A DNA stretch of 64,000 nucleotides from an uncultured Chloroflexia bacterium. GTDB taxonomy: Bacteria > Chloroflexota > Limnocylindria > Limnocylindrales > CSP1-4. Location of the stretch: positions 86,454 through 150,453 of the forward strand of contig CAVVNQ010000004.1 in the NCBI GenBank assembly GCA_963749705.1. The letters are read 5' to 3'. A program made the translations under genes and the position numbers. The notes under the pieces were generated by a model that was given only the letters and a program-made list of their open reading frames with translations, was not told where the DNA came from and did no database searches. Position 1 is the first letter of the stretch. Each line of letters opens with the position of its first letter. This document shows positions 1 to 64,000 of this stretch, in pieces.

Positions 1-568
1 CGGCATCGATGTCCGGCAGATCCGGCTGGCGTCGCTCGGCCGGATCATCGGCTTCGTGACCCAGGAGACGTACCTGTTCCACGCCTCGATCCGGGACAAC
101 CTGCTGTACGCGAAGCCCGATGCGACGCAGGAGGAGCTCGAGGCGGCGGTCGCGGCGGCGGCCATCGGTGACCGGATCGCGGAGCTGGCCGACGGGTTCG
201 ACACGATCGTCGGCGAGCGCGGCTACAAGCTCTCGGGTGGTGAGAAGCAGCGGATCGCGATCGCCCGGGTGCTGCTCAAGGATCCCCGGATCCTGATCCT
301 CGACGAGGCGACGTCGTCGCTCGACACCGTGAGCGAGCGGCTGATCCAGGCCGCCCTGAGCCGGCTGACCGAGGGTCGTACCACGATCGCGATCGCGCAC
401 CGCCTGTCGACGATCCTGCGCGCCGATCGGATCCTGGTGTTCGACCACGGGCGGATCGTCGAGCGCGGCACGCACCGCGAGCTGATCGCGAAGGGCGGCC
501 TGTACTCGCGGCTGTACCACGAGCAGTTCGAGGCCGAGGCGGCGCAGCTGGCAATCCTCGGCGCCTGA
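1..568 (+). CDS. ABC transporter ATP-binding/permease protein (MsbA-like exporter), C-terminal fragment; the gene begins upstream of the window
   Basis: ABC signature [16 protein letters not shown] plus Walker [13 protein letters not shown] and H-loop; the reading frame is open from base 1. Confidence 0.8.
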
Positions 569-599
569 TCGACGACCGGCCGCCGACCGTCGGCCAACT

Positions 600-645
600 C
601 CAATTGCATGACTATGCAATGCTCCTGTATACTCATGCTGTGACG
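600..645. promoter_or_regulatory. Putative ArgR operator (ARG-box-like inverted repeat TTGCATgactATGCAA, followed by a weaker half-site) in the AT-rich island upstream of argC
   Basis: Perfect 6-bp inverted arms at 604-609 and 614-619 in a locally AT-rich stretch about 85 nt upstream of the argC GTG; argR is encoded in the same operon. Confidence 0.35.
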
Positions 646-704
646 ACCCTCCGCCCGATCTCCAGCCCCTCGAGCCTGCGGCCGGCGAGCCGCTGCGCGC
701 GCCG

Positions 705-1880
705 GTGAGCGCGGACTCGACGGGCGCGGCGATCGAGGCGGGCCGTCATTCCGAGGCCTCCCCTGCCCCGGACGCGGTGCCCGGCGCAGCGCCGACGGCG
801 GTCGCGCGCGGCACGCGTGCGCTGGGCGGCGATCCGCTCCGCGTCGCGATCGTGGGTGCGACGGGATACGTCGGCGCGGAGCTGATCCGCCTGCTCGCGC
901 TGCACCCGCACGCCCGGATCGTGGGACTCGTCGGGCGTGAGCGGAAGGGCGACCCCGTCGCGGGCATCCACCCCCATCTCGCGACGCAGGACCTGCGCGT
1001 GTTCGACACCGTGCCCGACGACGCCGAGGCGGTGTTCACCGCCCTGCCCCACGGCGCGGTGGCCGCACGCATCGACGAGCTCCTCGGACGCGAGCGGAGC
1101 GTGATCGACCTGGGCCCGGACTTCCGCCTCCGGGACCCCGCCGACTACCCGACCTGGTATCACCTCGAGCACCCCCGCCCCGACCTCCTCTCGGGCGCCG
1201 TCTACGGCCTGCCGGAGCTGCACCGCGCGGAGCTCGCCGCGTTGGGGACGACGCCCGGCGCGATCGTCGGTGCACCCGGCTGCTATGCGACGACCTCGAT
1301 CCTCGCACTCGCGCCGCTCGCCCGGGCGGGGCTGATCGGCGACCTCGTCGTGGACGCCAAGAGCGGCGTGTCCGGGGCCGGCCGGGACCCGAAGGCCGAC
1401 CTCCACTTCGGCGAGGTCAACGAGAGCGTCAGGGCATACGGCGTGTTCACGCATCGCCACATCGGCGAGATCGAGCAGGAGCTGGGCGCGCTGGGGCAGG
1501 ACACCACCTCGAACCCCGGCGTCCGCGGCATCGACTTCCTGCCTCACCTGATCCCGATGACCCGGGGGATCCTCTCCGCCTGCCACGTCCGGCCGACCCG
1601 CGCCGTGACGCAGGCCGAGCTCGACCAGCTGTATGCGGCCGCCTACGCCGGCGAGCCGTTCATCACCGTGACCGACACGCCGCCCGCGACCAAGCACGTC
1701 CTGGGCAGCAACGAGCTCCGCGTGTGGTGCCGGCTGGACGAGCGCAACGGGCGGATCCTCGCGATCGCCGTCCTCGACAACCTGGTGAAGGGAGCGGCCG
1801 GCCAGGCGATCCAGGCGTTCAACATCGTCCACGGCCTGCCCGAGACGGCCGGCCTCCTCCAGCTTCCCCTCGCGCCCTGA
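705..1880 (+). CDS. argC: N-acetyl-gamma-glutamyl-phosphate reductase
   Basis: VAIVGATGYVGAELIRLL NAD-binding N-terminus and GCYATTSILALAPL active-site Cys motif; the start is ambiguous (GTG at 705, or an internal GTG at 777). Confidence 0.88.
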   Translation: MSADSTGAAIEAGRHSEASPAPDAVPGAAPTAVARGTRALGGDPLRVAIVGATGYVGAELIRLLALHPHARIVGLVGRERKGDPVAGIHPHLATQDLRVFDTVPDDAEAVFTALPHGAVAARIDELLGRERSVIDLGPDFRLRDPADYPTWYHLEHPRPDLLSGAVYGLPELHRAELAALGTTPGAIVGAPGCYATTSILALAPLARAGLIGDLVVDAKSGVSGAGRDPKADLHFGEVNESVRAYGVFTHRHIGEIEQELGALGQDTTSNPGVRGIDFLPHLIPMTRGILSACHVRPTRAVTQAELDQLYAAAYAGEPFITVTDTPPATKHVLGSNELRVWCRLDERNGRILAIAVLDNLVKGAAGQAIQAFNIVHGLPETAGLLQLPLAP

Positions 1881-1908
1881 CGGCGCCCTTAAACGCTCCG
1901 AGGTTCCC

Positions 1909-3291
1909 TTGATGTCCATCGCGACCGACCCGCTGCTCGCGCCGCTCCCCGCGGACCGTCCGCCGGTCGACCGCGCCGCGCGCATCCCCGCCGGGTTCGT
2001 CGCCGCCGGGACCCGCGCGGGCATCAAGTTCTCCGGACGCCACGACTTCGCGCTGATCGTCGCGGAGGATGGCGCTGTGCCGGCGGCCGCGGTGTTCACC
2101 CCCAACCGGGTCGCCGCGGCGCCGGTCCGCCTGTCGCGGGCGAACCTGCGGGCGACCGGCGGCACGGATGCCGCTGCCGGCCTCGCGCGCGCGGTGATCG
2201 GGACCTCGGGCAGCGCGAACTGCGCCACCGGGCCCGACGGCGACGCCGACCAGGTCGCGATCGGCGAGGCGGTCGCCGCGGCCCTGGGTTCGCCGACCAC
2301 GGAGATCCTCCACGTCTCGACCGGGATCATCGGGATCCGGCTGCCCGTCGACCGGGTGACCGCGGAGATCGCGCGGGTGACCGGCGGAGGGCTGGCCGCG
2401 ACCGATGACGCGCTCACGAATGCGGCGCTGGCGCTGCGAACCACCGACACGACGACCAAGACGGCGTCGACGACCGTGCTGCTGCCGGGTACGGGGGGCG
2501 CGGCGGCCGTCAGCGTCACCGTCACCGGGATCGCCAAGGGTGTCGGGATGATCCACCCGCGCATGGCGACGATGCTGTCGGTGGTCCTGACCGACGCGCC
2601 CGCGGACCCCGCGACGCTGCACGCGCTGCTCCGGGGCGCCGCAGCGACGACCTGGGACCAGCTGTCCGTCGACGGCGACACGAGCACCAACGACACGGTG
2701 TTCGTGCTGGCATCCGGACGCGCCGCCGCGGTCCCCGCCGGCGATGACGATGGCGCCCGGCGCGCGCTCGCGGCCGGGATCGAGGCCGTCGCACGGGACC
2801 TGGCCCGACAGCAGGCGGCGGACGGCGAGGGCGCCACGGCGCTGATCACCTGCCAGGTCTCGGGCGCCGCCGACGATGCCGACGCGCGGGCGGTTGCGCG
2901 AGCGGTGATCTCGTCGTCGCTGGTCAAGGCCGCGGTCCATGGCCGCGACCCCAACTGGGGCCGTCTCGCGGGCGCCGCCGGCAACGCGACGCTGGCCGAT
3001 GCGGCGATCCTCGAGGCGTCGGGCATGCCCCGCGCGGACGCGGCCGCCCGGGCAGGATCCCCCGCCGCCGTCGATCCCGCCCGGTTGCGGATCGCGATCG
3101 CCGGCCACCTCGTGTACGACGGCCCGCGCGGCGGCCCCGTCCCGATCGACAAGGTCGCGGCGCGTGAGGCGATGGGCGGCGACGAGGTCCTGCTCCGGCT
3201 CGATCTGGGGCTGGGCGGCGGCACCGGCGAGGCCTTTGGATGTGACCTGACCGAAGCGTACGTGCGCGAGAACTCGGAGTACACGACATGA
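1909..3291 (+). CDS. argJ: Bifunctional glutamate N-acetyltransferase / amino-acid acetyltransferase
   Basis: ArgJ family motifs IPAGFVAAGTRAGIK and the autoproteolytic ATMLSVVLTDA site. Confidence 0.9.
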   Translation: MMSIATDPLLAPLPADRPPVDRAARIPAGFVAAGTRAGIKFSGRHDFALIVAEDGAVPAAAVFTPNRVAAAPVRLSRANLRATGGTDAAAGLARAVIGTSGSANCATGPDGDADQVAIGEAVAAALGSPTTEILHVSTGIIGIRLPVDRVTAEIARVTGGGLAATDDALTNAALALRTTDTTTKTASTTVLLPGTGGAAAVSVTVTGIAKGVGMIHPRMATMLSVVLTDAPADPATLHALLRGAAATTWDQLSVDGDTSTNDTVFVLASGRAAAVPAGDDDGARRALAAGIEAVARDLARQQAADGEGATALITCQVSGAADDADARAVARAVISSSLVKAAVHGRDPNWGRLAGAAGNATLADAAILEASGMPRADAAARAGSPAAVDPARLRIAIAGHLVYDGPRGGPVPIDKVAAREAMGGDEVLLRLDLGLGGGTGEAFGCDLTEAYVRENSEYTT

Positions 3292-4070
3292 GCGAGATCG
3301 TCGTCGTCAAGCTCGGCGGGACGACCCTCAGCGAGCAGCGCCAGGTGCTGGCCGAGGTGGCCACGATCGCGCGCAAGCGGCCGGTCGTGCTGGTGCACGG
3401 CGGTGGCAAGCGCATGACCGAGTGGCTGGAGCGGCTGGGCGTGCCGTCGCGGTTCGAGGGCGGGCTGCGGGTCACCGATCCCGCCGCCCTCGAGGTCGCC
3501 GCGGCGGTCCTCCGCGGGGTCGTCAACAGCGAGCTGGTGGCCGCGCTCCACGACGTGGGCTGCGATGCCGTGGGGCTGTCCGGCGTGGACGGCGGGCTGC
3601 TCATCGGGCAGCGGGTGCCCGAGATCGGCCTGGTCGCGACCGTCGTCGGCGTGCGCCGCGACCTGCTCGACTCGCTGCTCGTCGCCGGCCAGGTGCCGGT
3701 CGTCGCGCCGCTTGCGCGCGACGAGGAGGGCATCGTGTGCAACGTCAACGCGGACGATGCAGCCGCGGGCATCGCCGCCGGGCTCGGCGCTCGCCAGCTG
3801 GTCCTGATGACGGACGTCGATGGCGTGCGCAACGCCGCCGGCGAGCGACTCACCTCGATCTCGATCGAGGAGGCCGAGGCGCTGATCGCCGATGGAACGA
3901 TCAGCGGCGGCATGGTGCCCAAGGTCAAGGCCGCGCTGGCGGCGCTGACCTGGGAGGGTGCCGAGGCGGTCATCGTGGATGCCGCCGCACCCGCTGCGCT
4001 CGCCCGCGCCCTGACCGATCCGACCTTCGGCACCCGCGTGTCGGCGCACGCCCACGCCGGCGCGGCCTGA
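3288..4070 (+). CDS. argB: Acetylglutamate kinase
   Basis: VVKLGGTTL and VLVHGGG amino-acid-kinase motifs; ATGA overlap with the argJ stop. Confidence 0.9.
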   Translation: MSEIVVVKLGGTTLSEQRQVLAEVATIARKRPVVLVHGGGKRMTEWLERLGVPSRFEGGLRVTDPAALEVAAAVLRGVVNSELVAALHDVGCDAVGLSGVDGGLLIGQRVPEIGLVATVVGVRRDLLDSLLVAGQVPVVAPLARDEEGIVCNVNADDAAAGIAAGLGARQLVLMTDVDGVRNAAGERLTSISIEEAEALIADGTISGGMVPKVKAALAALTWEGAEAVIVDAAAPAALARALTDPTFGTRVSAHAHAGAA

Positions 4071-4074
4071 GCCG

Positions 4075-4578
4075 ATGCTCGCCAAGCGGGATCGCCACGC
4101 CGCCATCCGCCGCCTCGTGGCGAGCCGTCCCATCGGCAGCCAGGGCGAGCTCGTCGCCGCGCTCTCCGCGCTCGGGTTCGAGGTCACCCAGGCGACGGTC
4201 AGCCGCGACATCGCGGAGCTCGGCCTGGCCAAGGTCATGCGCGGCGACCACGCCGCCTACGTCAACCCCGAGGATCTCGCGCCCGCGCAGCGTCCGCCGT
4301 CCGACGAGCGGCTGCGCCGGATCCTGGGCGACATCCCGGTCACCGTCGGGCGCAGCGGCCTGATCCTCGTCCTCACGGGCCAGCCCGGCACCGCCAACGT
4401 CATTGCCCAGGCGATCGACGAATCCACCCTCGCCGAGCAGGTCGGTACCGTCGCCGGGGACAACACGCTCATCGTCCTGTTCCCCGACGAGCCCGCCCTG
4501 GAGCGCTGGCTCGATCGGTTCCAAGCGATCCAGGCGCCGGTGGAGCCGGCGATCCCCACGGAGGCCATGTCCCGATGA
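4075..4578 (+). CDS. argR: Arginine repressor
   Basis: N-terminal winged-helix GELVAALSALGFEVTQATVSRDIAELGL and a C-terminal oligomerisation/arginine-binding domain. Confidence 0.85.
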   Translation: MLAKRDRHAAIRRLVASRPIGSQGELVAALSALGFEVTQATVSRDIAELGLAKVMRGDHAAYVNPEDLAPAQRPPSDERLRRILGDIPVTVGRSGLILVLTGQPGTANVIAQAIDESTLAEQVGTVAGDNTLIVLFPDEPALERWLDRFQAIQAPVEPAIPTEAMSR

Positions 4579-5870
4579 ACAAGGTCGTGCTTGCCTATTC
4601 CGGAGGCCTCGATACCTCCGTCGCCGTCGCCTGGCTCAAGGAACAGTACGGCGTCGAGGTGATCACCCTGACCGTCGACCTCGGTGGAGGCTCGATGCGC
4701 GAAGGGGTAGAGCGGCGCGCGATCAAGGCCGGCGCGTCGAAGGCGTACGTCGTCGACGCCCGCGAGACGTTCATCCAGCAGTACGCGTGGCGCGCGCTCC
4801 AGTCCGGGGCCGTCTACCAGGGCGCCTATCCCCTGGCGACCGCGCTCGCACGACCCCTGCTCGCGCAGCTCCTGGTCGAGGTTGCCCAGAAAGAGGGTGC
4901 CGACGCCGTCGCCCACGGGTGCACCGGCAAGGGCAACGACCAGGTTCGCTTCGACATCGCGGTCCACGCGCTCGACCCCGGGCTCGAGGTGATCGCGCCG
5001 ATGCGGGTGGGCATGGGCCTGTCGCGCGACCAGGAGATCGACTACGCGATCGAGCGCGGCATCGAGATCCCGATCACCAAGGCGTCTCCGTACTCGATCG
5101 ACGTCAACCTGTGGGGGCGCTCGTGCGAGACGGGCGTGCTCGAGGACCCGTGGGTGACCCCGCCGCCCGATGCGTACGAGTGGACCGTCGCGCCGGGCGA
5201 TGCGCCCGACCCGGTCGATCTCGTGATCGGGTTCGAGGGCGGAATCCCGGTGTCGATCGACGGCCAGCCAATGGGCTCGGTGGAGCTGGTCCAGCGGCTC
5301 CACGACGTCGGCGGCGCCCATGGCGTGGGCCGGATCGATCACGTCGAGGATCGCCTGGTGGGGATCAAGAGCCGCGAGATCTACGAGGCCCCGGCGGCCG
5401 TGATCCTGCACACGGCCCATCACGCGCTCGAAGGGCTCGTGCTGTCCAAGGAGCAGCTGCGGTTCAACCGCCTCGTCGCCGACGAGCTGTCGCAGATCAT
5501 CTACGACGGGCTGTGGTTCAGCGCCCTGTCGCGCGACCTCCGGACCTACGCGCTGTCCTCGCAACGGGTGGTCTCGGGTGACGTGCGGATGCGGCTGGAC
5601 CACGGGCGGGCGATCGTCGTCGGCCGGCGCTCCCCGCTCAGCCTGTACGACAAGAACCTCGCCACCTACGACGAGGGCGACGCCTTCGACCACGCGTCCG
5701 CGGTCGGGTTCATCGAGATCTTCGGGCTGCCGCTGCGGGTCGAGGCCGCGCGCCACGGCGCCGTGGGCAAGCACCACGGCGCGGCGTGGACGTGGACCGA
5801 GCCGTTGCTCGAGGGCCTGCCGACCAGCGTCACGGGCGACGCCGTGGCCGGCGAGACCGGCGGCCGCTGA
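4575..5870 (+). CDS. argG: Argininosuccinate synthase
   Basis: PP-loop AYSGGLDTS; strong overall ArgG similarity; ATGA overlap with argR. Confidence 0.9.
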   Translation: MNKVVLAYSGGLDTSVAVAWLKEQYGVEVITLTVDLGGGSMREGVERRAIKAGASKAYVVDARETFIQQYAWRALQSGAVYQGAYPLATALARPLLAQLLVEVAQKEGADAVAHGCTGKGNDQVRFDIAVHALDPGLEVIAPMRVGMGLSRDQEIDYAIERGIEIPITKASPYSIDVNLWGRSCETGVLEDPWVTPPPDAYEWTVAPGDAPDPVDLVIGFEGGIPVSIDGQPMGSVELVQRLHDVGGAHGVGRIDHVEDRLVGIKSREIYEAPAAVILHTAHHALEGLVLSKEQLRFNRLVADELSQIIYDGLWFSALSRDLRTYALSSQRVVSGDVRMRLDHGRAIVVGRRSPLSLYDKNLATYDEGDAFDHASAVGFIEIFGLPLRVEAARHGAVGKHHGAAWTWTEPLLEGLPTSVTGDAVAGETGGR

Positions 5871-5949
5871 CCCCGTCGCCGGGGGCCGCTCCCGCGCGCC
5901 CGCGCCCGGCGGGCCATCCGGTGCGCCCGACGCCGGGTAGGCTGTCGCG

Positions 5950-7236
5950 GTGACCACCACGTCGGAATCGGGCACCGGCCGCGCCATGGGACGGCGCCGC
6001 CGTGCATCCGCGGGCACGGCCGCCGCGCCGCGCGTCGACCAGCTGGCGTTCCTCCACGAGTTCGCGCAGCTCGCCACGCAGGCTCGCGACTGGGACGAGC
6101 TGATGCGAACGCTGGTCGACCGGACGACGGTGGCCCTGGGCGTCGAGGTCTGCTCGTTCTACCTGCTCGACCGCGATGGGCGGCGGCTGACGCTCGCGGC
6201 GACCAACGGGCTCGACGTGGCCAAGGTCGGCCAGGTCACGCTGCGGCTGGGCGAGGGCATCACCGGCCGTGCCGCCGAGACGCGATTGCCGGTCACGTCG
6301 CGCGACGTGACCGCCGATCCGCGATTCAGCTGGGTGCGCGGCTTCGACAACGTCCAGCTGCACGGGATGCTGTCCGTCCCGCTGATCTGGAACGAGGCGG
6401 TGGTCGGGGTGCTCAACGTCCAGACCGCGGGCATCCGGGCGTTCACGCCCGACGAGGTCGAGTTCCTGTCGACGATCGCGGCCCTGCTGGCCGGCATCGT
6501 GGAGAAGGGCCGCCTGCAGGCCGAGGCGGAGGCGCAGCTCGACCGGCTGTCGCAGCTGGACGCGGCCCGGGCGGAGCTGCTCGCGGTCGTGACCCACGAG
6601 CTGCGCACGCCGCTGGCGGTGGTCCGCGCGTACGTCGACCTGCTTGCCGACGAGGCCACCGATGGCGAGGGCGGCAACCGGAACCTCGTCGAGACCTGGC
6701 GCGAGAGCGCCATCGACCAGGTCACGAGACTCGACCGGCTGGTGGACTCGATCCTCGCGTCGGTGCGCGGCGAGGGGCTGACCGGCCTGCTCCGCGACCC
6801 GTTCGACGTGGTCACGGCGATCGGCGCCACCGTGGGCAACCTGGCGCTGCTGCTCCGTACCCGCGCCGTCCGCTGGGACCCGCCCACCCACCCGGTCGTC
6901 GCCCGGGGCGACGAGGCCCGCTTCCGCCAGGTGCTCGAGCAGATCCTCGACAACGAGGCGAAGTACGCGCCGCCGGAGGTCGCGGTCTCGATCGGCGTGT
7001 GGCGCCACGACGACGAGGTGCAGGTCTACATCACCGACGATGGGCCGGGCGTCCCGATCAACGACTGGGAGGCCGTGTTCCAGCCGTACGTGCGCGTCGA
7101 TCGCCTGCGCGCGCGCGGATCGGGCATCGGGCTGTTCGCCGCCCGACGGCTGATGGAGGCGATGGGCGGCCGGGTCTGGATCGAGAAGAACGGCTACGGC
7201 GGGTCGCGGTTCGTGGTGTCGCTGCCCATCGCCTGA
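5950..7236 (+). CDS. GAF-domain sensor histidine kinase (orphan; no adjacent response regulator)
   Basis: N-terminal GAF-like region, H-box HELRTPL, and a C-terminal HATPase region with DDGPGVP and GSGIGL. Confidence 0.75.
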   Translation: MTTTSESGTGRAMGRRRRASAGTAAAPRVDQLAFLHEFAQLATQARDWDELMRTLVDRTTVALGVEVCSFYLLDRDGRRLTLAATNGLDVAKVGQVTLRLGEGITGRAAETRLPVTSRDVTADPRFSWVRGFDNVQLHGMLSVPLIWNEAVVGVLNVQTAGIRAFTPDEVEFLSTIAALLAGIVEKGRLQAEAEAQLDRLSQLDAARAELLAVVTHELRTPLAVVRAYVDLLADEATDGEGGNRNLVETWRESAIDQVTRLDRLVDSILASVRGEGLTGLLRDPFDVVTAIGATVGNLALLLRTRAVRWDPPTHPVVARGDEARFRQVLEQILDNEAKYAPPEVAVSIGVWRHDDEVQVYITDDGPGVPINDWEAVFQPYVRVDRLRARGSGIGLFAARRLMEAMGGRVWIEKNGYGGSRFVVSLPIA

Positions 7237-7272
7237 CGCGACCGACGCACTGCCGCCGGCCGCCGGATCGCC

Positions 7273-8383
7273 CTACCCGAGCGAGGTCACCACCAGCGAC
7301 TCGCGGGCGCGCAGGTGCGCGTAGCGCGGCTTGACGACCTCGCTGATCAGGCGCAGCCGCTCGTCGAACGCGACGAACGCGGACTTGAGCGCGTTGATCG
7401 TGAGCCATTCCATCTCGCCCAGCCCGATCCCGAACGCGGCGTCCAGCGCCTGAAACTCGGACGACAGCGAGACCCCGCTCATCAGCCGGTTGTCGGTGTT
7501 GACCGTCACCCGGAACCGGAGCCGGCGGAGCAGATCGAACGGGTGCTCCTCGATCGACGCCGCCGCGCCCGTGTGCACGTTCGAGGTCGGGCACATCTCG
7601 AGGGGCACGCGGCGGTCGCGGGCAAATGCCGCCAGCCGGCCCATCGAGACCGTCCCGTCCTCGTGGACGGTGATGTCGTCGACCATGCGGACGCCGTGCC
7701 CCAGTCGCTCGGCGCCGCACAGCTGGAGCGCCTCCCAGATCGACGGCAGCCCGAACGATTCACCGGCATGGATCGTGATGTGGAAGTTCTCGCGCCGGAC
7801 GTGCTCGAACGCGTCGAGGTGGCGCGTGGGCCGGTAGCCGGCCTCGGGCCCGGCGATGTCGAAGCCGACCACACCGGCATCGCGCCACCTCACCGCCAGC
7901 TCCGCGATCTCCATCGACCGCGCCGCCTGGCGCATGGCCGTGATCAGCGCGCGGACCACGATCGGCCGCCCGGCGGCCTCCGCGTTCGCCATGCCGACCC
8001 GGAAGCCCTCGAGGTTGGCCTCGACGACCTCGTCCAGGGTCAGGCCCTTCTCGACCGACAGCTCTGGCGCGTACCGGATCTCCGCATACACGACGCCGTC
8101 CGCGGCCAGGTCCTCGACGCACTCGGCGGACACGCGGACGATGGCATCGCGATCCTGGAGCACGCCGATCGTGTGCTGGAAGGTCTCGAGGTACAGCTCC
8201 AGCGACTTGCGGTCGGCGCCGCGGCGGAACCACGCCCCCAGCGCCTCCACGTCCTGCGTCGGCAGGTCGCGGTAGCCGTACTCGCGGGCGAGATCCACGA
8301 TCGTCGCGGGGCGAAGACCGCCGTCGAGGTGGTCGTGGAGCAGCGCCTTGGGCGCCTCGCGGATGGTGTCGAGCGTGAGCATG
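7273..8383 (-). CDS. add: Adenosine deaminase
   Basis: HDHLDGG metal-binding N-terminus and HAGE motif. The start is set at the ATG giving [22 protein letters not shown]; the longer ORF to 8565 adds an unconserved 61-aa extension. Confidence 0.85.
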
Positions 8384-8489
8384 GCGGCCTCCGGACGTTC
8401 GAGCGATCGTAGCGCGGCCGCAGGCAACCGGTAGGGCCGACGGAACCGGGTCCGGCGGCCGGACGGACGCCGGTGCGAGTCGGCACCGC

Positions 8490-8536
8490 CATCGGCCGCG
8501 AGCCGGGGACATCGGTCATTTGCCCGATGCGTCATC
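8490..8536. promoter_or_regulatory. Cluster of CATCGG / CCGATG half-sites (inverted-repeat candidate operator) upstream of LAL regulator 1
   Basis: CATCGG at 8490 and 8510, CCGATG at 8524, CATC at 8533; the same half-site forms an inverted repeat upstream of the second LAL gene (12295-12314). Confidence 0.3.
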
Positions 8537-8563
8537 TGGCTCCGGTCGTACACTCTGCAAACC

Positions 8564-11494
8564 ATGAGCCAGGTGCGTCCCCTGCTGAGCCCGATCCTGG
8601 TCGGTCGCGACGACCTGCTTGAGCTTGCGGAGCGCCGGCTCGCGGAGGCAGCCGATGGCCATGGTCAGCTGCTGCTCCTGGCCGGCGAGGCGGGCATCGG
8701 CAAGACCCGGTTGCTGGCGGCCATCCTGCGCAAGGCGGGCGGCGCGGGCTTCCGGATCTCGAAGGGCGATCTCGCCCCGCAGGACCGGCAGGTACCGCTG
8801 GCATCGATCCTCGACCTCGCCCGGACCATGCGCCGGCTGCCCGAGTTCGGCACGCTCGGCGACGACCTGCTGGAGATCCGCGGCGGGCAGGGCGGCGACA
8901 ACCTCGGCTCGCGGCGGCTGCTCGTCCGCGACATCGCCGAACGGATCATCACATCCGTCGAGGCGCCCACCGTCCTGGTGTTCGATGACCTCCAGTGGGC
9001 CGACGAGATCAGCCTCGAGGTGATCGGCGAGCTGGCGCGCATGGGCCGCGGCATGCCGCTCCTGCTCGTGGGCGCGTACCGTGCCGACGAGCTCCCGGCT
9101 GGTTCGTATCACCGTGAGTGGCGCGCCCGCCTGCTCAGCCAGCGACTGGCCGAGGAGGCACGGCTGAGCCCAATGACCTACGAACAGACGGCGCTGGTCA
9201 CGACGCTCATCCTGGGCACCGGCCTGCCGGCGCCCCGCGAGGTGGTCAAGGCGGTGTTCGAGCGGACGGACGGGATCCCGCTCCACATCGAGGAGCTCCT
9301 CGGCGCGCTCAGCGACGACGCCCGCCAGGATGGCCGTGCCATCCGCGAGGCCGTGGTCCCGGACACGATCGAGGACGCGATCCTCGCCCGCGCCGGACGA
9401 CTGTCGCCGGCGGCGCGCGAGGTCGCGCGGGCCGGCGCCGTGATCGGGCGCTGCTTCGTCCCGGAGGTCCTGGCGGGCGTCCTGGACCGGCCGCTGCATG
9501 AGCTCGACGCGCCCCTCGCCGAGCTCGTCGCCAGCTCGTTCCTGTATCCCTTCGACTTCCTCGACCGTGGCTATTACGACTTCCGCCACCAGCTGCTGCG
9601 CGACGCCCTGTACGAGAGCGTGCCGGCCGCCGACCTGCGACGGATGCACGCGCGGGCCGGGGAGTTCGGCGCGCAGCTTGCGGGCGCCTCGGAGGTCCAT
9701 GCATCCGTCCACTTCGAGCGAGCCGGCCTCAGGGCGCAGGCGTTCCGCGCCGCCCTCGCCGGCGCGCGCGCGGCCGGAGCGATGACGAGCCGGCGCGAGT
9801 CATTCGAGCTGTACGCCAGGGCCGCGGCGAACATCCCCGAGGATCTCCCGGCCCTCGAGCGCGCCGAGCTGTACGACGGCTACTTCGAGGCGGCCGCCGC
9901 GGTTGATGACGTCGCTGTGATGGTCGAGGCCGCCAGGCTGGCGCGCCGCTGGTATGTCGAGGCCGGCCTGCCGGCCGGCGCGGCGGCTGCGCTGCTCAAC
10001 GAGGCGGGCGTCGCGCGCCGGGACGTCCGGCCCGCGTCGGATCGCCTGCGACTGCTCGACCAGGCCGAATCGGAGCTCCGCGAGCTGCCGGAATCGGCCG
10101 AGCGGGCGTCGCTCATGTCCGACCTCCGCCTGTTCCAGGCCCTCGTCAGCCTTGACCGGGTCCAGCTCGACGAGGCCGCCTCGTTGATCGATGAGGCGCG
10201 ATCGCTGTGGCTCGCGTCGGGGAACACCGACACGCGCGGCATCGACTTCATCGCCGCGAGCGTGGACGTGCTGGCGGGGCAGGTCGACACCGGGCTCGCG
10301 ACCATGCTCCGGATCGCGCGCGAGGCGCGCGACCTGCGCATGGAGAGCACCGGTGTGACGGCGTACCGGTGGGCGGCCGCCGTCGCGATCCGGGTGATGG
10401 ACTATCCGAGCGCGGAGGTCGGGCTTCGGGAGGGCCTGCGCTACGCGGACGAGATCGAGCAGTCGTACTGTCGCCACGTGCTCGCGGCCACGTCGGCGCA
10501 CGTTGCCTGGGCGCAGGGGCGATGGGACGATACGATCCCGGCCGCCGAGATCGAGATCGTCGAACCCGGCAGCCGCCGCGGCACGCTGGGCTCGCGTGAC
10601 GCGCTCGGCTTCGTCGCGTTCGGTCGGGGGCAGGTGGATCGCGCCCGCGGCCTGTTCAACGCCTCGCTCGAGATCGGGCGCGCGACCGGCGAGGTCGAGC
10701 TGATCATGCCCGCGCTGTGGGGCATGGCCGAGACGGCGCTGGTGTCGGGCGAGCCGCAGGTCGCCATCGAGCGCTGCAGCGAGGCGCTGGAGCTGGCCGC
10801 CGCGACCGGCGAGCGGGCGCTGCTGATCCCGTTCCTGGTCACCGGCGTGCGAGCGCACCTCGCCGCTCGCCGACCCGAGGCCGCCGAGCGCTGGTCCGAC
10901 CAGGTGCGGCCGATGCTCGCCGGATGGGGGCGGCGCGCGCAACCCGCCATCGACAACGCTGAGGGGTTGATCCGCCTTGCGGCGGGATCGACCGTGGCCG
11001 CCCGCACCGCGCTCGAGGCCGCGGTCGACGGCTGGGACGCCCTGGCCCGGATCTGGGAAGCGACGTGGGCCCGCCTCGACCTCGCTGCCTGCCTCCTGCG
11101 GGCCAACCGCCAGGCGGAGGCGATCCCGCTCATGCGCGACATCAAGGCGCTCGCCGAGCGCCTTGACAGCCCGCCGCTGCTCGCCCGGGCCGCGGAGCTG
11201 ACCGACATCGCGCGCGGACGCGGCGGGGAGGAGGAACCGTGGCGGCCGCTGACGGCCCGGGAGTACGAGATCGCCCGGAGCGTCGCTGATGGCCTCACCA
11301 ATGGCGAGATCGCGGGCCGGCTGGGCCTGTCGCCCAAGACCGTCAGCGCCCACGTCGAGCACATCCTGACCAAGCTCGGTGCCAGCCGGCGCTCCGAGAT
11401 CGCCGCGTGGACCGTCGCGATCCGACCGGCGGCTGCCAGCGCCGCGGCACCGGCCACGTCGGTGACCGCGGCGGCAATCGGCGCCCGTCGCTGA
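8564..11494 (+). CDS. LuxR-family large ATP-binding transcriptional regulator (LAL/MalT-like), paralogue 1
   Basis: N-terminal Walker [15 protein letters not shown], long helical middle region, and a C-terminal Lux[48 protein letters not shown]. Confidence 0.8.
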
Positions 11495-11531
11495 CTCTCT
11501 GTCCGGCGGCAGGATCCCGCGGGCATGGAAC

Positions 11532-11566
11532 GGCCCCGGTCGCCCGCGACGGGAACGACCGGGGCC
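11532..11566. terminator. Hairpin between the convergent LAL-1 and small secreted protein genes (candidate bidirectional terminator)
   Basis: 11-bp perfect inverted repeat GGCCCCGGTCG ... CGACCGGGGCC with additional pairing inside the loop. Confidence 0.4.
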
Positions 11567-11587
11567 GGGGTGCCGGCGAAGTTGCGA

Positions 11588-11929
11588 CTACCCCTCGAAG
11601 GTGCTCAGGTTCGGATTGCAGGCGATGCCGGGGTTGAGCCCGATCAACGTGAGCTGATCGCGGACCGCCTTGGGGATCTGGCCCCACGACTGGGCGTGAC
11701 CCGGATCTCCCTTGGTTGCGACGGCCTTGAGCGTGGAGTCACTGTCATCGGTGTACCACTGGAGGTCCTCCTGGCCCGAATAGGCGCAGTCGGATCGACC
11801 GTGGACATCCTTCAGCTGGCCGTTGCCGGTGATCTCGCCGGCCATCGCGGTGCCGGCAACCATGCTGAGGGCAAGGGCGGCGGTCGCGGCGGCGATGCCG
11901 AGCCTCGATGCGGTTCGGGTGTGCGTCAT
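11588..11929 (-). CDS. Small secreted protein of unknown function (113 aa; Sec signal peptide; mature part about 83 aa with 2 Cys)
   Basis: N-terminus MTHTRTASRLGIAAATAALALSMVAGTAMA/GE is a canonical signal peptide; GGAGG ribosome-binding site 9 nt upstream of the ATG; no recognisable family. Confidence 0.55.
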   Translation of the reverse strand: MTHTRTASRLGIAAATAALALSMVAGTAMAGEITGNGQLKDVHGRSDCAYSGQEDLQWYTDDSDSTLKAVATKGDPGHAQSWGQIPKAVRDQLTLIGLNPGIACNPNLSTFEG

Positions 11930-11976
11930 TGAAATCGATCCTCCGTTGTCGTGGGAACTGTGTCGCGATCCAGGGT

Positions 11977-12225
11977 TCAGACCTCGACGCTGAGCTCGTA
12001 GACCTCGGGCGTGGGATGCCCCGCCTGCTCGTGGATCCGCATCACCGCCTCCTTCGAGGGGCCCGACGCGAGGCAGAACACCTTGCCCGCCTCGGGATCG
12101 AGCCACGCATGCTCGAAGTGCACGCCCTCCGTGTCCTCGATCGCGAGGTCGCGGTCGTGGGCCTCCTGGAGCTGCTCGCCGGTGACGCCGAAGAACCCTT
12201 CGTGCACATCCATGAACTTCGCCAT
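11977..12225 (-). CDS. DUF4242 / SCO4226-like small metal (nickel)-binding protein (82 aa)
   Basis: Starts MAKFMDVHEGF as DUF4242 proteins do; GGAGGTGG ribosome-binding site. The listed 170-aa ORF has an implausible Pro/Arg-rich N-terminal extension. Confidence 0.6.
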   Translation of the reverse strand: MAKFMDVHEGFFGVTGEQLQEAHDRDLAIEDTEGVHFEHAWLDPEAGKVFCLASGPSKEAVMRIHEQAGHPTPEVYELSVEV

Positions 12226-12294
12226 TTGCCACCTCCGGAATGTGGGACGCCGGTCGTACCCTGCCCCGAGACTGGCTGATCGCGGCGAGTCCGT

Positions 12295-12314
12295 CATCGG
12301 TCGATCTACCGATG
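12295..12314. promoter_or_regulatory. Inverted repeat CATCGGT-N6-ACCGATG in the divergent promoter region between DUF4242 and LAL regulator 2
   Basis: 7-bp perfect arms; located 36 nt upstream of the LAL-2 ATG. Confidence 0.35.
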
Positions 12315-12349
12315 AGGGGTCGCGAGATGCACGTAGACTCCACGGCGGG

Positions 12350-15322
12350 ATGGCGACGAACGAGCTCGTGATCTGCCCGGTCCTCGTGGGTCGCGACGAC
12401 CTGCTGGCGCTGGCGGGCCGACGCCTGCGTGAAGCTGCCGCGTCGCGCGGCGGGTTGCTGTGCCTCGCCGGTGAAGCCGGGATCGGCAAGACGCGGCTGG
12501 CCGGGGCAATCGAGCGACGCGCCGTGTCGGCGGGCTTCGTGATCGCGAGAGGGATCGCCTACCCGCGTGACCTCGAGGTGGCCGGTGGCGTGTTCATCGA
12601 CCTTGCGCGCTCCCTCGGCCGGATCCCCGGGCTCGACCGCGTCGGTGCGGCGCTGGGCGAGCTGCTCGGTGGGCCTGGCGACAGGGCGCCGACGGCGGGC
12701 GACGCGCATCGGCGGCGGCGCATCCTCATGCTGGACGTGGTCGATCTGCTCGCGGGTCTGCCGGCGCGGACGCCGGTGATGCTCACGCTCGAGGATCTCC
12801 ACTGGGCGGACGACCTGACGCTGGAGATCGTCGGGGCGCTCGCGCGACGGCTGCCGGAGCTGCCGCTCATGGTCCTCGCGACATACCGGAGCGACGAGCT
12901 GTACCCCCGCGTCCCGATGCGCGAGTGGCGCGCGCGGCTGCTGGCGGGGCGCCTCGCGGAGGAGACGCGCGTCAGCCGCCTGGATCGCGACGGGACGGCG
13001 TCCATGGCGACCCTGATCCTCGGAACCGGGCTGCCCGCGCCGCGAGACCTGGTGATGTCGATCCACGAGCGCTCCGACGGCGTGCCACTGCACGTCGAGG
13101 AGCTCCTCGCGGTGGTGCGGGCGGCGGGTCCGGAAGCGATCGCGTCGACGGTGGTCCCGGAAACGCTCGACGAGGCCATCCTGCTGCGAGCGGGGCGACT
13201 CTCCGTCCGGGCGCGCCGGGTGGCCGATGCCGCCGCCGTCATCGGCCGGTCGTTCGACGTGTCCCTCCTGGCGGGCGTCGTCGACCGCTCCGCGGACCAG
13301 CTGTCCGCACCGCTCCGGGAGCTCGAGACCGCGTACTTCGTGGCCGAGACGGCCGATGCGGGTCGCCTCGACTTTCGGCACGCGCTGATCCGCGACGCGC
13401 TGTACCGGCAGGTGCCGGCGCATGTGCGCCGTCGCCTGCACGGCCGCGTCGCCGACGCCGCGGCGACGGATCCACGGTTCGATGCCGCCTTCCGGTCGAC
13501 CCACCTGGAGGAAGCCGGCCGCAGCGCCGAGGCCTTCGCGGCCGCGCTCGAGGGCGGGCGCCGCGCGGCCGCCATGTCCGCCCATCGCGAGGCGCTCGAG
13601 CTGCTCGAACGGGCGCGGCGGACCGCACCACCCGAGCTGCAGCCCCAGGACCGCGCTTCGATGCTCGCCGCGCTCGCCGACGAGGCGGCCGCCACCGACG
13701 CCAACGACAACGCCGACCGGAGCTACGAGGAGGCGATCGAGCTGCTGCGCCGCGTCGGTGATCTCCGGGCGGCATCGGCGCTCGTGCCGCGCCAGGTTGC
13801 CGTCCGACACCTGCTGGGCGACGACCTGCAGGCCCGGTCCGAGCGACTGGAGGCCGCGGTCCGCGCACTGGAGGCGGTCCCCGACGACACCGCGACACGA
13901 GCCGTGCGCGCCAGGCTGCTGTCGGGGCTGGCGGCAGCCAACATGCTCGATCGCCGGCTCGAGACCGCGATCGCGTACGGCGAGGCGGGCCGTGAGCTGG
14001 CCATCGAGACCGGCGAGCAGGGCATCGAGCTGGACGTTGCCGCGACCGTCGGCTCGTGCCTGGTGTTCGCGGGGCGCATGGACGAGGGCTGGGCGCTGCT
14101 CGAGCGCGCGGTCGCCGAGGCCCGATCGGCGCACCGCGAGTCGGAGGCTGCCCGCGCGTACCGGATGATCGGCTCGTGCGCCTCGGTGCTCGTCGAGTAC
14201 GGGCGCGCCGAACGCTGGCTCGGCGAGGGCATCGAGCTGGCAGAGCGCGTCGAGCTCTGGAACCATCGCCATTACATGGCCGCGCACCTCGGTCACGTAC
14301 GCTGGGCGAGTGGCGCCTGGCCCGACGCCGAGCGGCTCGCGGCACATGCCCTTGCCGACGGCCGGGGCGGCATCACGACCCGGATCACCGCGCTCCACGT
14401 GCTCGGCTACGTCAATGTCGGCCGCGGGCATCTCGACGATGCGCAACGGATCCTCACGGAGGCGCTCGAGCTGGGCGAGCAGATGGCCGAGCTCCAGCGG
14501 ATCTCGCCCGCCGTGTGGGGCCTGGCCGAGGCGGCGCTGCTCGCCGGCGATCCGCATCGCGCCATCGCCTGGTGCGAGAAGGGCGAAGCGGCCTCCGACG
14601 CCGTGGCCGACGCTGCCTACCTGTTCCCGTTCCTCGTCACGGGCGCGCGAGCGCATCTGGCGGCCGGCGATCCGGCCGCGGCGGCTGCCTGGACCACCCG
14701 GGTGTCCGCCGCCGTGGCCCATCGCGGGATCCCCGGCACCATGCCGGCGATCGACCATGCGCGCGGCCTGGTGGAGCTCGCAAACGGCGCCACGGGACGC
14801 GCACGTGCGTCGCTGGACATCGCGCGCCGCCAGTGGCACGAGCATCAACGGACGTGGGAGGGATCCTGGGCGGCGCTCGACCTCGCGGTCGCGCTCGCGC
14901 GCTCCAACCTGCCGGGCGAGGCGCGGCGGATCGCGCTCGAGGCGGAGGGGATCGCCGACCAGCTGGACTCGGCGCCGCTGCGGCGGGCCGCAGCGGACCT
15001 GCTGGCCAGGCTGCGGTCACGCACCGGTCCGGTGCCTCCGTGGGCGCCGCTCACGGCACGCGAGTACACGGTCGCCCGGCTCATCGCGGCGGGGTCGACC
15101 AACAGCGAGATCGCGCTGGAGCTGGGCATCGCCCCGCGCACGGCCACGTCGCACGTGGAGCACATCCTTGCCAAACTGGGGTTCACACGGCGGGCGGAGG
15201 TGGCGGCGTGGGTCGGCCGCACGGCGGCCGCACCGTCGATGCCCAGCGAGAACGCCGGTGGCGGTGCGTCGATGTCGCTCGTCGACACGCCACGCCGCCG
15301 GGCGACAGGGAGCGATCGATGA
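12350..15322 (+). CDS. LuxR-family large ATP-binding transcriptional regulator (LAL), paralogue 2
   Basis: Same architecture and roughly 45% identity to the 8564 gene ([13 protein letters not shown] Walker A; C-terminal LTAREYTVARLIAAGSTNSEIALELGIAPRTATSHVEHILAKLG). Start chosen at the ATG giving MATNELVICPVLVGRDD. Confidence 0.8.
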   Translation: MATNELVICPVLVGRDDLLALAGRRLREAAASRGGLLCLAGEAGIGKTRLAGAIERRAVSAGFVIARGIAYPRDLEVAGGVFIDLARSLGRIPGLDRVGAALGELLGGPGDRAPTAGDAHRRRRILMLDVVDLLAGLPARTPVMLTLEDLHWADDLTLEIVGALARRLPELPLMVLATYRSDELYPRVPMREWRARLLAGRLAEETRVSRLDRDGTASMATLILGTGLPAPRDLVMSIHERSDGVPLHVEELLAVVRAAGPEAIASTVVPETLDEAILLRAGRLSVRARRVADAAAVIGRSFDVSLLAGVVDRSADQLSAPLRELETAYFVAETADAGRLDFRHALIRDALYRQVPAHVRRRLHGRVADAAATDPRFDAAFRSTHLEEAGRSAEAFAAALEGGRRAAAMSAHREALELLERARRTAPPELQPQDRASMLAALADEAAATDANDNADRSYEEAIELLRRVGDLRAASALVPRQVAVRHLLGDDLQARSERLEAAVRALEAVPDDTATRAVRARLLSGLAAANMLDRRLETAIAYGEAGRELAIETGEQGIELDVAATVGSCLVFAGRMDEGWALLERAVAEARSAHRESEAARAYRMIGSCASVLVEYGRAERWLGEGIELAERVELWNHRHYMAAHLGHVRWASGAWPDAERLAAHALADGRGGITTRITALHVLGYVNVGRGHLDDAQRILTEALELGEQMAELQRISPAVWGLAEAALLAGDPHRAIAWCEKGEAASDAVADAAYLFPFLVTGARAHLAAGDPAAAAAWTTRVSAAVAHRGIPGTMPAIDHARGLVELANGATGRARASLDIARRQWHEHQRTWEGSWAALDLAVALARSNLPGEARRIALEAEGIADQLDSAPLRRAAADLLARLRSRTGPVPPWAPLTAREYTVARLIAAGSTNSEIALELGIAPRTATSHVEHILAKLGFTRRAEVAAWVGRTAAAPSMPSENAGGGASMSLVDTPRRRATGSDR

Positions 15323-16221
15323 CGAGCCAATGGACCGGATCCTCGGGCGGCGTGGACTGGGTGCTGCGGCTCGACCGCGACCGGCTGCTGCCGGGGCGCC
15401 TCGTGGGCGGGCATGTGACGGTGGCCGCGCGGCGCGCGGTGGAGGCTCGCGGGCTGGTCGTGACGCTGCGCGGCGAGGAGCACTGGAAGTACCACGTCAC
15501 GACGACGGACAGCGAGGGCCACAGCCACACGGAGACCCGCACCGGGCACCAGGACCAGCCGCGCGTCCCGGTGCTCGCGGTGGCGCCCATCCGGCTCGCC
15601 GCGGGGGAGACCCGCGAGCTCGACATCCAGATCCCCGTCCCGGGTCTCGGCCCGGCCACGCTCGAAGCCGACGTCGCGGGCGTCTCCTGGGCCGTCGAGG
15701 CCAAGCTGGACATCGAGGGCGGACGCGACAGCTCGATCGAGGTGCCGGTGCGCATCCTCCAGCCGACCGCGCTGCTGCGCGCCGGCGTGGTCCACGTGGG
15801 CGAGTTCGCCCTGTTCGAGGCAGCGGACGCGCAGGCAGGCGGCGTCACCGGCTCCATTCGCATCGACCCCGTCCCCCTGGTCCCGGGGGAGCCGTTCCGC
15901 GGCCAGCTCTCGCTGCGGCCTTCGTCGCCGATGCGACTCCAGGAGATCCGGATGGAGCTCCGGGTGAGGGTCGAATCCACCGTCTCCGGCGGGTTCGACC
16001 AGACGCTCGTGCCCTGGTCGGCCGTCGTGGCACCCGCGATGGAGCTGGCGTCGGACCAGGTGGTCGAGGTCGCGGGGACCGTGCCGGATGTTGCCCTGCC
16101 CACGATCGAGCTGCCCCACGGGCGCGCCGCCGCCGAGCTGCACGTGATCCTCGCGCGTGCCTGGGCGCGCGATCCACACCTCGTGCGGGACCTGGCGATC
16201 GCGACCACACGGGAGCTCTGA
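15319..16221 (+). CDS. Spo0M-like / arrestin-fold protein (300 aa)
   Basis: Two beta-sandwich-like halves with a Spo0M-type N-terminus (GHVTVAARRAVEARGLVVTLRGEE; compare Spo0M GTVHVKGGKVAQDI); the ATG overlaps the LAL-2 stop (ATGA). Confidence 0.45.
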   Translation: MTSQWTGSSGGVDWVLRLDRDRLLPGRLVGGHVTVAARRAVEARGLVVTLRGEEHWKYHVTTTDSEGHSHTETRTGHQDQPRVPVLAVAPIRLAAGETRELDIQIPVPGLGPATLEADVAGVSWAVEAKLDIEGGRDSSIEVPVRILQPTALLRAGVVHVGEFALFEAADAQAGGVTGSIRIDPVPLVPGEPFRGQLSLRPSSPMRLQEIRMELRVRVESTVSGGFDQTLVPWSAVVAPAMELASDQVVEVAGTVPDVALPTIELPHGRAAAELHVILARAWARDPHLVRDLAIATTREL

Positions 16222-16264
16222 CGCCGGCGCCCGCTCCCCCGCGGATGCGGCGGACGGGTGCCCG

Positions 16265-17683
16265 TCAGCCCTCGAGCCGGGACCTCGCCTCCGCCAGCGC
16301 CGCGGCAACGCGCGCCGGCGCCGTCCCACCGGTGACATCCGCGCTCGCCAGGGCTCCTTCGATCGTCGTCGCGGCGCGGAGCTGGGCCACGATCCCCTTC
16401 TGGCGACGGAGCCCCCGCGCGACCGGATCGTCGCTGCCGTCGAGCGCCGACCTGAACGCCTCGTCGGGCAGTGCCGCGAGCGTCGCAACTCCCTCGGCCT
16501 CGGCGCCCCCGACGAGCCCCCCGACGATGTGGTGGGCGGCACGGAACGGGACCCCGCGCATGACCAGCGCGTCGGCAAGCGCGGTCGCCGTCGTGTAGCC
16601 CTCCTCCGCCGCGGCCTGCATTCGGGCCCGGTCGATGACGAGCGTCTCGATCAGCCCGGCCATCACCCCCAGCGACGCGTCGAGCGTCGACACGGCGGCG
16701 AACAGCGGCGGCTTGTCCTCCTGGAGGTCGCGCTGGTAGGCCAGCGGCAGCCCCTTGAGCAGCGTGAGCATGCCCGCCAGGGCGCCGATGACGCCGGCGG
16801 CGCGCCCGCGGACGAGCTCCGCCGGATCCGGGTTCTTCTTGTTGGGCATCATCGACGACCCGGTCGAGAACGCGTCGGCGACGTGGACGAACCCGAACCG
16901 GGGGTTGGACCACCAGGTGATCTCCTCGGCCAGGCGGCTGAGGTGGACCATCGCGAGGGCCACCGCTGCCAGCACCTCGACCACGAAGTCACGGTCGGAC
17001 ACGGCGTCGAGCGAGTTGGCCGTCACGCCGTCGAAGCCGAGCTCCGCGGCGGTGGTCTCGCGGTCGAGCGGGTATCCCGCGCCGGCCAGCGCACCGGCTC
17101 CCAGGGGCGAGACGTTGAGCCGGCGGCGGGCATCGAGGAGGCGGCCCCGGTCACGCTCGAGCATCTCGACGTAGGCCAGCAGGTGATGCGCGAGGAGCAC
17201 CGGCTGGGCGGGCTGGATGTGGGTCGTGCCGGGCAGCACGGCGTCGCCCTCGCGCTCGGCGAGGTCCACCAGCGCCTGCTCCAGGCCGACGATCCCCGCG
17301 ACGAGCCGGTCCACGGCACGCCGGGTCCACAGCCGGAGGTCGGTGGCGACCTGGTCGTTGCGCGAGCGTCCGGTATGCAGCTTGCCGCCCACGCTGCCGA
17401 CGCGCTCGGTGAGCAGCGTCTCCAGGTTCATGTGGACGTCCTCGAGGGCCGGATCCCAGGCGATGGCTCCAGCTTCGACGTCCTCGCGCAGCCCGACCAG
17501 CCCGCGCTCGAGGACCGCGACCTCGTCCTCGGTCAGCAGCCCGGCGCGCCCGAGCCCGCGGACGTGCGCGATCGAGCCGGCGATGTCGTCCAGCGCGAGC
17601 ACCGCATCGATCTCGATCGAGCGCGTGAACTCCGCCATCCGCGCGTCCGGCCCCTCGCCGAACCGACCGCCCCACAACTGCAT
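16265..17683 (-). CDS. argH: Argininosuccinate lyase
   Basis: MQLWGGRF N-terminus and fumarate-lyase signature region GSSMMPNKKNPD; start set at the ATG giving MQLWGG. Confidence 0.9.
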   Translation of the reverse strand: MQLWGGRFGEGPDARMAEFTRSIEIDAVLALDDIAGSIAHVRGLGRAGLLTEDEVAVLERGLVGLREDVEAGAIAWDPALEDVHMNLETLLTERVGSVGGKLHTGRSRNDQVATDLRLWTRRAVDRLVAGIVGLEQALVDLAEREGDAVLPGTTHIQPAQPVLLAHHLLAYVEMLERDRGRLLDARRRLNVSPLGAGALAGAGYPLDRETTAAELGFDGVTANSLDAVSDRDFVVEVLAAVALAMVHLSRLAEEITWWSNPRFGFVHVADAFSTGSSMMPNKKNPDPAELVRGRAAGVIGALAGMLTLLKGLPLAYQRDLQEDKPPLFAAVSTLDASLGVMAGLIETLVIDRARMQAAAEEGYTTATALADALVMRGVPFRAAHHIVGGLVGGAEAEGVATLAALPDEAFRSALDGSDDPVARGLRRQKGIVAQLRAATTIEGALASADVTGGTAPARVAAALAEARSRLEG

Positions 17684-17817
17684 GAAGCCTCCGTGCCGCG
17701 TAGGGAGCCATCGTACCGGGTGTCCATGGCGGGATCGGGCGGAACGCGGTCGCCGCGTGCCGCGGCCGGAGCGGTGCGACCGGGGCCACCGCGCGGTGGC
17801 CGCGGCCGATGGCGGCA

Positions 17818-17871
17818 AGGCTCAGCGCGCGGCCGACGGCGCGCGGCGAGGCTCAGCGCGCGGCCGACGGC
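17818..17871. repeat. 23-bp direct duplication (AGGCTCAGCGCGCGGCCGACGGC x2, 8-bp spacer) duplicating the 3' end of galT
   Basis: The second copy encodes the final VPSAAR* of galT; an identical copy lies immediately downstream of the stop. Confidence 0.6.
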
Positions 17872-18911
17872 ACCACGGCGCGCAGGCGCTCGGCGGCCTC
17901 CTCGGCCGTCAGGTCCCGCTGCGGCTCGGCGAGCAGCTCGTAGCCGACCATGAACTTGCGCACCGTGGCCCGCAGCAGCGGCGGGTAGAAGTGCGCGTGC
18001 ACCTGCCAGTGCCCGGTCTCCGCGCTGCCGAACGGCGCCTGGTGCCAGCCCATCGAGTACGGGAACTGGCGCCCGAACAGCGCGTCGTAGCGGCGGGTGA
18101 GGTCCCGCAGCGCCGCCGCCAGCGCGTCGCGGTCCTCGTCGCCGACGTCGGCCAGCCGGGATGCCGGGAAGCGCGGGATGAGCAGCGTCTCGAACGGCCA
18201 CGCGGCCCAGAACGGGACGACGGCCAGCCACGCCCCGTGGGCCGCGACGACGCGCGGTCCGTCACGCTCGGCAGCCGCGTAGTCCGCGAGCAGGCGTCGT
18301 CCGTGGTCGGCGAGGTATCGCGACTGGGACTCGTCCTCGCGGGTCGCCTCCACCGGAAGCGCGTCGCCCGACCAGATCTGGCCGTGCGGGTGCGGGTTGG
18401 ACGCGCCCATCGCCTCGCCCCGGTTCTCGAACACCTGGACCCACCGGTAGTCACGACCGAGCTCGGTCGTCTGCTCCGCCCAGACGTCGATGACGCCCCG
18501 GATCTCGGCCTCCGACATCCCCGCCAGGGTCAGGTCGTGACGCGGCGAGAAGCACACGACCCGGCACGTGCCACGCGTGCCCTGGGCACGGAACAGGCCG
18601 TCACCCAGGCGCACCGCCGACGTGTCCGGCCGGAGCGCGGCGAAGTCGTTGGTGAACACGAACGTGCGGTCGTAGGCCGGGTTGACCTCGCCGTTGACGC
18701 GGGTGTTGCCCGGACACAGGTAGCACTCCGGGTCGAATGCCGGCCGATGCTCGGGCGGCTCCGGCTCCTCGGCGCCCAGCCACGGCCGGAGCGTCCGTCC
18801 CGCGGAGACCAGCACCCATTCGCCGGTCAGGGCGTTGAAACGGCGGTGGGGCTCGTCATCGAGCGCCCCGAGCGCCTCGTCGTCCGGCCTCGCAGCCGGG
18901 TCAGTTGGCAC
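17853..18911 (-). CDS. galT: Galactose-1-phosphate uridylyltransferase
   Basis: HIT-like HPHGQIW active-site motif and zinc-site CYLCPGN; GTG start overlapping the restored stop of the upstream deoR-family gene. Confidence 0.85.
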
Positions 18912-19759
18912 GGATCGACACCCCCATGGCCGAAAGCTCGTCGTCCGCGACCACTACGGCATCGGCTTCCTCCTGGGCGCCTTCGCCGGCATCGACGACG
19001 ACGACCTCGGGGACCGCATCCCGGAGGATGCCCAGGGCCTCGTCCGTCCAGCCCACTGTCGGTAACCACGACATCCGCCTGGTCGAGACGCGCGATCGTC
19101 GCGATCCCGACGACCCCCCATTTCGCGTGATCCGCGACCACGATGAGCCGGCGGCTCGCGTCGATCAGCGCCCGGTCCGTCTCGGCCTCGCTCAGGTTGG
19201 GACACGTGAACCCGGCATGCGCATCCATCCCGTGGACGCCCATGAACGCGAGATCGAGGTGGACGGTACGAATCTGGGCGACGGCGAACGGCCCGACCAG
19301 CGCCTCCGAGCGGGTGCGTACGCCGCCGGTGAGGATCACCGTCTGGTCGCGCCGCCCGGTGCGGTGCAGCACGTCCGCGACCCGGATGGAGTTGGTCACG
19401 ATGGTCACGCCCGGCACCTCGGCGACCCTGCGCGCGAGCACGTGGGTGGTGGTCCCGGCCGAGATCGCGATCGACATGCCCGGCTCGACCAGCTCCACCG
19501 CGGCGGCGGCGATCGCCGACTTCTCTGCCTGCTGCAGCGAGGTCTTCGCGGTGAAGCCGGGCTCGTACGAGGCCAGCCCGGACAGCGCCGTCGCACCGCC
19601 GTGCACCTTCTCGAGCAGACCCTGCTCGTGGAGCACCTCGAGATCGCGACGAACCGTCATGTCGGAGACGTCGAGCTCCCGCGCGAGCTCGACCACGCGG
19701 ACCGCGCCCGACGCGCGGACGCGATCGAGGATGAGTGCCTGACGCTGGCGGGCGAGCAT
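18901..19759 (-). CDS. DeoR-family transcriptional regulator; apparent +1 frameshift near 19030-19050, so a possible pseudogene or sequencing error
   Basis: N-terminal [36 protein letters not shown] and sugar-binding domain up to VVVTDSGLD. The conserved C-terminus ([21 protein letters not shown]...SIRAN*) continues in a different frame and ends at a TGA overlapping the galT GTG. Confidence 0.7.
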
Positions 19760-19911
19760 CGCTCCGGCGTTTCCTCGAGGTCGTGTCGATCGCGCTGGGC
19801 CCGACGCTCCGGCCCGCGATCGACCGACCGGCGCATTATCATCTTGATCCCGGAAAGCACCTAAGTCAACGCACTCGCACAAAAAAAGTTGTTCGAATCC
19901 GCGCGAGTCTC

Positions 19912-19940
19912 TTGACATTGCGCAATCTGGTCGCAACAAT
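19912..19940. promoter_or_regulatory. Promoter/operator candidate in the deoR/sugar-ABC divergent region: TTGACA -35-like hexamer overlapping the 10-bp perfect palindrome ATTGCGCAAT
   Basis: AT-rich intergenic region; TTGACA at 19912-19917; palindrome at 19917-19926. Confidence 0.3.
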
Positions 19941-19998
19941 CCCACTTGTCGGCCCGGCCCGCATGTGCATCGCGGAAGGTCGCGGAGGAGGTTTCAGC

Positions 19999-21369
19999 AT
20001 GGCTGATCACGACGGCCACCTTTCCGTCACGCGCCGCCAGGTGCTCAAGGGAGGCGCTGCTGTCGCGGCGCTGGGCGGAGTCTCCGCCTTCCTCGCGGCC
20101 TGCGGCTCCGCGGGCGCGACCACGGCGCCCCCGGCCTCGTCAACCGCACCGGCTGCGTCTGCTGCCCCGCCCGAGTCCATGGCCCCGGTCACGGGCAGCC
20201 TGACGTTCGGGTCGAACTACTCCGACCAGGTCCCCAAGGACGCGATGCAGGCCGTCGTCGACGCCTTCACCGCGAAGACGAGCATCACCGTCAACGTCAA
20301 CACGGTCGAGCACGGCAAGTTCCAGGACACGATCAACGCGTACCTGCAGGCGACACCGGACGATGCGTTCACCTGGTTCGCCGGCTACCGGATGCAGTTC
20401 TTCGCCGCCCAGGGCCTGGCCCTCGATATCAGCGACGTCTGGAGTCAGGTCGGCTCGAACTTCACCGACCCCATCAAGGCCGCCTCGACCGGCGCCGACG
20501 GCAAGCAGTACTTCGTCCCGTTCTACAACTACCCGTGGGGCGTCGCGTACCGGAAGAGCTTCTTCACCGAGAAGGGCTACACGGTCCCCAAGACACTCAG
20601 CGAGTTCACGGCGCTTGGCGACAAGATGAAGGCCGATGGGCTCATCCCGCTCGCGTTCGGCGATAAGGACGGCTGGCCCGCGATGGGCACGTTCGACATC
20701 CTCAACATGCGGATGAACGGCTACGACTACCACATCGGGCTCATGGCCGGCAAGGAGAAGTGGACGGACGCGAAGACCAAGGCCGTGTTCCAGAAGTGGG
20801 CGGAGCTGCTCCCCTACTTCGATCCGCAACCGTTGGGCAAGACCTGGCAGGAGGCCTGCCAGGACATGCTCAGCAATAAGGCCGGCATGTACTTCCTCGG
20901 CACCTTCCTGGGCGAGCAGGCAACCGACCCGGCTGTCCATGACGATCTGGACATGTTCCCGTTCCCGGTCTTCGGGAACGAGTACGACAGCGAGATGGCG
21001 ATCGACGCCCCGATCGACGGGTTCATGGTGGCCGCGAAGGCGGTCAACGTGGACCAGGCGAAGGCGTTCCTGGAGTACCTGGCGACCGGCGAGGCCGAGG
21101 GCATCTTCCTCAAGTCGAGCCCCAACAACGTGTTTGTCGGCAAGGACGGCGACACGAGCACCTACACGGCGTGGCAGACGACGGCGGCTGGGATCCTCGC
21201 CGGATCCAACAAGCTCGCCCAGTTCATGGACCGGGACACCAGGCCGGACTTCGCGGGCGCGAACGGGATGCAGGGGTTCATCCAGAACTTCCTGGGCGAC
21301 CCGTCGCAGGACCTGGACAAGTTCCTGTCCGGCATCCAGGACTTCTACGACAGCCTGCCGCCGCAGTGA
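19999..21369 (+). CDS. Sugar ABC transporter substrate-binding lipoprotein (family 1 SBP; TAT signal)
   Basis: TRRQVLKG twin-arginine motif and LAACG lipobox; GGAGGAGG ribosome-binding site; extracellular solute-binding fold similarity. Confidence 0.8.
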   Translation: MADHDGHLSVTRRQVLKGGAAVAALGGVSAFLAACGSAGATTAPPASSTAPAASAAPPESMAPVTGSLTFGSNYSDQVPKDAMQAVVDAFTAKTSITVNVNTVEHGKFQDTINAYLQATPDDAFTWFAGYRMQFFAAQGLALDISDVWSQVGSNFTDPIKAASTGADGKQYFVPFYNYPWGVAYRKSFFTEKGYTVPKTLSEFTALGDKMKADGLIPLAFGDKDGWPAMGTFDILNMRMNGYDYHIGLMAGKEKWTDAKTKAVFQKWAELLPYFDPQPLGKTWQEACQDMLSNKAGMYFLGTFLGEQATDPAVHDDLDMFPFPVFGNEYDSEMAIDAPIDGFMVAAKAVNVDQAKAFLEYLATGEAEGIFLKSSPNNVFVGKDGDTSTYTAWQTTAAGILAGSNKLAQFMDRDTRPDFAGANGMQGFIQNFLGDPSQDLDKFLSGIQDFYDSLPPQ

Positions 21370-21400
21370 TCACCAGCTGAGGCCAACGAACGAGCGCCCC

Positions 21401-22411
21401 ATGACGCAGTCCGTTCCGCAGAGCGCCCCGCCGGCCAGCACCGGCGGGGCGTCCCTGTCCCAGGGCCCATCGGCCACGGGTCCGCGTCGCTCACGGCGGC
21501 GGTTCAGCCTGCTCACGCGTCGCGACAAGGTGACCCTGGCGCTCATGGTCGGGATCCCGGCCTTCATCCACATCTTCCTGATCTGGCTGCCGACCCTGGG
21601 CTCGATCATCCTGTCATTCACCGACTGGAACGGCATCGGCGGGCTGGACAAGATCAAGTTCGTCGGGCTCAAGAACTACGACACTCTGGTCAACCTCTAC
21701 CAGCCGTTCTGGCCTGCGCTCCAGAACAACATCATCTGGCTGGTGGTGTTCCTGTTCATCGCCACGCCGCTGGGCATGCTGATGGCCGTGATCCTGGACC
21801 AGAACATCCGGGGCACCCGGATCTACCAGAGCGTGCTGTACATGCCGGTCGTGCTGTCACTGGCGATCGTCGGCTTCATCTGGGAGCTGATCTACTCCCC
21901 CGGCCAGGGGTTCATCAACAACATGCTGGTCCTGGTCACCGGCGACCAGCGGTGGGTCACATCGGGCACCACGATCGACTGGCTGGGGACCCGCGGGCTC
22001 AACTTCGCCGCCGTGATGGTCGCCGCCAGCTGGCGCCACGTCGGCTACATCATGGTCCTCTACCTGGCGGGGCTGAAGAGCGTGGACAACACACTCCGGG
22101 AGGCGGCCTCGATCGACGGTGCGAACGCCCGCCAGACGTTCTTCCGGGTGGTGTTCCCGGTCCTCGCGCCGATCAACGTCGTGGTCCTGGTGGTGACCGT
22201 GATCGAGTCGCTGCGCGCGTTCGACATCGTGTACATCATCAACAAGGGCCTCAACGGCCTCGGTCTGCTGTCGGTCCTGATCACCACGAACCTGCTGGGT
22301 GAGGCGAGCCTGGTCGGGTTCGGGTCCGCGATCGCGGTGATCCTGCTGCTGATCTCGATCGGCCCGATCAGCTTCTACCTGTACCGGGTGCTGCGCGAGG
22401 AGCCGGCGTGA
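21401..22411 (+). CDS. Sugar ABC transporter permease (MalF/UgpA-type)
   Basis: Six-transmembrane MalF-like permease with an EAA-type loop region. Confidence 0.85.
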   Translation: MTQSVPQSAPPASTGGASLSQGPSATGPRRSRRRFSLLTRRDKVTLALMVGIPAFIHIFLIWLPTLGSIILSFTDWNGIGGLDKIKFVGLKNYDTLVNLYQPFWPALQNNIIWLVVFLFIATPLGMLMAVILDQNIRGTRIYQSVLYMPVVLSLAIVGFIWELIYSPGQGFINNMLVLVTGDQRWVTSGTTIDWLGTRGLNFAAVMVAASWRHVGYIMVLYLAGLKSVDNTLREAASIDGANARQTFFRVVFPVLAPINVVVLVVTVIESLRAFDIVYIINKGLNGLGLLSVLITTNLLGEASLVGFGSAIAVILLLISIGPISFYLYRVLREEPA

Positions 22412-23310
22412 CCGCGGCCACGCTCCCGCACGCCCAGGCCACCGTCGCCAGGAAGAAGGGGCGTCGGCCGAAGTACGGCACCCACGCGTTCCTGATCGCG
22501 ATGTGCGTGCTGTGGATCTTCCCGCTCGCGTGGACGATCTACACCGCGTTCCGGCCCTACGGCGAGACGGCCCGGCTGGGCTACGTGTCGGTCGGCGGTG
22601 CCTACAACCTCGACAACTTCTTCAACGCCGCCAAGGGGATGGACCTGTGGCTGCACCTGTTCGACACGCTGATCGTGGTCGTGCCGGCGATGATCCTGGT
22701 CCTGTTCTTCGCGTCCATGATCGCGTTCGCGGTGTCGCGCTACAGCTTCCGGTTCAACGTCGCGATGCTGATGCTGTTCACGGCCGGCAACCTGCTGCCC
22801 CAGCAGGTCGTGATCACCCCGCTGTACCGGATGTACCTCGCGCTGCCGCTGTTCTCGCCGCTGGCCGACCGCGGGATCTGGTACGACACGTTCTTCGGGA
22901 TGATCGCGATCCATATTGCGTTCCAGCTCGGGTTCTGCACGTTCGTGCTGTCCAACTACTTCAAGCAGGTTCCCAAGGAGATCAACGAGGCGGCAGTGAT
23001 GGACGGGGCGTCCGTGTGGAAGACCTACTGGTCCGTGCTCCTGCCGCTCACCCGCCCGGCGCTGGCGGCGCTTGCCACGCTCGAGTTCACATGGATCTAC
23101 AACGACTTCTTCTGGGGCCTCCTGCTCATGCGGACGGGCGCCAAGTTCCCGATCACCCCGGCCCTCAGCCAGCTGTCGGGCCAGTTCTTCACCGACAACA
23201 ACCTGCTCGCGGCGGGGGCGCTTCTCGTTGCGTTGCCGACGCTGATCGTGTACTTCGCGCTCCAGAAGCACTTCGTCGCCGGCCTGACCCTGGGCTCGAC
23301 CAAGGGCTGA
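22408..23310 (+). CDS. Sugar ABC transporter permease (MalG/UgpE-type)
   Basis: ATGA overlap with the upstream permease; EAA loop EAAVMDGASVWKTYWSVLLPL. Confidence 0.85.
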   Translation: MTAATLPHAQATVARKKGRRPKYGTHAFLIAMCVLWIFPLAWTIYTAFRPYGETARLGYVSVGGAYNLDNFFNAAKGMDLWLHLFDTLIVVVPAMILVLFFASMIAFAVSRYSFRFNVAMLMLFTAGNLLPQQVVITPLYRMYLALPLFSPLADRGIWYDTFFGMIAIHIAFQLGFCTFVLSNYFKQVPKEINEAAVMDGASVWKTYWSVLLPLTRPALAALATLEFTWIYNDFFWGLLLMRTGAKFPITPALSQLSGQFFTDNNLLAAGALLVALPTLIVYFALQKHFVAGLTLGSTKG

Positions 23311-23356
23311 CATGCGACCCCCGGCCACCTGGGCCGGGTCGAGGAGGAACCGCACG

Positions 23357-26300
23357 ATGTCGCCCGCGCCGTGGGCCGACCCGGAGCTGACCGGCCGTGG
23401 CCGGCTGCCGATGCATGCCGTCCCCCACCTCGACCGGCTCGAGCTCGACGGGACCTGGCGGTTCCAGCTGCTCCACCGGCCGGACGATCCGGTCGGCGAC
23501 GGCGACTCCTGGCGCGAGATCGACGTCCCGGGTTGCTGGACGATGCAGGACACCTGGGATGGCCCGATCTACACCAACGTCCAGATGCCGTTCCCCGACC
23601 GGCCGCCGGCCACGCCCGAGGAGAACCCGACGGGCGTCTACGAGCGCTCGTTCGAGGTGCCGGCCGCGTGGGCGGACCGTCGGATCGTGCTCCACGTCGG
23701 AGCTGCAGAGAGCGTGCTCGTCGCGCAGCTCAACGGCGTCGAGGTGGGCATCAGCAAGGACTCGCACCTGGCCGCCGAGTTCGAGATCAGCGGCCTGGCT
23801 GCGACCGGGCGCCAACGACCTGCGGCTGACCGTCGTCAAGTGGTCCGACGCGTCGTTCATCGAGGACCAGGACCAGTGGTGGCACGGCGGGATCACCCGC
23901 TCTGTGTTCCTGTACGCGACCGGTCCGGTGCATCTGGCCGATCTCCGAATCGACACCGGGCTGGACCCGGATCTCGCGACCGGGACGCTGGAGCTCGAGG
24001 TCGCGCTGGGCTGGCCCGATGGCTCGGCGCTGGAGCCCGGCTGGCTGGTGGAGGCCGCGATCGAGGGCGTCGCGGCGCCGCTGGTCGCGGTCGTGCCGGA
24101 CGCACCCACGGCCGATCGCGGTCCGGGCGCGTTCGTGGTGCCGGGGCCGCCCCGGCGCGGGATCCTCGACCTCCAAAGCCTCAACGCATCGGGCACGCTC
24201 ACCGACCCGGAGGACCAGGCGCGATGGCGGGAGGCGGAAGCGGTGGTCCGGCCGCCCCGCGTCGGCCGCGCACGGCTCGGCGCCCGGATCGACGGCGTGA
24301 CGCCGTGGTCCGCGGAGGTGCCCGCGCTGCGGACGCTGAGCGTCGTACTCCGCGCGCCGGACGGCAAGGTCACGGAGCGGATCGAGCGCCCGATCGGCTT
24401 CCGGCGGATCGAGGTTCGCGGTGTCGAACTGCTGGTCAACGGGCGGGCCGTGCTCATCCGCGGCGTCAACCGCCACGACTTCGACCGCCGGACCGGAAGG
24501 GTGGTGTCGGCCGAGGACATGCTCGCCGATGTGATCGCGATGAAGCGGTGGGGCTTCAACGCGCTGCGCACCTCGCATTACCCCAACGACCCGTACCTGC
24601 TCGACGTGTGCGACGAGCTGGGGCTGTACGTCATCGACGAGGCGGACATCGAGTCCCACGGCTGGTACGACGACGTGTGCCACGACCCTCGCTACCGGGC
24701 GGCGTTCGTGGACCGGGTCGCGCGGATGATCGAACGCGACCGGCACCACCCCTCGATCATCTCCTGGTCGCTGGGCAACGAATCGGGCTACGGCGCCAAC
24801 CATGACGCGGCCGCCGGCTGGGCGCGTAGGGCGGACCCCTCGCGGCCGCTCCACTACGAGGGCGCGATCCGGTTCGACTGGACCAGCGCCCAGACGGCGA
24901 GCGACCTCACCTGCCCGATGTACCCGCCCATCTCGGCGATCGTCGCGCACGCCCGGTCAGGCCTCCAGCGGCACCCGCTGATCATGTGCGAGTTCAGCCA
25001 CGCGATGGGCAACAGCAACGGCACGCTGGCCGAGCACTGGGACGCGATCGAGGCCACGCCCGGGCTCCAGGGCGGGTTCATCTGGGAGTGGCGCGACCAC
25101 GGCCTCGACCAGCTGCTGCCCGACGGGACGGTGCGCGCCGCCTACGGCGGCGACTTCGGCGACGTGCCCAACGACGGGACGTTCGTGCTCGACGGGATGG
25201 TGTTCCCGGACCGGCGGCCAAAGCCCGCGATGTTCGAGCACATGCACCTCGCGTCTCCGGTCCGGGCCGCGACCGACGACACCGCCATCGCCGCCGCGCG
25301 CGAGGGACGAGCCGCCCTCGAGAACCGGGGCGAGTTCCGCGACAACGGCTGGCTGCGCGCCACCTGGGAGGTGACCGTCGACGGCGAGCCGGTCACCGGC
25401 GGCGACCTGCCGCTGCCCTCGATCGCCCCGGGTGACCGGGCCGAGGTGACCATCCCCGGCTGGCGCCTGCCACCGGAGGGCGGCGAACGCTGGCTCACCC
25501 TGCGGTTCCTGACCGCCGACGCCACCGGATGGGCGCCGGCGGGCCACGAGATGGGCTGGGCACAGGTGCCGCTCGATGCGGCAACCGGGCCCGGCGCCGC
25601 CGCCTCGACGGCGGCGGGCTGGACCGGCGGCGTCGTCCTGAACGAAGCGGGGCAGCTCCTCCTCCCCGCGTTCGCGGCGCCGCCGGCCCTGTCCCTGTGG
25701 CGGGCGCCCACCGACAACGACCGGATCGGCGGCATGGCGCAGCGCTGGGCCGGCTGGGGACTGGCGAGCCTGACCCGTCGCCTGGAGAGCATCGAGCGCG
25801 CGGCCGATGCGGTGACGGTCCGGTCGACGTGGACGACCGGGACCGGGATCGAGCTGGCGCACGTCCAGCGGATGGCGGTCGCGCCCGACGGCCGGATCCG
25901 TGTCGATGAGGCGGTCGAGGTGCCGGCGATCCTCGACGACCTGCCGCGGGTGGGGACCGTGCTCGAGCTGGCCGCCGGCCACGAGGACCTCGAATGGTTC
26001 GGTCGCGGGCCGCACGAGACGTACCCCGACCGCCGGCGCGGCGGGCAGGTCGGCCGATGGCGGTCGACGGTGACGGACGCGGCGACGCGCTACCTGCGGC
26101 CGCAGGAGAACGGCGGGCACGCCGACACGCGCTGGCTGCGCATCTCCGGACGCGGCGCCGGGGTCCGGCTCGACCTCGACCGGCCGCGCCAGGTCTCGGT
26201 CACGCACCTGCGGGCGGTCGACCTCGACGCGGCGGCCCATGACGACGAGCTGCGACCGTGCCCCGAGACGATCGTCCATCTCGATGCCGCGCATCGTGGC

Positions 26301-26405
26301 GTGGGCACCGCCAGCTGCGGGCCGGATACCCTCGAGCCGTACGTCCTGCGCCCGGGCACGTACCGCTGGGCGTGGACGATCTCGACGGAGACCACCCCCG
26401 CATGA
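23357..26405 (+). CDS. lacZ: Beta-galactosidase (GH2, LacZ-like); apparent single-base insertion frameshift near 23790-23805
   Basis: N-terminal part (IYTNVQMPFP, ENPTGVYER) in one frame; remainder (WSLGNESGYG, MCEFSHAMGNSNG, AYGGDFGDVPNDGTFVLDGMVFPDRRPKP) in the +1 frame. The junction EISGL/RPGANDLRLTVVKWSD matches E. coli [21 protein letters not shown]. Confidence 0.8.
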
Positions 26406-26418
26406 GGATCCGCCCGAC

Positions 26419-28665
26419 ATGACGATCCACTGGGACGAGGACGCTCGCGAATGGCACCTCGCGAACGGCCGGATCAGCTATGCGCTGCGGGTGCTCGAGA
26501 ACGGCTGGCTCGGCCATCTCCACGCGGGTGCGCCGCTGGCGGCCGGTGGCTCGCTGCGCCACCTCGGCCCCGACGCGTTCAGCGGGTTCTCGAACCGCGT
26601 CGGTGAGCCCGTCGCGCTCGAGGTCCCGGTCCCGGGCGTCGGCGACTGGCGGATCCCGGCGCTCGTCGTCGAGGCTGCGGACGGCTCGACCGTCCTCGAC
26701 CTCCGCTACGCGGGCCATCGGATCCTGGCCGGCAAGCCGGACCTCCAGGGCCTGCCGTCGACGTACGTCGAAGATCCTGCCGAGGCGGAGACGCTCGAGA
26801 TCGACCTCGACGACGCGCCCACCGGGCTGCGTGTCACGCTCCGCCTCACGCTGTTCGCGGACCGGCCGATCGTGGCGCGCTCGATGATGCTGGCCAATCG
26901 CGGCGCGGCGGCGCTGACCGTGCGCTGCGCGATGAGCGCGTCGCTGGACCTGCCCGACGCCGACTGGGCCCTGATGACGCTCAGCGGCGCCTGGGCACGC
27001 GAGCGTCACGTCCAGGACCGTCCGCTGGTTCCCGGCCGGCAGTCGGTGGGCAGCGCGCGGGGAGCGTCGGGCCTGGAGCACAACCCGTTCCTCGCCCTGC
27101 GCCGGGCGCACACGACCGAGGACACCGGCGAGGCACTCGGCCTGAGCCTTGTCTACTCGGGCAGCTTCCTGGCCGAGGCGGAGGTGGAGCCGCTGCGGAC
27201 GGCGCGGCTGCGGATCGGCATCAACCCGGAGACGTTCGCCTGGCGGCTCGAGCCAGATGCCGCGTTCACCACGCCGGAAGCCGTCCTCGCCTGGTCCGGC
27301 GAGGGCCTCGGCGGCCTCAGCGAGGCGTTCCACGGCCTGTACGGATCCCGGCTCGTCCGCGGCCCGTGGCGCGACCGGCCCCGGCCGGTGGTGCTCAACA
27401 ACTGGGAGGGCACGTTCTTCGACTTCGACCACGACCGGCTGGTCGCCATGGCCACCAAGGCCCGGGAGCTGGGCGTCGAGCTGTTCGTGCTCGACGACGG
27501 CTGGTTCGGCCACCGCAACAACGACGACTCGTCGCTGGGCGACTGGATCGTCGACCGGCGCAAGCTGCCCGGCGGGCTCGAGGCGCTCGCGCGCGACCTC
27601 CACGGGCTCGGGCTGCGCTTCGGCCTGTGGATCGAGCCCGAGATGGTCAACCCCGACAGCGACCTGTACCGCGCGCATCCCGACTGGGCGATCGGTGTGC
27701 CCGGCCGGCCGCACACCGAGAGCCGCCAGCAGCTCGTCCTCGACCTGTCGCGACCCGAGGTCGTCGACCACCTGGCCGACGCGCTGATCGCGGTCCTCTC
27801 GAGCGCGCCGATCGACTACGTCAAGTGGGACATGAACCGCAACATCACCGAGCCATGGACGCCGTCGCTGCCCGCCGACCGCCAGGGCGAGCTGCTCCAC
27901 CGCTACATCCTCGGCGTGTACGAGCTGTACCGACGGCTGGTCGAGCGGTTCCCGGACATCCTGTTCGAGTCGTGCGCCAGCGGCGGTGGGCGCTTCGACC
28001 CCGGCATGCTGGCCTACGCCCCGCAGACCTGGACCAGCGACGACACGGATGCGGTCGAGCGGCTCCGGATCCAGTGGGGCACGTCGCTCGTGTACCCGGT
28101 GTCGTCGATGGCGGCCCACGTGTCCGCCGTGCCCAACCATCAGACGGGCCGGATCGTCCCGATCTCGACCCGCGCCGCGGTCGCGATGTTCGGCGTGTTC
28201 GGGTACGAGCTGGATCCGACCGCGATGAGCGCGGCCGAGCACGATGCGGTCCGAACGCAGATCGCCTGGTACGTCGAGCGCCGCGAGCTCCTCCAGCACG
28301 GACGGTTCCTGCGGCTCCGGAGCCCGTTCGAGGGCGACGGCAACGAGACGGCCTGGATGGTGGTCGATGGTGACGGGGGCCACGCGATCGTCGCCCACTA
28401 CCGAGTCCTGTCCCACCCGCTGCCCGTGCGCAACCGGCTTCGGCTGCGCGGCCTCGATCCGGCCGCCCGGTACCGGGTCAGGGCATGGTCGGACAGCCTC
28501 GGGGCTCCTGACGGGGTGATGGACCGGGCCGGAGACGAGCTGATGGCCGTGGGGCTGGCGATCGAGCCCCGCGAGCCGCAGGCCGCGGGGGTCCGGATGC
28601 ACGACGGGGAGCGCGTGATCCGGGGCGACTTCGAGGCGCGACTGTTCGAGCTCGATCGAGCCTGA
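26419..28665 (+). CDS. Alpha-galactosidase (GH36)
   Basis: GH36 signature KWDMNRNITEP, catalytic region CASGGGRFD; about 750 aa as is typical of AgaA/MelA. Confidence 0.85.
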   Translation: MTIHWDEDAREWHLANGRISYALRVLENGWLGHLHAGAPLAAGGSLRHLGPDAFSGFSNRVGEPVALEVPVPGVGDWRIPALVVEAADGSTVLDLRYAGHRILAGKPDLQGLPSTYVEDPAEAETLEIDLDDAPTGLRVTLRLTLFADRPIVARSMMLANRGAAALTVRCAMSASLDLPDADWALMTLSGAWARERHVQDRPLVPGRQSVGSARGASGLEHNPFLALRRAHTTEDTGEALGLSLVYSGSFLAEAEVEPLRTARLRIGINPETFAWRLEPDAAFTTPEAVLAWSGEGLGGLSEAFHGLYGSRLVRGPWRDRPRPVVLNNWEGTFFDFDHDRLVAMATKARELGVELFVLDDGWFGHRNNDDSSLGDWIVDRRKLPGGLEALARDLHGLGLRFGLWIEPEMVNPDSDLYRAHPDWAIGVPGRPHTESRQQLVLDLSRPEVVDHLADALIAVLSSAPIDYVKWDMNRNITEPWTPSLPADRQGELLHRYILGVYELYRRLVERFPDILFESCASGGGRFDPGMLAYAPQTWTSDDTDAVERLRIQWGTSLVYPVSSMAAHVSAVPNHQTGRIVPISTRAAVAMFGVFGYELDPTAMSAAEHDAVRTQIAWYVERRELLQHGRFLRLRSPFEGDGNETAWMVVDGDGGHAIVAHYRVLSHPLPVRNRLRLRGLDPAARYRVRAWSDSLGAPDGVMDRAGDELMAVGLAIEPREPQAAGVRMHDGERVIRGDFEARLFELDRA

Positions 28666-28668
28666 GGG

Positions 28669-29937
28669 TCAGCCGCCGCAGCCTTCTCCGGCCACGACGG
28701 GCGGGACCGCCGGGCCCAGCGTGAACCCCTCGCCCAGCGCCGCGAGGAAGGCGGCTCGGAGCGTCGGATCGGCCGCGATCCGCCAGTCCACGACCGCGTC
28801 GACCTCGGCTTCCGTCTTGCGCCACTCGAACCAGTTGACCATCCGGAGCCACGGGAAGCGGACCGATGCCTGCGTCCCGAACACCTGACCAAGCCACGCA
28901 CGCTTGATCTCCGACTCCCCCGCCCCACCCGCGCCGGGACGGTAGAACGCGGCGGTCTCGACGATCGCCAGCGGCTTCGAGAACCGCTCCGCGTAGCCGG
29001 TGTAGAAGTCCGGAACCGACGCCGACCCCGTCATCAGGCCCACGAACGCACCGTCAGGCGGGAGCTCGTTCTCGCCCCACGGATACGCCAGACCCCAGAA
29101 GTACAGGCTCATGCCGACCCAGTCCACGTACCCGGGTCCCGGCCAGTACGGCGCGTACGGATCGTCGGTCGCGTCCAGGATCCCGTCGCCGTCGGTGTCA
29201 AGGGTCGTGGCCGCCGGGCTGCCGGGCGCGGCCCCGTACCGGCCGCCGGCGTATGGGTAGCCGTCTCCCTGGTTGGGCGCCCACAGCATCGCGGACGTCG
29301 GCGAGCCGGCGTGCACCGCATCGGCGACCCGACGGAACGCCGCGACATAGGCCGCCGGATCCTGGCCCCACGGATACCAGCTGCCGTTCATCTCGTGCGC
29401 GAACCGGACGATCGTGGGCACACGTGCCGCGCCATAGCGGGCGAGCCGGGTCGCGAGATTCGCGGCGACGGCGTCGGTCACCGCGGCCAGCCCGCCCCAT
29501 GGCTCGAGCGTGACGACCAGGACGGCCCCGGCGCTCGCGGCCTGGTCCGCCGCGGCGTCGAGGTTGGCCGCGTCGCCGTCGGTGAGCGGGAACGCCACGA
29601 AGCTCACGACGTCGGCGGGTGGCCGGCCCAGCTCCGCCTCGAGCTGTGCGACGGTCTGCGACCCCCAGTCGAGGTTCATCCCCACCCAGGCGCCCGTGTC
29701 CGGCCCGTGGCGGGCAAGGGCGCCGATCGCGTCCGCCGATGACGCGCTCGATGCGCACGGGCTGGTCGCGGCCGACGGGGTGCCGGCGCTCGGGGTGCCG
29801 GCGCTCGGGGCGCTCGCCCCCGTCGATGCGGCGGGGTCGGCCGCGGGCGTCGCCGGGCCCGCGGCACACGCGGCGATGGTGACCGCGAGCACCAGGACGC
29901 GACCGGCGCGACGTACGGGAACAACGATGTGCAGCAT
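28669..29937 (-). CDS. Secreted lipoprotein glycoside hydrolase, GH26-like (mannanase-like)
   Basis: Lipobox LAVTIAAC; RFAHEMNGSWYPWG resembles the GH26 catalytic-acid region; Ser/Ala/Pro-rich linker after the signal. Confidence 0.55.
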   Translation of the reverse strand: MLHIVVPVRRAGRVLVLAVTIAACAAGPATPAADPAASTGASAPSAGTPSAGTPSAATSPCASSASSADAIGALARHGPDTGAWVGMNLDWGSQTVAQLEAELGRPPADVVSFVAFPLTDGDAANLDAAADQAASAGAVLVVTLEPWGGLAAVTDAVAANLATRLARYGAARVPTIVRFAHEMNGSWYPWGQDPAAYVAAFRRVADAVHAGSPTSAMLWAPNQGDGYPYAGGRYGAAPGSPAATTLDTDGDGILDATDDPYAPYWPGPGYVDWVGMSLYFWGLAYPWGENELPPDGAFVGLMTGSASVPDFYTGYAERFSKPLAIVETAAFYRPGAGGAGESEIKRAWLGQVFGTQASVRFPWLRMVNWFEWRKTEAEVDAVVDWRIAADPTLRAAFLAALGEGFTLGPAVPPVVAGEGCGG

Positions 29938-30015
29938 GGGATCGTTGGCCACTGTGGAAGGCGGGTGCGACGCCGTCAACGGGACGATCGTCCGGCGGAC
30001 GCCGCCAGGCTGCGA

Positions 30016-31221
30016 TCAGGCGAGCCGCCGCGCCCCCGCGTTCGCCTCGACCGGGAACACCCGCGGCACCAGCCCCGTCCGGGCCGGGTAGTCGCGCAGC
30101 ACCGCCTCGCGCAGCGCGTCCACCGCGTCCCGGCGCACGAGGTTGATCGTGCAGCCGCCGAACCCCGCCCCGGTCAGCCGGGCGCCGATCACCCCCGGCG
30201 TCGCCCGCGCGATCTCCACCAGCGCGTCGAGCTCCGGGCTGCTCACCTCGTACAGGTCGCGGAGCGACGCGTGGCTCGCGTAGAACAGGCGGCCCACGGT
30301 GTCGAGGTCGCCGGCCTCGAATGCCGCGATCGAGTCCAGCACCCGCTGGTTCTCGGCGACGATGTGCTCGGCCCGGCGGGCGGCGACCGGGGCCAGCCGG
30401 TCTCGCACCCGGTCGAGCATCGAGGGCGTGACGTCACGCAGGGCGGTCACCCCAGGCTCGACCGCGGCGATCGCCGCGACGGCCGCCTCGCACTGCGCGC
30501 GACGCTCGTTGTACGCGGATGCCTCGAGCTTGCGCGGCGATCCCGAGTGGCAGGCGACCAGCGCGACGTCGTCCAGCGGCAGCGGCACCGACCGGTGCTC
30601 GAGCGACCGGCAGTCGAGCAGGAGCGCCCGGCCCGGCTCGCCGAAGACGCACGCGAACTGATCCATGATCCCGTTGTTGAGCCCGATGTAGCCGTTCTCC
30701 GAGCGCTGGACGACATGGACCAGGCGCATCGGGTCGAGCGGCGGCCGGTCACCGCCGGACAGCGCCCAGGCGGCCACCACCTCGATCGCCGCCGACGATG
30801 ACAGCCCGGCGGCCTGCGGGAGGTCCGAGGCGAGCAACCCGCGAAACCCGCGCGGCCCGGTGCCCGCCTCGTCCAGGGCCCAGGCCATGCCGGCCACGTA
30901 GTCGAGCCACGAGTCCCGCCGCTCACCCACCGCATGGACGTCGAACCCGCCGGTCTCGCCGCTCGCCGCCAGCGTCAGCGCCACCCGGTCGTCGTCGGTG
31001 GGGACGAGGGCGATCGAGATCCCGAGGTCGATCGCGAACGGGAGCACGAACCCCTCGTTGTAGTCCGTGTGCTCGCCGATCAGGTTCACGCGCCCGGGCG
31101 CATGCACGACGCGCACGTCGTCGGGCCGAGCGGCGGCGACCGGATCGAGCCTGACCAGCGCATCGCGAAGCGCCGCAGGGTCGCGCGCGAGGGCCGCCTC
31201 CGACGCGGCATCGAGGCTCAT
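30016..31221 (-). CDS. galK: Galactokinase
   Basis: Galactokinase signature GRVNLIGEHTDYNEGFVLPFAID and GHMP kinase motif SSSAAIEVV. Confidence 0.9.
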   Translation of the reverse strand: MSLDAASEAALARDPAALRDALVRLDPVAAARPDDVRVVHAPGRVNLIGEHTDYNEGFVLPFAIDLGISIALVPTDDDRVALTLAASGETGGFDVHAVGERRDSWLDYVAGMAWALDEAGTGPRGFRGLLASDLPQAAGLSSSAAIEVVAAWALSGGDRPPLDPMRLVHVVQRSENGYIGLNNGIMDQFACVFGEPGRALLLDCRSLEHRSVPLPLDDVALVACHSGSPRKLEASAYNERRAQCEAAVAAIAAVEPGVTALRDVTPSMLDRVRDRLAPVAARRAEHIVAENQRVLDSIAAFEAGDLDTVGRLFYASHASLRDLYEVSSPELDALVEIARATPGVIGARLTGAGFGGCTINLVRRDAVDALREAVLRDYPARTGLVPRVFPVEANAGARRLA

Positions 31222-31222
31222 G

Positions 31223-32350
31223 TCACGCCACGTCGCGGCGGATCGTGAGCGACGCGATCACGGCGAAGAACACGGCGATCAGCGCGAGCACGCCGAGATC
31301 GAGCTGGAGCTCGGGCGTCGCGAGGTCCGCACCCCGGATCAGCACCTGGCGCAGGCCGTCCACCGCGTACGTGACGGGCATCACCGCGGCCAGCGGCTGC
31401 AGCAGCCCCGGCAGGCCGCTGATCGGGATCAGGATCCCGGACAGCAGGAACTGGGGGACGATCACGAGCGGGATGAACTGGACGATCTGGAGCTCGGTCC
31501 GGGCGAACGTCGACAGGAAGATGCCCAGGCTCACGGCGCCGATGGCGACCAGCAGCACCACCAGGAACGCGACCAGCGGGCTGCCCGCCAGCTCGACCCC
31601 GAGGCCGATCGAGAACGCGGGCAGCGGCCCGATCGAGGCGACGTGCACCGTCCCCAGCGTCCAGGTGAGCAGGATCGCGACCTGGAGCGTCGCGAACAGG
31701 GCAAAGCCCAGCGTGTACCCGGCGACGACCTCGCCGCGCGTGACCGGCGTCGCCATCAGGCGCTCGAGCGTGCCACCGGTCCGCTCCCGCAGGAAGCTGA
31801 CCCCGGTCAGGATATACACGAAGAAGTAGACGAAGAACCCGATGATCGCCGGTGCGTACGGCGCGATCGGGTCCGCGCTGGGCGTCCCGTACACCGTGAC
31901 GTGCTCGATCGCCGGCATCGCGCCCGACGTCATCACGCCGATGAGCGCCTTGGTCACGATGCCCACCTGGGTGGCCTCCGCGAATGGATCGAGGCCGTTG
32001 GTGATCAGGGTGACCGTGCTCCCGACCCCCTTGTCGGCCGGCAGGATGATCCCGATCGACGCCGTCCCGTCCGCGACGGCGGCCCGAGCCGCTGCCTCGT
32101 CCGGCACCTGCGTCACCGTCCCACCATCGGCAGCGACGCCGAGCCGGAGGTTCTGGACGAAGACCGTCGCGGGAACCCCGGTCTCGACCACGGCGACGTT
32201 GACCGCCGGGGTTTCGCCCTCGCGCAGGATGAACGTGAGCAGCCCGGTCATCAGGACGGGCGCGATGAACAGGAGGGCGAGCGACGGACGGTCGCGCCGG
32301 ATCTCCTGGACGACGCGCCGGAACAGGGCTCGCAGGCGACGCGGGTTCAT
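31223..32350 (-). CDS. ABC-2 family transporter permease
   Basis: ABC-2 permease features (RERTGGTLERLMATPV); six predicted transmembrane segments; its stop lies 1 nt from the galK ATG. Confidence 0.75.
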   Translation of the reverse strand: MNPRRLRALFRRVVQEIRRDRPSLALLFIAPVLMTGLLTFILREGETPAVNVAVVETGVPATVFVQNLRLGVAADGGTVTQVPDEAAARAAVADGTASIGIILPADKGVGSTVTLITNGLDPFAEATQVGIVTKALIGVMTSGAMPAIEHVTVYGTPSADPIAPYAPAIIGFFVYFFVYILTGVSFLRERTGGTLERLMATPVTRGEVVAGYTLGFALFATLQVAILLTWTLGTVHVASIGPLPAFSIGLGVELAGSPLVAFLVVLLVAIGAVSLGIFLSTFARTELQIVQFIPLVIVPQFLLSGILIPISGLPGLLQPLAAVMPVTYAVDGLRQVLIRGADLATPELQLDLGVLALIAVFFAVIASLTIRRDVA

Positions 32351-33111
32351 CGGGCGGCCTCCGTCTCGCCGGCGAACTGGAGGAAGGCCTGCTCGAGGTC
32401 GTCGGTGGCGGCGGCGGCCCGCAGGTCACCTCCGGTGCCGCGCGCGATGATCCGGCCCGCTCGCATGAACAGCAGCTCGTCGCACCGATCGGCCTCGTCC
32501 ATCACGTGGCTCGATACGATCAGGGTGATCCCGTCCGCGGCGAGCTTGCGGAAGTGGGTCCAGAACTCGACCCGGAGCAGCGGGTCGATGCCCACCGTCG
32601 GCTCATCGAGGAACAGGATCGTCGGGCGGTGGACGAGCGCGCACGCCAGCGACAGCCGGCGACGCTGGCCACCCGACAGCGTGCCCGCGACCGACTCGGT
32701 TCGATCGGCCAGGTTGACGAGCTCGAGCGCCTCGACCACCGGCGCGTCGCCATCGACGCCGTAGACCGCGGCGAAGAACCGCGCGTTCTCGCCTACGGTC
32801 AGCGCCGGGTAGATCCCGTCGCTCTGGGTCATGTACCCGATCCGGCTCAGGTTGGACCGCGATGGCATCCGGACGCCCAGCACCTCGGTGTGGCCGGACG
32901 TGGCGCGCGCCATCCCCGTCAGCAGCCGGATCAGCGTCGTCTTGCCGGATCCGTTGGGGCCCAGGATCCCGTAGATGCGGCCGGGCGCGAGCTCGAACGA
33001 CACCCCATCGACCGCGCGCAACGGACCGAAGGCCTTGACCAGGTCGACCGCGCGGACCGCGGGCCGGGCCGCGGCCGCCGCGTCAGCTTGGGAGGGCGCC
33101 ACGCTGTGCAC
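32347..33111 (-). CDS. ABC transporter ATP-binding protein (partner of the ABC-2 permease)
   Basis: Walker A GILGPNGSGKTT and signature LSGGQRRRLSLACAL. Start set at the GTG at 33111; the longer ORF to 33234 adds a non-conserved leader. Confidence 0.8.
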   Translation of the reverse strand: MHSVAPSQADAAAAARPAVRAVDLVKAFGPLRAVDGVSFELAPGRIYGILGPNGSGKTTLIRLLTGMARATSGHTEVLGVRMPSRSNLSRIGYMTQSDGIYPALTVGENARFFAAVYGVDGDAPVVEALELVNLADRTESVAGTLSGGQRRRLSLACALVHRPTILFLDEPTVGIDPLLRVEFWTHFRKLAADGITLIVSSHVMDEADRCDELLFMRAGRIIARGTGGDLRAAAATDDLEQAFLQFAGETEAAR

Positions 33112-33240
33112 TGTTGGCTCCAGGTGCGGGAAGCCGCCACCGACGATTCGTCGGTTGATGAATTCTAGGTCGGCCGGCGGAGCCGACCACGGGCCGCCGG
33201 ACACCGCGCGGCGGTCCGGACGGCGCGTCGGCACGGGCGA

Positions 33241-34431
33241 TCAGTCCCTGAGCGCATCGCCGCCGCCCAGCGGCACATCGGTCCGACGCCACCGACGCGC
33301 GCCCCTGGCCGGGAGATAGCGCCAACCCACCAGCGCGCCCGCCACGGCGAGCAACGCGGAGATCCCGAACAGGACCTGGGGCCCGCCCTCGGCGTACAGG
33401 AGCCCGCCGACGACGTTGGCCAGGAACGCCGCCACCCCCGCCGTGGTGATCGAGATCAACGCCTGCCCCGATCCCTGGAGGCGCGGCGGCATCACCTGCT
33501 GGATGGTCATCACGCTCGCGATCCACAGCCCCGCAAACCCGACCCCCGAGATCAGCCGGGAGGCAACGATCGCGAGCGCCGACCCGAGCACCGCCCACAG
33601 CAGGAACGCCGACACGTACAGGGCCACCGACACCACGAACAGGCCCCGGATCCCGATCCGGGGCACCGCACGGCCAGCGGCGACCATGGCACCGACCTCG
33701 GCGGCGGCCGCGACCGCGGATGACAGGGCCACCTCGGGCGCCCCGCCGCCCAGCTCGACGATCCGCAGCGACAGGAACGTGAAGCCGGCGAACACGCCGA
33801 CGTACGCCAGGCCGACCGCGACCAGGACCCGGGGCATGGCCGGGTCGACCGCGAATGCCTCGCGGATCGCGCCGCCGCGACGGTGCGCGGTGAGCTGCGC
33901 GCGCCCCAGGTCCGGGATCCGGCGCGCGACCAGCGCGATCGCGACCGCCAACACGAGGAACATGACCCCGGCCGGCCAGTACCCGAGCGCCCCGTACAGC
34001 ACCCCGAATGCGACCGCCGCGACCGCGAACGCCGCGCTCGACCCACTGCGGACCCGCCCGTACTCGCGCCCGGGGTCACGCATCGCGTTGACCGCCAGCG
34101 CATCGGACAGGGGTCCCGCGGCGCCGTAGCAGGCGGCATACGCGACATAGGCGGCCCCCACCGCAAGCGGCGGCAACGGAAGCAGGAACAGCACCAGCAG
34201 CCCCGCCGCCAGCAGGATCGACACGCTGAGCGCCCGGGCGCGCCCGAGCACGACATCGCCCAGGTGGCCCCACACGGACACCGACACGATGAACGCGACC
34301 GAGGTGAGCGCCGTCACCAGGCCGATCACGGCCGGGCTGAACCCACGGCCCGCGAGGATCACGGAGGCGAACGGACCCAGCACGGCAATCTCGGCGCCGT
34401 TGAGCACGAACAGCAGGCGAATGCGGACCAT
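33241..34431 (-). CDS. MFS transporter
   Basis: Twelve hydrophobic segments and a duplicated six-transmembrane MFS-like organisation. Confidence 0.7.
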   Translation of the reverse strand: MVRIRLLFVLNGAEIAVLGPFASVILAGRGFSPAVIGLVTALTSVAFIVSVSVWGHLGDVVLGRARALSVSILLAAGLLVLFLLPLPPLAVGAAYVAYAACYGAAGPLSDALAVNAMRDPGREYGRVRSGSSAAFAVAAVAFGVLYGALGYWPAGVMFLVLAVAIALVARRIPDLGRAQLTAHRRGGAIREAFAVDPAMPRVLVAVGLAYVGVFAGFTFLSLRIVELGGGAPEVALSSAVAAAAEVGAMVAAGRAVPRIGIRGLFVVSVALYVSAFLLWAVLGSALAIVASRLISGVGFAGLWIASVMTIQQVMPPRLQGSGQALISITTAGVAAFLANVVGGLLYAEGGPQVLFGISALLAVAGALVGWRYLPARGARRWRRTDVPLGGGDALRD

Positions 34432-34485
34432 CGTGGACCCGTCCAGGGCGCCGAAGCGCGATGCCGCCGGCGCGGCGGCGTGGCG

Positions 34486-35490
34486 TCAGCCGAAGCGCTC
34501 GCGAAGCCTCGGCAGGATGACCTTCCCGTAGCGCGCGATGGCCGTCTCCTGGTCGTTGCCCGGGAAGTGGAACACGAGGTGGTTGAGCCCGTAGGAGAGG
34601 TACGGGGCGATCTGGTCCACGTGCTCGTCGGGATCGTCGGACACGAGCCAGCGGGTGTGCGCGTAGGGCTCGGCGTGCTTGGCGAGGATCTCCATCTGGC
34701 GCGGGTCGTGGACGCCGACCTTCATCTCGCCCGGCAGGGCCAGCGCCGCCCAGACCTTGGTGTCCTCCATCGCCCGCGAACGATCGGGGTCGAAGCTGAC
34801 CTTCATCTCGATCATCCGGTCCATCGCCGCGGCGTCCCGCCCGACCTTCGCGGCCCCCTCGGCGAGCGCCGGCAGGAGGGTGTCGGTGTACAGCTCGGCA
34901 CCCTTGCCGCTGGTGCAGATGAACCCGTCGGCGATCCGCCCGGCGAGCCTCGCCGCGGCCGGACCCGAGGCCGCGATGTAGATCGGGACGGGCGTGTCCG
35001 GGCGATCATAGACCGTCGCCTCGTGGGTGCGGAAGAACTCGCCGCTGAAGTCGACGAACTCCTCGCGCCATAGCCGCCCGATGAGGGTCACCGCCTCCTT
35101 GAGCCGCGCGAACCGCTCCTTCTGTTCGGGCCAGTCCACGCCTACGGGGACCTCGTTCATCGACTCCCCGGTGCCGACGCCCAGGATCACCCGTCCGGGG
35201 GCCAGGCAGGCCAGGGTCGCGAACGCCTGGGCAACGATCGCGGGGTTGTATCGGAATGAAGGGGTGAGCACGCTCGTACCCAGCGTCACCCGCTGGGTCG
35301 CCTGGGTCGCGGCACCCAGCCAGACGAGCGCGTTGGGGGCATGACCGTCGGTGTGGCGCCAGGGCTGGAAGTGGTCGCTCGTCCATACGGAGTCGAACCC
35401 CGCGGCCTCGGCCGCCACCGCGAGGTCCAGCAGGCGGCGGGGCGGAAACTGCTCTGCGGACGCCTTGTAGCCGAGGGTCAGTCGGGGCAT
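34486..35490 (-). CDS. fgd: F420-dependent glucose-6-phosphate dehydrogenase
   Basis: Near-collinear similarity to mycobacterial Fgd1 (LGYKASAEQFPPRRLLDLAVAAEAAGFDSVWTSDHFQPWRH ... NHLVFHFPG). Confidence 0.85.
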   Translation of the reverse strand: MPRLTLGYKASAEQFPPRRLLDLAVAAEAAGFDSVWTSDHFQPWRHTDGHAPNALVWLGAATQATQRVTLGTSVLTPSFRYNPAIVAQAFATLACLAPGRVILGVGTGESMNEVPVGVDWPEQKERFARLKEAVTLIGRLWREEFVDFSGEFFRTHEATVYDRPDTPVPIYIAASGPAAARLAGRIADGFICTSGKGAELYTDTLLPALAEGAAKVGRDAAAMDRMIEMKVSFDPDRSRAMEDTKVWAALALPGEMKVGVHDPRQMEILAKHAEPYAHTRWLVSDDPDEHVDQIAPYLSYGLNHLVFHFPGNDQETAIARYGKVILPRLRERFG

Positions 35491-35518
35491 TCGGGACCTC
35501 TGTGCGTTCTGGGCATGC

Positions 35519-36415
35519 TCAGCGGGCGATGGCGAGCACGCCGGCTCCCGCCAGGACCAGCATAGCCCCGACGATCCGGCGGGACACCTCGCCGGGGTCC
35601 CGGGCCTCGCGCAGCCGGACGACGCCCCAGGTGGTGGCGAGGAGCACGGCGGACTCGCGGAGCGGGGCCACCACGGCGAGCGGTGCGCGCTGCAGGGCCG
35701 CCAGGACCAGCCCGTACGCGGCGACCGTGAGCACGCCCGCCGACACCGCGCGCCGGCGGGCTGCCCCGACCCCCATCGTGGCGACTGGAAGATCGCCGCG
35801 CCGGGCCCGGACGATGGCGATCAGGCCAAGCCCGAGCGCGCCCGTCGGCCACAGGATCCCCGCGTACAGCCACGGTGGCACGAGCTGGACGCCCACGCGA
35901 TCGATGGCCGAGTACGAGGCGATCATCGCGCCCGTGAGCAGCGCGAACCCGGCCGCGGATCGATCGTCGCGCGCCTCTGCCGCGCGCAGCAGGCGCCACG
36001 GCCGTTGGACGATGAGCAGGCTCGCGACCAGGAGCGCGACGCCCAGGATCGCCCCGGGCGCCAGTCGCTCGCCCAGGACGCCGACACCCAGGATGATCGC
36101 GAGCAGCGGTGCGCTGCCGCGCGCGAGCGGGTACACGAGCGACAGGTCGCCGCGACGGTAGGCCGCGGCGAGGAACAGGAAGTACACCACCTCCACCCCG
36201 CCCGAGGCCACGCCAAGCAGCCACGCGTCGTTGGGGATCGCGGGCCGTCCCAGCGTCAGCCACCCCACCGCCACCGCGGGCACGAGCACCACGGACACCG
36301 CGACGAGCCCGACCGTCGCGGTCCACAGCGGGTCGTCCGCGGTCTTGAGCAGCACGTTCCACGCGGCGTGGAGGACCGCCGCCAGCGCGATGAAGGCGAG
36401 GGCGAGCGGATCCAC
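35519..36415 (-). CDS. EamA/DMT-family transporter
   Basis: Ten-transmembrane protein with duplicated EamA-like halves. Confidence 0.65.
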   Translation of the reverse strand: MDPLALAFIALAAVLHAAWNVLLKTADDPLWTATVGLVAVSVVLVPAVAVGWLTLGRPAIPNDAWLLGVASGGVEVVYFLFLAAAYRRGDLSLVYPLARGSAPLLAIILGVGVLGERLAPGAILGVALLVASLLIVQRPWRLLRAAEARDDRSAAGFALLTGAMIASYSAIDRVGVQLVPPWLYAGILWPTGALGLGLIAIVRARRGDLPVATMGVGAARRRAVSAGVLTVAAYGLVLAALQRAPLAVVAPLRESAVLLATTWGVVRLREARDPGEVSRRIVGAMLVLAGAGVLAIAR

Positions 36416-36513
36416 GCGCGAAGTCTAGGGTCCGGACCCTGGCCGGCGGACCGCTCGTTGCGGGTCGGCGAAGCACTCGCCGGATGCGTGTTCGCCGCCG
36501 CCGGTTCGCCCGA

Positions 36514-37479
36514 CTACCCGGATCCGGCCGCCGGCCAGCCGCCGAGCTCGGCGAGCGTCGGCGGATCGGCGCCGGCTCGCTCGCAGGCCATCGCGGACGC
36601 GCGGACCGCGAACCGCGCCGCGTCGAGCGCCGACCGGGCGTCATGGAGGCCTGCTCGTCCCACCCCGGCGCGGACGATGGCGGCGAGGAAGGCACCGCCG
36701 AACGTATCGCCCGCACCCACCGTGTCGACGACCCGCACCCTCGGGACCGGCACCACGTGGTTCGCACCCCCCGCGTGCACCGTGACCGAGCGACCGCCGT
36801 CGGTGAGCAGGACGACCCGGTCGCCATCCCCGGCCAGCCGGGCGACCGCCTCGGGCAGCGGGACCCCCGGCTGCAGGTAGGCGAGGTCGTCGGCGCTGAC
36901 CTTGACCACGTCGGTCCGCTCCATCACGCGCGCCACCCGCGCCCGGTAGCCATCCGGATCGGCGGTGATCGATGGCCGGCAGTTGGGATCGACCATGAGG
37001 ATCACGTCATCGGGAAGCGTCGCCGCCAGCGATTCCAGCGTGGTGGCCATCGGCTCGAGCACGAACCCCAGCGTGCCCAGGTGCACGGCGCGCGTCGCTG
37101 CCGGCAGCCCGGCTTGGAGCGGCCCGATGTCCACCGCCGGCGCGGACGTCCCATCCACGTAGAACCGGTACGCCGCGACGCCGTGCTCGTCGAGCTCGGC
37201 CAGGGCGAGCGTCGTCGGCAGGTCAGTTCGCTGGACGTGGTCGAGCGACACGCCGTCGCGGACGAGCCCGGTCTCCAGCATCCGCCCGAAGCGATCCGAC
37301 GACAGCCCGCCGATCCAGGCCACCGGAACCCCCAGGCGGGCGACGGCCCGGGCAGTGTTGTACGGTCCGCCACCGGGTGCCGGCACCAGCCGTCCGTCGG
37401 CGAGCACGATCAGGTCGATCAGCGCCTCGCCGGCGACCACGATCAGCGCCGGTTCGCCGGACGTTTCCTGGCTGGTCAT
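36514..37479 (-). CDS. PfkB-family carbohydrate kinase (ribokinase/deoxyribokinase/fructokinase-like)
   Basis: PfkB signature DTVGAGDTFGGAFLAA and an N-terminal GG motif; divergent from the BMC operon. Confidence 0.8.
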   Translation of the reverse strand: MTSQETSGEPALIVVAGEALIDLIVLADGRLVPAPGGGPYNTARAVARLGVPVAWIGGLSSDRFGRMLETGLVRDGVSLDHVQRTDLPTTLALAELDEHGVAAYRFYVDGTSAPAVDIGPLQAGLPAATRAVHLGTLGFVLEPMATTLESLAATLPDDVILMVDPNCRPSITADPDGYRARVARVMERTDVVKVSADDLAYLQPGVPLPEAVARLAGDGDRVVLLTDGGRSVTVHAGGANHVVPVPRVRVVDTVGAGDTFGGAFLAAIVRAGVGRAGLHDARSALDAARFAVRASAMACERAGADPPTLAELGGWPAAGSG

Positions 37480-37572
37480 GGCTGGAGGCTACTGCCTCGC
37501 GGCGGGCCGCGCCAACCCGCCGGAGCGCAGGCCCGTCGACGCCACGACCGCCCGCGGCAGCGGATCGGCAGG

Positions 37573-37601
37573 TTGACACGGCTCGTGGCCGGACCTAGCA
37601 T
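37573..37601 (+). promoter_or_regulatory. Sigma70-like promoter of the BMC operon: TTGACA-N17-TAGCAT
   Basis: Consensus -35 hexamer at 37573-37578 and a -10-like hexamer at 37596-37601 with 17-nt spacing, about 25 nt upstream of the sorC-type regulator start. Confidence 0.4.
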
Positions 37602-37608
37602 GCGACCT

Positions 37609-37641
37609 GCACATATGAGCATTGATGTACGCACATGAGCA
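37609..37641. promoter_or_regulatory. Direct repeat GCACAT(AT)GAGCA x2 with 22-bp periodicity straddling the regulator start codon; candidate SorC-family operator
   Basis: Copies at 37609-37621 and 37631-37641, immediately downstream of the predicted -10. Confidence 0.35.
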
Positions 37642-38650
37642 ACGCGGGGCGCGCGTGACGACCGTCGCTGCCCCGGTTCGCGGCGCCTCGGATCCGCGCC
37701 TGCTCGTTCGCGTCGCGCGGATGTACTACGGCATGGCGCTGACCCAGGAGGAGATCGGCGCGAGGCTCGGTCTGAGCCGGTTCAAGGTCGGCAGGCTGCT
37801 GGACCGGGCGGTCCGCGAGTCGATCGTGCGGATCGAGATCGTCCACCCCGCCGCCCGGCTGGTCGAGATCGAGGAGCAGCTGGTCGCCCGCTTCGGGCTG
37901 CGCGCGGCGGTCGTCGCCGACGCCGGGTCCGGTCCGGTCACCGCGGAGGGGTCGGTCGAGGCCGCGACCGCCGTCGCGCGGGAGGCGGTGGCCAGGGCTG
38001 CCGCCCGGTATCTCGCCGAGATCCGACCGACGGGCGCGATCGGCGTGTCGTGGGGCCGGACGATGCTCGAGCTGGCCCGTGCCCTGGAGCCGGGCTGGAC
38101 GACCGCGACCGAGATCGTCCAGCTCAACGGGGCGACGTCACGCTCGGCGACGCCGACGCGTGCCGGCGAGATCGTGGACCGGTTCGGGGTCACCAGCGGC
38201 GGATCGATCCGGCTCATGCCCGCGCCGGCGATCGTGGGGTCGGCCGCGCTGCGGACCGCGCTCGAGGCGGACCCGTCCGTGGGCGACACGCTGCAGGCGG
38301 CCCGGCGGGCGCCGTTCGCCGTGTTCAGCCTCGGCATCCCGGAGCCCGGCAGCGTCCTCGTGGAGTCCGGGTTCGTGGCGCCCGCGGACCGGAAGCTCCT
38401 GCGCCGGGCGGGCGCGGTCGGCGACATCCTGGGCCGGTTCCTCGCACCCGACGGCCGGATCGCGCTGCCGGACCTCGACCAGCGCACGGTCGGCCTGCCG
38501 CTCGACGAGCTCGCGGCCAAGGACCACACCATCGGGCTCGCCGCCGGACCCGGTCGCGGTCCCATCGCGCTCGCGGCCATCCGCGCGGGCTGCGTGAACA
38601 CCCTGATCACCGACGAAGGAACGGCTGACTGGCTGGTTGCGCATGGCTGA
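37625..38650 (+). CDS. SorC/DeoR-type sugar-phosphate-binding transcriptional regulator
   Basis: N-terminal HTH ARMYYGMALTQEEIGARLGLSRFKVGRLL and a C-terminal sugar-binding domain; first gene of the BMC operon. Confidence 0.8.
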   Translation: MYAHEQRGARVTTVAAPVRGASDPRLLVRVARMYYGMALTQEEIGARLGLSRFKVGRLLDRAVRESIVRIEIVHPAARLVEIEEQLVARFGLRAAVVADAGSGPVTAEGSVEAATAVAREAVARAAARYLAEIRPTGAIGVSWGRTMLELARALEPGWTTATEIVQLNGATSRSATPTRAGEIVDRFGVTSGGSIRLMPAPAIVGSAALRTALEADPSVGDTLQAARRAPFAVFSLGIPEPGSVLVESGFVAPADRKLLRRAGAVGDILGRFLAPDGRIALPDLDQRTVGLPLDELAAKDHTIGLAAGPGRGPIALAAIRAGCVNTLITDEGTADWLVAHG

Positions 38651-39266
38651 GCCGCGGATCCGCCCCACCGAGCAGGACGTGCGGGACGTGGTCCGGCGCA
38701 TCGTCGACGCCGTGTACGTACCCTCGGCCACGGTCGCCCCGACGACGGCGGCCGCACACATCGATGCCGGGGCCGCCGACGGGCAGCGTCCGTCCTCCAT
38801 CGCCATCGGCGCCGACCATGGCGGCTTCCGGCTCAAGGAGCAGCTCCGGCAGGCGCTGGCCGAGCGCGGCCACGCGGTCCACGACTGCGGGACCGGCAGC
38901 GAGGACGCGGTCGACTACCCGGATCTCGCGCTGGCCGTCGCGAAGCTGGTCGCCGACGGCACGTGCAGCGTCGGGATCGTCGTGGACGGCGCCGGCATCG
39001 GCTCGTGCATGGCCGCCAACAAGGTGCCCGGCGTACGCGCCGCCATGTGCTACGACCTCTCAACGGCACGCAACAGCCGCGAGCACAATCACGCCAACGT
39101 GCTCACGCTCGGGGCGCGGCTCATCGGCGCCGGGCTTGCGCTCGACATCGTGACCGAGTGGCTGGCCACGCCCTGGGGGCCGGGTCGCCACGCGGCCCGC
39201 GTCGACAAGATCACCGCCATCGAGCGGCACTACCTGAAGGACGGCACCGGGGTTGGGACGCGATGA
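38643..39266 (+). CDS. rpiB: Ribose-5-phosphate isomerase B-like sugar-phosphate isomerase with an N-terminal amphipathic-helix extension (candidate encapsulation peptide)
   Basis: RpiB/LacAB core [10 protein letters not shown]...[10 protein letters not shown]. The about 55-aa N-terminal extension contains the amphipathic helix [16 protein letters not shown] followed by a Pro/Ala/Thr linker. Overlaps the regulator's end by 8 nt. Confidence 0.75.
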
Positions 39267-40129
39267 CGACGATCGATGACCGGGACCTGCTGATCGAGAC
39301 GATCACGCGGGAGGTGCTGGCGACGTTCTCGCTGGGCGGCGAGACGTGCATCAACTGCGGCGGGTCGTGCGCCGCGCATTGCGCGGACAAGGTCCGCGAC
39401 GTCGTGACCAACGGCGCCAGCCGGATCGCGTACCACGGCCGGGGCAGCGACGTGCCGCTGGACCTCGCCGGCTACATCGACCACACCCTGCTCCGCCCCG
39501 ACGCCACCGCGGCCGACATCGACCGCCTGTGCGCGGAGGCCGTCGAGCACCACTTCGCGGCGGTGTGCATCAACCCCACCTGGATCCGACGCGCGGCGGA
39601 CAACGTGCGCGGGACCGATGTCGCGGTCGCCTCGGTGATCGGCTTCCCGTTCGGCGCCGCGACGACCGAGGTCAAGGCCATGGAGGCGCGCCGCGCCATC
39701 CGCGACGGGGCGCGCGAGATCGACATGGTGATCAACATCGGGGCGCTCAAGAGCGGCATGCTGGACGCGGTCCGCGAGGACATCGATCGCGTCTCCGACG
39801 CATGCCACGAGTCCGGGGCCCTCAACAAGGTGATCATCGAGACCGCGCTCCTCACCGACGAGGAGAAGGTCATCGCGTGTCACCTCGCGAAGGAGGCCAA
39901 GGCTGACTTCGTCAAGACCTCCACCGGCTACGCCTCGGGTGGCGCGACCGTGTTCGACGTCGCCCTCATGCGCGAGGCGGTGGGCTCACGGATGGGCGTC
40001 AAGGCCTCGGGCGGGATCCGTACCGCCGAGGATGTCCAGGACATGATCGCCGCCGGCGCCACCCGGATCGGGGCCTCCGCCGGCGTCAAGATCGTCACAG
40101 GAGAGAGGGGAGCGCGTGAGCAATATTGA
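39263..40129 (+). CDS. deoC: Deoxyribose-phosphate aldolase (DeoC-like class I aldolase) with an N-terminal encapsulation-peptide-like extension
   Basis: DeoC core (Schiff-base lysine region [24 protein letters not shown]) preceded by an about 60-aa extension containing the amphipathic [15 protein letters not shown]; ATGA overlap with rpiB. Confidence 0.8.
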
Positions 40130-40745
40130 CCTTCGCGCCTATGTCTTCCTCGACAGCCTCCAGGCGCAGTACGCCGCGTTCCTGGGGACCGTCGCGCAGG
40201 GGTTCCTGCCGCTGGCCGGCGATGCGTCGCTGTCGATCGAGGTGTCGCCGGGCATCGAGATCAACCGGCTGACGGACATCGCCCTCAAGTCCACCTCGGT
40301 CAAGCCGGGGATGCAGATCATCGAGCGCTACTACGGCATGCTCGAGGTCCACTCCCCCTCGCAGGCGGAGGTCCGGGCGGCCGGGGCGGCCATCCTGCGC
40401 GAGATCGGGCTCGAGGAGACGGACCGGATCAAGCCCCGGATCCTGTCCAGCCAGATCATCCGCCGCATCGACGATCACCAGGCGCAGCTGATCAACCGCA
40501 CCCGCCACGGCCAGATGCTGATCCCGGGCGAGACGCTGTACGTGCTCGAGCTCGAGCCCGCGGCCTACGCGGCCCTCGCCGCCAACGAGGCGGAGAAGGC
40601 GGCCCACATCAACATCCTCGAGGTCCGCTCGTTCGGCTCGATGGGCCGGATCTACCTGGGCGGCGAGGAACGGGACATCGACGTCGGCTGGCGCGCGGCG
40701 CTGGCCTCGATCGAGGGCCTCGACGGCCGCGAGGCCAAGAGCTGA
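40116..40745 (+). CDS. BMC-T shell protein, tandem circularly permuted BMC-domain type (PduB/EutL-like)
   Basis: About 209 aa with two repeated halves, each having a G-x-L-x-V/I hydrophobic beta-strand followed by a helix ([24 protein letters not shown]; [25 protein letters not shown]); GTG start after a GGAGAGAGGGGAG ribosome-binding site. Confidence 0.55.
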
Positions 40746-40791
40746 CACCCACCACCAATACCGGCAATCACAACGGCGAAGGAGAGGATCG

Positions 40792-41100
40792 ATGGCTGAA
40801 GCACTGGGCATGATCGAGGCGCGCGGGTTCGCCGCGATGGTCGAGGCGGCCGACGCGATGGTCAAGGCGGCCAAGGTCGAGCTGGTGAGCTACGAGAAGA
40901 CCGGCGGCGGCTACGTGACCGCGGTCGTGCGCGGTGACGTCGCGGCGGTCAAGGCGGCCGTCGAGGCGGGCGTCCGGGCCGCCACCAAGGTCGGCGAGGT
41001 GGTCACCAGCCACGTCATCGCGCGGCCGCACAGCAACGTGGACCTCGTCCTCCCGCTCGGTCGTGCCGAGCAGGCCAAGGGCGAGAAGGGCGACGACTGA
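40792..41100 (+). CDS. BMC-H hexameric shell protein (PduA/EutM/CcmK family)
   Basis: Canonical [29 protein letters not shown]...[23 protein letters not shown]; strong AAGGAGAGG ribosome-binding site. Confidence 0.9.
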
Positions 41101-41158
41101 CGTTCGCACCAGGGGCCGCGGTCGCAGCGCGATCGCGGCCCGGACCCGGGAGGAAGCC

Positions 41159-41446
41159 ATGCTCCTTGGACGGGTGGCCGGAACGGTCGTCTCCAGCCGC
41201 AAGGAACCGCTGATCGAGGGCTGGAAGCTGCTCCTCGTGCGCCAGCTCGACACCGACAACCACGAGGGCGGCGGCTACGTCGTCGCCGCCGACGCCGTGG
41301 GCGCCGGGGTGGGCGAGGTCGTCCTGTACGCGACGGGCAGCTCCGCGCGCCAGACCGAGATGACCAGGGATCGACCGTGCGACGCCGTGATCATGGCGAT
41401 CGTCGACACCTGGGAGGTCGGCGGTCGTGAGATCTATCGGAAGTAG
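41159..41446 (+). CDS. BMC-P pentameric vertex protein (EutN/CcmL/PduN family), paralogue 1
   Basis: [31 protein letters not shown]...[10 protein letters not shown] typical of EutN/CcmL. Confidence 0.85.
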
Positions 41447-41449
41447 CCG

Positions 41450-42910
41450 ATGAGCGACCTCAGCGAGCGCGACATCCAGGACATCATCGAGCGCGTCAGG
41501 CGGCGGATCGACGCCGCCTCCGAGGGCCGGGTGGGCACGGCGCTGCGCGCCGAGGCCGAGCTGGCCGCCGCGCCCACCGAGCTGGGCGACGGGATCCACG
41601 CCACGATCGACGACGCGGTCGCGGCGGCCACCGGCGCGTTCCGCGAGTTCCAGTCCATGGGCCTCGACGGGCGGCGGGTGATCATCGAGGCGATCCGGCA
41701 GTCGATGCTCGACCACGCGGAGCAGCTCGCGCGGATGGCCCATCAGGAGACGCACCTCGGGCGGTACGAGGACAAGGTCGTCAAGAACCGCCTGGTGACG
41801 ATGAAGGCGGCGGGCCCCGAGGACCTCGAGGTCGAGGCGGTGTCCGGCAGCCTGGGCATGATGGTCACGGAGTGGGCGCCGTTCGGTGTCGTGGCCGCGA
41901 TCACGCCGGTCACCAACCCGACCTCCACGGTGATCAACAACACGATCAGCATCGTGTCCGCCGGCAACGCGGTCGTGTTCAACGCCCACCCCAACGCGAA
42001 ACGAAGCTCCGCGGAGACGATCCGCCTGATCAACCGCGCGATCGTCGGCGCCGGCGGCCCGTCGGACCTGGTGACCGCGATCGTGGAGCCGACGATCGAC
42101 AGCGCCCGGGCCCTGATGAGCCACCCCGGCGTCCGGGTGCTGCTGGTCACCGGTGGTCCGGGCGTCGTCCGCGAGGCGCTGCGGACCGACAAGCGGGCGA
42201 TCACGGCCGGCCCCGGCAACCCGCCCGCGGTGGTCGACCAGACGGCGGACGTCGAGCGCGCGGGCCGCGACATCGTGCGCGGCGCGTCGTTCGACAACAA
42301 CATCATCTGCACCGACGAGAAGGTCGTGCTGGTCGTGGACTCGGTCGCGGACCGGCTGATCCGCGCGATGACCCACAACGGCGCCTACCTGCTCAAGGAG
42401 CACGAGCTCCGACGCCTGGAGCGGGTGATCTTCCGGGAGCTCGGCGAGCCGGGCAAGCCCGGCGTCATCAACCCCGCCTGGATCGGCCGCGACGCCGCGA
42501 AGATCCTGGCCGAGATCGGGGTCAGCGTGGAGCCCGAGCCGCGGCTGCTGATCGCGGAGGTGCCGCGGGATCACAGCCTGGTGTGGACCGAGCAGATGAT
42601 GCCGGTGCTCCCCGTGGTGCGGGTCGGGACCGTCGACCAGGCGATCGACCTCGCCGTCCGAGCCGAGCATGGGTTCCGGCACACCGCGTCGATCCACTCG
42701 ACCAACGTGGACACGATCACGCGCATGGCCCGGGCCATGAACTGCAGCATCTTCGTGGCCAACGGACCCAACTTCGCGGGGCTGGGCGAGGGCGGCGAGG
42801 GGTTCTCGTCGTTCTCCATCGCCTCCCCCACCGGCGACGGCCTGACCCGGCCGCGGACCTTCTCGCGCGAGCGGCGGATCACCGTCGTCGGCGCGCTCCG
42901 GATCGTCTGA
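41450..42910 (+). CDS. CoA-acylating aldehyde dehydrogenase (PduP/EutE family) with an N-terminal encapsulation peptide
   Basis: ITPVTNPTSTVINN, catalytic FDNNIICTDEK and MAHQETHLG motifs; the N-terminal amphipathic DIQDIIERVRRRI matches a PduP-type encapsulation peptide. Confidence 0.85.
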   Translation: MSDLSERDIQDIIERVRRRIDAASEGRVGTALRAEAELAAAPTELGDGIHATIDDAVAAATGAFREFQSMGLDGRRVIIEAIRQSMLDHAEQLARMAHQETHLGRYEDKVVKNRLVTMKAAGPEDLEVEAVSGSLGMMVTEWAPFGVVAAITPVTNPTSTVINNTISIVSAGNAVVFNAHPNAKRSSAETIRLINRAIVGAGGPSDLVTAIVEPTIDSARALMSHPGVRVLLVTGGPGVVREALRTDKRAITAGPGNPPAVVDQTADVERAGRDIVRGASFDNNIICTDEKVVLVVDSVADRLIRAMTHNGAYLLKEHELRRLERVIFRELGEPGKPGVINPAWIGRDAAKILAEIGVSVEPEPRLLIAEVPRDHSLVWTEQMMPVLPVVRVGTVDQAIDLAVRAEHGFRHTASIHSTNVDTITRMARAMNCSIFVANGPNFAGLGEGGEGFSSFSIASPTGDGLTRPRTFSRERRITVVGALRIV

Positions 42911-42912
42911 CC

Positions 42913-43503
42913 ATGCAGCCGGCCATCGCCCTGCTCGAGCTCGACTCGATCGCCGTCGGGATCGAGACCGGCGATGCGATGGCCAAGCGCTCCCCCATCG
43001 ACGTCATCTACGCCGGGACCGTCCACCCCGGCAAGTACCTGGTGCTCGTGGGCGGGGCGGTCGCGGACGTCGAGGAGGCGCTCGAGGCCGGGCGCGCCGT
43101 CGGCGGACCATCGATCCTCGACGTCGTCCTGCTCCCGGACGTCCATCCCCAGGTGGTGGCCGCGATCCGCGGCACCCGGCGAGCATCTTCGGGCGAGGCA
43201 CTGGGGATCATCGAGACCCAGACGGTGGCCGCGATCATCGATGCGGCCGACGCCGGGGTGAAGGGCGCGCGGGTCCGGCTGCTCGAGCTTCGCCTCGCCG
43301 ACGGCATCGGCGGCAAGGCGTACCTGCTGTTCGGCGGCGGCGTAGCCGATGTCGAGGCGGCGGTCGAGCTTGGCCGCGACCGGATCGGCGCCGCCGCGCG
43401 CTCGATCTCCCGCGTGATCCCCCAGCTCCATGGCGAGATGCGCGTCAACCTCGAGGCCGACTCCCGGTTCCGCGACCGGATTGCCGCTCGAGAGGACGCC
43501 TGA
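42913..43503 (+). CDS. BMC-T shell protein, standard tandem BMC-domain type (PduT-like; no Cys for an Fe-S site)
   Basis: Two PF00936-like domains (IALLELDSIAVGIETGDAMAKRSPIDVI; ALGIIETQTVAAIIDAADAGVKGARVRLLEL). Confidence 0.75.
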   Translation: MQPAIALLELDSIAVGIETGDAMAKRSPIDVIYAGTVHPGKYLVLVGGAVADVEEALEAGRAVGGPSILDVVLLPDVHPQVVAAIRGTRRASSGEALGIIETQTVAAIIDAADAGVKGARVRLLELRLADGIGGKAYLLFGGGVADVEAAVELGRDRIGAAARSISRVIPQLHGEMRVNLEADSRFRDRIAAREDA

Positions 43504-43504
43504 G

Positions 43505-43885
43505 ATGCAGCTCGCGCGGGTCATCGGCACCGTCGTGGCGACGATCAAGTCGCCCGGGCTCGAGGGCGTCCCGCTGCTGATCGTGCAGCCGCTCGACCGG
43601 CGGCAGCAGGCCGAGGGGACGCCGGTCGTCGCCGCGGACGCGGTCCGGATGGCCGGACCCGGCGAGCTCGTGTACATCGTCGCCGCCCGCGAGGCGTCGC
43701 TCGCCCTGGACGAGCCGTTCGTACCGGTCGACCATGCGATCGTGGGCATCGTGGACGCGGTCGCCACCGATGGGGAGCGCGACCCACGCGGAACCGGCGA
43801 ACCACGCGGAGCGGGGGCGCCATCCGCCGGCCATCCCGCGACGCGCCGGAAGCGGGCGCCGTCACGCGGAAGGGGCACGCCATGA
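43505..43885 (+). CDS. BMC-P vertex protein, paralogue 2, with a basic Arg/Pro-rich C-terminal tail of about 40 aa
   Basis: MQLARVIGTVVATIKSPGLEGVPLLIVQPLD core; tail ATDGERDPRGTGEPRGAGAPSAGHPATRRKRAPSRGRGTP. Confidence 0.8.
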   Translation: MQLARVIGTVVATIKSPGLEGVPLLIVQPLDRRQQAEGTPVVAADAVRMAGPGELVYIVAAREASLALDEPFVPVDHAIVGIVDAVATDGERDPRGTGEPRGAGAPSAGHPATRRKRAPSRGRGTP

Positions 43886-44229
43886 AGCTCGCGCGGGTGG
43901 TCGCCACGGTCACCTCGACGATCAACGTGCCGCTGTTCGACGGCCGCAAGCTGCTGCTGTGCGACCTGCTCGATCCTGAGGGCGCCGACGCGGGCGGGTA
44001 CCTGATCGCCGTCGACACCGTGGGTGCCGGCCCGGGCGAGACGGTGCTGCTCATGGACGAAGGGAACTCCGCGCGCCAGATCCTGGACGCGCGGGACGCG
44101 CCGGTCCGCACGCTGGTGGTGGGGATCGTCGACGCGGTGGAGCTCGCGAAGCCGGTGGGCGATGCGTCGACGGTGGCGCGGCGCACGCCCAACCGCGCTC
44201 GACCCGCACGCCGCCGCGCGGCCGAATGA
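43882..44229 (+). CDS. BMC-P vertex protein, paralogue 3
   Basis: MKLARVVATVTSTINVPLFDGRKLLLCDLLD...YLIAVDTVGAGPGE; ATGA overlap. Confidence 0.8.
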   Translation: MKLARVVATVTSTINVPLFDGRKLLLCDLLDPEGADAGGYLIAVDTVGAGPGETVLLMDEGNSARQILDARDAPVRTLVVGIVDAVELAKPVGDASTVARRTPNRARPARRRAAE

Positions 44230-44666
44230 CCCCGGACGACGGGGTCCCCCGGCGCGTCCGCCTTGCCGCCTACGCGTGGATCGAGGACGACGGGCGGGTG
44301 GTCCTGGTCCGTGTCGCCGCCGGGTCGCCGGGAGCCGGCGAGTGGACGCTGCCCGGGGGCGGGCTCCGGTTCGGGGAGGACCCGGTCGACGGCGTCGTCC
44401 GCGAGGTGGCCGAGGAGACCGGCCTGACGGTCAGGGTCGGCAGCCTCGTCGCGGTCCGATCGACCGTGCTCGAGCCCGGGGAGACGCCGAGCGGCGACCG
44501 AATCCACGCGGTCGGGCTCGTGTACCGGGCGAGCGCCGACGACGGCGAGCTTCGCCACGAGGCTGACGGATCCACCGACATGGCGGCGTGGATCTCGTTC
44601 GACGAGCTCGATGCGCTCGCGTCGGCGCGGCTGCTGCGCTGGGCGCGGAGCGTGGTTGGTCGATGA
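44226..44666 (+). CDS. NUDIX hydrolase
   Basis: Nudix box GGGLRFGEDPVDGVVREVAEETGL; ATGA overlap with the last BMC-P gene. Confidence 0.8.
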   Translation: MTPDDGVPRRVRLAAYAWIEDDGRVVLVRVAAGSPGAGEWTLPGGGLRFGEDPVDGVVREVAEETGLTVRVGSLVAVRSTVLEPGETPSGDRIHAVGLVYRASADDGELRHEADGSTDMAAWISFDELDALASARLLRWARSVVGR

Positions 44667-46558
44667 CCCGAACGACGCCCCCCTCCGCGCGCTACCCTGC
44701 CGCCATGTCGAACCTTCCGTTGTGGGAGCGCCGTTTCCGCGCGCCCGTCCTGTCCTTTCCGTCATGGTCAGCGGAGGCGCCGGACAGGATCGTGGTCGCC
44801 TCCACCGAGAGCGGGAGCTACCAGCTCCACACCTGGGACCGGGCCACCGGCCGTCGCCGGCAGGTCACCCGGGACCCCGTCGGGGTCACCGAGGGCCGGC
44901 CGACCCGCGATGGCACGGGGGTGATCTGGTTCCGCGACGACACGGGAGATGAGACAGGTACCTTCGTGATCGCCCCGTTCGACGAGGACGTCGCGCCCGA
45001 GCCGTTGATCGAAGGGTTGCCCAGGGGCTGGTCCGAGGGCCTCGCGATCGGCCGGACGCGCTCGGTCGCCGTGGTCAGCTCGATCGACGGGTTCTCGGTG
45101 TGGACCGCGGCCAACGGCTCGGCTGCGCGCCGGATCCACGCCCACCGGCAGCCGGTCCGGCTGGCCGGAGGCTGGGGCGTGATCGCGTCGGTGGACCGCA
45201 ACGCCCTGTCGGCCGACGACGCGGTCGTCGTGCTCGAGATCATGGAGGACGGCGACGTCCTGCACCCGTCGCTGCGGGCGATCGACGCCGACACCGGCGA
45301 GACCGTCCGCGACCTGCGGGATCCGGGGCTCGAGCTCGCGGGGTTCGGCTTCTCGCCCGTGCCCGGCGACCGCCGCATCGCGATCACGCACGAGCGGACC
45401 GGCGATCGGCGGCCGGCCCTGTGGGACACGGACAGCGGTGAGGTCATCGACCTCGACATCGACCTCGAGGGGCCGGTGGAGCCGGTCGGCTGGTGGCCGG
45501 ATGGCTCGGCGCTCCTCCTGCAGCAGCTCGTCGAGGGCCGCCACCGCCTCCATCGCTACGACCTGGCCGGCGGACGCGTCGAGGCCCTCGACACGGTGCT
45601 GGGCTCGATCACCGCCGCGGCCGTCCGGCCCGACGGCTCCGTGTGGTATCGCGTCCATGCCGGCGAGCATCCGGCGATGCTCCTGGCGGTGGGCTCGCCG
45701 ACGCCGCTCCTGGTCGCCGATGGAGCCCCGGCGCCGGCGGGCCGGCCGTTCGAATCCTGGTGGTTCGCCAATCCCGACGGGCAGCAAGTGCACGGCTTCC
45801 TCGTCCACCCCGAGGGGCCCGGGCCGCACCCCGTGATGATGCGCGTGCACGGTGGCCCGCAATCCACCGACATGGACCGGTGGGCGCCCGACATCCAGGC
45901 ACACGTGGACGCCGGCTTCCTGGTCGCGATGGTCAACTACCGTGGATCCGAGGGGTTCGGCCGGCAATGGCGCGATGCGCTCACCGGCAACGTCGGCTTC
46001 CTCGAGCTCGAGGACGTCCTTGCCGGGCTCGACGACCTCGTCGCCCGGGGCCTCGCGGACCCGTCTCGAGCGGTGCTCGCCGGCTGGTCATGGGGCGGGT
46101 ACATCACGCTGCTGGGCATGGGCCGCCACCCTGGGCGCTGGGTCGCCGGCATCGGCGGCGTGCCCGTGGCCGACTACATCGCGGCCTACGAGGACGAGGC
46201 TCCCACCCTGCAGGCGCTCGACCGTGCGCTGTTCGGCGGGTCGCCCGAGACGGTGCCGGACCTGTTCGTGGAGCGCAACCCGATCACGTACGCCGACGAT
46301 GTCCGCGCACCGCTGCTGATCCTCGCCGGCGAGAACGACAGCCGCTGCCCGATCCGCCAGGTGTGGAACTACGTCGAGCGGCTGCGCGCGCGTGGCGTCG
46401 AGCCGCAGGTGTACACGTACGCGACGGGACATGCGTCGTACGACATCGAGGAACGGGTCCGCCAGACGCGGATCGTGCTCGAGTTCCTGGCCAGGACCGT
46501 GCCGGGCGTGCGGCGGCTCGACGGGCTGGACGCTCCGCTGGAGGCGGCGCCGGCGTAG
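44663..46558 (+). CDS. S9-family serine peptidase (prolyl oligopeptidase / acylaminoacyl-peptidase-like; beta-propeller plus alpha/beta hydrolase)
   Basis: Catalytic GWSWGGY nucleophile elbow, C-terminal Asp and His regions, N-terminal propeller; ATGA overlap with the nudix stop. Confidence 0.8.
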   Translation: MTRTTPPSARYPAAMSNLPLWERRFRAPVLSFPSWSAEAPDRIVVASTESGSYQLHTWDRATGRRRQVTRDPVGVTEGRPTRDGTGVIWFRDDTGDETGTFVIAPFDEDVAPEPLIEGLPRGWSEGLAIGRTRSVAVVSSIDGFSVWTAANGSAARRIHAHRQPVRLAGGWGVIASVDRNALSADDAVVVLEIMEDGDVLHPSLRAIDADTGETVRDLRDPGLELAGFGFSPVPGDRRIAITHERTGDRRPALWDTDSGEVIDLDIDLEGPVEPVGWWPDGSALLLQQLVEGRHRLHRYDLAGGRVEALDTVLGSITAAAVRPDGSVWYRVHAGEHPAMLLAVGSPTPLLVADGAPAPAGRPFESWWFANPDGQQVHGFLVHPEGPGPHPVMMRVHGGPQSTDMDRWAPDIQAHVDAGFLVAMVNYRGSEGFGRQWRDALTGNVGFLELEDVLAGLDDLVARGLADPSRAVLAGWSWGGYITLLGMGRHPGRWVAGIGGVPVADYIAAYEDEAPTLQALDRALFGGSPETVPDLFVERNPITYADDVRAPLLILAGENDSRCPIRQVWNYVERLRARGVEPQVYTYATGHASYDIEERVRQTRIVLEFLARTVPGVRRLDGLDAPLEAAPA

Positions 46559-46758
46559 CGGGCCGCCGTATGCCCACCACGTTTAGCGAGCGCCAGAACC
46601 CGGCCGATCGGGCACGCGAGCACCGGGAACGACCCCACGACCCGTTCGCGACACGCTCACGGCGCTCGATTCGGCGGCACAGGAGTCCTTCGGGCGCCGC
46701 ATTTCCGGCCCGGTAAGCGTGGTACGCATGCGAGGGGCAGCCACCAAGCCGCCGCGCC

Positions 46759-47862
46759 TCAGTCGAACCGGAACCGGCCCTCGCGGCCGAGGCAGGGCTG
46801 TCCGCGCCCGTACCTGATCTCGCCCGCGGTGACGTCGGCGACACACCAGAACGCGGTGGTCGAGGTCTCCGCACCGTCGTCGTGGCGACAGATCGATGGC
46901 GTCGACGCGTGATCGGACAGGGCCGCGAGCAACGTGTCCGCCGTGATTGAACCCGCAGCCGGCCCTTCGCGGTCCGGGCCATCCAGCAGCTCCAGGGCGC
47001 GCCCCAGCCGAACCGCGGAGCGGCGCGCGTACGCCGGATCACCCTCATAGCGAAGCATCGGCTCGCACGCGTAGTGGTTCGTGTGTGCGAACGTCCCGCC
47101 GCGGGTCAACCCGCCCAGCTCGGCATCGGTGGCCGATCCCTCGACGTTGACGACGCGCCCGTCGCGGTGCGCGAGCACGGTGTTGTACGAGGACGCACGG
47201 TCGGGCCGCAGCGTCATCCGCACGGCCTCGTCGAGCGAGGTCGCGGTGAGCTGCTCGCGGACCATCAGCAGGCGCGGGACCCCGACCCGCTCATCGTTGG
47301 GTGACAGCTCGTTGCCGGTCAGCGACAGGCCGGCCGCGTTCCAGCCGACGCTGATCCAGGGGCCGATCCCGAGCGAGAACACGACCGGCTCCCCGGGCAC
47401 CCGCCACTCGATGGCGATGATCGAATCCTCCGAGGCCGGGGCCAGGTCGTTGTTGTGCGCGATCAACACGTGGCCGTCGGCGGTCGCCGGGGGCCCCGCA
47501 ACCAGGTCCGTGCAGCGGCCGTCCACGACCGCACCCGCGGTCGCCTGCGACGGACGGATCGACCAGATCTCCTCGATCGAGGCGGCGAACAGGGCGATCG
47601 GATCGACTCGCGCGCCGTCCGCAGCGCCGTCGATCTCGTCCACCAGCCATGGCGTCGCGCGGAGCGTCGCATCGCGGTACGCCGTCGCGAGCGCGAGCTG
47701 CTGGTCACGGGTCCGGCCGGCCGGTAGCTCGTCGTCGAAGGCGACCGCCTGCCGGAGGACCTCGGCGGTCGCCTCGCCGACCTGGCGGCCGACATCGCGA
47801 TGCGATCCGCGCACGCTAAGGAACGGGATGCCCGGGCTCATGAACGGGATGCCCGGGCTCAT
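46759..47862 (-). CDS. Peptidase C45 / acyl-CoA:6-aminopenicillanic-acid acyltransferase-family protein
   Basis: C45-like length and motifs (HNNDLAPASEDS, SYNTVLAHRDGRV); start set at the first in-frame ATG after the intergenic gap. The 5' end carries a 21-bp tandem repeat. Confidence 0.6.
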   Translation of the reverse strand: MSPGIPFMSPGIPFLSVRGSHRDVGRQVGEATAEVLRQAVAFDDELPAGRTRDQQLALATAYRDATLRATPWLVDEIDGAADGARVDPIALFAASIEEIWSIRPSQATAGAVVDGRCTDLVAGPPATADGHVLIAHNNDLAPASEDSIIAIEWRVPGEPVVFSLGIGPWISVGWNAAGLSLTGNELSPNDERVGVPRLLMVREQLTATSLDEAVRMTLRPDRASSYNTVLAHRDGRVVNVEGSATDAELGGLTRGGTFAHTNHYACEPMLRYEGDPAYARRSAVRLGRALELLDGPDREGPAAGSITADTLLAALSDHASTPSICRHDDGAETSTTAFWCVADVTAGEIRYGRGQPCLGREGRFRFD

Positions 47863-47877
47863 GAACGGGTGCCCGGC
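47821..47877. repeat. 21-bp tandem repeat (GAACGGGATGCCCGGGCTCAT, 2 perfect copies plus 1 degenerate) spanning the start-codon region of the C45 gene; encodes MSPGIPF-MSPGIPF
   Basis: Direct reading of the sequence; in-frame heptapeptide duplication. Confidence 0.7.
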
Positions 47878-47996
47878 TTGGCGCCGGTCGGCTGGATGGT
47901 CATTGGATCGCGACTGTACGCCGGTCGCCGGCCGGCCGCACCCGCGAACGGGGTCGCCCGGCCGTTCTGACCCGCCGGCGCCGAGCCAGACCGCCG

Positions 47997-50123
47997 TCAG
48001 GCGCCCGCGCGGTTCCTCGGCGCGGGCGGCAGGCGCCGCGCACCGTGGACCAGGAAGTGGACGAACCAGTCGCGGACCTGGACCAGGTTCTCGGCGCGGC
48101 GGAACGGCACCCCGCCGCGGGTCAGCTCGTGGGACTCCTCCGGGACGCGCATGAAGCGCACCGGCCGCCGCAGCGAGCGCAGGACGGTGAACAGGGCCTC
48201 GGCCTGGCCGATGGTCGTCCGGATGTCGCGCTCCGAGTGCTGGATCAGCAGCGGCGTGTGGATGTCGGGAGCCCGCGAGATCGGCGAGATCGAATCGAAG
48301 TACGCAGGGTCGTCCCATGGCCGGCGACCGAACTCGGTCCACGCCCACTCGGCGTTCGAGATGTCGCCGGTCAGGAACAGCATCCGCATGTCCGCGACCG
48401 AGCGGCAGGTGACCGCGGCACGGAAGCGGTTGGTCCGGCCCACGATCCAGTTCGTGAGGTAGCCGCCGTAGGAGCCGCCCGTGATGCCCAGGCGATCCGG
48501 GTCGGCGAGGCCGTCGGCGATCGCCTGGTCGACGCCGGCGAGCACGTCCGCCATCGGGCCATCGCCCCAGTCGCCGAGGTTCGCGCGGTTGAAGGCCTCG
48601 CCGTATCCCTCCGACCCGCGCGGGTTGGCGGCGAGCACCGAGACGCCGGCACCCGCGAGGATCTGCCACTCGAGGGTCGGCGCCCAGCCGTAGAGCGTGT
48701 GGGGACCGCCGTGGATCTCGAGTGCGAGAGGCTGCCGGCCCGCTCCGGCGGGCAGCAGCCAGCCCTGGATCTCGCGTCCGTCGCTCGTCCAGCGGCGCTC
48801 GACCGGGGCGACCCAGTCGATCTCCCCCGCGAGCACGGTGTTGAGGTTGCTCAGCGGCCGCGCACCGGCCGCGTGACCGCCGCCATGCAGGTCGTAGACG
48901 ACGACCTCGGGGAACGACACGGCCGTCGACCGCACGGCGACGATCGCGTCGCGGCCGGCGACCCGGCCATGATCCCAGCCCGACAGGTAGTGGTGATCCG
49001 TGGTCAGGCGCTCGGGTGCGGAACCACCGCCCACCGGGACGCGCCATGCCTCGACGCTGCCCTCGATCGGCGCCGTGAACAGGACGTGCTCGCCATCGGC
49101 CGAGACGGCAAGCCGCGAGCGTTCACCCATCGCGACGTCGCTGTTCATCCCGGCATCGGGCTTGAGCTCGCTCGTCGCCAGCAGGTCCTCGCCGCCGTTT
49201 CGGCCGGCATCCGCACCGTCGGCGGCGAACCGCCAGATCCCGGTCCGGTACTCGCCCCGCGGGAACCGGTCACCGAGCGCGACGATCGCCGACCCGTCGG
49301 GCAGCCATGCCGGCTCCCGGAACAGCGGGTCCGGGCCCCCGGCGATGGTGGTGACGGTCCCGGTGGCGACGTCGACCGCGTAGATCCCCGATCGGGACTC
49401 GACGTCCGGGTGCCGGCCGCGGTTGGCCGCGAACGCGATCCTGCTCCCATCGGGCGACCACGCCGGCGATTCGACCGACGTGCCTCCGACGACGAGCGGG
49501 CGTGCCGCTCCCGTTGCCACGTCGACCAGCCACAGGTGCGCGATGCGATCGTCGACGAAACCGACCCCGTTGGCCATGTAGTGGAGGCGGTCGATGTACC
49601 GGAAGTCGGACCGCGGCACGGCCCCCGGCGCGGGCTTGGGTGGCCGGCGCCGACGCCGCTTCTCCTCGTCCATCGTCGCCCCGACCGAGTAGGTCAGGAC
49701 CGCGATCATCCGGCCATCGGGCGACCACGAGAGCGCCTCGACACCGCGCGGCAGGTCCGTGAGCCGATGGGCCTCGCCGCCGTCGAGCGGGAGCAGGTGG
49801 ACCTGGAAGCAGTCGTCTCGATCCCTCGGGTCCTTCGGTCGGCCCGGCTCATCTTCGGCGAACAGTCGCCGGTCGCTGACGAAGGCCAGCGTGGTCCCGT
49901 CGGGCGAGAAGCGCGCCTGGCTGTCGTTCCGGGCGCCGATCGTGAGCCGGCGAGCGTCGCCCGAGCCGTCGGCCGGGGCCGCCCAGATCGCCGACCGATA
50001 CGCGTCACTGCCGGGCGCCGTCGTCCTGACGCTGAATGCGACCATCCGGCCGTCGGGCGACAGCCTGGGGTCGAATGGAATGCGGAGGCGGTACAGGTCC
50101 TCCGGGCGTGCGGGTCTGGGCAC
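47997..50123 (-). CDS. S9-family serine peptidase with an N-terminal TolB-like beta-propeller (second paralogue)
   Basis: GGSYGGYLTNWIV nucleophile motif, C-terminal HSERDIRT and His regions, propeller repeats with SPDG motifs. Confidence 0.8.
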   Translation of the reverse strand: MPRPARPEDLYRLRIPFDPRLSPDGRMVAFSVRTTAPGSDAYRSAIWAAPADGSGDARRLTIGARNDSQARFSPDGTTLAFVSDRRLFAEDEPGRPKDPRDRDDCFQVHLLPLDGGEAHRLTDLPRGVEALSWSPDGRMIAVLTYSVGATMDEEKRRRRRPPKPAPGAVPRSDFRYIDRLHYMANGVGFVDDRIAHLWLVDVATGAARPLVVGGTSVESPAWSPDGSRIAFAANRGRHPDVESRSGIYAVDVATGTVTTIAGGPDPLFREPAWLPDGSAIVALGDRFPRGEYRTGIWRFAADGADAGRNGGEDLLATSELKPDAGMNSDVAMGERSRLAVSADGEHVLFTAPIEGSVEAWRVPVGGGSAPERLTTDHHYLSGWDHGRVAGRDAIVAVRSTAVSFPEVVVYDLHGGGHAAGARPLSNLNTVLAGEIDWVAPVERRWTSDGREIQGWLLPAGAGRQPLALEIHGGPHTLYGWAPTLEWQILAGAGVSVLAANPRGSEGYGEAFNRANLGDWGDGPMADVLAGVDQAIADGLADPDRLGITGGSYGGYLTNWIVGRTNRFRAAVTCRSVADMRMLFLTGDISNAEWAWTEFGRRPWDDPAYFDSISPISRAPDIHTPLLIQHSERDIRTTIGQAEALFTVLRSLRRPVRFMRVPEESHELTRGGVPFRRAENLVQVRDWFVHFLVHGARRLPPAPRNRAGA

Positions 50124-50226
50124 GGGCCCCTCCGGGTGGGCGGGCGGCCGGCCCGCAGCGGGCGCCAGGGTGCGCCGGGGATTGCCGGCAGTCTAGCGCG
50201 GAGGGACGGGCTACCATCGGGGCTCG

Positions 50227-51000
50227 ATGGCCGAGCAGCTCTCTCTCCGGCTCGATCCGGCGCTCCCCCGCCCCGGTGACGTGGCCCCGATGTGGCCCAC
50301 GGCCGTTGCCGATGCCTTCGACGCGCCTGACTTCCTGTTCGAGCCCACCTGGGGCGGTCACCGGGTCCTGGCCTTCGTCGGGCCCGCGGACCGGGCGGGC
50401 GGCGGCGACGTACGGCTGGTCGATCCCAACGGGCTGGAGCTGGTCGAGCGGCTGCCGGAGCTCGCCGGGCTTGCCGTGCGCGTGGCGGCGCGCTCCGCGG
50501 TGCTCGACGGCGAGCTCGTCCTGGTCGACGGGCGAGGGCGCGCCGACGACCAGGCGCTGCGCGAACGGCTGAGCGGGCGGCCGGGGCGTCCGGTCGCGTT
50601 CCTCGTGTTCGACATCCTCCACCTCGACGGCCGGTGGCTGCTCAACCAGCCGCTCGACAAGCGGCGCCAGCAGCTGCGCGCCGTCCTGCGACCGGGCGAC
50701 GAGGTCGTGGTCGTGCCCGCGATCGTCGGCGAGGGCCGGGCGCTGTTCGACGCGGTCGTCGCCCAGGGGATCGCCGGGGTGCTGGCCCGGCGGCGGTCGA
50801 GCCCGTACCTGCCCGGCGTCCGGAGCACGCTGTGGCGGTCGATCCTCGCGACCCCCGGTGCGGTCGCGGGCGAGGGCGAAACCGAGGCCGAGGCGGGGAT
50901 GACCGGCGACGGCGGGATCGACGGCCCGGCGCCCAGCGGCACCGCGCCCGTCCTCGCGCTGTTCCGACGCCTCCCGTTCGACGACGACCCGGACGGGTAA
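50227..51000 (+). CDS. ATP-dependent DNA ligase homologue (LigC/LigD adenylation-domain-like) with substituted catalytic motifs; probably inactive
   Basis: Collinear with the mycobacterial LigD ligase domain (VLDGELVLVD, FLVFDILHLDGRWLL), but motif I KxDG is TWGG (FLFEPTWGGHRV), the motif V Lys is Arg (GVLARRR), and no OB domain follows. Confidence 0.6.
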   Translation: MAEQLSLRLDPALPRPGDVAPMWPTAVADAFDAPDFLFEPTWGGHRVLAFVGPADRAGGGDVRLVDPNGLELVERLPELAGLAVRVAARSAVLDGELVLVDGRGRADDQALRERLSGRPGRPVAFLVFDILHLDGRWLLNQPLDKRRQQLRAVLRPGDEVVVVPAIVGEGRALFDAVVAQGIAGVLARRRSSPYLPGVRSTLWRSILATPGAVAGEGETEAEAGMTGDGGIDGPAPSGTAPVLALFRRLPFDDDPDG

Positions 51001-51044
51001 CCCGGCCGCGGCGGGTCGCCGGGGGCGCCTGGCCGGACGGGTCG

Positions 51045-52430
51045 CTAGCCGCGGACCGCCCGCGCGAACGCGCGGAGCCCCGGCGGCTGCCCGTACATCA
51101 GGACGCCGGCGCGGAACACGCGGATCGAGAACCACATCGCCAGCGGCACCGTCAGCAGCAACAGCCCGATCGAGAGCGCCAGCTCCCAGGGCTCCACGCG
51201 CCCGACCGAGAGCCGGGACAGCATCACGAACGGGCTCCAGATCGGGATGTAGGACGCGATCCGGATGATCGACGAGCTGCCGCCGCTCAGGGCGAGCACC
51301 GCGGGCAGGTACCCGGCGATCGCCGGGATCGACAGGGGCAGCGCGATGACCTGGAGATCCTCCGCGCGACTGAGCAGCGAGCCGGCACCCGCGTACAGCG
51401 ACGCATAGAGCGCGAACCCGAGCACGAAGTAGACGAGGAACGCCGCCAGGAGTCCGGGCGACAGCCCCGCCAGGGACGACGCGGACCCCGGGTCCTCGCC
51501 CAGCAGCGCGTTGCCGATCCTGCCCGACAGGAGCAGTGCCGCGAGCGCCGGCGCCAGCACGAGCGCCACCTGGGTCAACCCGGACAGGCCGATCCCGAGG
51601 ATCTTGCCCAGCACCAGCTGCGGTGCGGTGCCCGCCGAGATGAGCAGCTCCATGACCCGGCTGGCCTTCTCGGCGACCACGCCCGCGGCGACCCACAGGC
51701 CGTAGAACACGAGGGTTAGGAACGACAGGACCACGAACACGATGCCCACGATGCGGCGACTCGCGTACTCGGCGGTGTCGATGGTGTCGCCGCCACCGGC
51801 GCCGCCCGTGGCGCCCGGATCCACGACGTTGAACGTGGGTGCGACGAACTGCCGGCTGCTGGGCGGCTGGGTCGCCGTCCAGTCGAGGATCCCAACGGCG
51901 AACGCCCCGATCTGCAGCAGCTGCGCGCGATCCTGGCTCAGCGCCCCCACGGTCAGCACCCGGAAGTCGAGGCCGCCATCCGGGCCGCGCGTGATCAGCA
52001 CGGCACCCGCCAGCGATCCGTCCCGGACCTCGGCGGCCGCGGCGGCGGCGTCGTCCTGGCGCTCGAAGTCGAAGCGGCGGCTGGCCGCGGCGCCGGAGTC
52101 GAGCCGTGCGTTGAGGAAGCCGTCCATGACCGACACGGCCCGGTCCCCGAGCGTCTGCTCGTCGGCGACCACCGCGATCCGGGTCACCGTGACCTGGTCC
52201 ACGAACCGGACCGCGAGCGGGATGAGCGCGATCATCACGGCCAGGCCTGCGAGCAGCACCGTCGAGAACACGAATGCCCGGGCCCGGACCCGCTCGGCGT
52301 ACTCGCGCCGCGCGACCAGCCCGATGTTGCCGAGCCCGATGCTGCCGAGCCCGATGCTGCCGAGCCCGACGTCGGGCCGCACGTCGACGCGCGGATCCTG
52401 CTCGACGCGCGGATCCTGCTCGCCGCTCAT
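51045..52430 (-). CDS. ABC-2 family transporter permease with a repeat-containing N-terminal cytoplasmic region
   Basis: ABC-2-type membrane domain; N-terminus MSGEQDPRVEQDPRVDVRPDVGLGSIGLGSIGLGNIGL encoded by nucleotide tandem repeats; ATGA overlap with the downstream ATPase. Confidence 0.65.
   Translation of the reverse strand: MSGEQDPRVEQDPRVDVRPDVGLGSIGLGSIGLGNIGLVARREYAERVRARAFVFSTVLLAGLAVMIALIPLAVRFVDQVTVTRIAVVADEQTLGDRAVSVMDGFLNARLDSGAAASRRFDFERQDDAAAAAAEVRDGSLAGAVLITRGPDGGLDFRVLTVGALSQDRAQLLQIGAFAVGILDWTATQPPSSRQFVAPTFNVVDPGATGGAGGGDTIDTAEYASRRIVGIVFVVLSFLTLVFYGLWVAAGVVAEKASRVMELLISAGTAPQLVLGKILGIGLSGLTQVALVLAPALAALLLSGRIGNALLGEDPGSASSLAGLSPGLLAAFLVYFVLGFALYASLYAGAGSLLSRAEDLQVIALPLSIPAIAGYLPAVLALSGGSSSIIRIASYIPIWSPFVMLSRLSVGRVEPWELALSIGLLLLTVPLAMWFSIRVFRAGVLMYGQPPGLRAFARAVRG
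52321..52418. repeat. Two adjacent in-frame tandem repeats (15 bp x3 CCGATGCTGCCGAGC; 18 bp x2 ACGCGCGGATCCTGCTCG) in the 5' coding region of the ABC-2 permease
   Basis: Direct reading of the sequence. Confidence 0.7.
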
Positions 52431-53398
52431 GCCGCGTCCCCGACACGAGACTCGGGCGAGTCGGGGTCACCGGGCGCGAGACGGCGCTCGTCCTCCGGGG
52501 GATGGCCGACATGGTCGATGAACACCTGCTCGAGGGTCGGATCGGCTGCCTCGAAGTGGAGCACGCGGGCGCCGGCGGCGACGGCCGCCAGCAGCACCGA
52601 CTCCGGCTCGACCCCGGGATCGAGCTCCACCGACGAGCGATCCATCCCCGCCTGGATGATCCGCGTCCCGGGCACCGCGCTCAGCCACGGGAGGCGATGG
52701 TCGCCGGCAACCGAGATCCGGACCAGCCGCCGGCCGGTCGACCGGCGGACCTCGCGCACCGGACCCCCGACGACCATCCTGCCCCGGTCGACGATCGCGA
52801 CCGCCTCGCACAGCGATTCCGCGACGTCCATCGAATGGGTCGAGAACACGACGGTCCGGCCGCGGTCGCGGAGCTCGAGGAACGCCTCGCGCAGGAGCAT
52901 CACGTTGACCGGATCGAGCCCCGAGAACGGCTCGTCCATGAGCAGCACCTGGGGATCGTGCAGGACCGCGGCGATGAACTGGACCTTCTGCTGGTTGCCC
53001 TTGGACAGCTGCTCGGCCTTGCGTCCGACGAGATCCTCCGCGCGGAACCGCCGGAGCCACGCCAGCGCCTCCCGCCGGGCACGCTCGCGCGGCATCCCGT
53101 GGAGTCCGGCGAAGAACAGCAGCTGGTCGAGCACCCGCATCCGGGGGTACAGGCCGCGCTCCTCGGGGAGGTAGCCCCAGGTCGATCGCGGCAGCCGGGC
53201 GCTCGGCATCCCGCGCCACGTCACCTGCCCCGCGTCGGGCTCGAGCACGCCGACCGCGATCCGCATGGTCGTCGTCTTGCCCGCGCCATTCGCCCCGAGG
53301 AATCCGAACACCTGGCCCGGGGCGACCTCGAACGTGAGGTCATCGACGGCCACGACGGCTCCGAACCGCTTGGACAGGTGATCGACCACGAGCGCCAT
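52427..53398 (-). CDS. ABC transporter ATP-binding protein
   Basis: Walker A GFLGANGAGKTT, signature LSKGNQQKVQF, Walker B LLMDEPFSGLD; start at the ATG giving MALVVDHLSKRFG. Confidence 0.85.
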   Translation of the reverse strand: MALVVDHLSKRFGAVVAVDDLTFEVAPGQVFGFLGANGAGKTTTMRIAVGVLEPDAGQVTWRGMPSARLPRSTWGYLPEERGLYPRMRVLDQLLFFAGLHGMPRERARREALAWLRRFRAEDLVGRKAEQLSKGNQQKVQFIAAVLHDPQVLLMDEPFSGLDPVNVMLLREAFLELRDRGRTVVFSTHSMDVAESLCEAVAIVDRGRMVVGGPVREVRRSTGRRLVRISVAGDHRLPWLSAVPGTRIIQAGMDRSSVELDPGVEPESVLLAAVAAGARVLHFEAADPTLEQVFIDHVGHPPEDERRLAPGDPDSPESRVGDAA

Positions 53399-53463
53399 TC
53401 GCGCCCGAGCATACCGGGGCCCCGGCCCGAGGCCATTGCGGGATAGTCCGCATCGACGACACG

Positions 53464-53964
53464 ATGAAGGTCCCGGTGGCGGCCCGGCCCCGCACGGTGG
53501 ACACGGCCCGGTGCCGCACGGTGCCCGCGGCCCGGCGAGAGTACGATCGGAGCGTGCAGGACCCGAGATCGACGACACCCGTCCGCATCGACGCGGACCG
53601 CACGGCCGGGACGCTCCGGCTGGAGTGGGCGGACGGGCACCAGACGGCATACGACGCCGCGACCCTGCGCTGGCTGTGCCCCTGCGCGTACTGTCGCGGC
53701 GAGGCGGGCCAGCCGGGCTGGCTCGACACCAACCCGACGCTCACGCCGGACCAGACGACGCTGGTCGATGTCGCCCTGGTGGGTTCCTATGCGGTCCAGG
53801 TGACCTGGGGCGACGGACACCACACGGGCTATCACACGTTCATGCTGCTGCGCGACCGCTGCCCGTGCGCCGAGTGCACGCGCGCCCGCGCCCAGCGTCA
53901 CGAGCACGAGCCCCGGGCGACCGCTCAGGCGAGCGACCGCCACTGGCATGGAGGAGACCAATGA
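53464..53964 (+). CDS. DUF971-domain protein (gamma-butyrobetaine-hydroxylase-like N-terminal domain; CPC/CPC zinc-ribbon-like motifs)
   Basis: LEWADGHQTAYDAATLRWLCPCAYC and a second WGDGHHTGYHTFMLLRDRCPCAEC repeat; an alternative GTG start at 53554 has a GGAG ribosome-binding site. Confidence 0.6.
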   Translation: MKVPVAARPRTVDTARCRTVPAARREYDRSVQDPRSTTPVRIDADRTAGTLRLEWADGHQTAYDAATLRWLCPCAYCRGEAGQPGWLDTNPTLTPDQTTLVDVALVGSYAVQVTWGDGHHTGYHTFMLLRDRCPCAECTRARAQRHEHEPRATAQASDRHWHGGDQ

Positions 53965-54305
53965 TCATCTCGACTGCGCCGTTCATCGCCGGCCACCGCG
54001 TGACCGAGACCAAGGGCCAGGTGTTCGGCCTCGTCGTCCGCAGCCGCGGCCTGGGCGGGAACCTGGTCGCGAGCCTTCGCTCGATCGCCGGCGGCGAGAT
54101 CCACGAGTACACCAGCCTGCTCGAGGACACCCGCCGCCAGGCCGTCGACCGCATGGTCCAGAACGCGACCATGATGGGCGCCAACGGCGTCATCTCGATG
54201 CGCTTCGACTCCTCGGAGATGGCATCGACCATGACCGAGATCGTCGCCTACGGGACCGCGGTCGTGGTCACGCCGGACGCGGGCGCCGCACAGCCGCTGG
54301 AATAG
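53961..54305 (+). CDS. YbjQ/UPF0145 (DUF74) family protein
   Basis: MIISTAPFIAGHRVTETKGQVFGLVVRSRG...VISMRFDSSEMA; GGAGGAG ribosome-binding site; ATGA overlap with the DUF971 gene. Confidence 0.75.
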   Translation: MIISTAPFIAGHRVTETKGQVFGLVVRSRGLGGNLVASLRSIAGGEIHEYTSLLEDTRRQAVDRMVQNATMMGANGVISMRFDSSEMASTMTEIVAYGTAVVVTPDAGAAQPLE

Positions 54306-54308
54306 CCC

Positions 54309-54662
54309 GTGGGCGTGGCGCTCGCTCGAGCCGTCATCGGGACGGCCGGCGTCCTGCTCCTGGTCGGCGGCATCGCGGTGGCCGCGACCACCGGCCCGTC
54401 CGGTGACGCGTTCTCGGCCCTGTTCCTGTTCGTTCCCGGTGCGCTGCTGATCGCCGCCGTGATCCTCGAGCGGACCCGCTACCGCTCGCTCACGGCGGAG
54501 CAGTCGGGCGATGGCCACGGCCTGGGAGGCGGCGAAACGGCCGTCCCGGATGCGCGCTTCCAGCCGACCGACGAACGGTTCGTGGATCCAACGACGCGCG
54601 TCCCGATGCGCGTGTTCGTCGACCCGCGCACCGGCGAGCGGCGGTACGTCGCGGAGCGGTAG
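54309..54662 (+). CDS. Hypothetical small membrane protein
   Basis: Two hydrophobic segments; no recognised family; GC3-biased ORF in an operon position. Confidence 0.4.
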   Translation: MGVALARAVIGTAGVLLLVGGIAVAATTGPSGDAFSALFLFVPGALLIAAVILERTRYRSLTAEQSGDGHGLGGGETAVPDARFQPTDERFVDPTTRVPMRVFVDPRTGERRYVAER

Positions 54663-54828
54663 CCGGGGCTTCACCCTGGCCCGGTCGAGGCTCCGGGCCG
54701 GGCGACCGAACGGGGGCCGCGTGCGGCTGCGTGCTATTCTCGGCCGTCCGACCGGGTTCGGGTGACGTGGCTCGCGTCACGCCCGCGTCCCCCGTCTCGC
54801 GCCCGGCGGGCACGCCTGCGAGAGGATC

Positions 54829-57000
54829 ATGACCGCCGTTCGACCCGCTCCCGGACCCCGCGCCGCGTCCCGCGGCCGACGGCGGGCGGTGCACGACCAT
54901 AAGGCCCCGATCCTCAACCGCGAGCTGTCGTGGATCGAGTTCAACGCCCGCGTGCTCCACGAGGCCCGCGACACGCGCAACCCGATCCTCGAGCGCGTCA
55001 AGTTCCTCGCGATCTTCGCGTCCAACCTCGACGAGTTCTTCCAGGTTCGCGTGTCCGGGTTGCGCCGGCAGGACCTGGCCGGCTCGCAGCACCTGTCCTC
55101 GGACGGCCTGACCCCGGCCAAGCAGCTGGACGCGATCCGGGCCCGGGTCCGGGACCTCGTCGCCGAGCATTCCCTGATCTTCGCCACGATCCGCGAGGAG
55201 CTCGCCGGCGAGGGCGTCGAGATCGTGGACTACGACGACGTTCCCGAGCACCACGACACGCTCCGGCGCCGGTTCCACGACGAGATCTTCCCGGTCCTGA
55301 CGCCGCTCGCCGTGGATCCGGGACACCCGTTCCCGTACATCAGCACCCTGTCGCTCTCGATCGCGGTCGGGCTGCGGGACCCCGAGACGGGCGAGAAGCG
55401 GTTCGCGCGGGTCAAGATCCCGCCGATCCTGCCCCGCCTGTTCGAGGTCGAGCGCGACCGGTTCGTGCTCCTGGACCAGGTCATCGAGGCCAACCTCGAC
55501 GAGCTGTTCCGGGGCATGGAGATCCTCGAGACGCACCTGTTCCGGGTCACCCGCGACGCGGACATCGCGATCGAGGAGGACGAGGCGGACGACCTGCTGC
55601 TCGCGATCGAGGAAGAGGTCCGGCGGCGGCGGTTCGGCGAGGCGGTCCGGCTCGAGGTCGAGCGCTCGATGCCGGAGCTGACGCGCAAGATCCTGATCAA
55701 CGGCATCGGGCTGCGCGAGGACGACAGCTTCGAGGTCGCCGGGATGATGGACCTCACGGCGCTGTGGCAGCTCGCCGAGCTCGACCGTCCCGACCTCAAG
55801 GCGCCGACCTTCACGCCGGTCGTGCCCCAGCGGCTGCTGCCGCCGGACGAGGACGAGCCGGTCGACGTGTTCGCGCAGATGCGGGCCGGGGACCTGCTCC
55901 TCCATCACCCGTACGACTCGTTCACCGCCTCGGTCGAGCGGTTCATCTCGCAGGCCGCGGACGACCCCCTGGTGCTGACCATCAAGCAGACCCTGTACCG
56001 GACGTCGGGCGACTCGCCCATCGTCAAGGCGCTGATCCGCGCGGCGGAGCAGGGCAAGCAGGTCGTGGTCCTGGTCGAGATCAAGGCGCGCTTCGACGAG
56101 GAGGTCAACATCGTCTGGGCGCGCAAGCTTGAGCAGGCGGGCGCCCACGTCGTGTACGGGCTGGTCGGCCTCAAGACCCACTGCAAGGTCGCGCTCGTCG
56201 TCCGGCGCGAGGGCAACGGGCTCCGGCGCTACGTCCACATCGGCACCGGCAACTACAACTCGCGGACGGCGCGCCTGTACGTGGATCTCGGCCTGCTCTC
56301 GTGCCGCGAGGAGCTGGGCGCGGACGTCACGGACCTGTTCAACGTGCTCACCGGGCTGTCACGCCAGAGCGTGTTCCGCCGCCTGCTCGTGGCGCCGATG
56401 ACGCTCCGGTCGCGCTTCCTCGAGCTGGTCGAGCGGGAGGCGGCGAATGCCCGTGCGGGCCAGCAGGCCCGGATCGTGATCAAGGTCAACTCGCTGGTCG
56501 ACACCCAGGTGGTCGAGGCGCTGTACGAGGCGGCGCGGGCGGGCGTCGAGATCGAGTGCATCATCCGGGGCGCGTGCTGCCTGGTCCCCGGCGTCCCCGG
56601 TGCCTCCGAGCGGGCGCGCGCGCGCTCGATCATCGGCGAGTTCCTGGAGCACTCGCGGATCTGGATGTTCGCCAACGGCGGGCGCCCTGAGTGGTACATC
56701 GGGTCGGCGGACCTGATGGAGCGCAACCTCGATCGGCGGGTCGAGGTCGTGACCCCGGTCGAGGATCACGAGGCGCAGGTCCGGCTCGCGCGGATCATCG
56801 AGGTCATGCTGGCCGATGACCGCCGCTCGTGGCAGCTGCAGTCCGACGGCCGATGGGTCCGGACCGAGGTGCTGACGTCGGCCGCGGGCGAGATCGACAC
56901 GTTCGCCGTGCTCAAGCAGGATGCCGCGGCCGCCGCAGCCGCCGCGGACGTGCCCAGACGGCCGCACTCGAACGTCGGATCGATGGACCCGCGCGCGTGA
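54829..57000 (+). CDS. ppk: Polyphosphate kinase 1
   Basis: PPK1 N-terminal motif RNPILERVKFLAIFASNLDEFFQVR and duplicated PLD-like C-terminal domains. Confidence 0.9.
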   Translation: MTAVRPAPGPRAASRGRRRAVHDHKAPILNRELSWIEFNARVLHEARDTRNPILERVKFLAIFASNLDEFFQVRVSGLRRQDLAGSQHLSSDGLTPAKQLDAIRARVRDLVAEHSLIFATIREELAGEGVEIVDYDDVPEHHDTLRRRFHDEIFPVLTPLAVDPGHPFPYISTLSLSIAVGLRDPETGEKRFARVKIPPILPRLFEVERDRFVLLDQVIEANLDELFRGMEILETHLFRVTRDADIAIEEDEADDLLLAIEEEVRRRRFGEAVRLEVERSMPELTRKILINGIGLREDDSFEVAGMMDLTALWQLAELDRPDLKAPTFTPVVPQRLLPPDEDEPVDVFAQMRAGDLLLHHPYDSFTASVERFISQAADDPLVLTIKQTLYRTSGDSPIVKALIRAAEQGKQVVVLVEIKARFDEEVNIVWARKLEQAGAHVVYGLVGLKTHCKVALVVRREGNGLRRYVHIGTGNYNSRTARLYVDLGLLSCREELGADVTDLFNVLTGLSRQSVFRRLLVAPMTLRSRFLELVEREAANARAGQQARIVIKVNSLVDTQVVEALYEAARAGVEIECIIRGACCLVPGVPGASERARARSIIGEFLEHSRIWMFANGGRPEWYIGSADLMERNLDRRVEVVTPVEDHEAQVRLARIIEVMLADDRRSWQLQSDGRWVRTEVLTSAAGEIDTFAVLKQDAAAAAAAADVPRRPHSNVGSMDPRA

Positions 57001-58721
57001 CCGATGTCGCCATCCCGCGACCCGGCGGCGTGGTCGAGGTCGAGCTCAAGTTCCGCATGTCCGGGACGGGCGCCGGGACCCGGCTGATCGCCGCCGACGA
57101 CCTGGCCGGGTTCGCCGCGCTGGCGCCCGCGGCGACGGTCCGGCACGAGGACCGGTACGTCGACACGGCCGACGGCCGGCTGGCGGCGGCCGGCTACGCG
57201 GGACGGTTCCGGTCGGCGGGCGATGTCACGGTGCTCACGCTCAAGTCCCTCCGCTCTGACGCCGAGGACGGCGCGCTCCACCGGCGCGAGGAGCTGGAGG
57301 GCCCGGCGATCGCCGAGGTCCCACCCGATGCGTGGCCCGACTCCGCGGCTCGCACCGCCGTGCTCGAGCTGCTGGGCGGTGCGCCGCTGAGCGACCTCGT
57401 GACCGTCCGGCAGACACGGCACAAGCGAACGTACGGGCGCGAGGGGGTCGTCGTCGAGCTGTCCGTCGATGACGTGGAGATCGTGGCCGGCGAGCGGGTG
57501 CTGGACCGGTTCGCCGAGCTCGAGGTGGAGCTCATCGAGGGCGGCGAGGCGGCGCTCGAACCGCTCGCTGACCTGCTCGCCGAGGTCGAGGAGCTGGTCC
57601 CCGCCGAATCGTCGAAGCTCGAACGGGCGCTGGAGGCCGTCGCCCACGACCGGGCGGGCACGGGCGACCTTCGCGAGGCACCCCAGGGCCCCCGGACGAG
57701 CGTGGCTGCCGGACCGGTCGAGGTGCCCGCGTCGGGCACGGACGTGACCGCGACCCAGGCGCCGGAGCCGGCCGTCCCGCGGATCACCGTCCCCAAGGCG
57801 CCGGGTGTCATCTCCGAGGACCACCTCGCCGAGGCGGGTCGGAAGGTGCTCCGGTTCCACCTGGCCCGGATGATCGCCCGCGAGCCCGGCACCCGCGTCG
57901 GCCGCGACGACGCGGAGCTGCACGCGATGCGCGTGGCGACGCGGCGACAGCGCGCCGCCTGGCGCGTGTTCGGCGAGGCGTTCGACCGCAAGGCGACGGC
58001 CCGCCACCGGGTCCGGCTGCGCGAGGTCGCCCGGGACCTGGGTGCGGTCCGGGACCTCGATGTGCTGATCGGGGCCGCCGAGATGCATCGTGCCCAGCTG
58101 CCGGCACGCGAGGCGGCGGCCTTCGACCGGCTGATCCAGGGGTGGCGCGGGCAGCGCGAAGGTGCCCGCGAGGTCCTGCTCCGGGAGCTCGACTCGGGCC
58201 GCTACCGCAAATGGGTCGACGGGTACGTGGAGTTCGTCCAGGCCGAGGGAGCGGGCGCTCTCCCGGTCGGGCCGACCCAGCCCCACCGCGTGCGGGACAC
58301 GATGCCGTCGCGGATCTGGGCGGCGTACGAGGGCGTTCGCGCCTACGAGCCCGTGCTCAGGTGGGCCGACGTGACCACCCTCCACGACCTCCGGATCGCG
58401 GCCAAGTGGCTGCGCTACACGCTGGAGTTCGTGCGCGAGGCGCTGGGACGTGACGCCGGCCCGGTCATCGAGAAGATCGTCGCGCTCCAGGACCACCTCG
58501 GCTGGCTCCACGACGCGGACGTGGCGGCGGCCCTTGCGCGCCAGTACCTGGTGGAGCACGCGGGCGACCTCACGGAGCTCGAGAGCGCGGCGATCGGCCG
58601 CTATCTCGTCGATCGGGAGCGGGAGCTCGCGCGGCTCCGGCGGACCGTCGGCGGACCCTGGCGCGGGTTGTCGAGCCTCGCCTTCCGTCGCGCGCTCGGC
58701 CGGCTCGTGGCGGGCCTGTAG
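56997..58721 (+). CDS. CYTH-domain plus CHAD-domain protein (polyphosphate-associated)
   Basis: N-terminal CYTH (EVELKFRM ... ELEVELIEG) and C-terminal CHAD helices (HAMRVATRRQRAAWRVFGEAF); GTG start overlapping the ppk stop (GTGA). Confidence 0.75.
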   Translation: MTDVAIPRPGGVVEVELKFRMSGTGAGTRLIAADDLAGFAALAPAATVRHEDRYVDTADGRLAAAGYAGRFRSAGDVTVLTLKSLRSDAEDGALHRREELEGPAIAEVPPDAWPDSAARTAVLELLGGAPLSDLVTVRQTRHKRTYGREGVVVELSVDDVEIVAGERVLDRFAELEVELIEGGEAALEPLADLLAEVEELVPAESSKLERALEAVAHDRAGTGDLREAPQGPRTSVAAGPVEVPASGTDVTATQAPEPAVPRITVPKAPGVISEDHLAEAGRKVLRFHLARMIAREPGTRVGRDDAELHAMRVATRRQRAAWRVFGEAFDRKATARHRVRLREVARDLGAVRDLDVLIGAAEMHRAQLPAREAAAFDRLIQGWRGQREGAREVLLRELDSGRYRKWVDGYVEFVQAEGAGALPVGPTQPHRVRDTMPSRIWAAYEGVRAYEPVLRWADVTTLHDLRIAAKWLRYTLEFVREALGRDAGPVIEKIVALQDHLGWLHDADVAAALARQYLVEHAGDLTELESAAIGRYLVDRERELARLRRTVGGPWRGLSSLAFRRALGRLVAGL

Positions 58722-58723
58722 GC

Positions 58724-60736
58724 CTAGCCCTCCCAGCCGCCGGCCAGGACGGGCAACCGGTCCCGCCAGGCACGACCCGCGATGGCACTCACCAGGATCG
58801 CCCCTTCCCGGATGCCCGCCTCGGACACGCGCAGGCGGTCGACGCCGTACCGGTCCAGGATCGCGTCCACGATCACGGCGCCGGCCGGCAGGATCCTGGC
58901 CCGGGTGTGGCGGAGCGTGTGACGCGCCGCGGTGTCGGCACTGGTCCCGACCGTCAGCATCGCGAGCGCGATCGTCACGCGGCGGCTGGTGAGGATGCTG
59001 TCGGACGTCCGTCCCGGCAGGATCCGCAACAGGTTGGACGCGGTTCCGCCGACCGCGACCATCTCCTCGGGACGGGCGTCGGGCGCGTCGGCGATGACGC
59101 GTCGAGCGTCGATGACCATGGCGTCGATCTCGTCCATCGTGGGCGGATCGGATCGAACGTGATCCTGCGTCAGGCGCGCTGATCCGAGCGGCAGGCCGAT
59201 GCACCGGGCGGGCTCGCCCGGCGAGGAGACGACGATCTCGGAGCTGCCGCCGCCGATGTCGACGACCATGATCTCGCGACCGGCGGCCCGTCCCATCGTG
59301 ACGCCCGCCAGCGTGAGCATGCCCTCTTCACGGTGGTCGAGGACGTACAGCGGCAGGCCAGTACGCGCCTCGACGTCGCGGACGAGGATCGCGGCATCGG
59401 CGGCGCGCCGGATCGGCTCGGTGCCCATCAGCACGACCTCGACGGCACCGAGGTTCCGGGCGGCCTCCGCGTATGTCGCCAGGGCAGCGACGAGGTCATC
59501 GCGCGCGGTCGCACCGAGGAAGCCATCCGTCGCCACGCGATCGCCCAGCCCGAGGAACACCAATTCGTCGAGCATCGGATCGAGCTGGTGGCCCCCGGCC
59601 GCGGCGACCAGGAGATGGACGCTGTTGGCGCCGATGTCGATGGATGCACCGACGACGAGCTCGGGACCGGTCACCAGCAGCGGCCGGGAGATCTCGATCA
59701 CGGTCACCGACGGTCCCTGGGGCTCCAACCCGGCGGCGGCTGCCGGCGGCAGGTCAGCTGCGAGCTCCGGCTCGGCGGCGGTGGACGGTTCGGGGGCGGC
59801 GGACGGTTCGTCCGGCGCGACGGGGGCCACGTCGTAGGCGTCCGGAACATCGTCATCGGGACTCGACATGTACGGCGGCGCGACCTGGGCGTCAAAGGCG
59901 AAGCCGGTTCGATCGGGTGACATGGCGAATGGCGGCTCGACCGGCCACGGATCGGACGGCGTTGCGAACGCCGGCTGCCGTGGTCCTGGCTCGGGTTCGG
60001 GTTCCGCCTCGAGGGGCGGCTCAGGTTCGAGCTCGAGGGCCGGCTCGGGCTCAGACTCCGGTTCCGGCTCCAGGGCGAGTTCGGGCTCGGGTTCGGGCTC
60101 GAGGGCGAGTTCGGGCTCCGGCTCGATGGCAGGTTCGGGCTCGAGGGCGAGTTCGGGCTCCGGCTCGATGGCCGGTTCGGGCTCGAGGGCAGGTTCGGGT
60201 TCGGGCTCGGGTTCGGGCTCGGGCTCGGGCGCCGATCCGACCTCGGGTTCCGATTCGACCTCGGCCTCCGGTTCGGGGTCGCGCTCGCGCCGCCCGACAC
60301 GGTCGACGATCCGCGACGCAGCGGGCTCAGCGGTCTGGCGGACGAGATCGGCGACCTCCTGGAGCACCGCTTCGGCAGCTGCGGCCATCTCGCCCGATTG
60401 CTCTGCCTGCTCCGGTACGGGCTCGGGCGCGGGCACGGCGACCCGCGCCGCGCGCTCTCGCTTGACCCGCCGAGCATCCGCATGCACATCGACCGCCGTT
60501 GCGGCGACGTCCGCGGCCGTTCGTTCGATCCTGCGGGCTGCTTTCGCCGCCCGCTTTGCTGCCTTGGCCGCCCGTTGCGCCGCCTTCTCGGCGGCGGCCG
60601 CCTCCCGCCGCGCCGCCCTGGCCCGCCGTTTCGCTTCCTTCCTTATGGCCTTCCGTTCCGCCTTGCGCGCGGCCTTGCGGGCGGCTTTCGCCTTCTTCGC
60701 GGCGCGCCTGCCGGCCTTTGCCTCGCGCTTCGACAT
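58724..60736 (-). CDS. ppx: Exopolyphosphatase (Ppx/GppA family) with an about 340-aa intrinsically disordered N-terminal extension (Lys/Ala-rich basic segment plus acidic Glu-Pro repeat segment)
   Basis: C-terminal about 330 aa are a Ppx/GppA domain ([30 protein letters not shown]). The in-frame upstream part encodes [18 protein letters not shown]... then [24 protein letters not shown] repeats. Start set at the ATG giving MSKREAKAG; an alternative ATG lies at 60922. Confidence 0.75.
59990..60245. repeat. Hexanucleotide-periodic tandem repeat (GGCTCG/GGTTCG units, higher-order units of about 48 bp) encoding the Glu-Pro repeat of the ppx extension
   Basis: Direct reading of the sequence; the mirror-frame GS-rich ORF on the plus strand is its artefact. 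Confidence 0.7.
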
Positions 60737-61049
60737 TGCGTCGTCGGCCGGCTCCTGGTCCGGCGTCTCGCGGACGCCGCCCGCGCGCGGCAACCCTGTG
60801 CCCGTCGGCGGCACGTCCAGACCACCCGGCGCGCCCGCAAACGGGTTGTCGAGCCCGCTCGTCTCGCCGCTCCGACGCCAGTCGGTCCTGTCGTGATCAC
60901 CCACCGCACAAGTCTGCCCCACCCGCGGCCACCCTGCGAGGCCGGCGTGACCGCATGACGTGCTGCGGCGCCCGATCGCTCACGTTCGATGACCGACCCG
61001 GAACGGGACCGCGATTCGTGCACGGATCCCGAGCGGCATCCACCGAAGC

Positions 61050-61093
61050 GTTAACCCGCACTTAACGGTCCGCACATCAGCCGTTGACGGCCG
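61050..61093. promoter_or_regulatory. Four consecutive 11-nt direct-repeat units (GTTAACCcgca CTTAACGgtcc GCACATCagcc GTTGACGgccg) resembling actinobacterial PHO boxes, upstream of pstS
   Basis: 11-nt periodicity with GTT(A/C)AC(C/G) cores; located 77-120 nt upstream of the pstS GTG, in the pstS/ppx divergent region. Confidence 0.4.
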
Positions 61094-61169
61094 GGCTCGA
61101 ACGTGAGAGCGGCAAGAGACGGAATCACTGCACGGCGCGTGGCGCCGGCCAACCCACGGAGGAGTCCTG

Positions 61170-62321
61170 GTGACCATCACCCCTGCGAGGCGCCTCGGCG
61201 CGATCGCCCTCGCCGCGACCATGTTCGTCGCCGCCTGCGGCGGCTCCGGCGCCACCACCGCGCCCACCGACCAGTCGGCGGCAAGCATGGCTCCCGGATC
61301 CTCGGGCGACGCGATGACCGGACCCGAGCCCGGCACGGCGAGCCTCGTGCTCCAGGGCGCCGGTGCCACCTTCCCGGCCCCCCTGTACCAGGTCTGGTTC
61401 GAGAAGTACACGGAGCTGCACGGCAACATCCAGTTCGACTACCAGGCGATCGGCTCCGGCGGTGGCATCAAGGCCATCACCGAGCAGACCGTGGACTTCG
61501 GCGCATCCGATGCAGCGATGAAGGACAGCGAGATCTCCGCGCTCCCGGCCGGCGTCACGCTGCTCCATGTCCCGACCGCGCTGGGCGCCGTCGTGGTGAT
61601 CTTTAACGTCCCGGGCGTGACCGACCTGAACCTCGACGCCGACGCGGTGGCCGGGATCTTCCTGGGCACGATCACCAACTGGAACGACCCGAAGATCGCG
61701 GCGCTCAATCCCGGCGTCACGCTCCCCGACCTCGCGGTCACGGTCGTCCATCGCAGCGACGGCTCGGGCACGACCAACGCCTTCACCACCTACCTCGACA
61801 CGGTCAGCCCTGACTGGCACGCGGGTCCCGGTGCGGGCAAGGAGGTCAACTGGCCGGTGGGCATCGGTGCCCCGGGCAACGACGGCGTCGCCGGCGGCGT
61901 CAAGCAGACCGACGGGACGGTGGGCTACGTCGAGCTCAACTACGCCGCGCAGGCCGGGCTGACGTCGGCCAAGGTCAAGAACGCCGACGGCCAGTTCGTC
62001 GCCGGATCGACCGCCGGCGTCACCGCTGCCGCGGAAGCCGCCGCCACCACCTTCCCCGCCGACTTCCGCCAGGCCCCGATCATCAACGGTGCGGGCGCCT
62101 CGACCTATCCGATCGCTTCCTACACCTACCTGCTGATCCCGGTCGACTGGACCGACGCTGACAAGGCGCAGGCGATGGTCGCGTTCACCTACTGGGCGCT
62201 GACCGACGGCCAGGCGGACGAGGACGGGCTGGGCTACGCACCGCTCCCCGCCCCGATCCAGCAGAAGTCGCTCGACGAGCTCCACAAGGTCATGGCCAAC
62301 GGGTCCGCCGTCTGGCCCTGA
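61170..62321 (+). CDS. pstS: Phosphate ABC transporter substrate-binding lipoprotein
   Basis: Lipobox FVAACGG and PstS motifs (GAGATFPAPLYQVW, HRSDGSGTT); GTG start with a GGAGG ribosome-binding site. Confidence 0.85.
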   Translation: MTITPARRLGAIALAATMFVAACGGSGATTAPTDQSAASMAPGSSGDAMTGPEPGTASLVLQGAGATFPAPLYQVWFEKYTELHGNIQFDYQAIGSGGGIKAITEQTVDFGASDAAMKDSEISALPAGVTLLHVPTALGAVVVIFNVPGVTDLNLDADAVAGIFLGTITNWNDPKIAALNPGVTLPDLAVTVVHRSDGSGTTNAFTTYLDTVSPDWHAGPGAGKEVNWPVGIGAPGNDGVAGGVKQTDGTVGYVELNYAAQAGLTSAKVKNADGQFVAGSTAGVTAAAEAAATTFPADFRQAPIINGAGASTYPIASYTYLLIPVDWTDADKAQAMVAFTYWALTDGQADEDGLGYAPLPAPIQQKSLDELHKVMANGSAVWP

Positions 62322-62346
62322 GCCAATCCCTCGCACTCCCTCCTCC

Positions 62347-62382
62347 GCCGACCGGTCCCGCATCTCGGAGCGGGACCGGTCG
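62347..62382 (+). terminator. Perfect 14-bp stem hairpin (CCGACCGGTCCCGC-N8-GCGGGACCGGTCGG) immediately downstream of pstS; a terminator or attenuator, with no U-tract
   Basis: Direct reading of the sequence; positioned between pstS and pstC, as is common for differential pstS expression. Confidence 0.45.
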
Positions 62383-62444
62383 GTCCCGTTCGTCGGCACT
62401 ACCCTTGGCAACGTGACCCTTCCCCGCCATTCGAGGATCACCGC

Positions 62445-63407
62445 ATGACGACGCTCCAGGTCCCCGGACGACGGCTTGCCTCCGGCTCGGGCAAGGTCGC
62501 CGACCGCCTGTTCCGTGGCGGATCGGGCCTCGCCGCGTATGCGGTCGTCGGGATCCTGATCCTGCTGGCGGCGATGCTGACGCTGAGCAGCACCGAGGCC
62601 CTGACGCACTTCGGGATCGTCGAGTTCATCACGGGCACGACCTGGGACCCGGTCAACCGGATCTTCGGTGCGCTGCCGTACATCGTCGGCACGCTCCTGT
62701 CCGCCGCGATCGCGCTGGTCATCGCCACACCGATCGCGCTGCTCACCGCGATCTACCTCTCGGAGCTCGCGCCGCGCCGGGTCGCGATCCCGCTCACGTT
62801 CCTGGTCGAGCTGATCGCAGCGGTCCCATCCGTCGTCATCGGCCTGTGGGGCGTGTTCGTGCTGACGCCGTTCCTCAAGCTGACCGTCGAGTCCTTCCTC
62901 GTGAGCACCCTCGGCGGCTCGATCAGCATCTTCGAGGGGCCGCCGCTGGGGATCGGGCTGTTCGCCGCCGGCGTCATCCTCGCGATCATGATCCTGCCCA
63001 CCATCGTGTCCGTCTCGCGCGAGGTCATCACCTCGGTGCCGATGGCCCAGCGCGAAGCAATGTTCGCCCTCGGCGCCACGCGCTGGGAGGTGGTCACCAG
63101 GGCCGTCCTGCCGGCGGCCAGGTCGGGCATCGCCGGGGCGGTGATCCTGGGCCTGGGCCGCGCGCTGGGCGAGACGATGGCCGTGACCATGGTCATCGGC
63201 AACGCGCAGGACATCCCGACGTCGCTGTTCGACCAGTCGCAGACCATCGCGTCCAAGATCGCGACGACCTTCAACGAGGCGTCGGTCGGGCTCCAGACCT
63301 CGAGCCTCATCGCCCTCGGCCTGATCCTGCTGGTGCTGACGATCGGGCTCAACATCGTGGCCCGGTTGCTGGTGTGGCGGGTCGCCGGCGCGGTCGGCAC
63401 GGAGTGA
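62445..63407 (+). CDS. pstC: Phosphate ABC transporter permease PstC
   Basis: PstC-like six-transmembrane permease with an EAA loop region. Confidence 0.85.
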   Translation: MTTLQVPGRRLASGSGKVADRLFRGGSGLAAYAVVGILILLAAMLTLSSTEALTHFGIVEFITGTTWDPVNRIFGALPYIVGTLLSAAIALVIATPIALLTAIYLSELAPRRVAIPLTFLVELIAAVPSVVIGLWGVFVLTPFLKLTVESFLVSTLGGSISIFEGPPLGIGLFAAGVILAIMILPTIVSVSREVITSVPMAQREAMFALGATRWEVVTRAVLPAARSGIAGAVILGLGRALGETMAVTMVIGNAQDIPTSLFDQSQTIASKIATTFNEASVGLQTSSLIALGLILLVLTIGLNIVARLLVWRVAGAVGTE

Positions 63408-63411
63408 TGGC

Positions 63412-64000
63412 ATGACCGCAGGCTCCCCCGCCGTCGCTGCCCGGGGCGTGCTCAGGAGGTCGGCGTCCGATCGTCGCCGCAGCCTGGTCGACCGCACGTT
63501 CCGCGCCATCGCGCTGCTCGCAGCGATCAGCGGGATCGTGCCGCTCGCGTTCATCGTCGCGTTCGTGACGATCAACGGCATCGGTGCCCTCAACCTCGAC
63601 CTGCTGACCAGGCCGCCGAAGGCGCTTGGGCGTCGGCGGGGGTGCGCTGGCGGCGATCCTTGGCTCGCTCCAGCTGGTCGGCCTGGCCACGCTGCTGGCG
63701 GTCCCGTTCGGGATCCTCGCCGGCGTGTACGTCAACGAGTTCAGCGACCGGCGGTCCGCCCGCGTGATCCGGTTCGCGGCCGACGTCCTGGTGGGCGTCC
63801 CGTCGATCCTGGTCGGGATCTTCGTGTTCAGCTTCCTGGTGCTGCCGTTCAAGCAGTTCAACGCGTTCGCCGGCGCGGTGGCCCTGGCCGTGATCATGGT
63901 CCCGGTGATCATGCGCACGACCGAGGAGATGCTCAAGATCGTCCCCGGCACGCTCCGGGAGGCGTCGCTGTCGCTGGGCATCCCGGTCTGGCGGACGGTG
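63412..64000 (+). CDS. pstA: Phosphate ABC transporter permease PstA, 5' portion (the gene continues beyond the window); apparent +1 frameshift near 63628-63642
   Basis: PstA N-terminus in frame 1 up to LTRPPKALG. The conserved continuation GVGGGALAAILGSLQLVGLATLLAVPFGILAGVYVNEF...IMRTTEEMLKIVP is in frame 2. The junction lies at a GGCGGGGG homopolymer run. Confidence 0.75.
   Translation, partial: MTAGSPAVAARGVLRRSASDRRRSLVDRTFRAIALLAAISGIVPLAFIVAFVTINGIGALNLDLLTRPPKALGRRRGCAGGDPWLAPAGRPGHAAGGPVRDPRRRVRQRVQRPAVRPRDPVRGRRPGGRPVDPGRDLRVQLPGAAVQAVQRVRRRGGPGRDHGPGDHAHDRGDAQDRPRHAPGGVAVAGHPGLADG

Follow-up and report, generated by a model that had tools for sequence, protein, structure and literature searches.

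What becomes of a DNA ligase gene whose product has no lysine to accept AMP, and what would keep such a gene in a genome? The question is raised by an open reading frame of 257 codons in a 64,000-nucleotide stretch of DNA from an uncultured Chloroflexia bacterium, here referred to as the window. A preliminary description, made from the letters of the window alone, read the product as a stably maintained inactive relative of the LigD/LigC ligases and not as a recent pseudogene. Here, we ask how far this reading holds, which parts of the ligase are lost and which are kept, and what role the remaining parts could play.

A complete gene in GC-rich DNA

The window has a GC content of 72% and contains many long spurious ORFs. 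The codon-position GC of the ligase-like ORF is 0.84, 0.53 and 0.93 (GC1, GC2 and GC3), matching the adjacent genes, and its start is set by more than 50 intact orthologues, each of which opens with M-x-E/D-Q-L. These values bear out the intact frame and normal codon usage that had been reported for it. Antisense ORFs, including one of 835 aa on the minus strand (50005-52512), failed the codon-position GC filter and were rejected. The features of the gene and its product are collected in Table 1.

Table 1. Features of the ligase-like gene and its product. Coordinates are positions in the window; residues are numbered from the start codon.
Feature	Residues	Position	Strand	Basis or remark
Conserved upstream block, GGGCTACCATCG		50208..50219	+	Nearly invariant in about 50 orthologous loci
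Lys-less LigD-type NTase-domain protein, complete gene		50227..51000	+	257 aa plus stop, ATG start
Candidate beta-sliding-clamp-binding hexapeptide, Q-L-S-L-R-L	4-9	50236..50253	+	QLxLxL match
NTase (adenylation-type) domain	19-207	50281..50847	+	PF01068, AF2, Foldseek
Degenerate motif I, F-E-P-T-W-G-G-H-R		50338..50364	+	Pairs with LigD FEGKWDGYR
Motif III, V-L-D-G-E-L-V, intact		50500..50520	+	D94 and E96 in 51/51 orthologues
Motif IIIa, F-L-V-F-D-I-L, intact		50599..50619	+	F128 in 50/51 orthologues
Degenerate motif IV, G-I-A-G-V-L-A-R-R-R		50767..50796	+	LigD EGVIAK replaced by A183-G-V-L-A-R188
Degenerate motif V region, V-R-S-T-L-W-R-S-I-L		50818..50847	+	W203 as register
Variable disordered linker	208-238	50848..50940	+	pLDDT about 50, no column conservation
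Conserved C-terminal peptide, T-A-P-V-L-A-L-F-R-R-L-P-F-D		50941..50982	+	Short helix, then LPF

Within the conserved upstream block, TACCAT (50212-50217) forms a TAnnnT-type -10-like hexamer that ends 9 nt before the ATG, a spacing found at 43 of 55 loci. From its sequence and position, the block is probably the promoter of a leaderless or near-leaderless mRNA. A second conserved block, AGTCTA, was considered as the -35 element of the ligase-like gene and rejected because its distance to TACCAT varies; it fits better, by its sequence, as the -10 element (TAGACT) of the divergent peptidase gene upstream. Promoter and terminator scans gave no match in this 72% GC DNA, the models being of the E. 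coli type.

A LigD/LigC-type NTase domain without an OB fold

By homology, the product of the gene is a LigD/LigC-type NTase domain. Pfam matched PF01068 (DNA_ligase_A_M) to residues 30-203 (E = 2.5e-17), and the best solved relatives are structures of the Mtb LigD ligase domain (1VS0, 6NHX and 6NHZ), which align with residues 19-207 at 32% identity (E~6e-19). The AF2 model, which rests on 87 sequences of the family, has a mean pLDDT of 85.8 and a pTM of 0.82, with means per 10-residue block of 86-98 across residues 11-210. A shallower alignment of 32 sequences at 70% identity or more had given a pLDDT of 44, which improved after a second clade of the family was added. The model superposes on the same three LigD structures with an rmsd of 2.2-2.5 Å over about 193 columns (Foldseek E~1e-15). 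Together with the presence of motifs I to V in order, the Pfam match and the LigD alignment support the collinearity with the LigD/LigC adenylation domain that the preliminary description had pointed out.

The absence of the OB fold was likewise evident from several sides. There was no PF04679 match in Pfam, and motif VI is also absent from the 257-aa protein. Past motif V there are only some 50 residues, predicted by AF2 to be a disordered tail of coil with one short helix. The nearest NCBIfam model, the NHEJ ligase domain TIGR02779, was covered only from position 5 to position 180 of its 302 and scored 113.7 bits against a cutoff of 227.75; the protein stayed under the cutoff of all 12 NCBIfam ligase models. 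It is a single-domain protein with no POL or PE fusion. In known ligases, an NTase domain alone, without the OB domain, binds DNA weakly.

Catalytic residues are replaced and nucleoside contacts are kept

To map the active site, we placed the nucleotide contacts of Mtb LigD (PMC8656161) on the protein via the alignment to the LigD ligase domain. The nucleophile K481 is replaced by T41 and the motif I aspartate D483 by G43. The sequence T41-W-G43-G thus occupies the place of KxDG, as the preliminary description had stated, and there is no AMP-accepting lysine. Also lost are the phosphate ligands H465 (now A26) and R501 (P67), the catalytic-metal ligand E613 (A183) and the motif V lysines K635 (S205) and K637 (L207). 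The phosphate ligand R629 is partly kept as R199, in a column with 34 arginines and 16 histidines among the 51 orthologues.

This mapping amends the preliminary description in two places. Motifs III, IIIa and IV had all been called conserved, which holds for III and IIIa but not for IV, where the equivalent of Glu613 is A183 and that of Lys618 is R188. For motif V, a replacement of lysine by arginine had been proposed. With the tryptophan as register, however, W-V-K635-D-K637 of LigD pairs with W203-R-S205-I-L207, which places R204 one position before the first lysine. Given these additional losses in motifs IV and V and among the phosphate ligands, the inactivation is more thorough than first described.

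The contacts to the nucleoside have a different fate. The adenine contact E479 is kept as E39 and the ribose contacts R486 and E530 as R46 and E96, the adenine contact K618 has changed conservatively to R188, and F128 corresponds to the adenine-stacking aromatic residue of motif IIIa (PMC7470946). These retained pocket residues are conserved in 50-51 of the 51 orthologues in their alignment columns. As judged from the alignment, the adenine/ribose half of the pocket is kept and the metal and phosphate ligands are gone. The kept residues could serve folding alone.

Because the nucleophile lysine is absent, no ligase-AMP should be formed, and we infer that the protein is unable to self-adenylylate or to seal nicks. 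It should not be annotated as a DNA ligase, as it fails on the motif I lysine, the motif IV and V residues, the OB domain and the model cutoffs. Automatic annotation labels these proteins 'ATP-dependent DNA ligase' or 'LigD', and it would be an error to read NHEJ or ligase capacity of Limnocylindria off these names. This class is abundant in soil and freshwater, and its losses of DNA-repair genes are already being discussed (PMC13212565).

The substitutions are shared and the gene is under purifying selection

Among protein sequences, more than 100 clusters were recovered at 70-84% identity; each is 245-299 aa long and has PF01068 only, and those that carry a name are Candidatus Limnocylindrales or Chloroflexota MAGs. 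When one genome per species was scanned, 55 Chloroflexota MAG species proved to carry the gene. A profile-free search of 1.8 billion representatives, whose hits were aligned to the family profile, extended the wider family to 40% identity across Limnocylindria. This family includes a second large clade at 46% identity to the window protein, likewise from Limnocylindrales. When P0247, the most distant member, served as the query, only four proteins were recovered.

The ligase-site substitutions run through these relatives and are shared by hundreds of metagenome clusters. Motif I of the family reads FEPxWGGxR, where x is T, A, S, R, W, C or V, and a K-x-D pair was never seen. Motif IV reads G-x-A-G-x-x-A-R and motif V reads L-W-R-x. 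In the 51 aligned orthologues, little or no variation occurs in T/x-W-G-G-x-R, A-G-x-x-A-R and W-R-S-I. Far from being canonical ligases, these orthologues share the substitutions of the window protein, and the substitutions recur across the 55 Chloroflexota MAG species.

Substitution rates agree with this picture. Over residues 1-207, the median dN/dS (Nei-Gojobori) between the window gene and 50 orthologous CDS is 0.225. It is 0.22 when all 1275 pairs are taken, and the closest pair has a value of 0.04. The pseudo-ligase is under purifying selection across species. With substitutions common to the orthologues and a dN/dS of 0.22, the reading as a stably maintained homologue, presumed inactive, and not a recent pseudogene can be upheld, and the gene very probably encodes an inert pseudo-ligase that selection preserves.

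Loss of the lysine is not confined to proteins of this layout. In a rough NJ tree, the OB-less, Lys-less proteins with both of the terminal peptides described below group together, and several other Lys-less lineages fall near the base of the canonical ligases. Some Lys-less LigD-like relatives keep the OB domain (e.g., P0183, P0220, P0178, P0227 and P0266).

Conserved peptides at both termini

Outside the NTase domain, conservation is concentrated in two short peptides, one at each end of the protein. Neither these peptides nor the retained nucleoside pocket had been noticed in the preliminary description. Taken together, conserved terminal peptides and a retained nucleoside pocket point to a function.

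The N-terminal hexapeptide sits at the extreme, predicted-flexible end of the protein, where residues 1-10 have a pLDDT of 56 and no secondary structure in the AF2 prediction. Q4 and L5 are found in 51/51 orthologues. The other positions vary within narrow limits, with S40/N6/D3/T2 at S6, L34/F17 at L7 and L48/F2/I1 at L9. The pattern [DE]-Q-L-x-[LF]-x-[LIM] stands at the N-terminus of most members that have their own Met, the deep branches P0138, P0124, P0134, P0169, P0185 and P0247 included. The N-terminal motif is present in 27 of the 47 sequences scored as Lys-less, as against two of the 42 canonical LigD/LigC-type representatives. A few members with their own Met do lack the hexapeptide, and the other Lys-less sequences without it are mostly fragments or frameshifted.

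Two forms of the bacterial beta-clamp-binding consensus, QLxLxL and QLxLF, have been described (PMC4564189), and the N-terminal 6-QLSLPL-11 of E. coli Hda inserts into the clamp cleft (PMC5397184). The hexapeptide of the window protein follows the first form, and a Lys-less, OB-keeping relative opens with MPQLSLF, which is the pentapeptide form QLxLF. Against a background of 727 other ORFs, drawn from the window and the compared loci, the pattern Q-L-[SDNT]-[LF]-x-[LFI] has a frequency of about 1-2e-5 per residue, a count in which half of the eight raw matches were unfiltered family members. The chance rate of the hexapeptide pattern within a 12-residue N-terminus is about 3e-4. From the sequence, docking to the sliding clamp via the N-terminal peptide is close to an even bet. 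Against it, matches to short motifs are error-prone, and clamp binding is a prediction. In the literature, we found no report of a bacterial LigC or LigD that binds the beta clamp, nor of clamp motifs on LigC or LigD.

The linker that precedes the C-terminal peptide measures 22-40 aa in the orthologues and is composed to 85% of A, G, P, T, D or E. P241, R248, L249 and P250 are present in 51/51 orthologues, and AF2 predicts a helix at residues 240-247 (pLDDT about 65-70). The peptide was found in every distant family member. Related tails occur in the OB-keeping, Lys-less relatives P0220, P0178, P0227 and P0266, as well as in the Lys-containing relative P0177 (...DLTRFPF). A globular domain followed by a disordered linker and an invariant terminal peptide is a layout typical of proteins that dock to a hub.

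That hub need not be the clamp. P0177, the nearest Lys-containing relative with an N-terminus of this kind (QLxIxL), is encoded directly downstream of Ku (L064/L065), so the terminal peptides could serve Ku instead. The protein would then be a non-catalytic NHEJ accessory whose dead domain is a structural subunit that binds ends, bridges them or regulates, much as non-enzymatic factors are recruited in eukaryotes through short Ku-binding motifs, and the NHEJ ligase models (TIGR02779) are indeed the best family matches. However, tblastn searches with Ku protein and canonical ligase queries found neither Ku nor a second ligase in the window or in about 60 loci. Nor do 40 of the 42 canonical LigD-type representatives have the motif, or the Mtb LigD ligase-domain chains in our alignment, and it is therefore not a general Ku-docking device. 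The motif also matches both known clamp-motif forms exactly, and we regard docking to Ku as unlikely.

Genomic neighbourhood

The ligase-like gene stands alone, with no dedicated operon. Its upstream neighbour is a divergent S9/PD40 peptidase gene and its downstream neighbour a convergent pair encoding an ABC-2 permease and ATPase. Past this pair, genes that point the same way as the ligase-like gene follow in the order GBBH-like_N, YbjQ, a small ORF, PPK1 and CYTH-CHAD. No polymerase or other DNA-metabolism genes were found near it in the window or the compared loci. The arrangement of the window recurs in clade-1 genomes. In clade 2 the peptidase is missing and both the ABC-2 pair and the PPK1 block remain; the divergent peptidase is kept at the P0129 locus. 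In the deep branches P0247 and P0185 there is no ABC-2 pair, and the gene abuts the block that runs from GBBH-like_N to PPK1, with a gap of 17 nt in L068. The contigs of P0183 and P0220, Lys-less relatives with an OB domain, leave too little flank for a neighbourhood. A defence or phage origin was considered and dropped, as PADLOC gave no match and PHROGs only a generic ligase match.

The constancy of the PPK1 block suggests another role. In all eight contexts with enough flank, which span the deepest splits of the family, PPK1 and CYTH-CHAD follow downstream on the strand of the ligase-like gene. In L068 the block directly adjoins that gene, and in L061 PPK2 lies upstream of it. The protein could thus be an adenine-nucleotide- or polyphosphate-binding regulator tied to the GBBH-like_N/YbjQ/PPK1/CYTH-CHAD block, with the retained pocket as its sensor; a site that keeps its nucleoside contacts and loses its phosphate and metal contacts would be in line with this. 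Yet the window and both large clades have the convergent ABC-2 operon between the gene and the block, so co-transcription with the PPK1 block is not required. Moreover, synteny within one class may be inherited and not functional, and the invariant QLxLxL peptide would be left unexplained. A polyphosphate-linked regulator seems about as improbable to us as a Ku accessory.

A candidate clamp-docked adaptor

The sequence evidence for the family is solid, and from it we infer a function. Owing to the strict conservation and the clamp-motif-like peptide, which persist despite the loss of catalytic residues, the gene probably encodes a non-enzymatic adaptor in replication or repair and is not simply broken. 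We propose that an NHEJ-type (LigD/LigC-like) ATP-dependent DNA ligase was cut down to an inert NTase domain. Gone, too, are the OB domain and the ligands of metal and phosphate on which each of the three ligation steps depends, and the protein would work non-enzymatically. Selection keeps three elements, namely the NTase fold with its E39/R46/E96/F128/R188 pocket, the QLSLRL peptide and the tethered PVLALFRRLPF peptide.

In the proposed mechanism, the DNA-bound DnaN sliding clamp would take up the N-terminal peptide in its hydrophobic cleft and so hold the protein in place. The inactive NTase core would bind a ligand that contains adenine, a nick or 5' end, or both, and leave them unconverted, and the C-terminal peptide would recruit a second partner or fill the second cleft of the clamp dimer. 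During replication-coupled repair, the protein could thereby serve as an adaptor, as a sensor or as a regulator of occupancy. We assign this composite reading, in which a ligase of the NHEJ type has given rise to an adaptor or sensor that docks on the clamp and catalyses nothing, with its presumed inactivity, clamp binding, ligand binding and role taken together, a probability of roughly 0.4. By analogy, the weak DNA binding of OB-less NTase domains in known ligases (PMC7470946) would speak against it, as does the lack of DNA-metabolism genes close to the gene in the window and the compared loci.

A cryptic enzyme was also considered, which might carry out non-covalent nucleotidyl transfer, sealing of pre-adenylated nicks restricted to step 3, AppDNA de-adenylation or a reaction that uses some other nucleophile. 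While D94 and E96 of motif III as well as R46, R188 and R199 remain, no alternative nucleophile is conserved: the motif I position varies among T, A, S, R, W, C and V, H45 is conserved in one clade only, and K144, the sole lysine of the protein, is not invariant. The equivalent of E613 and both motif V lysines are gone, and in Mtb LigD the replacements E613A and K637A each leave a protein without nick sealing (PMC8656161). With the OB domain and its motif VI absent as well, residual catalysis is very unlikely. A decaying pseudogene or a chance ORF, as might be expected where high GC yields spurious frames as long as the 835-aa antisense ORF, is ruled out by the dN/dS of about 0.22 and the conservation in more than 50 intact orthologues, and fits neither the GC3 of 0.93 with coding-type GC1 and GC2 nor the invariant terminal peptides, the confident AF2 fold and the conserved promoter-like upstream block.

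The family is a pseudoenzyme of a known ligase family that spans a bacterial class, and its candidate docking peptides make the function testable. A pocket that keeps its nucleoside contacts and has lost its phosphate and metal ligands likewise brings the function within reach of simple binding and adenylylation assays. If clamp docking is true, the protein would be a new type of client in the bacterial sliding-clamp interactome, and a cellular case of the reuse of a ligase fold without catalysis that was earlier described for vaccinia A20. Bacterial ATP-ligase homologues without the lysine did not come up in our literature searches. A more far-reaching claim can be made only tentatively and is somewhat doubtful: that these proteins are the first recognised bacterial pseudo-ligase family, tethered to the clamp by an Hda-like QLSLxL peptide and equipped with an adenosine pocket and a second docking peptide, which would sense nicks, AppDNA or nucleotides or regulate clamp occupancy, within a wider and so far unrecognised radiation of Lys-less LigD-like proteins.

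Comparison with known systems

The window protein resembles the ligase domain of Mtb LigD (LIG, Rv0938) and LigC in its NTase fold, the collinear motifs I-V, the intact motifs III and IIIa and the adenine and ribose contacts. It differs from them in being without the nucleophile lysine, the motif I aspartate, the motif IV glutamate, the motif V lysine pair and the equivalents of His465 and Arg501. Nor does it have the OB domain, motif VI, POL and PE domains or a Ku neighbour, and it adds the conserved terminal peptides.

A ligase fold that was inactivated and reused without catalysis is known from vaccinia A20 (OPG148), a derivative of a DNA ligase with a disrupted site that serves as a non-enzymatic scaffold of the replisome (bioRxiv 10.1101/2022.11.22.517515). 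A20, however, is viral, derives from an NAD-dependent ligase and was detectable by structure only, whereas the window protein is cellular, derives from an ATP-dependent ligase and is still recognisable by sequence. In DNA ligases of the eukaryotic and archaeal DNA ligase I type, a short PCNA-interacting peptide at the N-terminus ties the ATP-dependent NTase core to the sliding clamp. Complexes of Lig1 with PCNA and of an archaeal ligase with PCNA were among the structural matches of our model (7QNZ and 7RPO, Foldseek). Unlike the window protein, these ligases are active, have DBD and OB domains and carry a PIP box instead of a bacterial clamp motif.

In its possible working mode, the nearest resemblance by analogy may be to E. 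coli Hda, a small non-polymerase protein that carries 6-QLSLPL-11 at its extreme N-terminus where the window protein has 4-QLSLRL-9. The domain that follows in Hda binds adenine nucleotides and does its work with the protein docked to a clamp loaded on DNA (PMC5397184). The fold of Hda, an AAA+ protein, is unrelated and its partner is DnaA, whereas the window protein is a dead ligase NTase domain for which clamp binding is predicted.

Genomic context of the ligase-like gene

Homologues exist solely for the plus-strand frame at 50227-51000, the ligase-like gene, and not for the three long ORFs that overlap it, one on the same strand and two on the opposite one. We regard these three as by-products of 72% GC DNA, since none combined a GC3 above 0.85 with a GC2 below 0.62, our codon-position filter.

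Downstream of the gene lies a co-oriented block encoding a GBBH-like_N protein, YbjQ, a small ORF, PPK1 and a CYTH/CHAD protein. All eight contexts with enough flanking sequence (the window and the related loci L001, L003, L004, L061, L062, L063 and L068) have this block 3' of the ligase-like gene and pointing the same way, even where the ligase-like members share only ~40% identity. Gene and block directly adjoin in L068; in the window, a convergent pair of ABC-2 transporter genes lies between them. A putative link of the ligase-like gene to polyphosphate or adenylate metabolism is possible.

Bacterial microcompartment genes (BMC shell proteins, EutN/CcmL and aldehyde dehydrogenase) occur a few kb 5' in several orthologous loci. 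Elsewhere in the window are two neighbouring large AAA_16/TPR/LuxR-GerE type regulators of about 1000-1100 aa each, and a galactose/galactoside utilisation cluster with GalT, sugar ABC transporter parts, a GH2 beta-galactosidase, a GH36 alpha-galactosidase, a GH26-like protein and a galactokinase.

Coordinates of features in the window and in loci carrying relatives of the ligase-like gene
Feature	Location	Strand or orientation	Remark
Overlapping ORF	window 50005-52512	-	835 aa
Overlapping ORF	window 50358-50942	-	
Overlapping ORF	window 50634-51719	+	
Conserved block GGGCTACCATCG	window 50208-50219		
Conserved block AGTCTA(T/G)C	window 50190-50197		
GBBH-like_N to CYTH/CHAD block	window 53464-58721	as ligase-like gene	
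Microcompartment gene set	L001 1-3751; L003 1-653; L004 1-2627; L063 627-1969		
Aldehyde dehydrogenase, microcompartment-type set	window 41447-42910		
AAA_16/TPR/LuxR-GerE type regulators	window 8435-11494; 12002-15322		
Galactose/galactoside cluster	window 17853-31257		
Ku and P0177 ligase	L064 7138-9035; L065 4226-6123		
Lys-less LigD-like proteins P0178, P0182, P0183, P0191, P0220, P0227, P0240, P0258, P0260, P0266	loci L066, L067		metagenomic

Putative promoters

The block GGGCTACCATCG, 5' of the ATG, is almost invariant across ~50 orthologous loci. In 43 of 55 loci, 9 nt separate the ATG from the end of TACCAT, a -10-like hexamer of the TAnnnT type; this spacing suggests that the mRNA is leaderless or nearly so. 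The second conserved block, AGTCTA(T/G)C, stands at a distance that varies among orthologous loci. Its minus-strand sequence is TAGACT, a possible -10 element of the divergent S9 peptidase gene.

Lysine-less and Ku-linked relatives

The motif I lysine is likewise missing from several further LigD-like lineages (300-380 aa), where R, D or L replaces it; most of these lineages retain the OB domain. Some carry an N-terminal QLSLF or QLSLGL, or LP[LF]-type tails. Lys-less ligase homologues appear to form a wider, unrecognised radiation.

The hexapeptide pattern QLxLxL, which in the ligase-like protein is a candidate beta-clamp-binding motif, also matches an orthologous protein unrelated to the ligase-like family, encoded by minus-strand ORFs in L012, L037 and L041, where the match is internal (A-Q-L-D-L-x-L-x-E-P).

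P0177, a homologue encoded immediately 3' of Ku, is a canonical NTase+OB ligase with KWDG; DQLQIEL lies at its N-terminus and ...DLTRFPF at its C-terminal end. Together, these features mark P0177 as an active, Ku-linked relative bearing both terminal peptide types of the ligase-like family, and it could reveal the binding partner of these peptides.

Follow-up and report, generated by a model that had tools for sequence, protein, structure and literature searches.

The Ppx/GppA enzymes include long and short forms. In the long form, represented by E. coli PPX (1U6Z, 2FLO), a catalytic ASKHA core is combined with a separate module for holding long chains of the polymer (PMC5025862; PMC3411833); the C-terminal domains 3-4 of this protein are required for polyphosphate (polyP) binding (PMC5025862). 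The short forms, such as A. aeolicus PPX/GPPA (1T6C, 1T6D, 2J4R) and M. tuberculosis Rv0496 (MTB-PPX1), consist of a two-domain ASKHA core of about 310 aa, lack domains 3-4 and, in these structures and the cited paper, show no long N-terminal extension; MTB-PPX1 prefers short chains (PMC3411833). Few bacterial proteins that recognize polyP are known, and how enzymes find polyP granules and stay on them is an open question (PMC9239181, PMC12345225). The CHAD domain is a polyP-binding module (PMC6537752), while the polyP-binding regions of E. coli YihI and of PASK-type motifs need Lys, not Arg, as judged by gel-shift assay (PMC12345225). In P. aeruginosa, AlgP associates with polyP granules, and its K/A-rich tail, built of KPAA repeats, is required for even granule spacing (PMC9239181). 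In the same species Ppx was not enriched with the granules (PMC9239181), and Ppx enzymes are therefore not granule residents as a rule.

Analysis of a 64-kb stretch of DNA (the window) from an uncultured soil Chloroflexota bacterium revealed an uninterrupted minus-strand open reading frame that joins a complete short-form Ppx/GppA domain to an N-terminal extension, in which a cationic block is followed by an anionic one. This arrangement, proposed in the first-pass annotation of the window, is borne out by the reading frame, the Pfam match and the composition. The core is that of the A. aeolicus and M. tuberculosis enzymes, but here it is preceded by approximately 420 residues. A literature search for Ppx proteins with lysine-rich or N-terminal extensions, or for Limnocylindria together with polyphosphate, retrieved nothing relevant; the N-terminal addition is undescribed, while the enzyme itself is otherwise ordinary and of a known kind. 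From charge, composition and gene context, we predict that the extension acts as a polyP or granule tether on an acidic spacer, and we assign this reading a probability of about one half. Features of the locus are summarized in Table 1.

Table 1. Features of the extended ppx gene and its neighborhood (positions refer to the window)
Feature	Residues	Position	Strand	Evidence or remarks
Whole ORF, short-form Ppx/GppA with N-terminal extension		58724..60922	-	ORF list, codon-position GC, orthologues
Head, acidic, Gly/Pro-rich, low-confidence, with probable GTG starts	1-62	60737..60922	-	
Cationic Lys/Arg/Ala-rich block	63-158	60449..60736	-	composition, AF2, identity, dN/dS
Conserved helix-Pro-helix motif	177-214	60281..60394	-	
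Acidic Glu-Pro repeat	215-317	59972..60280	-	TRF, composition, pLDDT <50
Acidic, Pro/Ala-rich, non-repetitive linker	318-419	59666..59971	-	composition, pLDDT, dN/dS
Trp motif DPWPVE...DRTGFAFDA within linker	324-345	59888-59953	-	
Two-domain (short-form) Ppx/GppA core	420-732	58727..59665	-	Pfam, PDB, Foldseek, motifs, AF2
ppk1 (polyphosphate kinase 1), upstream of CYTH-CHAD gene		54829..57000	+	four PPK1 Pfam domains
CYTH and CHAD protein, convergent neighbor		56829..58721	+	Pfam CHAD 7e-48, CYTH 8e-16
Pho-box-like direct repeats, 11-nt phase (GTCAAC / GTTAAG / GTTAAC)		61050..61088	-	divergent ppx-pstS intergenic region
pstS (phosphate-binding protein), divergent neighbor		61170..62321	+	PBP_like_2 6.9e-41
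pstC, after pstS		62445-63407		BPD_transp_1

The catalytic core and its genomic context

Residues 439-710 of the core match PF02541 and cover positions 2-279 of its 285-position profile; the score of 114.3 bits (E=9.5e-33) exceeds the gathering cut-off of 27. A PDB sequence search returned A. aeolicus 2j4r and 1t6c at 26-27% identity, and the AlphaFold2 (AF2) model of the core (pLDDT >90) has the two-domain ASKHA fold, superposing on A. aeolicus 1t6d with a TM-score of 0.86 (Foldseek, E=2.4e-25). Residues D429, G431, S434, E532, E533, D555, G557-G559, S560, E562 and G626 are invariant among 53 aligned sequences and correspond to the phosphate-binding and catalytic motifs of the A. aeolicus enzyme (DxGxNS, the catalytic Glu pair, DxGGGS.E and GGT). 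The dN/dS values of this domain were 0.11-0.19 in pairwise comparisons among the window and the related loci L003 and L005. The score against the equivalog-type model NCBIfam TIGR03706 (exo_poly_only), 177.7 bits, falls below the cut-off of 307, and the substrate was therefore judged from context: given the ppk1, CHAD and pst neighbors, we infer an exopolyphosphatase, acting on polyP, rather than a pppGpp hydrolase acting on (p)ppGpp.

In every locus read far enough, ppx is flanked by ppk1, the CYTH-CHAD gene and pstSCAB-phoU, the last of which was found in relatives. The ppk1 gene occupies the same position in L001, L007-L009, L013 and L014. The CYTH-CHAD gene probably starts near position 56997, and its relatives, 566-618 aa long, likewise adjoin ppk1. 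The Pho-box-like repeats between ppx and pstS are conserved in L001, L003, L005 and L007, and a regulatory role may be inferred by analogy with the known architecture of PhoB/PhoP boxes. A consensus scan found neither a sigma-70-type promoter nor a terminator.

Reading frame and translation of the extension

Long spurious ORFs arise in high-GC genomes. At 72% GC, and with an antisense ORF of 812 aa overlapping the ppx region, the length of the frame is weak evidence, and we placed weight on codon-position GC, dN/dS and homologues. The frame, which ends at a stop codon at 58724-58726, encodes 732 aa from GTG 60922 or 670 aa from ATG 60736, and the GC content at the three codon positions is of the coding type along its whole length. 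The first-pass annotation had taken ATG 60736 as the start, giving an extension of 340 aa. This codon is replaced by ACC in L003 and by GCG in L005 and was rejected as a conserved start. Only GTG 60922 and GTG 60904 are in-frame starts common to the window, L003, L001 and L005, and in L005 the sole other start upstream of the basic block, besides GTG codons 1 and 7, is codon 17. Comparison of these sequences indicates that translation probably begins at GTG 60922 or GTG 60904, which lengthens the extension to approximately 413-419 aa. The acidic head encoded between these starts and the basic block shows no indels across its 62 codons, its LDVPP codons differ by synonymous third-position changes, and its dN/dS is 0.37-0.48 (pLDDT <50 in the AF2 model).

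About 57 homologues have the same layout and, where named, belong to Limnocylindrales/Chloroflexota. Among 45 of them the median length of the extension is 290 aa; summed along the sequence, the charge climbs to a peak of +18 at about residue 125 and drops by 25 thereafter, with 3.6% proline before the peak and 18.6% after it. The order of the blocks and their charges are kept in about 45 homologues from uncultured Chloroflexota despite differing sequences.

It might be argued that initiation takes place at the Ppx domain or close to it and leaves the upstream high-GC open frame untranslated, the outcome that the first-pass annotation had named as refuting its own reading. Besides the ease with which spurious ORFs arise at such GC content, many close homologues are called at only 300-350 aa, and one orthologue, L007, truly lacks the extension. 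However, dN/dS in the basic block and motif is 0.04-0.24, and a hidden Markov model of the motif matches 41 of 59 homologues (E<1e-5), i.e. the motif is conserved as protein. Seven loci with short calls lie on long contigs; in six of them the DNA upstream still carries the extension and the motif, broken by frameshifts that usually lie inside the Glu-Pro repeat, so the short homologues were rejected as a sign of downstream initiation. Intact long frames are present in independent data sets, namely L005 (a full-length orthologous ORF), L013 (Nanopore) and L014 (JGI). Downstream initiation is thus contradicted by the purifying selection and the homologues of the same layout; it is largely refuted and in our view highly improbable, and the comparisons indicate an extension that is in frame, translated and under purifying selection.

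The frameshifts were seen exclusively in Microflora Danica assemblies built from Nanopore reads alone (PMC12313526), and we attribute those inside the repeat to assembly error. A biological cause, such as split genes or phase variation, is unlikely, as the JGI contigs are intact and changes in the number of 6-nt repeat units are unable to shift the frame. At the repeat the gene is often cut short or broken in two, both by gene callers and in Nanopore assemblies, and the extension is consequently under-annotated. The remaining short-called locus, L007, is syntenic, its Ppx domain is 69% identical, and its pstS-ppx spacing is only 241 nt; the extension is therefore dispensable.

Composition and predicted structure of the extension

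The basic block (96 aa) contains 15 K, 21 R, 37 A and no Pro, with a net charge of +26, and both Ala and K/R recur with a 3.6-residue periodicity. AF2 models it as a single helix of approximately 98 residues (H61-158, pLDDT 83-89), and homologue P0050 likewise has one long predicted helix (H47-174, 128 residues). Identity to L005 and L003 is 88-91% without gaps, and dN/dS is 0.06-0.24 (window versus L003, window versus L005, and L003 versus L005). All 15 lysines of the protein lie within this block, a confinement with p~6e-14 under random placement along the protein, and the Ppx domain contains no K and 31 R; the family medians are 17 lysines in the extension and one in the Ppx domain.

HupB and histone H1 tails consist of PAKKA-type repeats. 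The first-pass annotation had likened the basic segment to such tails and described the whole N-terminal region as disordered. The AF2 model agrees with disorder for aa ~209-415 only: the basic block, having no Pro in 96 aa and being predicted as a helix, is neither disordered nor H1/HupB-like, and it has no fixed repeat unit. It resembles the tails of AlgP and PhaF from P. aeruginosa and of mycobacterial HupB in being a cationic, low-complexity, Lys/Ala-rich block attached to another domain, but those tails are disordered tandem tetra- or pentapeptides containing Pro, whereas this block is Pro-free and helical, with many Arg and some Glu.

This resemblance raises an alternative to a polyP tether, namely that the helix binds DNA or RNA and holds the phosphatase beside nucleoid-embedded polyP granules, in the manner of the tails of AlgP and PhaF. 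Peptides with KPAA repeats, or derived from the C-terminal tail of AlgP, do bind DNA in vitro, and the even spacing of granules depends on that tail (PMC9239181); a Lys-rich block of net +26 would fit such a role, as would the basic blocks of homologues P0014, P0033 and P0067, which are Pro/Lys-rich and more H1-like. Against it, the block in the window lacks both Pro and any KPAA or PAKKA unit and is predicted to be helical, no DNA-binding family in Pfam matches it, and the gene context is wholly that of phosphate and polyP metabolism. We consider a nucleoid anchor unlikely as the principal role, although DNA binding and polyP binding by the helix are compatible and not mutually exclusive.

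Long single helices in AF2 models often mark coiled coils. The Lys-rich helix could accordingly serve oligomerization instead, with its Ala face forming a coiled coil that dimerizes or bundles the enzyme, perhaps only after neutralization of its charge by polyP. This would agree with Ala at a/d-like positions, with the periodicity of Ala and K/R, with the uninterrupted predicted helices of 98 and 128 residues, and with the heptad-like, 7-residue KAERKAT repeats of P0009 and P0024. Yet a net charge of +26 per helix disfavors homomeric packing, large hydrophobic core residues are few, and in some members the helix is replaced by Pro-containing basic repeats, which argues that charge rather than a coiled-coil fold is selected. 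Oligomerization as the main function therefore appears doubtful.

The helix also differs from described charged elements of two other kinds. In single alpha-helix (SAH) domains of the ER/K type, acidic and basic residues are roughly balanced and alternate, forming i/i+4 salt bridges; here 36 K+R stand against 10 D+E, and the helix is strongly polycationic. The PASK polyP-binding motif is defined by at least 75% D/E/S/K per 20-aa window with at least one Lys (PMC12345225), whereas these residues make up at most 40% of any such window in the basic helix, and the highest value in the whole protein is 50%.

Downstream of the helix lies a motif, unnoticed in the first-pass annotation, with the consensus (V/M)LxEVAxLVRQxxEPAAxRIVxRV. 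It is 95-100% identical, without gaps, in L005 and L003, and its dN/dS (0.04-0.07) is as low as that of the catalytic domain. A profile search of 1.84e9 representative proteins gave 10 matches with E<=0.001: six full-length or partial family members, three short fragments, among them P0069 with a weak match of low complexity, and P0071, a protein unrelated in sequence. The search did not turn up the motif on any other enzyme, and by sequence it is found almost only in this Ppx family. The AF2 model places helices at H180-197 and H204-208 (pLDDT ~60); in P0050, whose motif adjoins the core, the motif helix is H259-273, and residues 261-270 have an average pLDDT of 76.

The Glu-Pro repeat was initially estimated at about 150 aa. 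The true repeat spans ~103 aa, with 38 E, 33 P, 28 EP dipeptides and a net charge of -38, and is followed by ~100 aa of non-repetitive linker. Its hexanucleotide periodicity at the DNA level stands: tandem arrays with periods of 12, 18, 24, 30 and 42, all multiples of 6, were detected by TRF at 60004-60275. The expectation that the repeat is a site of length polymorphism also holds between relatives, as the segment from the motif to DPWPVE measures 330 nt in the window, 240 in L003, 322 in L002, 369 in L001 and 459 in L005. Both the repeat and the linker (net charge -15, dN/dS 0.34-0.53) have pLDDT <50, and the repeat is predicted to be disordered. The PWP(V/I)E part of the Trp motif in the linker occurs also in P0001, P0022, P0027, P0028, P0029 and L011.

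EP runs are shared with the (EP)n(KP)n region of TonB and with trypanosome EP procyclin (PARP), and an extended, rigid spacer is plausible. There is no homology, however; the present protein is cytoplasmic and lacks the KP half, and its EPEPxLEP-like units are irregular and differ between relatives. The match to PF05887 (procyclin PARP), 16-19 bits against a gathering cut-off of 100, reflects compositional likeness only. Otherwise, Pfam at E<=10 returned noise for the extension (SRP-alpha_N, HAM1_N), and a PDB sequence search with it gave nothing meaningful.

Acidic tails mask basic regions in some other proteins, and the order of cationic and then anionic block, kept in the 45 homologues, would be compatible with an intramolecular switch. 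In such a switch the Glu-Pro block, mimicking polyP, would fold onto either the basic helix or the cleft of the active site and hold the enzyme inactive or unbound until polyP or cations displaced it. The charges of the two blocks do not co-vary, however (r=0.07, p=0.68, n=42 homologues): the acidic block varies from -7 to -63, the basic one only from +8 to +30. Moreover, the length of the repeat varies freely even between close relatives, the acidic repeat of P0046, P0050 and P0051 lies on the opposite side of the motif, before it, and the high Pro content favors an extended spacer. For want of a correlation, charge compensation was discarded as evidence of autoinhibition. The autoinhibitory mimic suggested in the first-pass annotation finds no support in these data, and we regard a switch of this type as quite improbable.

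A predicted polyphosphate tether

Tethering to polyP, which had also been suggested earlier, is plausible given the ppk1, CHAD and pst context and the confinement of lysines. The extension is a lineage-specific accessory module of five parts: weakly conserved acidic head, cationic helix, helix-Pro-helix motif (~35 residues), Glu-Pro repeat and acidic linker. As we picture it, the Lys-rich helix may bind its polyanionic substrate, long-chain polyP or the granule surface, via multivalent electrostatic contacts, thereby concentrating Ppx on the substrate and keeping it attached. The Glu/Pro-rich segment would separate this anchor from the catalytic core as an extended spacer that repels polyP and can be adjusted in length, and the motif might bind specifically to the core itself or to a partner protein, for instance PPK1 or the CHAD protein. 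A helix so cationic and rich in lysine would, however, be expected to associate with DNA, RNA or acidic membranes no less readily than with polyP.

The helix would be functionally analogous to the polyP-binding domains 3-4 of E. coli PPX, which likewise add a chain-holding element to the ASKHA core. The module described here is, however, N-terminal, non-globular and not homologous to those domains, and polyP binding by it is predicted. Similarly, CHAD phosins (PMC6537752, PMC6771595) supply an element of helical structure and positive charge for which polyP binding has been proposed, and which is encoded at the same locus, but CHAD is a folded, histidine-rich helical bundle, whereas the extension shows no His enrichment and aa 1-412 gave no match to CHAD (PF05235) even at E<=10.

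More tentatively, the helix and motif together might represent an unrecognized portable module for polyP-granule targeting and processivity, of neither the CHAD nor the PASK type. It would make a granule-resident, long-chain enzyme of a short-chain, quasi-processive two-domain Ppx, with the Glu-Pro length tuning its reach. If this were true, the module would be a convergent solution to the role of E. coli PPX domains 3-4.

In this family a cationic helix that holds the lysines is naturally fused to a polyP-degrading core, in a genome that elsewhere avoids lysine; an extension-less orthologue serves as a natural control, and the spacer occurs in several natural lengths. The family is thus a ready system for testing whether simple, multivalent lysine helices are enough to target polyP or granules, whether a tether alters the chain-length preference and processivity of a short form, and what the motif binds. 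Should the tether prove wrong, a clean, conserved block-polyampholyte extension on a metabolic enzyme would still be of modest interest.

The window was also scanned for stop-free 40-aa windows with at least six Lys, or with E+P of at least 26 (at least 10 of each). Apart from the ppx extension, the only matches were two Lys windows at ~20.5-20.8 kb.

The ppx locus and its catalytic core

The genes and protein segments of the locus are listed in the table below. Pfam recognized a Ppx-GppA domain in the ppx product (114 bits, E=9.5e-33). The NCBIfam exopolyphosphatase and GppA models gave partial scores, every one under its cut-off (e.g. 177.7 for TIGR03706, with a cut-off of 307). The nearest solved structures by sequence, all of two-domain proteins, are those of the Aquifex aeolicus PPX/GPPA (2j4r, 1t6c and 1t6d). 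The core as modelled by AlphaFold2 (pLDDT >90) was superposed on 1t6d with a TM score of 0.86, and the residues for phosphate binding and catalysis in the ASKHA fold do not vary among 53 aligned family members. Sequence, fold and motifs, each tested separately, thus place the protein within the Ppx/GppA family, and its C-terminal 313 residues are an ordinary short-form core. Domains 3-4, present at the C-terminus of E. coli PPX, are absent from it.

Features of the ppx locus and of the predicted Ppx protein (dN/dS by the Nei-Gojobori method; window vs L003, window vs L005 and L003 vs L005)
Feature	Position	Strand	Characteristics	dN/dS
YbjQ_1-domain protein	53436-54305	+		
ppk1	54829-57000	+		
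CYTH-CHAD protein	~56997-58721	+		
ppx	58724-60922	-	ORF of 732 aa, counted from GTG 60922	
pstS	61170-62321	+		
pstC	62445-63407	+		
Head	aa 1-62		Gly/Pro/Asp-rich, net -6, pLDDT <50	0.37-0.48
Basic block	aa 63-158		15 K, 21 R, 37 A, 7 E, 0 P, net +26	0.06-0.24 (core, aa 63-132)
Conserved motif	aa 177-214		two short predicted helices flanking a Pro, pLDDT ~60	0.04-0.07
Glu-Pro repeat	aa 215-317		38 E, 33 P, 28 EP dipeptides, net -38, pLDDT <50	
Linker	aa 318-419		non-repetitive, Asp/Pro/Ala-rich, net -15; includes DPWPVE...DRTGFAFDA	0.34-0.53
Ppx-GppA domain	aa 439-710			0.11-0.19

The gene lies within a complete syntenic polyphosphate (polyP)/phosphate locus (53436-63407), also found in the related loci L001, L007-L009, L013 and L014. 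The gene order phoU-pstBACS, ppx, CYTH-CHAD, ppk1, YbjQ is kept in relatives, where pstA-pstB-phoU follow pstS-pstC. The longest CYTH-CHAD ORF (from 56829) overlaps ppk1 by 171 nt, and comparison with relatives suggests a true start near 56997. The divergent ppx-pstS intergenic region contains direct repeats in an 11-nt phase (GTCAAC, 61088-61083; GTTAAG, 61066-61061; GTTAAC, 61055-61050), conserved in L001, L003, L005 and L007, which resemble a Pho box, as would be bound by a PhoB/PhoP-type regulator. A gene encoding an OmpR-type Trans_reg_C protein is located between pstS and ppx in L008-L012.

Translation of the N-terminal extension

Since the G+C content of the region is high (72-75%) and an 812-aa antisense ORF overlaps ppx, ORF length is weak evidence of translation. 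This antisense ORF (56766-59204, minus strand), which also overlaps the CHAD gene, and a Gly/Ser-rich frame of 342 aa facing the Glu-Pro repeat (59868-60896, plus strand) are putative artefacts of the kind typical for high-GC DNA.

Three independent lines of evidence reveal that the extension is translated. The first comes from close relatives (L003, L001/L004, L002 and L005), all Microflora Danica MAGs named "uncultured Chloroflexia", among which L005 carries a single intact ORF with the same layout. Besides the dN/dS ratios presented in the table, the window protein shares with L005 and L003, without gaps, 88-91% identity in the basic block and 95-100% in the conserved motif. The second is provided by the wider family: a database search yielded 59 Ppx homologues, assigned to "Candidatus Limnocylindrales" or Chloroflexota where the source names them, and approximately 57 of these (most 500-900 aa long) contain such an N-terminal region. 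The order of the charge blocks is conserved. Among the 45 homologues whose extension spans 150 aa or more (median 290 aa), cumulative charge peaks at a median of +18 around residue 125 before dropping by 25, while proline accounts for 3.6% of residues ahead of the peak vs 18.6% after it. The third line is the motif itself, whose HMM matches 41 of the 59 homologues at E<1e-5. Searched against 1.84 billion representative proteins, the motif profile gave only 10 matches (E<=0.001), i.e. six full-length or partial family members, three short fragments (one of them, P0069, a weak low-complexity match) and P0071, which is unrelated in sequence. Initiation at the Ppx domain, the scenario that the first-pass annotation had set against its own reading, is therefore very unlikely.

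The start proposed in that annotation, ATG 60736 (codon 63 of the ORF), was rejected as the conserved start, as this codon is replaced by ACC in L003 and GCG in L005. Only the GTG codons 1 (60922) and 7 (60904) are in-frame start codons common to all four sequences (window, L003, L001 and L005); codon 17 is the sole further one upstream of the basic block in L005. Synonymous third-position changes occur in the head (e.g. across LDVPP), with no indels in 62 codons. On these grounds translation of ppx most likely begins at 60922 or 60904. The 13-nt sequence GGGGCAGACTTGT (60920-60908), which overlaps codons 1-5, also precedes ppx in the other relatives examined. The extension-less L007 has it approximately 50 nt ahead of the ATG, in a different frame; it is thus a signal at the DNA or RNA level, probably a promoter or 5′-end signal. 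The CAGACT within it, 6 nt ahead of GTG 60904, might serve as a -10-like hexamer, in which case a leaderless mRNA would be suggested.

Charge architecture and proposed polyphosphate anchoring

The basic block is predicted by AlphaFold2 to form one unbroken helix (H61-158, pLDDT 83-89), along which Ala and Lys/Arg recur with a 3.6-residue periodicity. All 15 lysines of the protein are confined to this block (p~6e-14 under random placement along the protein), and the Ppx domain contains 31 Arg and no Lys; medians for the 45 homologues are 17 Lys in the extension vs 1 in the catalytic domain. When the 64-kb window was scanned for stop-free 40-aa windows with at least 6 Lys or high Glu+Pro, the only hits beyond the extension were two Lys windows at ~20.5-20.8 kb.

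The basic segment had been likened to an H1/HupB tail. However, tails of the H1/HupB/AlgP type consist of Pro repeats, and the predicted helix is free of Pro, so this assignment was not retained. A PASK motif (D/E/S/K at most 40%) and an ER/K single alpha-helix (charges not balanced) were likewise rejected for the block, and CHAD gave no match to the extension. The Glu-Pro block has only its composition in common with the spacers of TonB and procyclin.

We consider it most likely that the Lys-rich helix would anchor the enzyme, multivalently and electrostatically, onto long-chain polyP or granules, with the acidic Pro-rich segment, repelled by polyP, acting as an extended spacer. PolyP binding by E. 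coli PPX requires domains 3-4 (PMC5025862), and MTB-PPX1, a short-form enzyme without them, prefers short chains (PMC3411833). For YihI and PASK-type regions, Lys rather than Arg is needed for polyP binding in a gel-shift assay (PMC12345225), while the Lys/Ala-rich tail of the granule-associated AlgP is necessary for even granule spacing (PMC9239181). Binding of the basic helix to nucleic acid is a less likely alternative. Still less probable is a charge switch between the acidic and basic blocks: their charges do not co-vary (r=0.07, 42 homologues), the acidic charge spans -7 to -63 among homologues, and the acidic block precedes the motif in P0046, P0050 and P0051. The autoinhibitory role that the first-pass annotation suggested for the acidic block is such a switch and gains no support. 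Formation of a coiled coil by the basic helix is possible, although the net charge of the block and the presence of Pro in the basic blocks of some family members speak against it.

In P0046, P0050 and P0051 the acidic repeat (EEPEAT units) sits between the basic helix and the motif, which immediately adjoins the Ppx domain, so that spacer and motif have no set order in the family. Within the motif helix of P0050, a 10-residue block averages pLDDT 76. The Trp-containing sequence of the otherwise disordered acidic linker (aa 324-345; 59888-59953) could represent another short linear motif, and PWP(V/I)E also occurs in P0001, P0022, P0027, P0028, P0029 and L011.

Distribution of the extension and repeat length

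A literature search did not find such an extension described on a Ppx. It constitutes a lineage-specific accessory module on an otherwise well-known enzyme, and offers the polyP field a directly testable hypothesis.

A search with the Ppx domain only returned numerous close homologues annotated as 300-350 aa long, and seven of these loci, on long contigs, were read (L007, L001 and L008-L012). L007 truly lacks the extension: its Ppx domain is 69% identical and its synteny is the same, but the pstS-ppx gap is only 241 nt (4760-5000). This locus is a natural minus-extension control. Upstream of ppx, the other six all retain the motif and the basic block, and their frame is interrupted, within the Glu-Pro repeat wherever the break was read. 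The extension is thus a dispensable accessory module that appears to be ancestral to much of the clade, with at least one loss.

The break regions are L001 5640-6009, L002 5687-6009, L008 ~4700-5000, L009 ~4480-5000 and, for L010-L012, upstream of 3001; gene calls at such loci give either two genes or a Ppx of 300-390 aa. In L003 a frameshift is located just ahead of the catalytic domain. All frameshifted loci originate from Nanopore-only assemblies (Microflora Danica; PMC12313526), and intact ORFs were found in the Nanopore contigs of the window, L005 and L013 and in the JGI contig L014. The frameshifts are probably assembly errors in the repeat.

The DNA of the Glu-Pro repeat (60004-60275) shows tandem periods of 12, 18, 24, 30 and 42, each divisible by 6. 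As the first-pass annotation anticipated, repeat length varies between related genomes: the distance from the motif end to DPWPVE is 330 nt in the window, 240 in L003, 459 in L005, 369 in L001 and 322 in L002.
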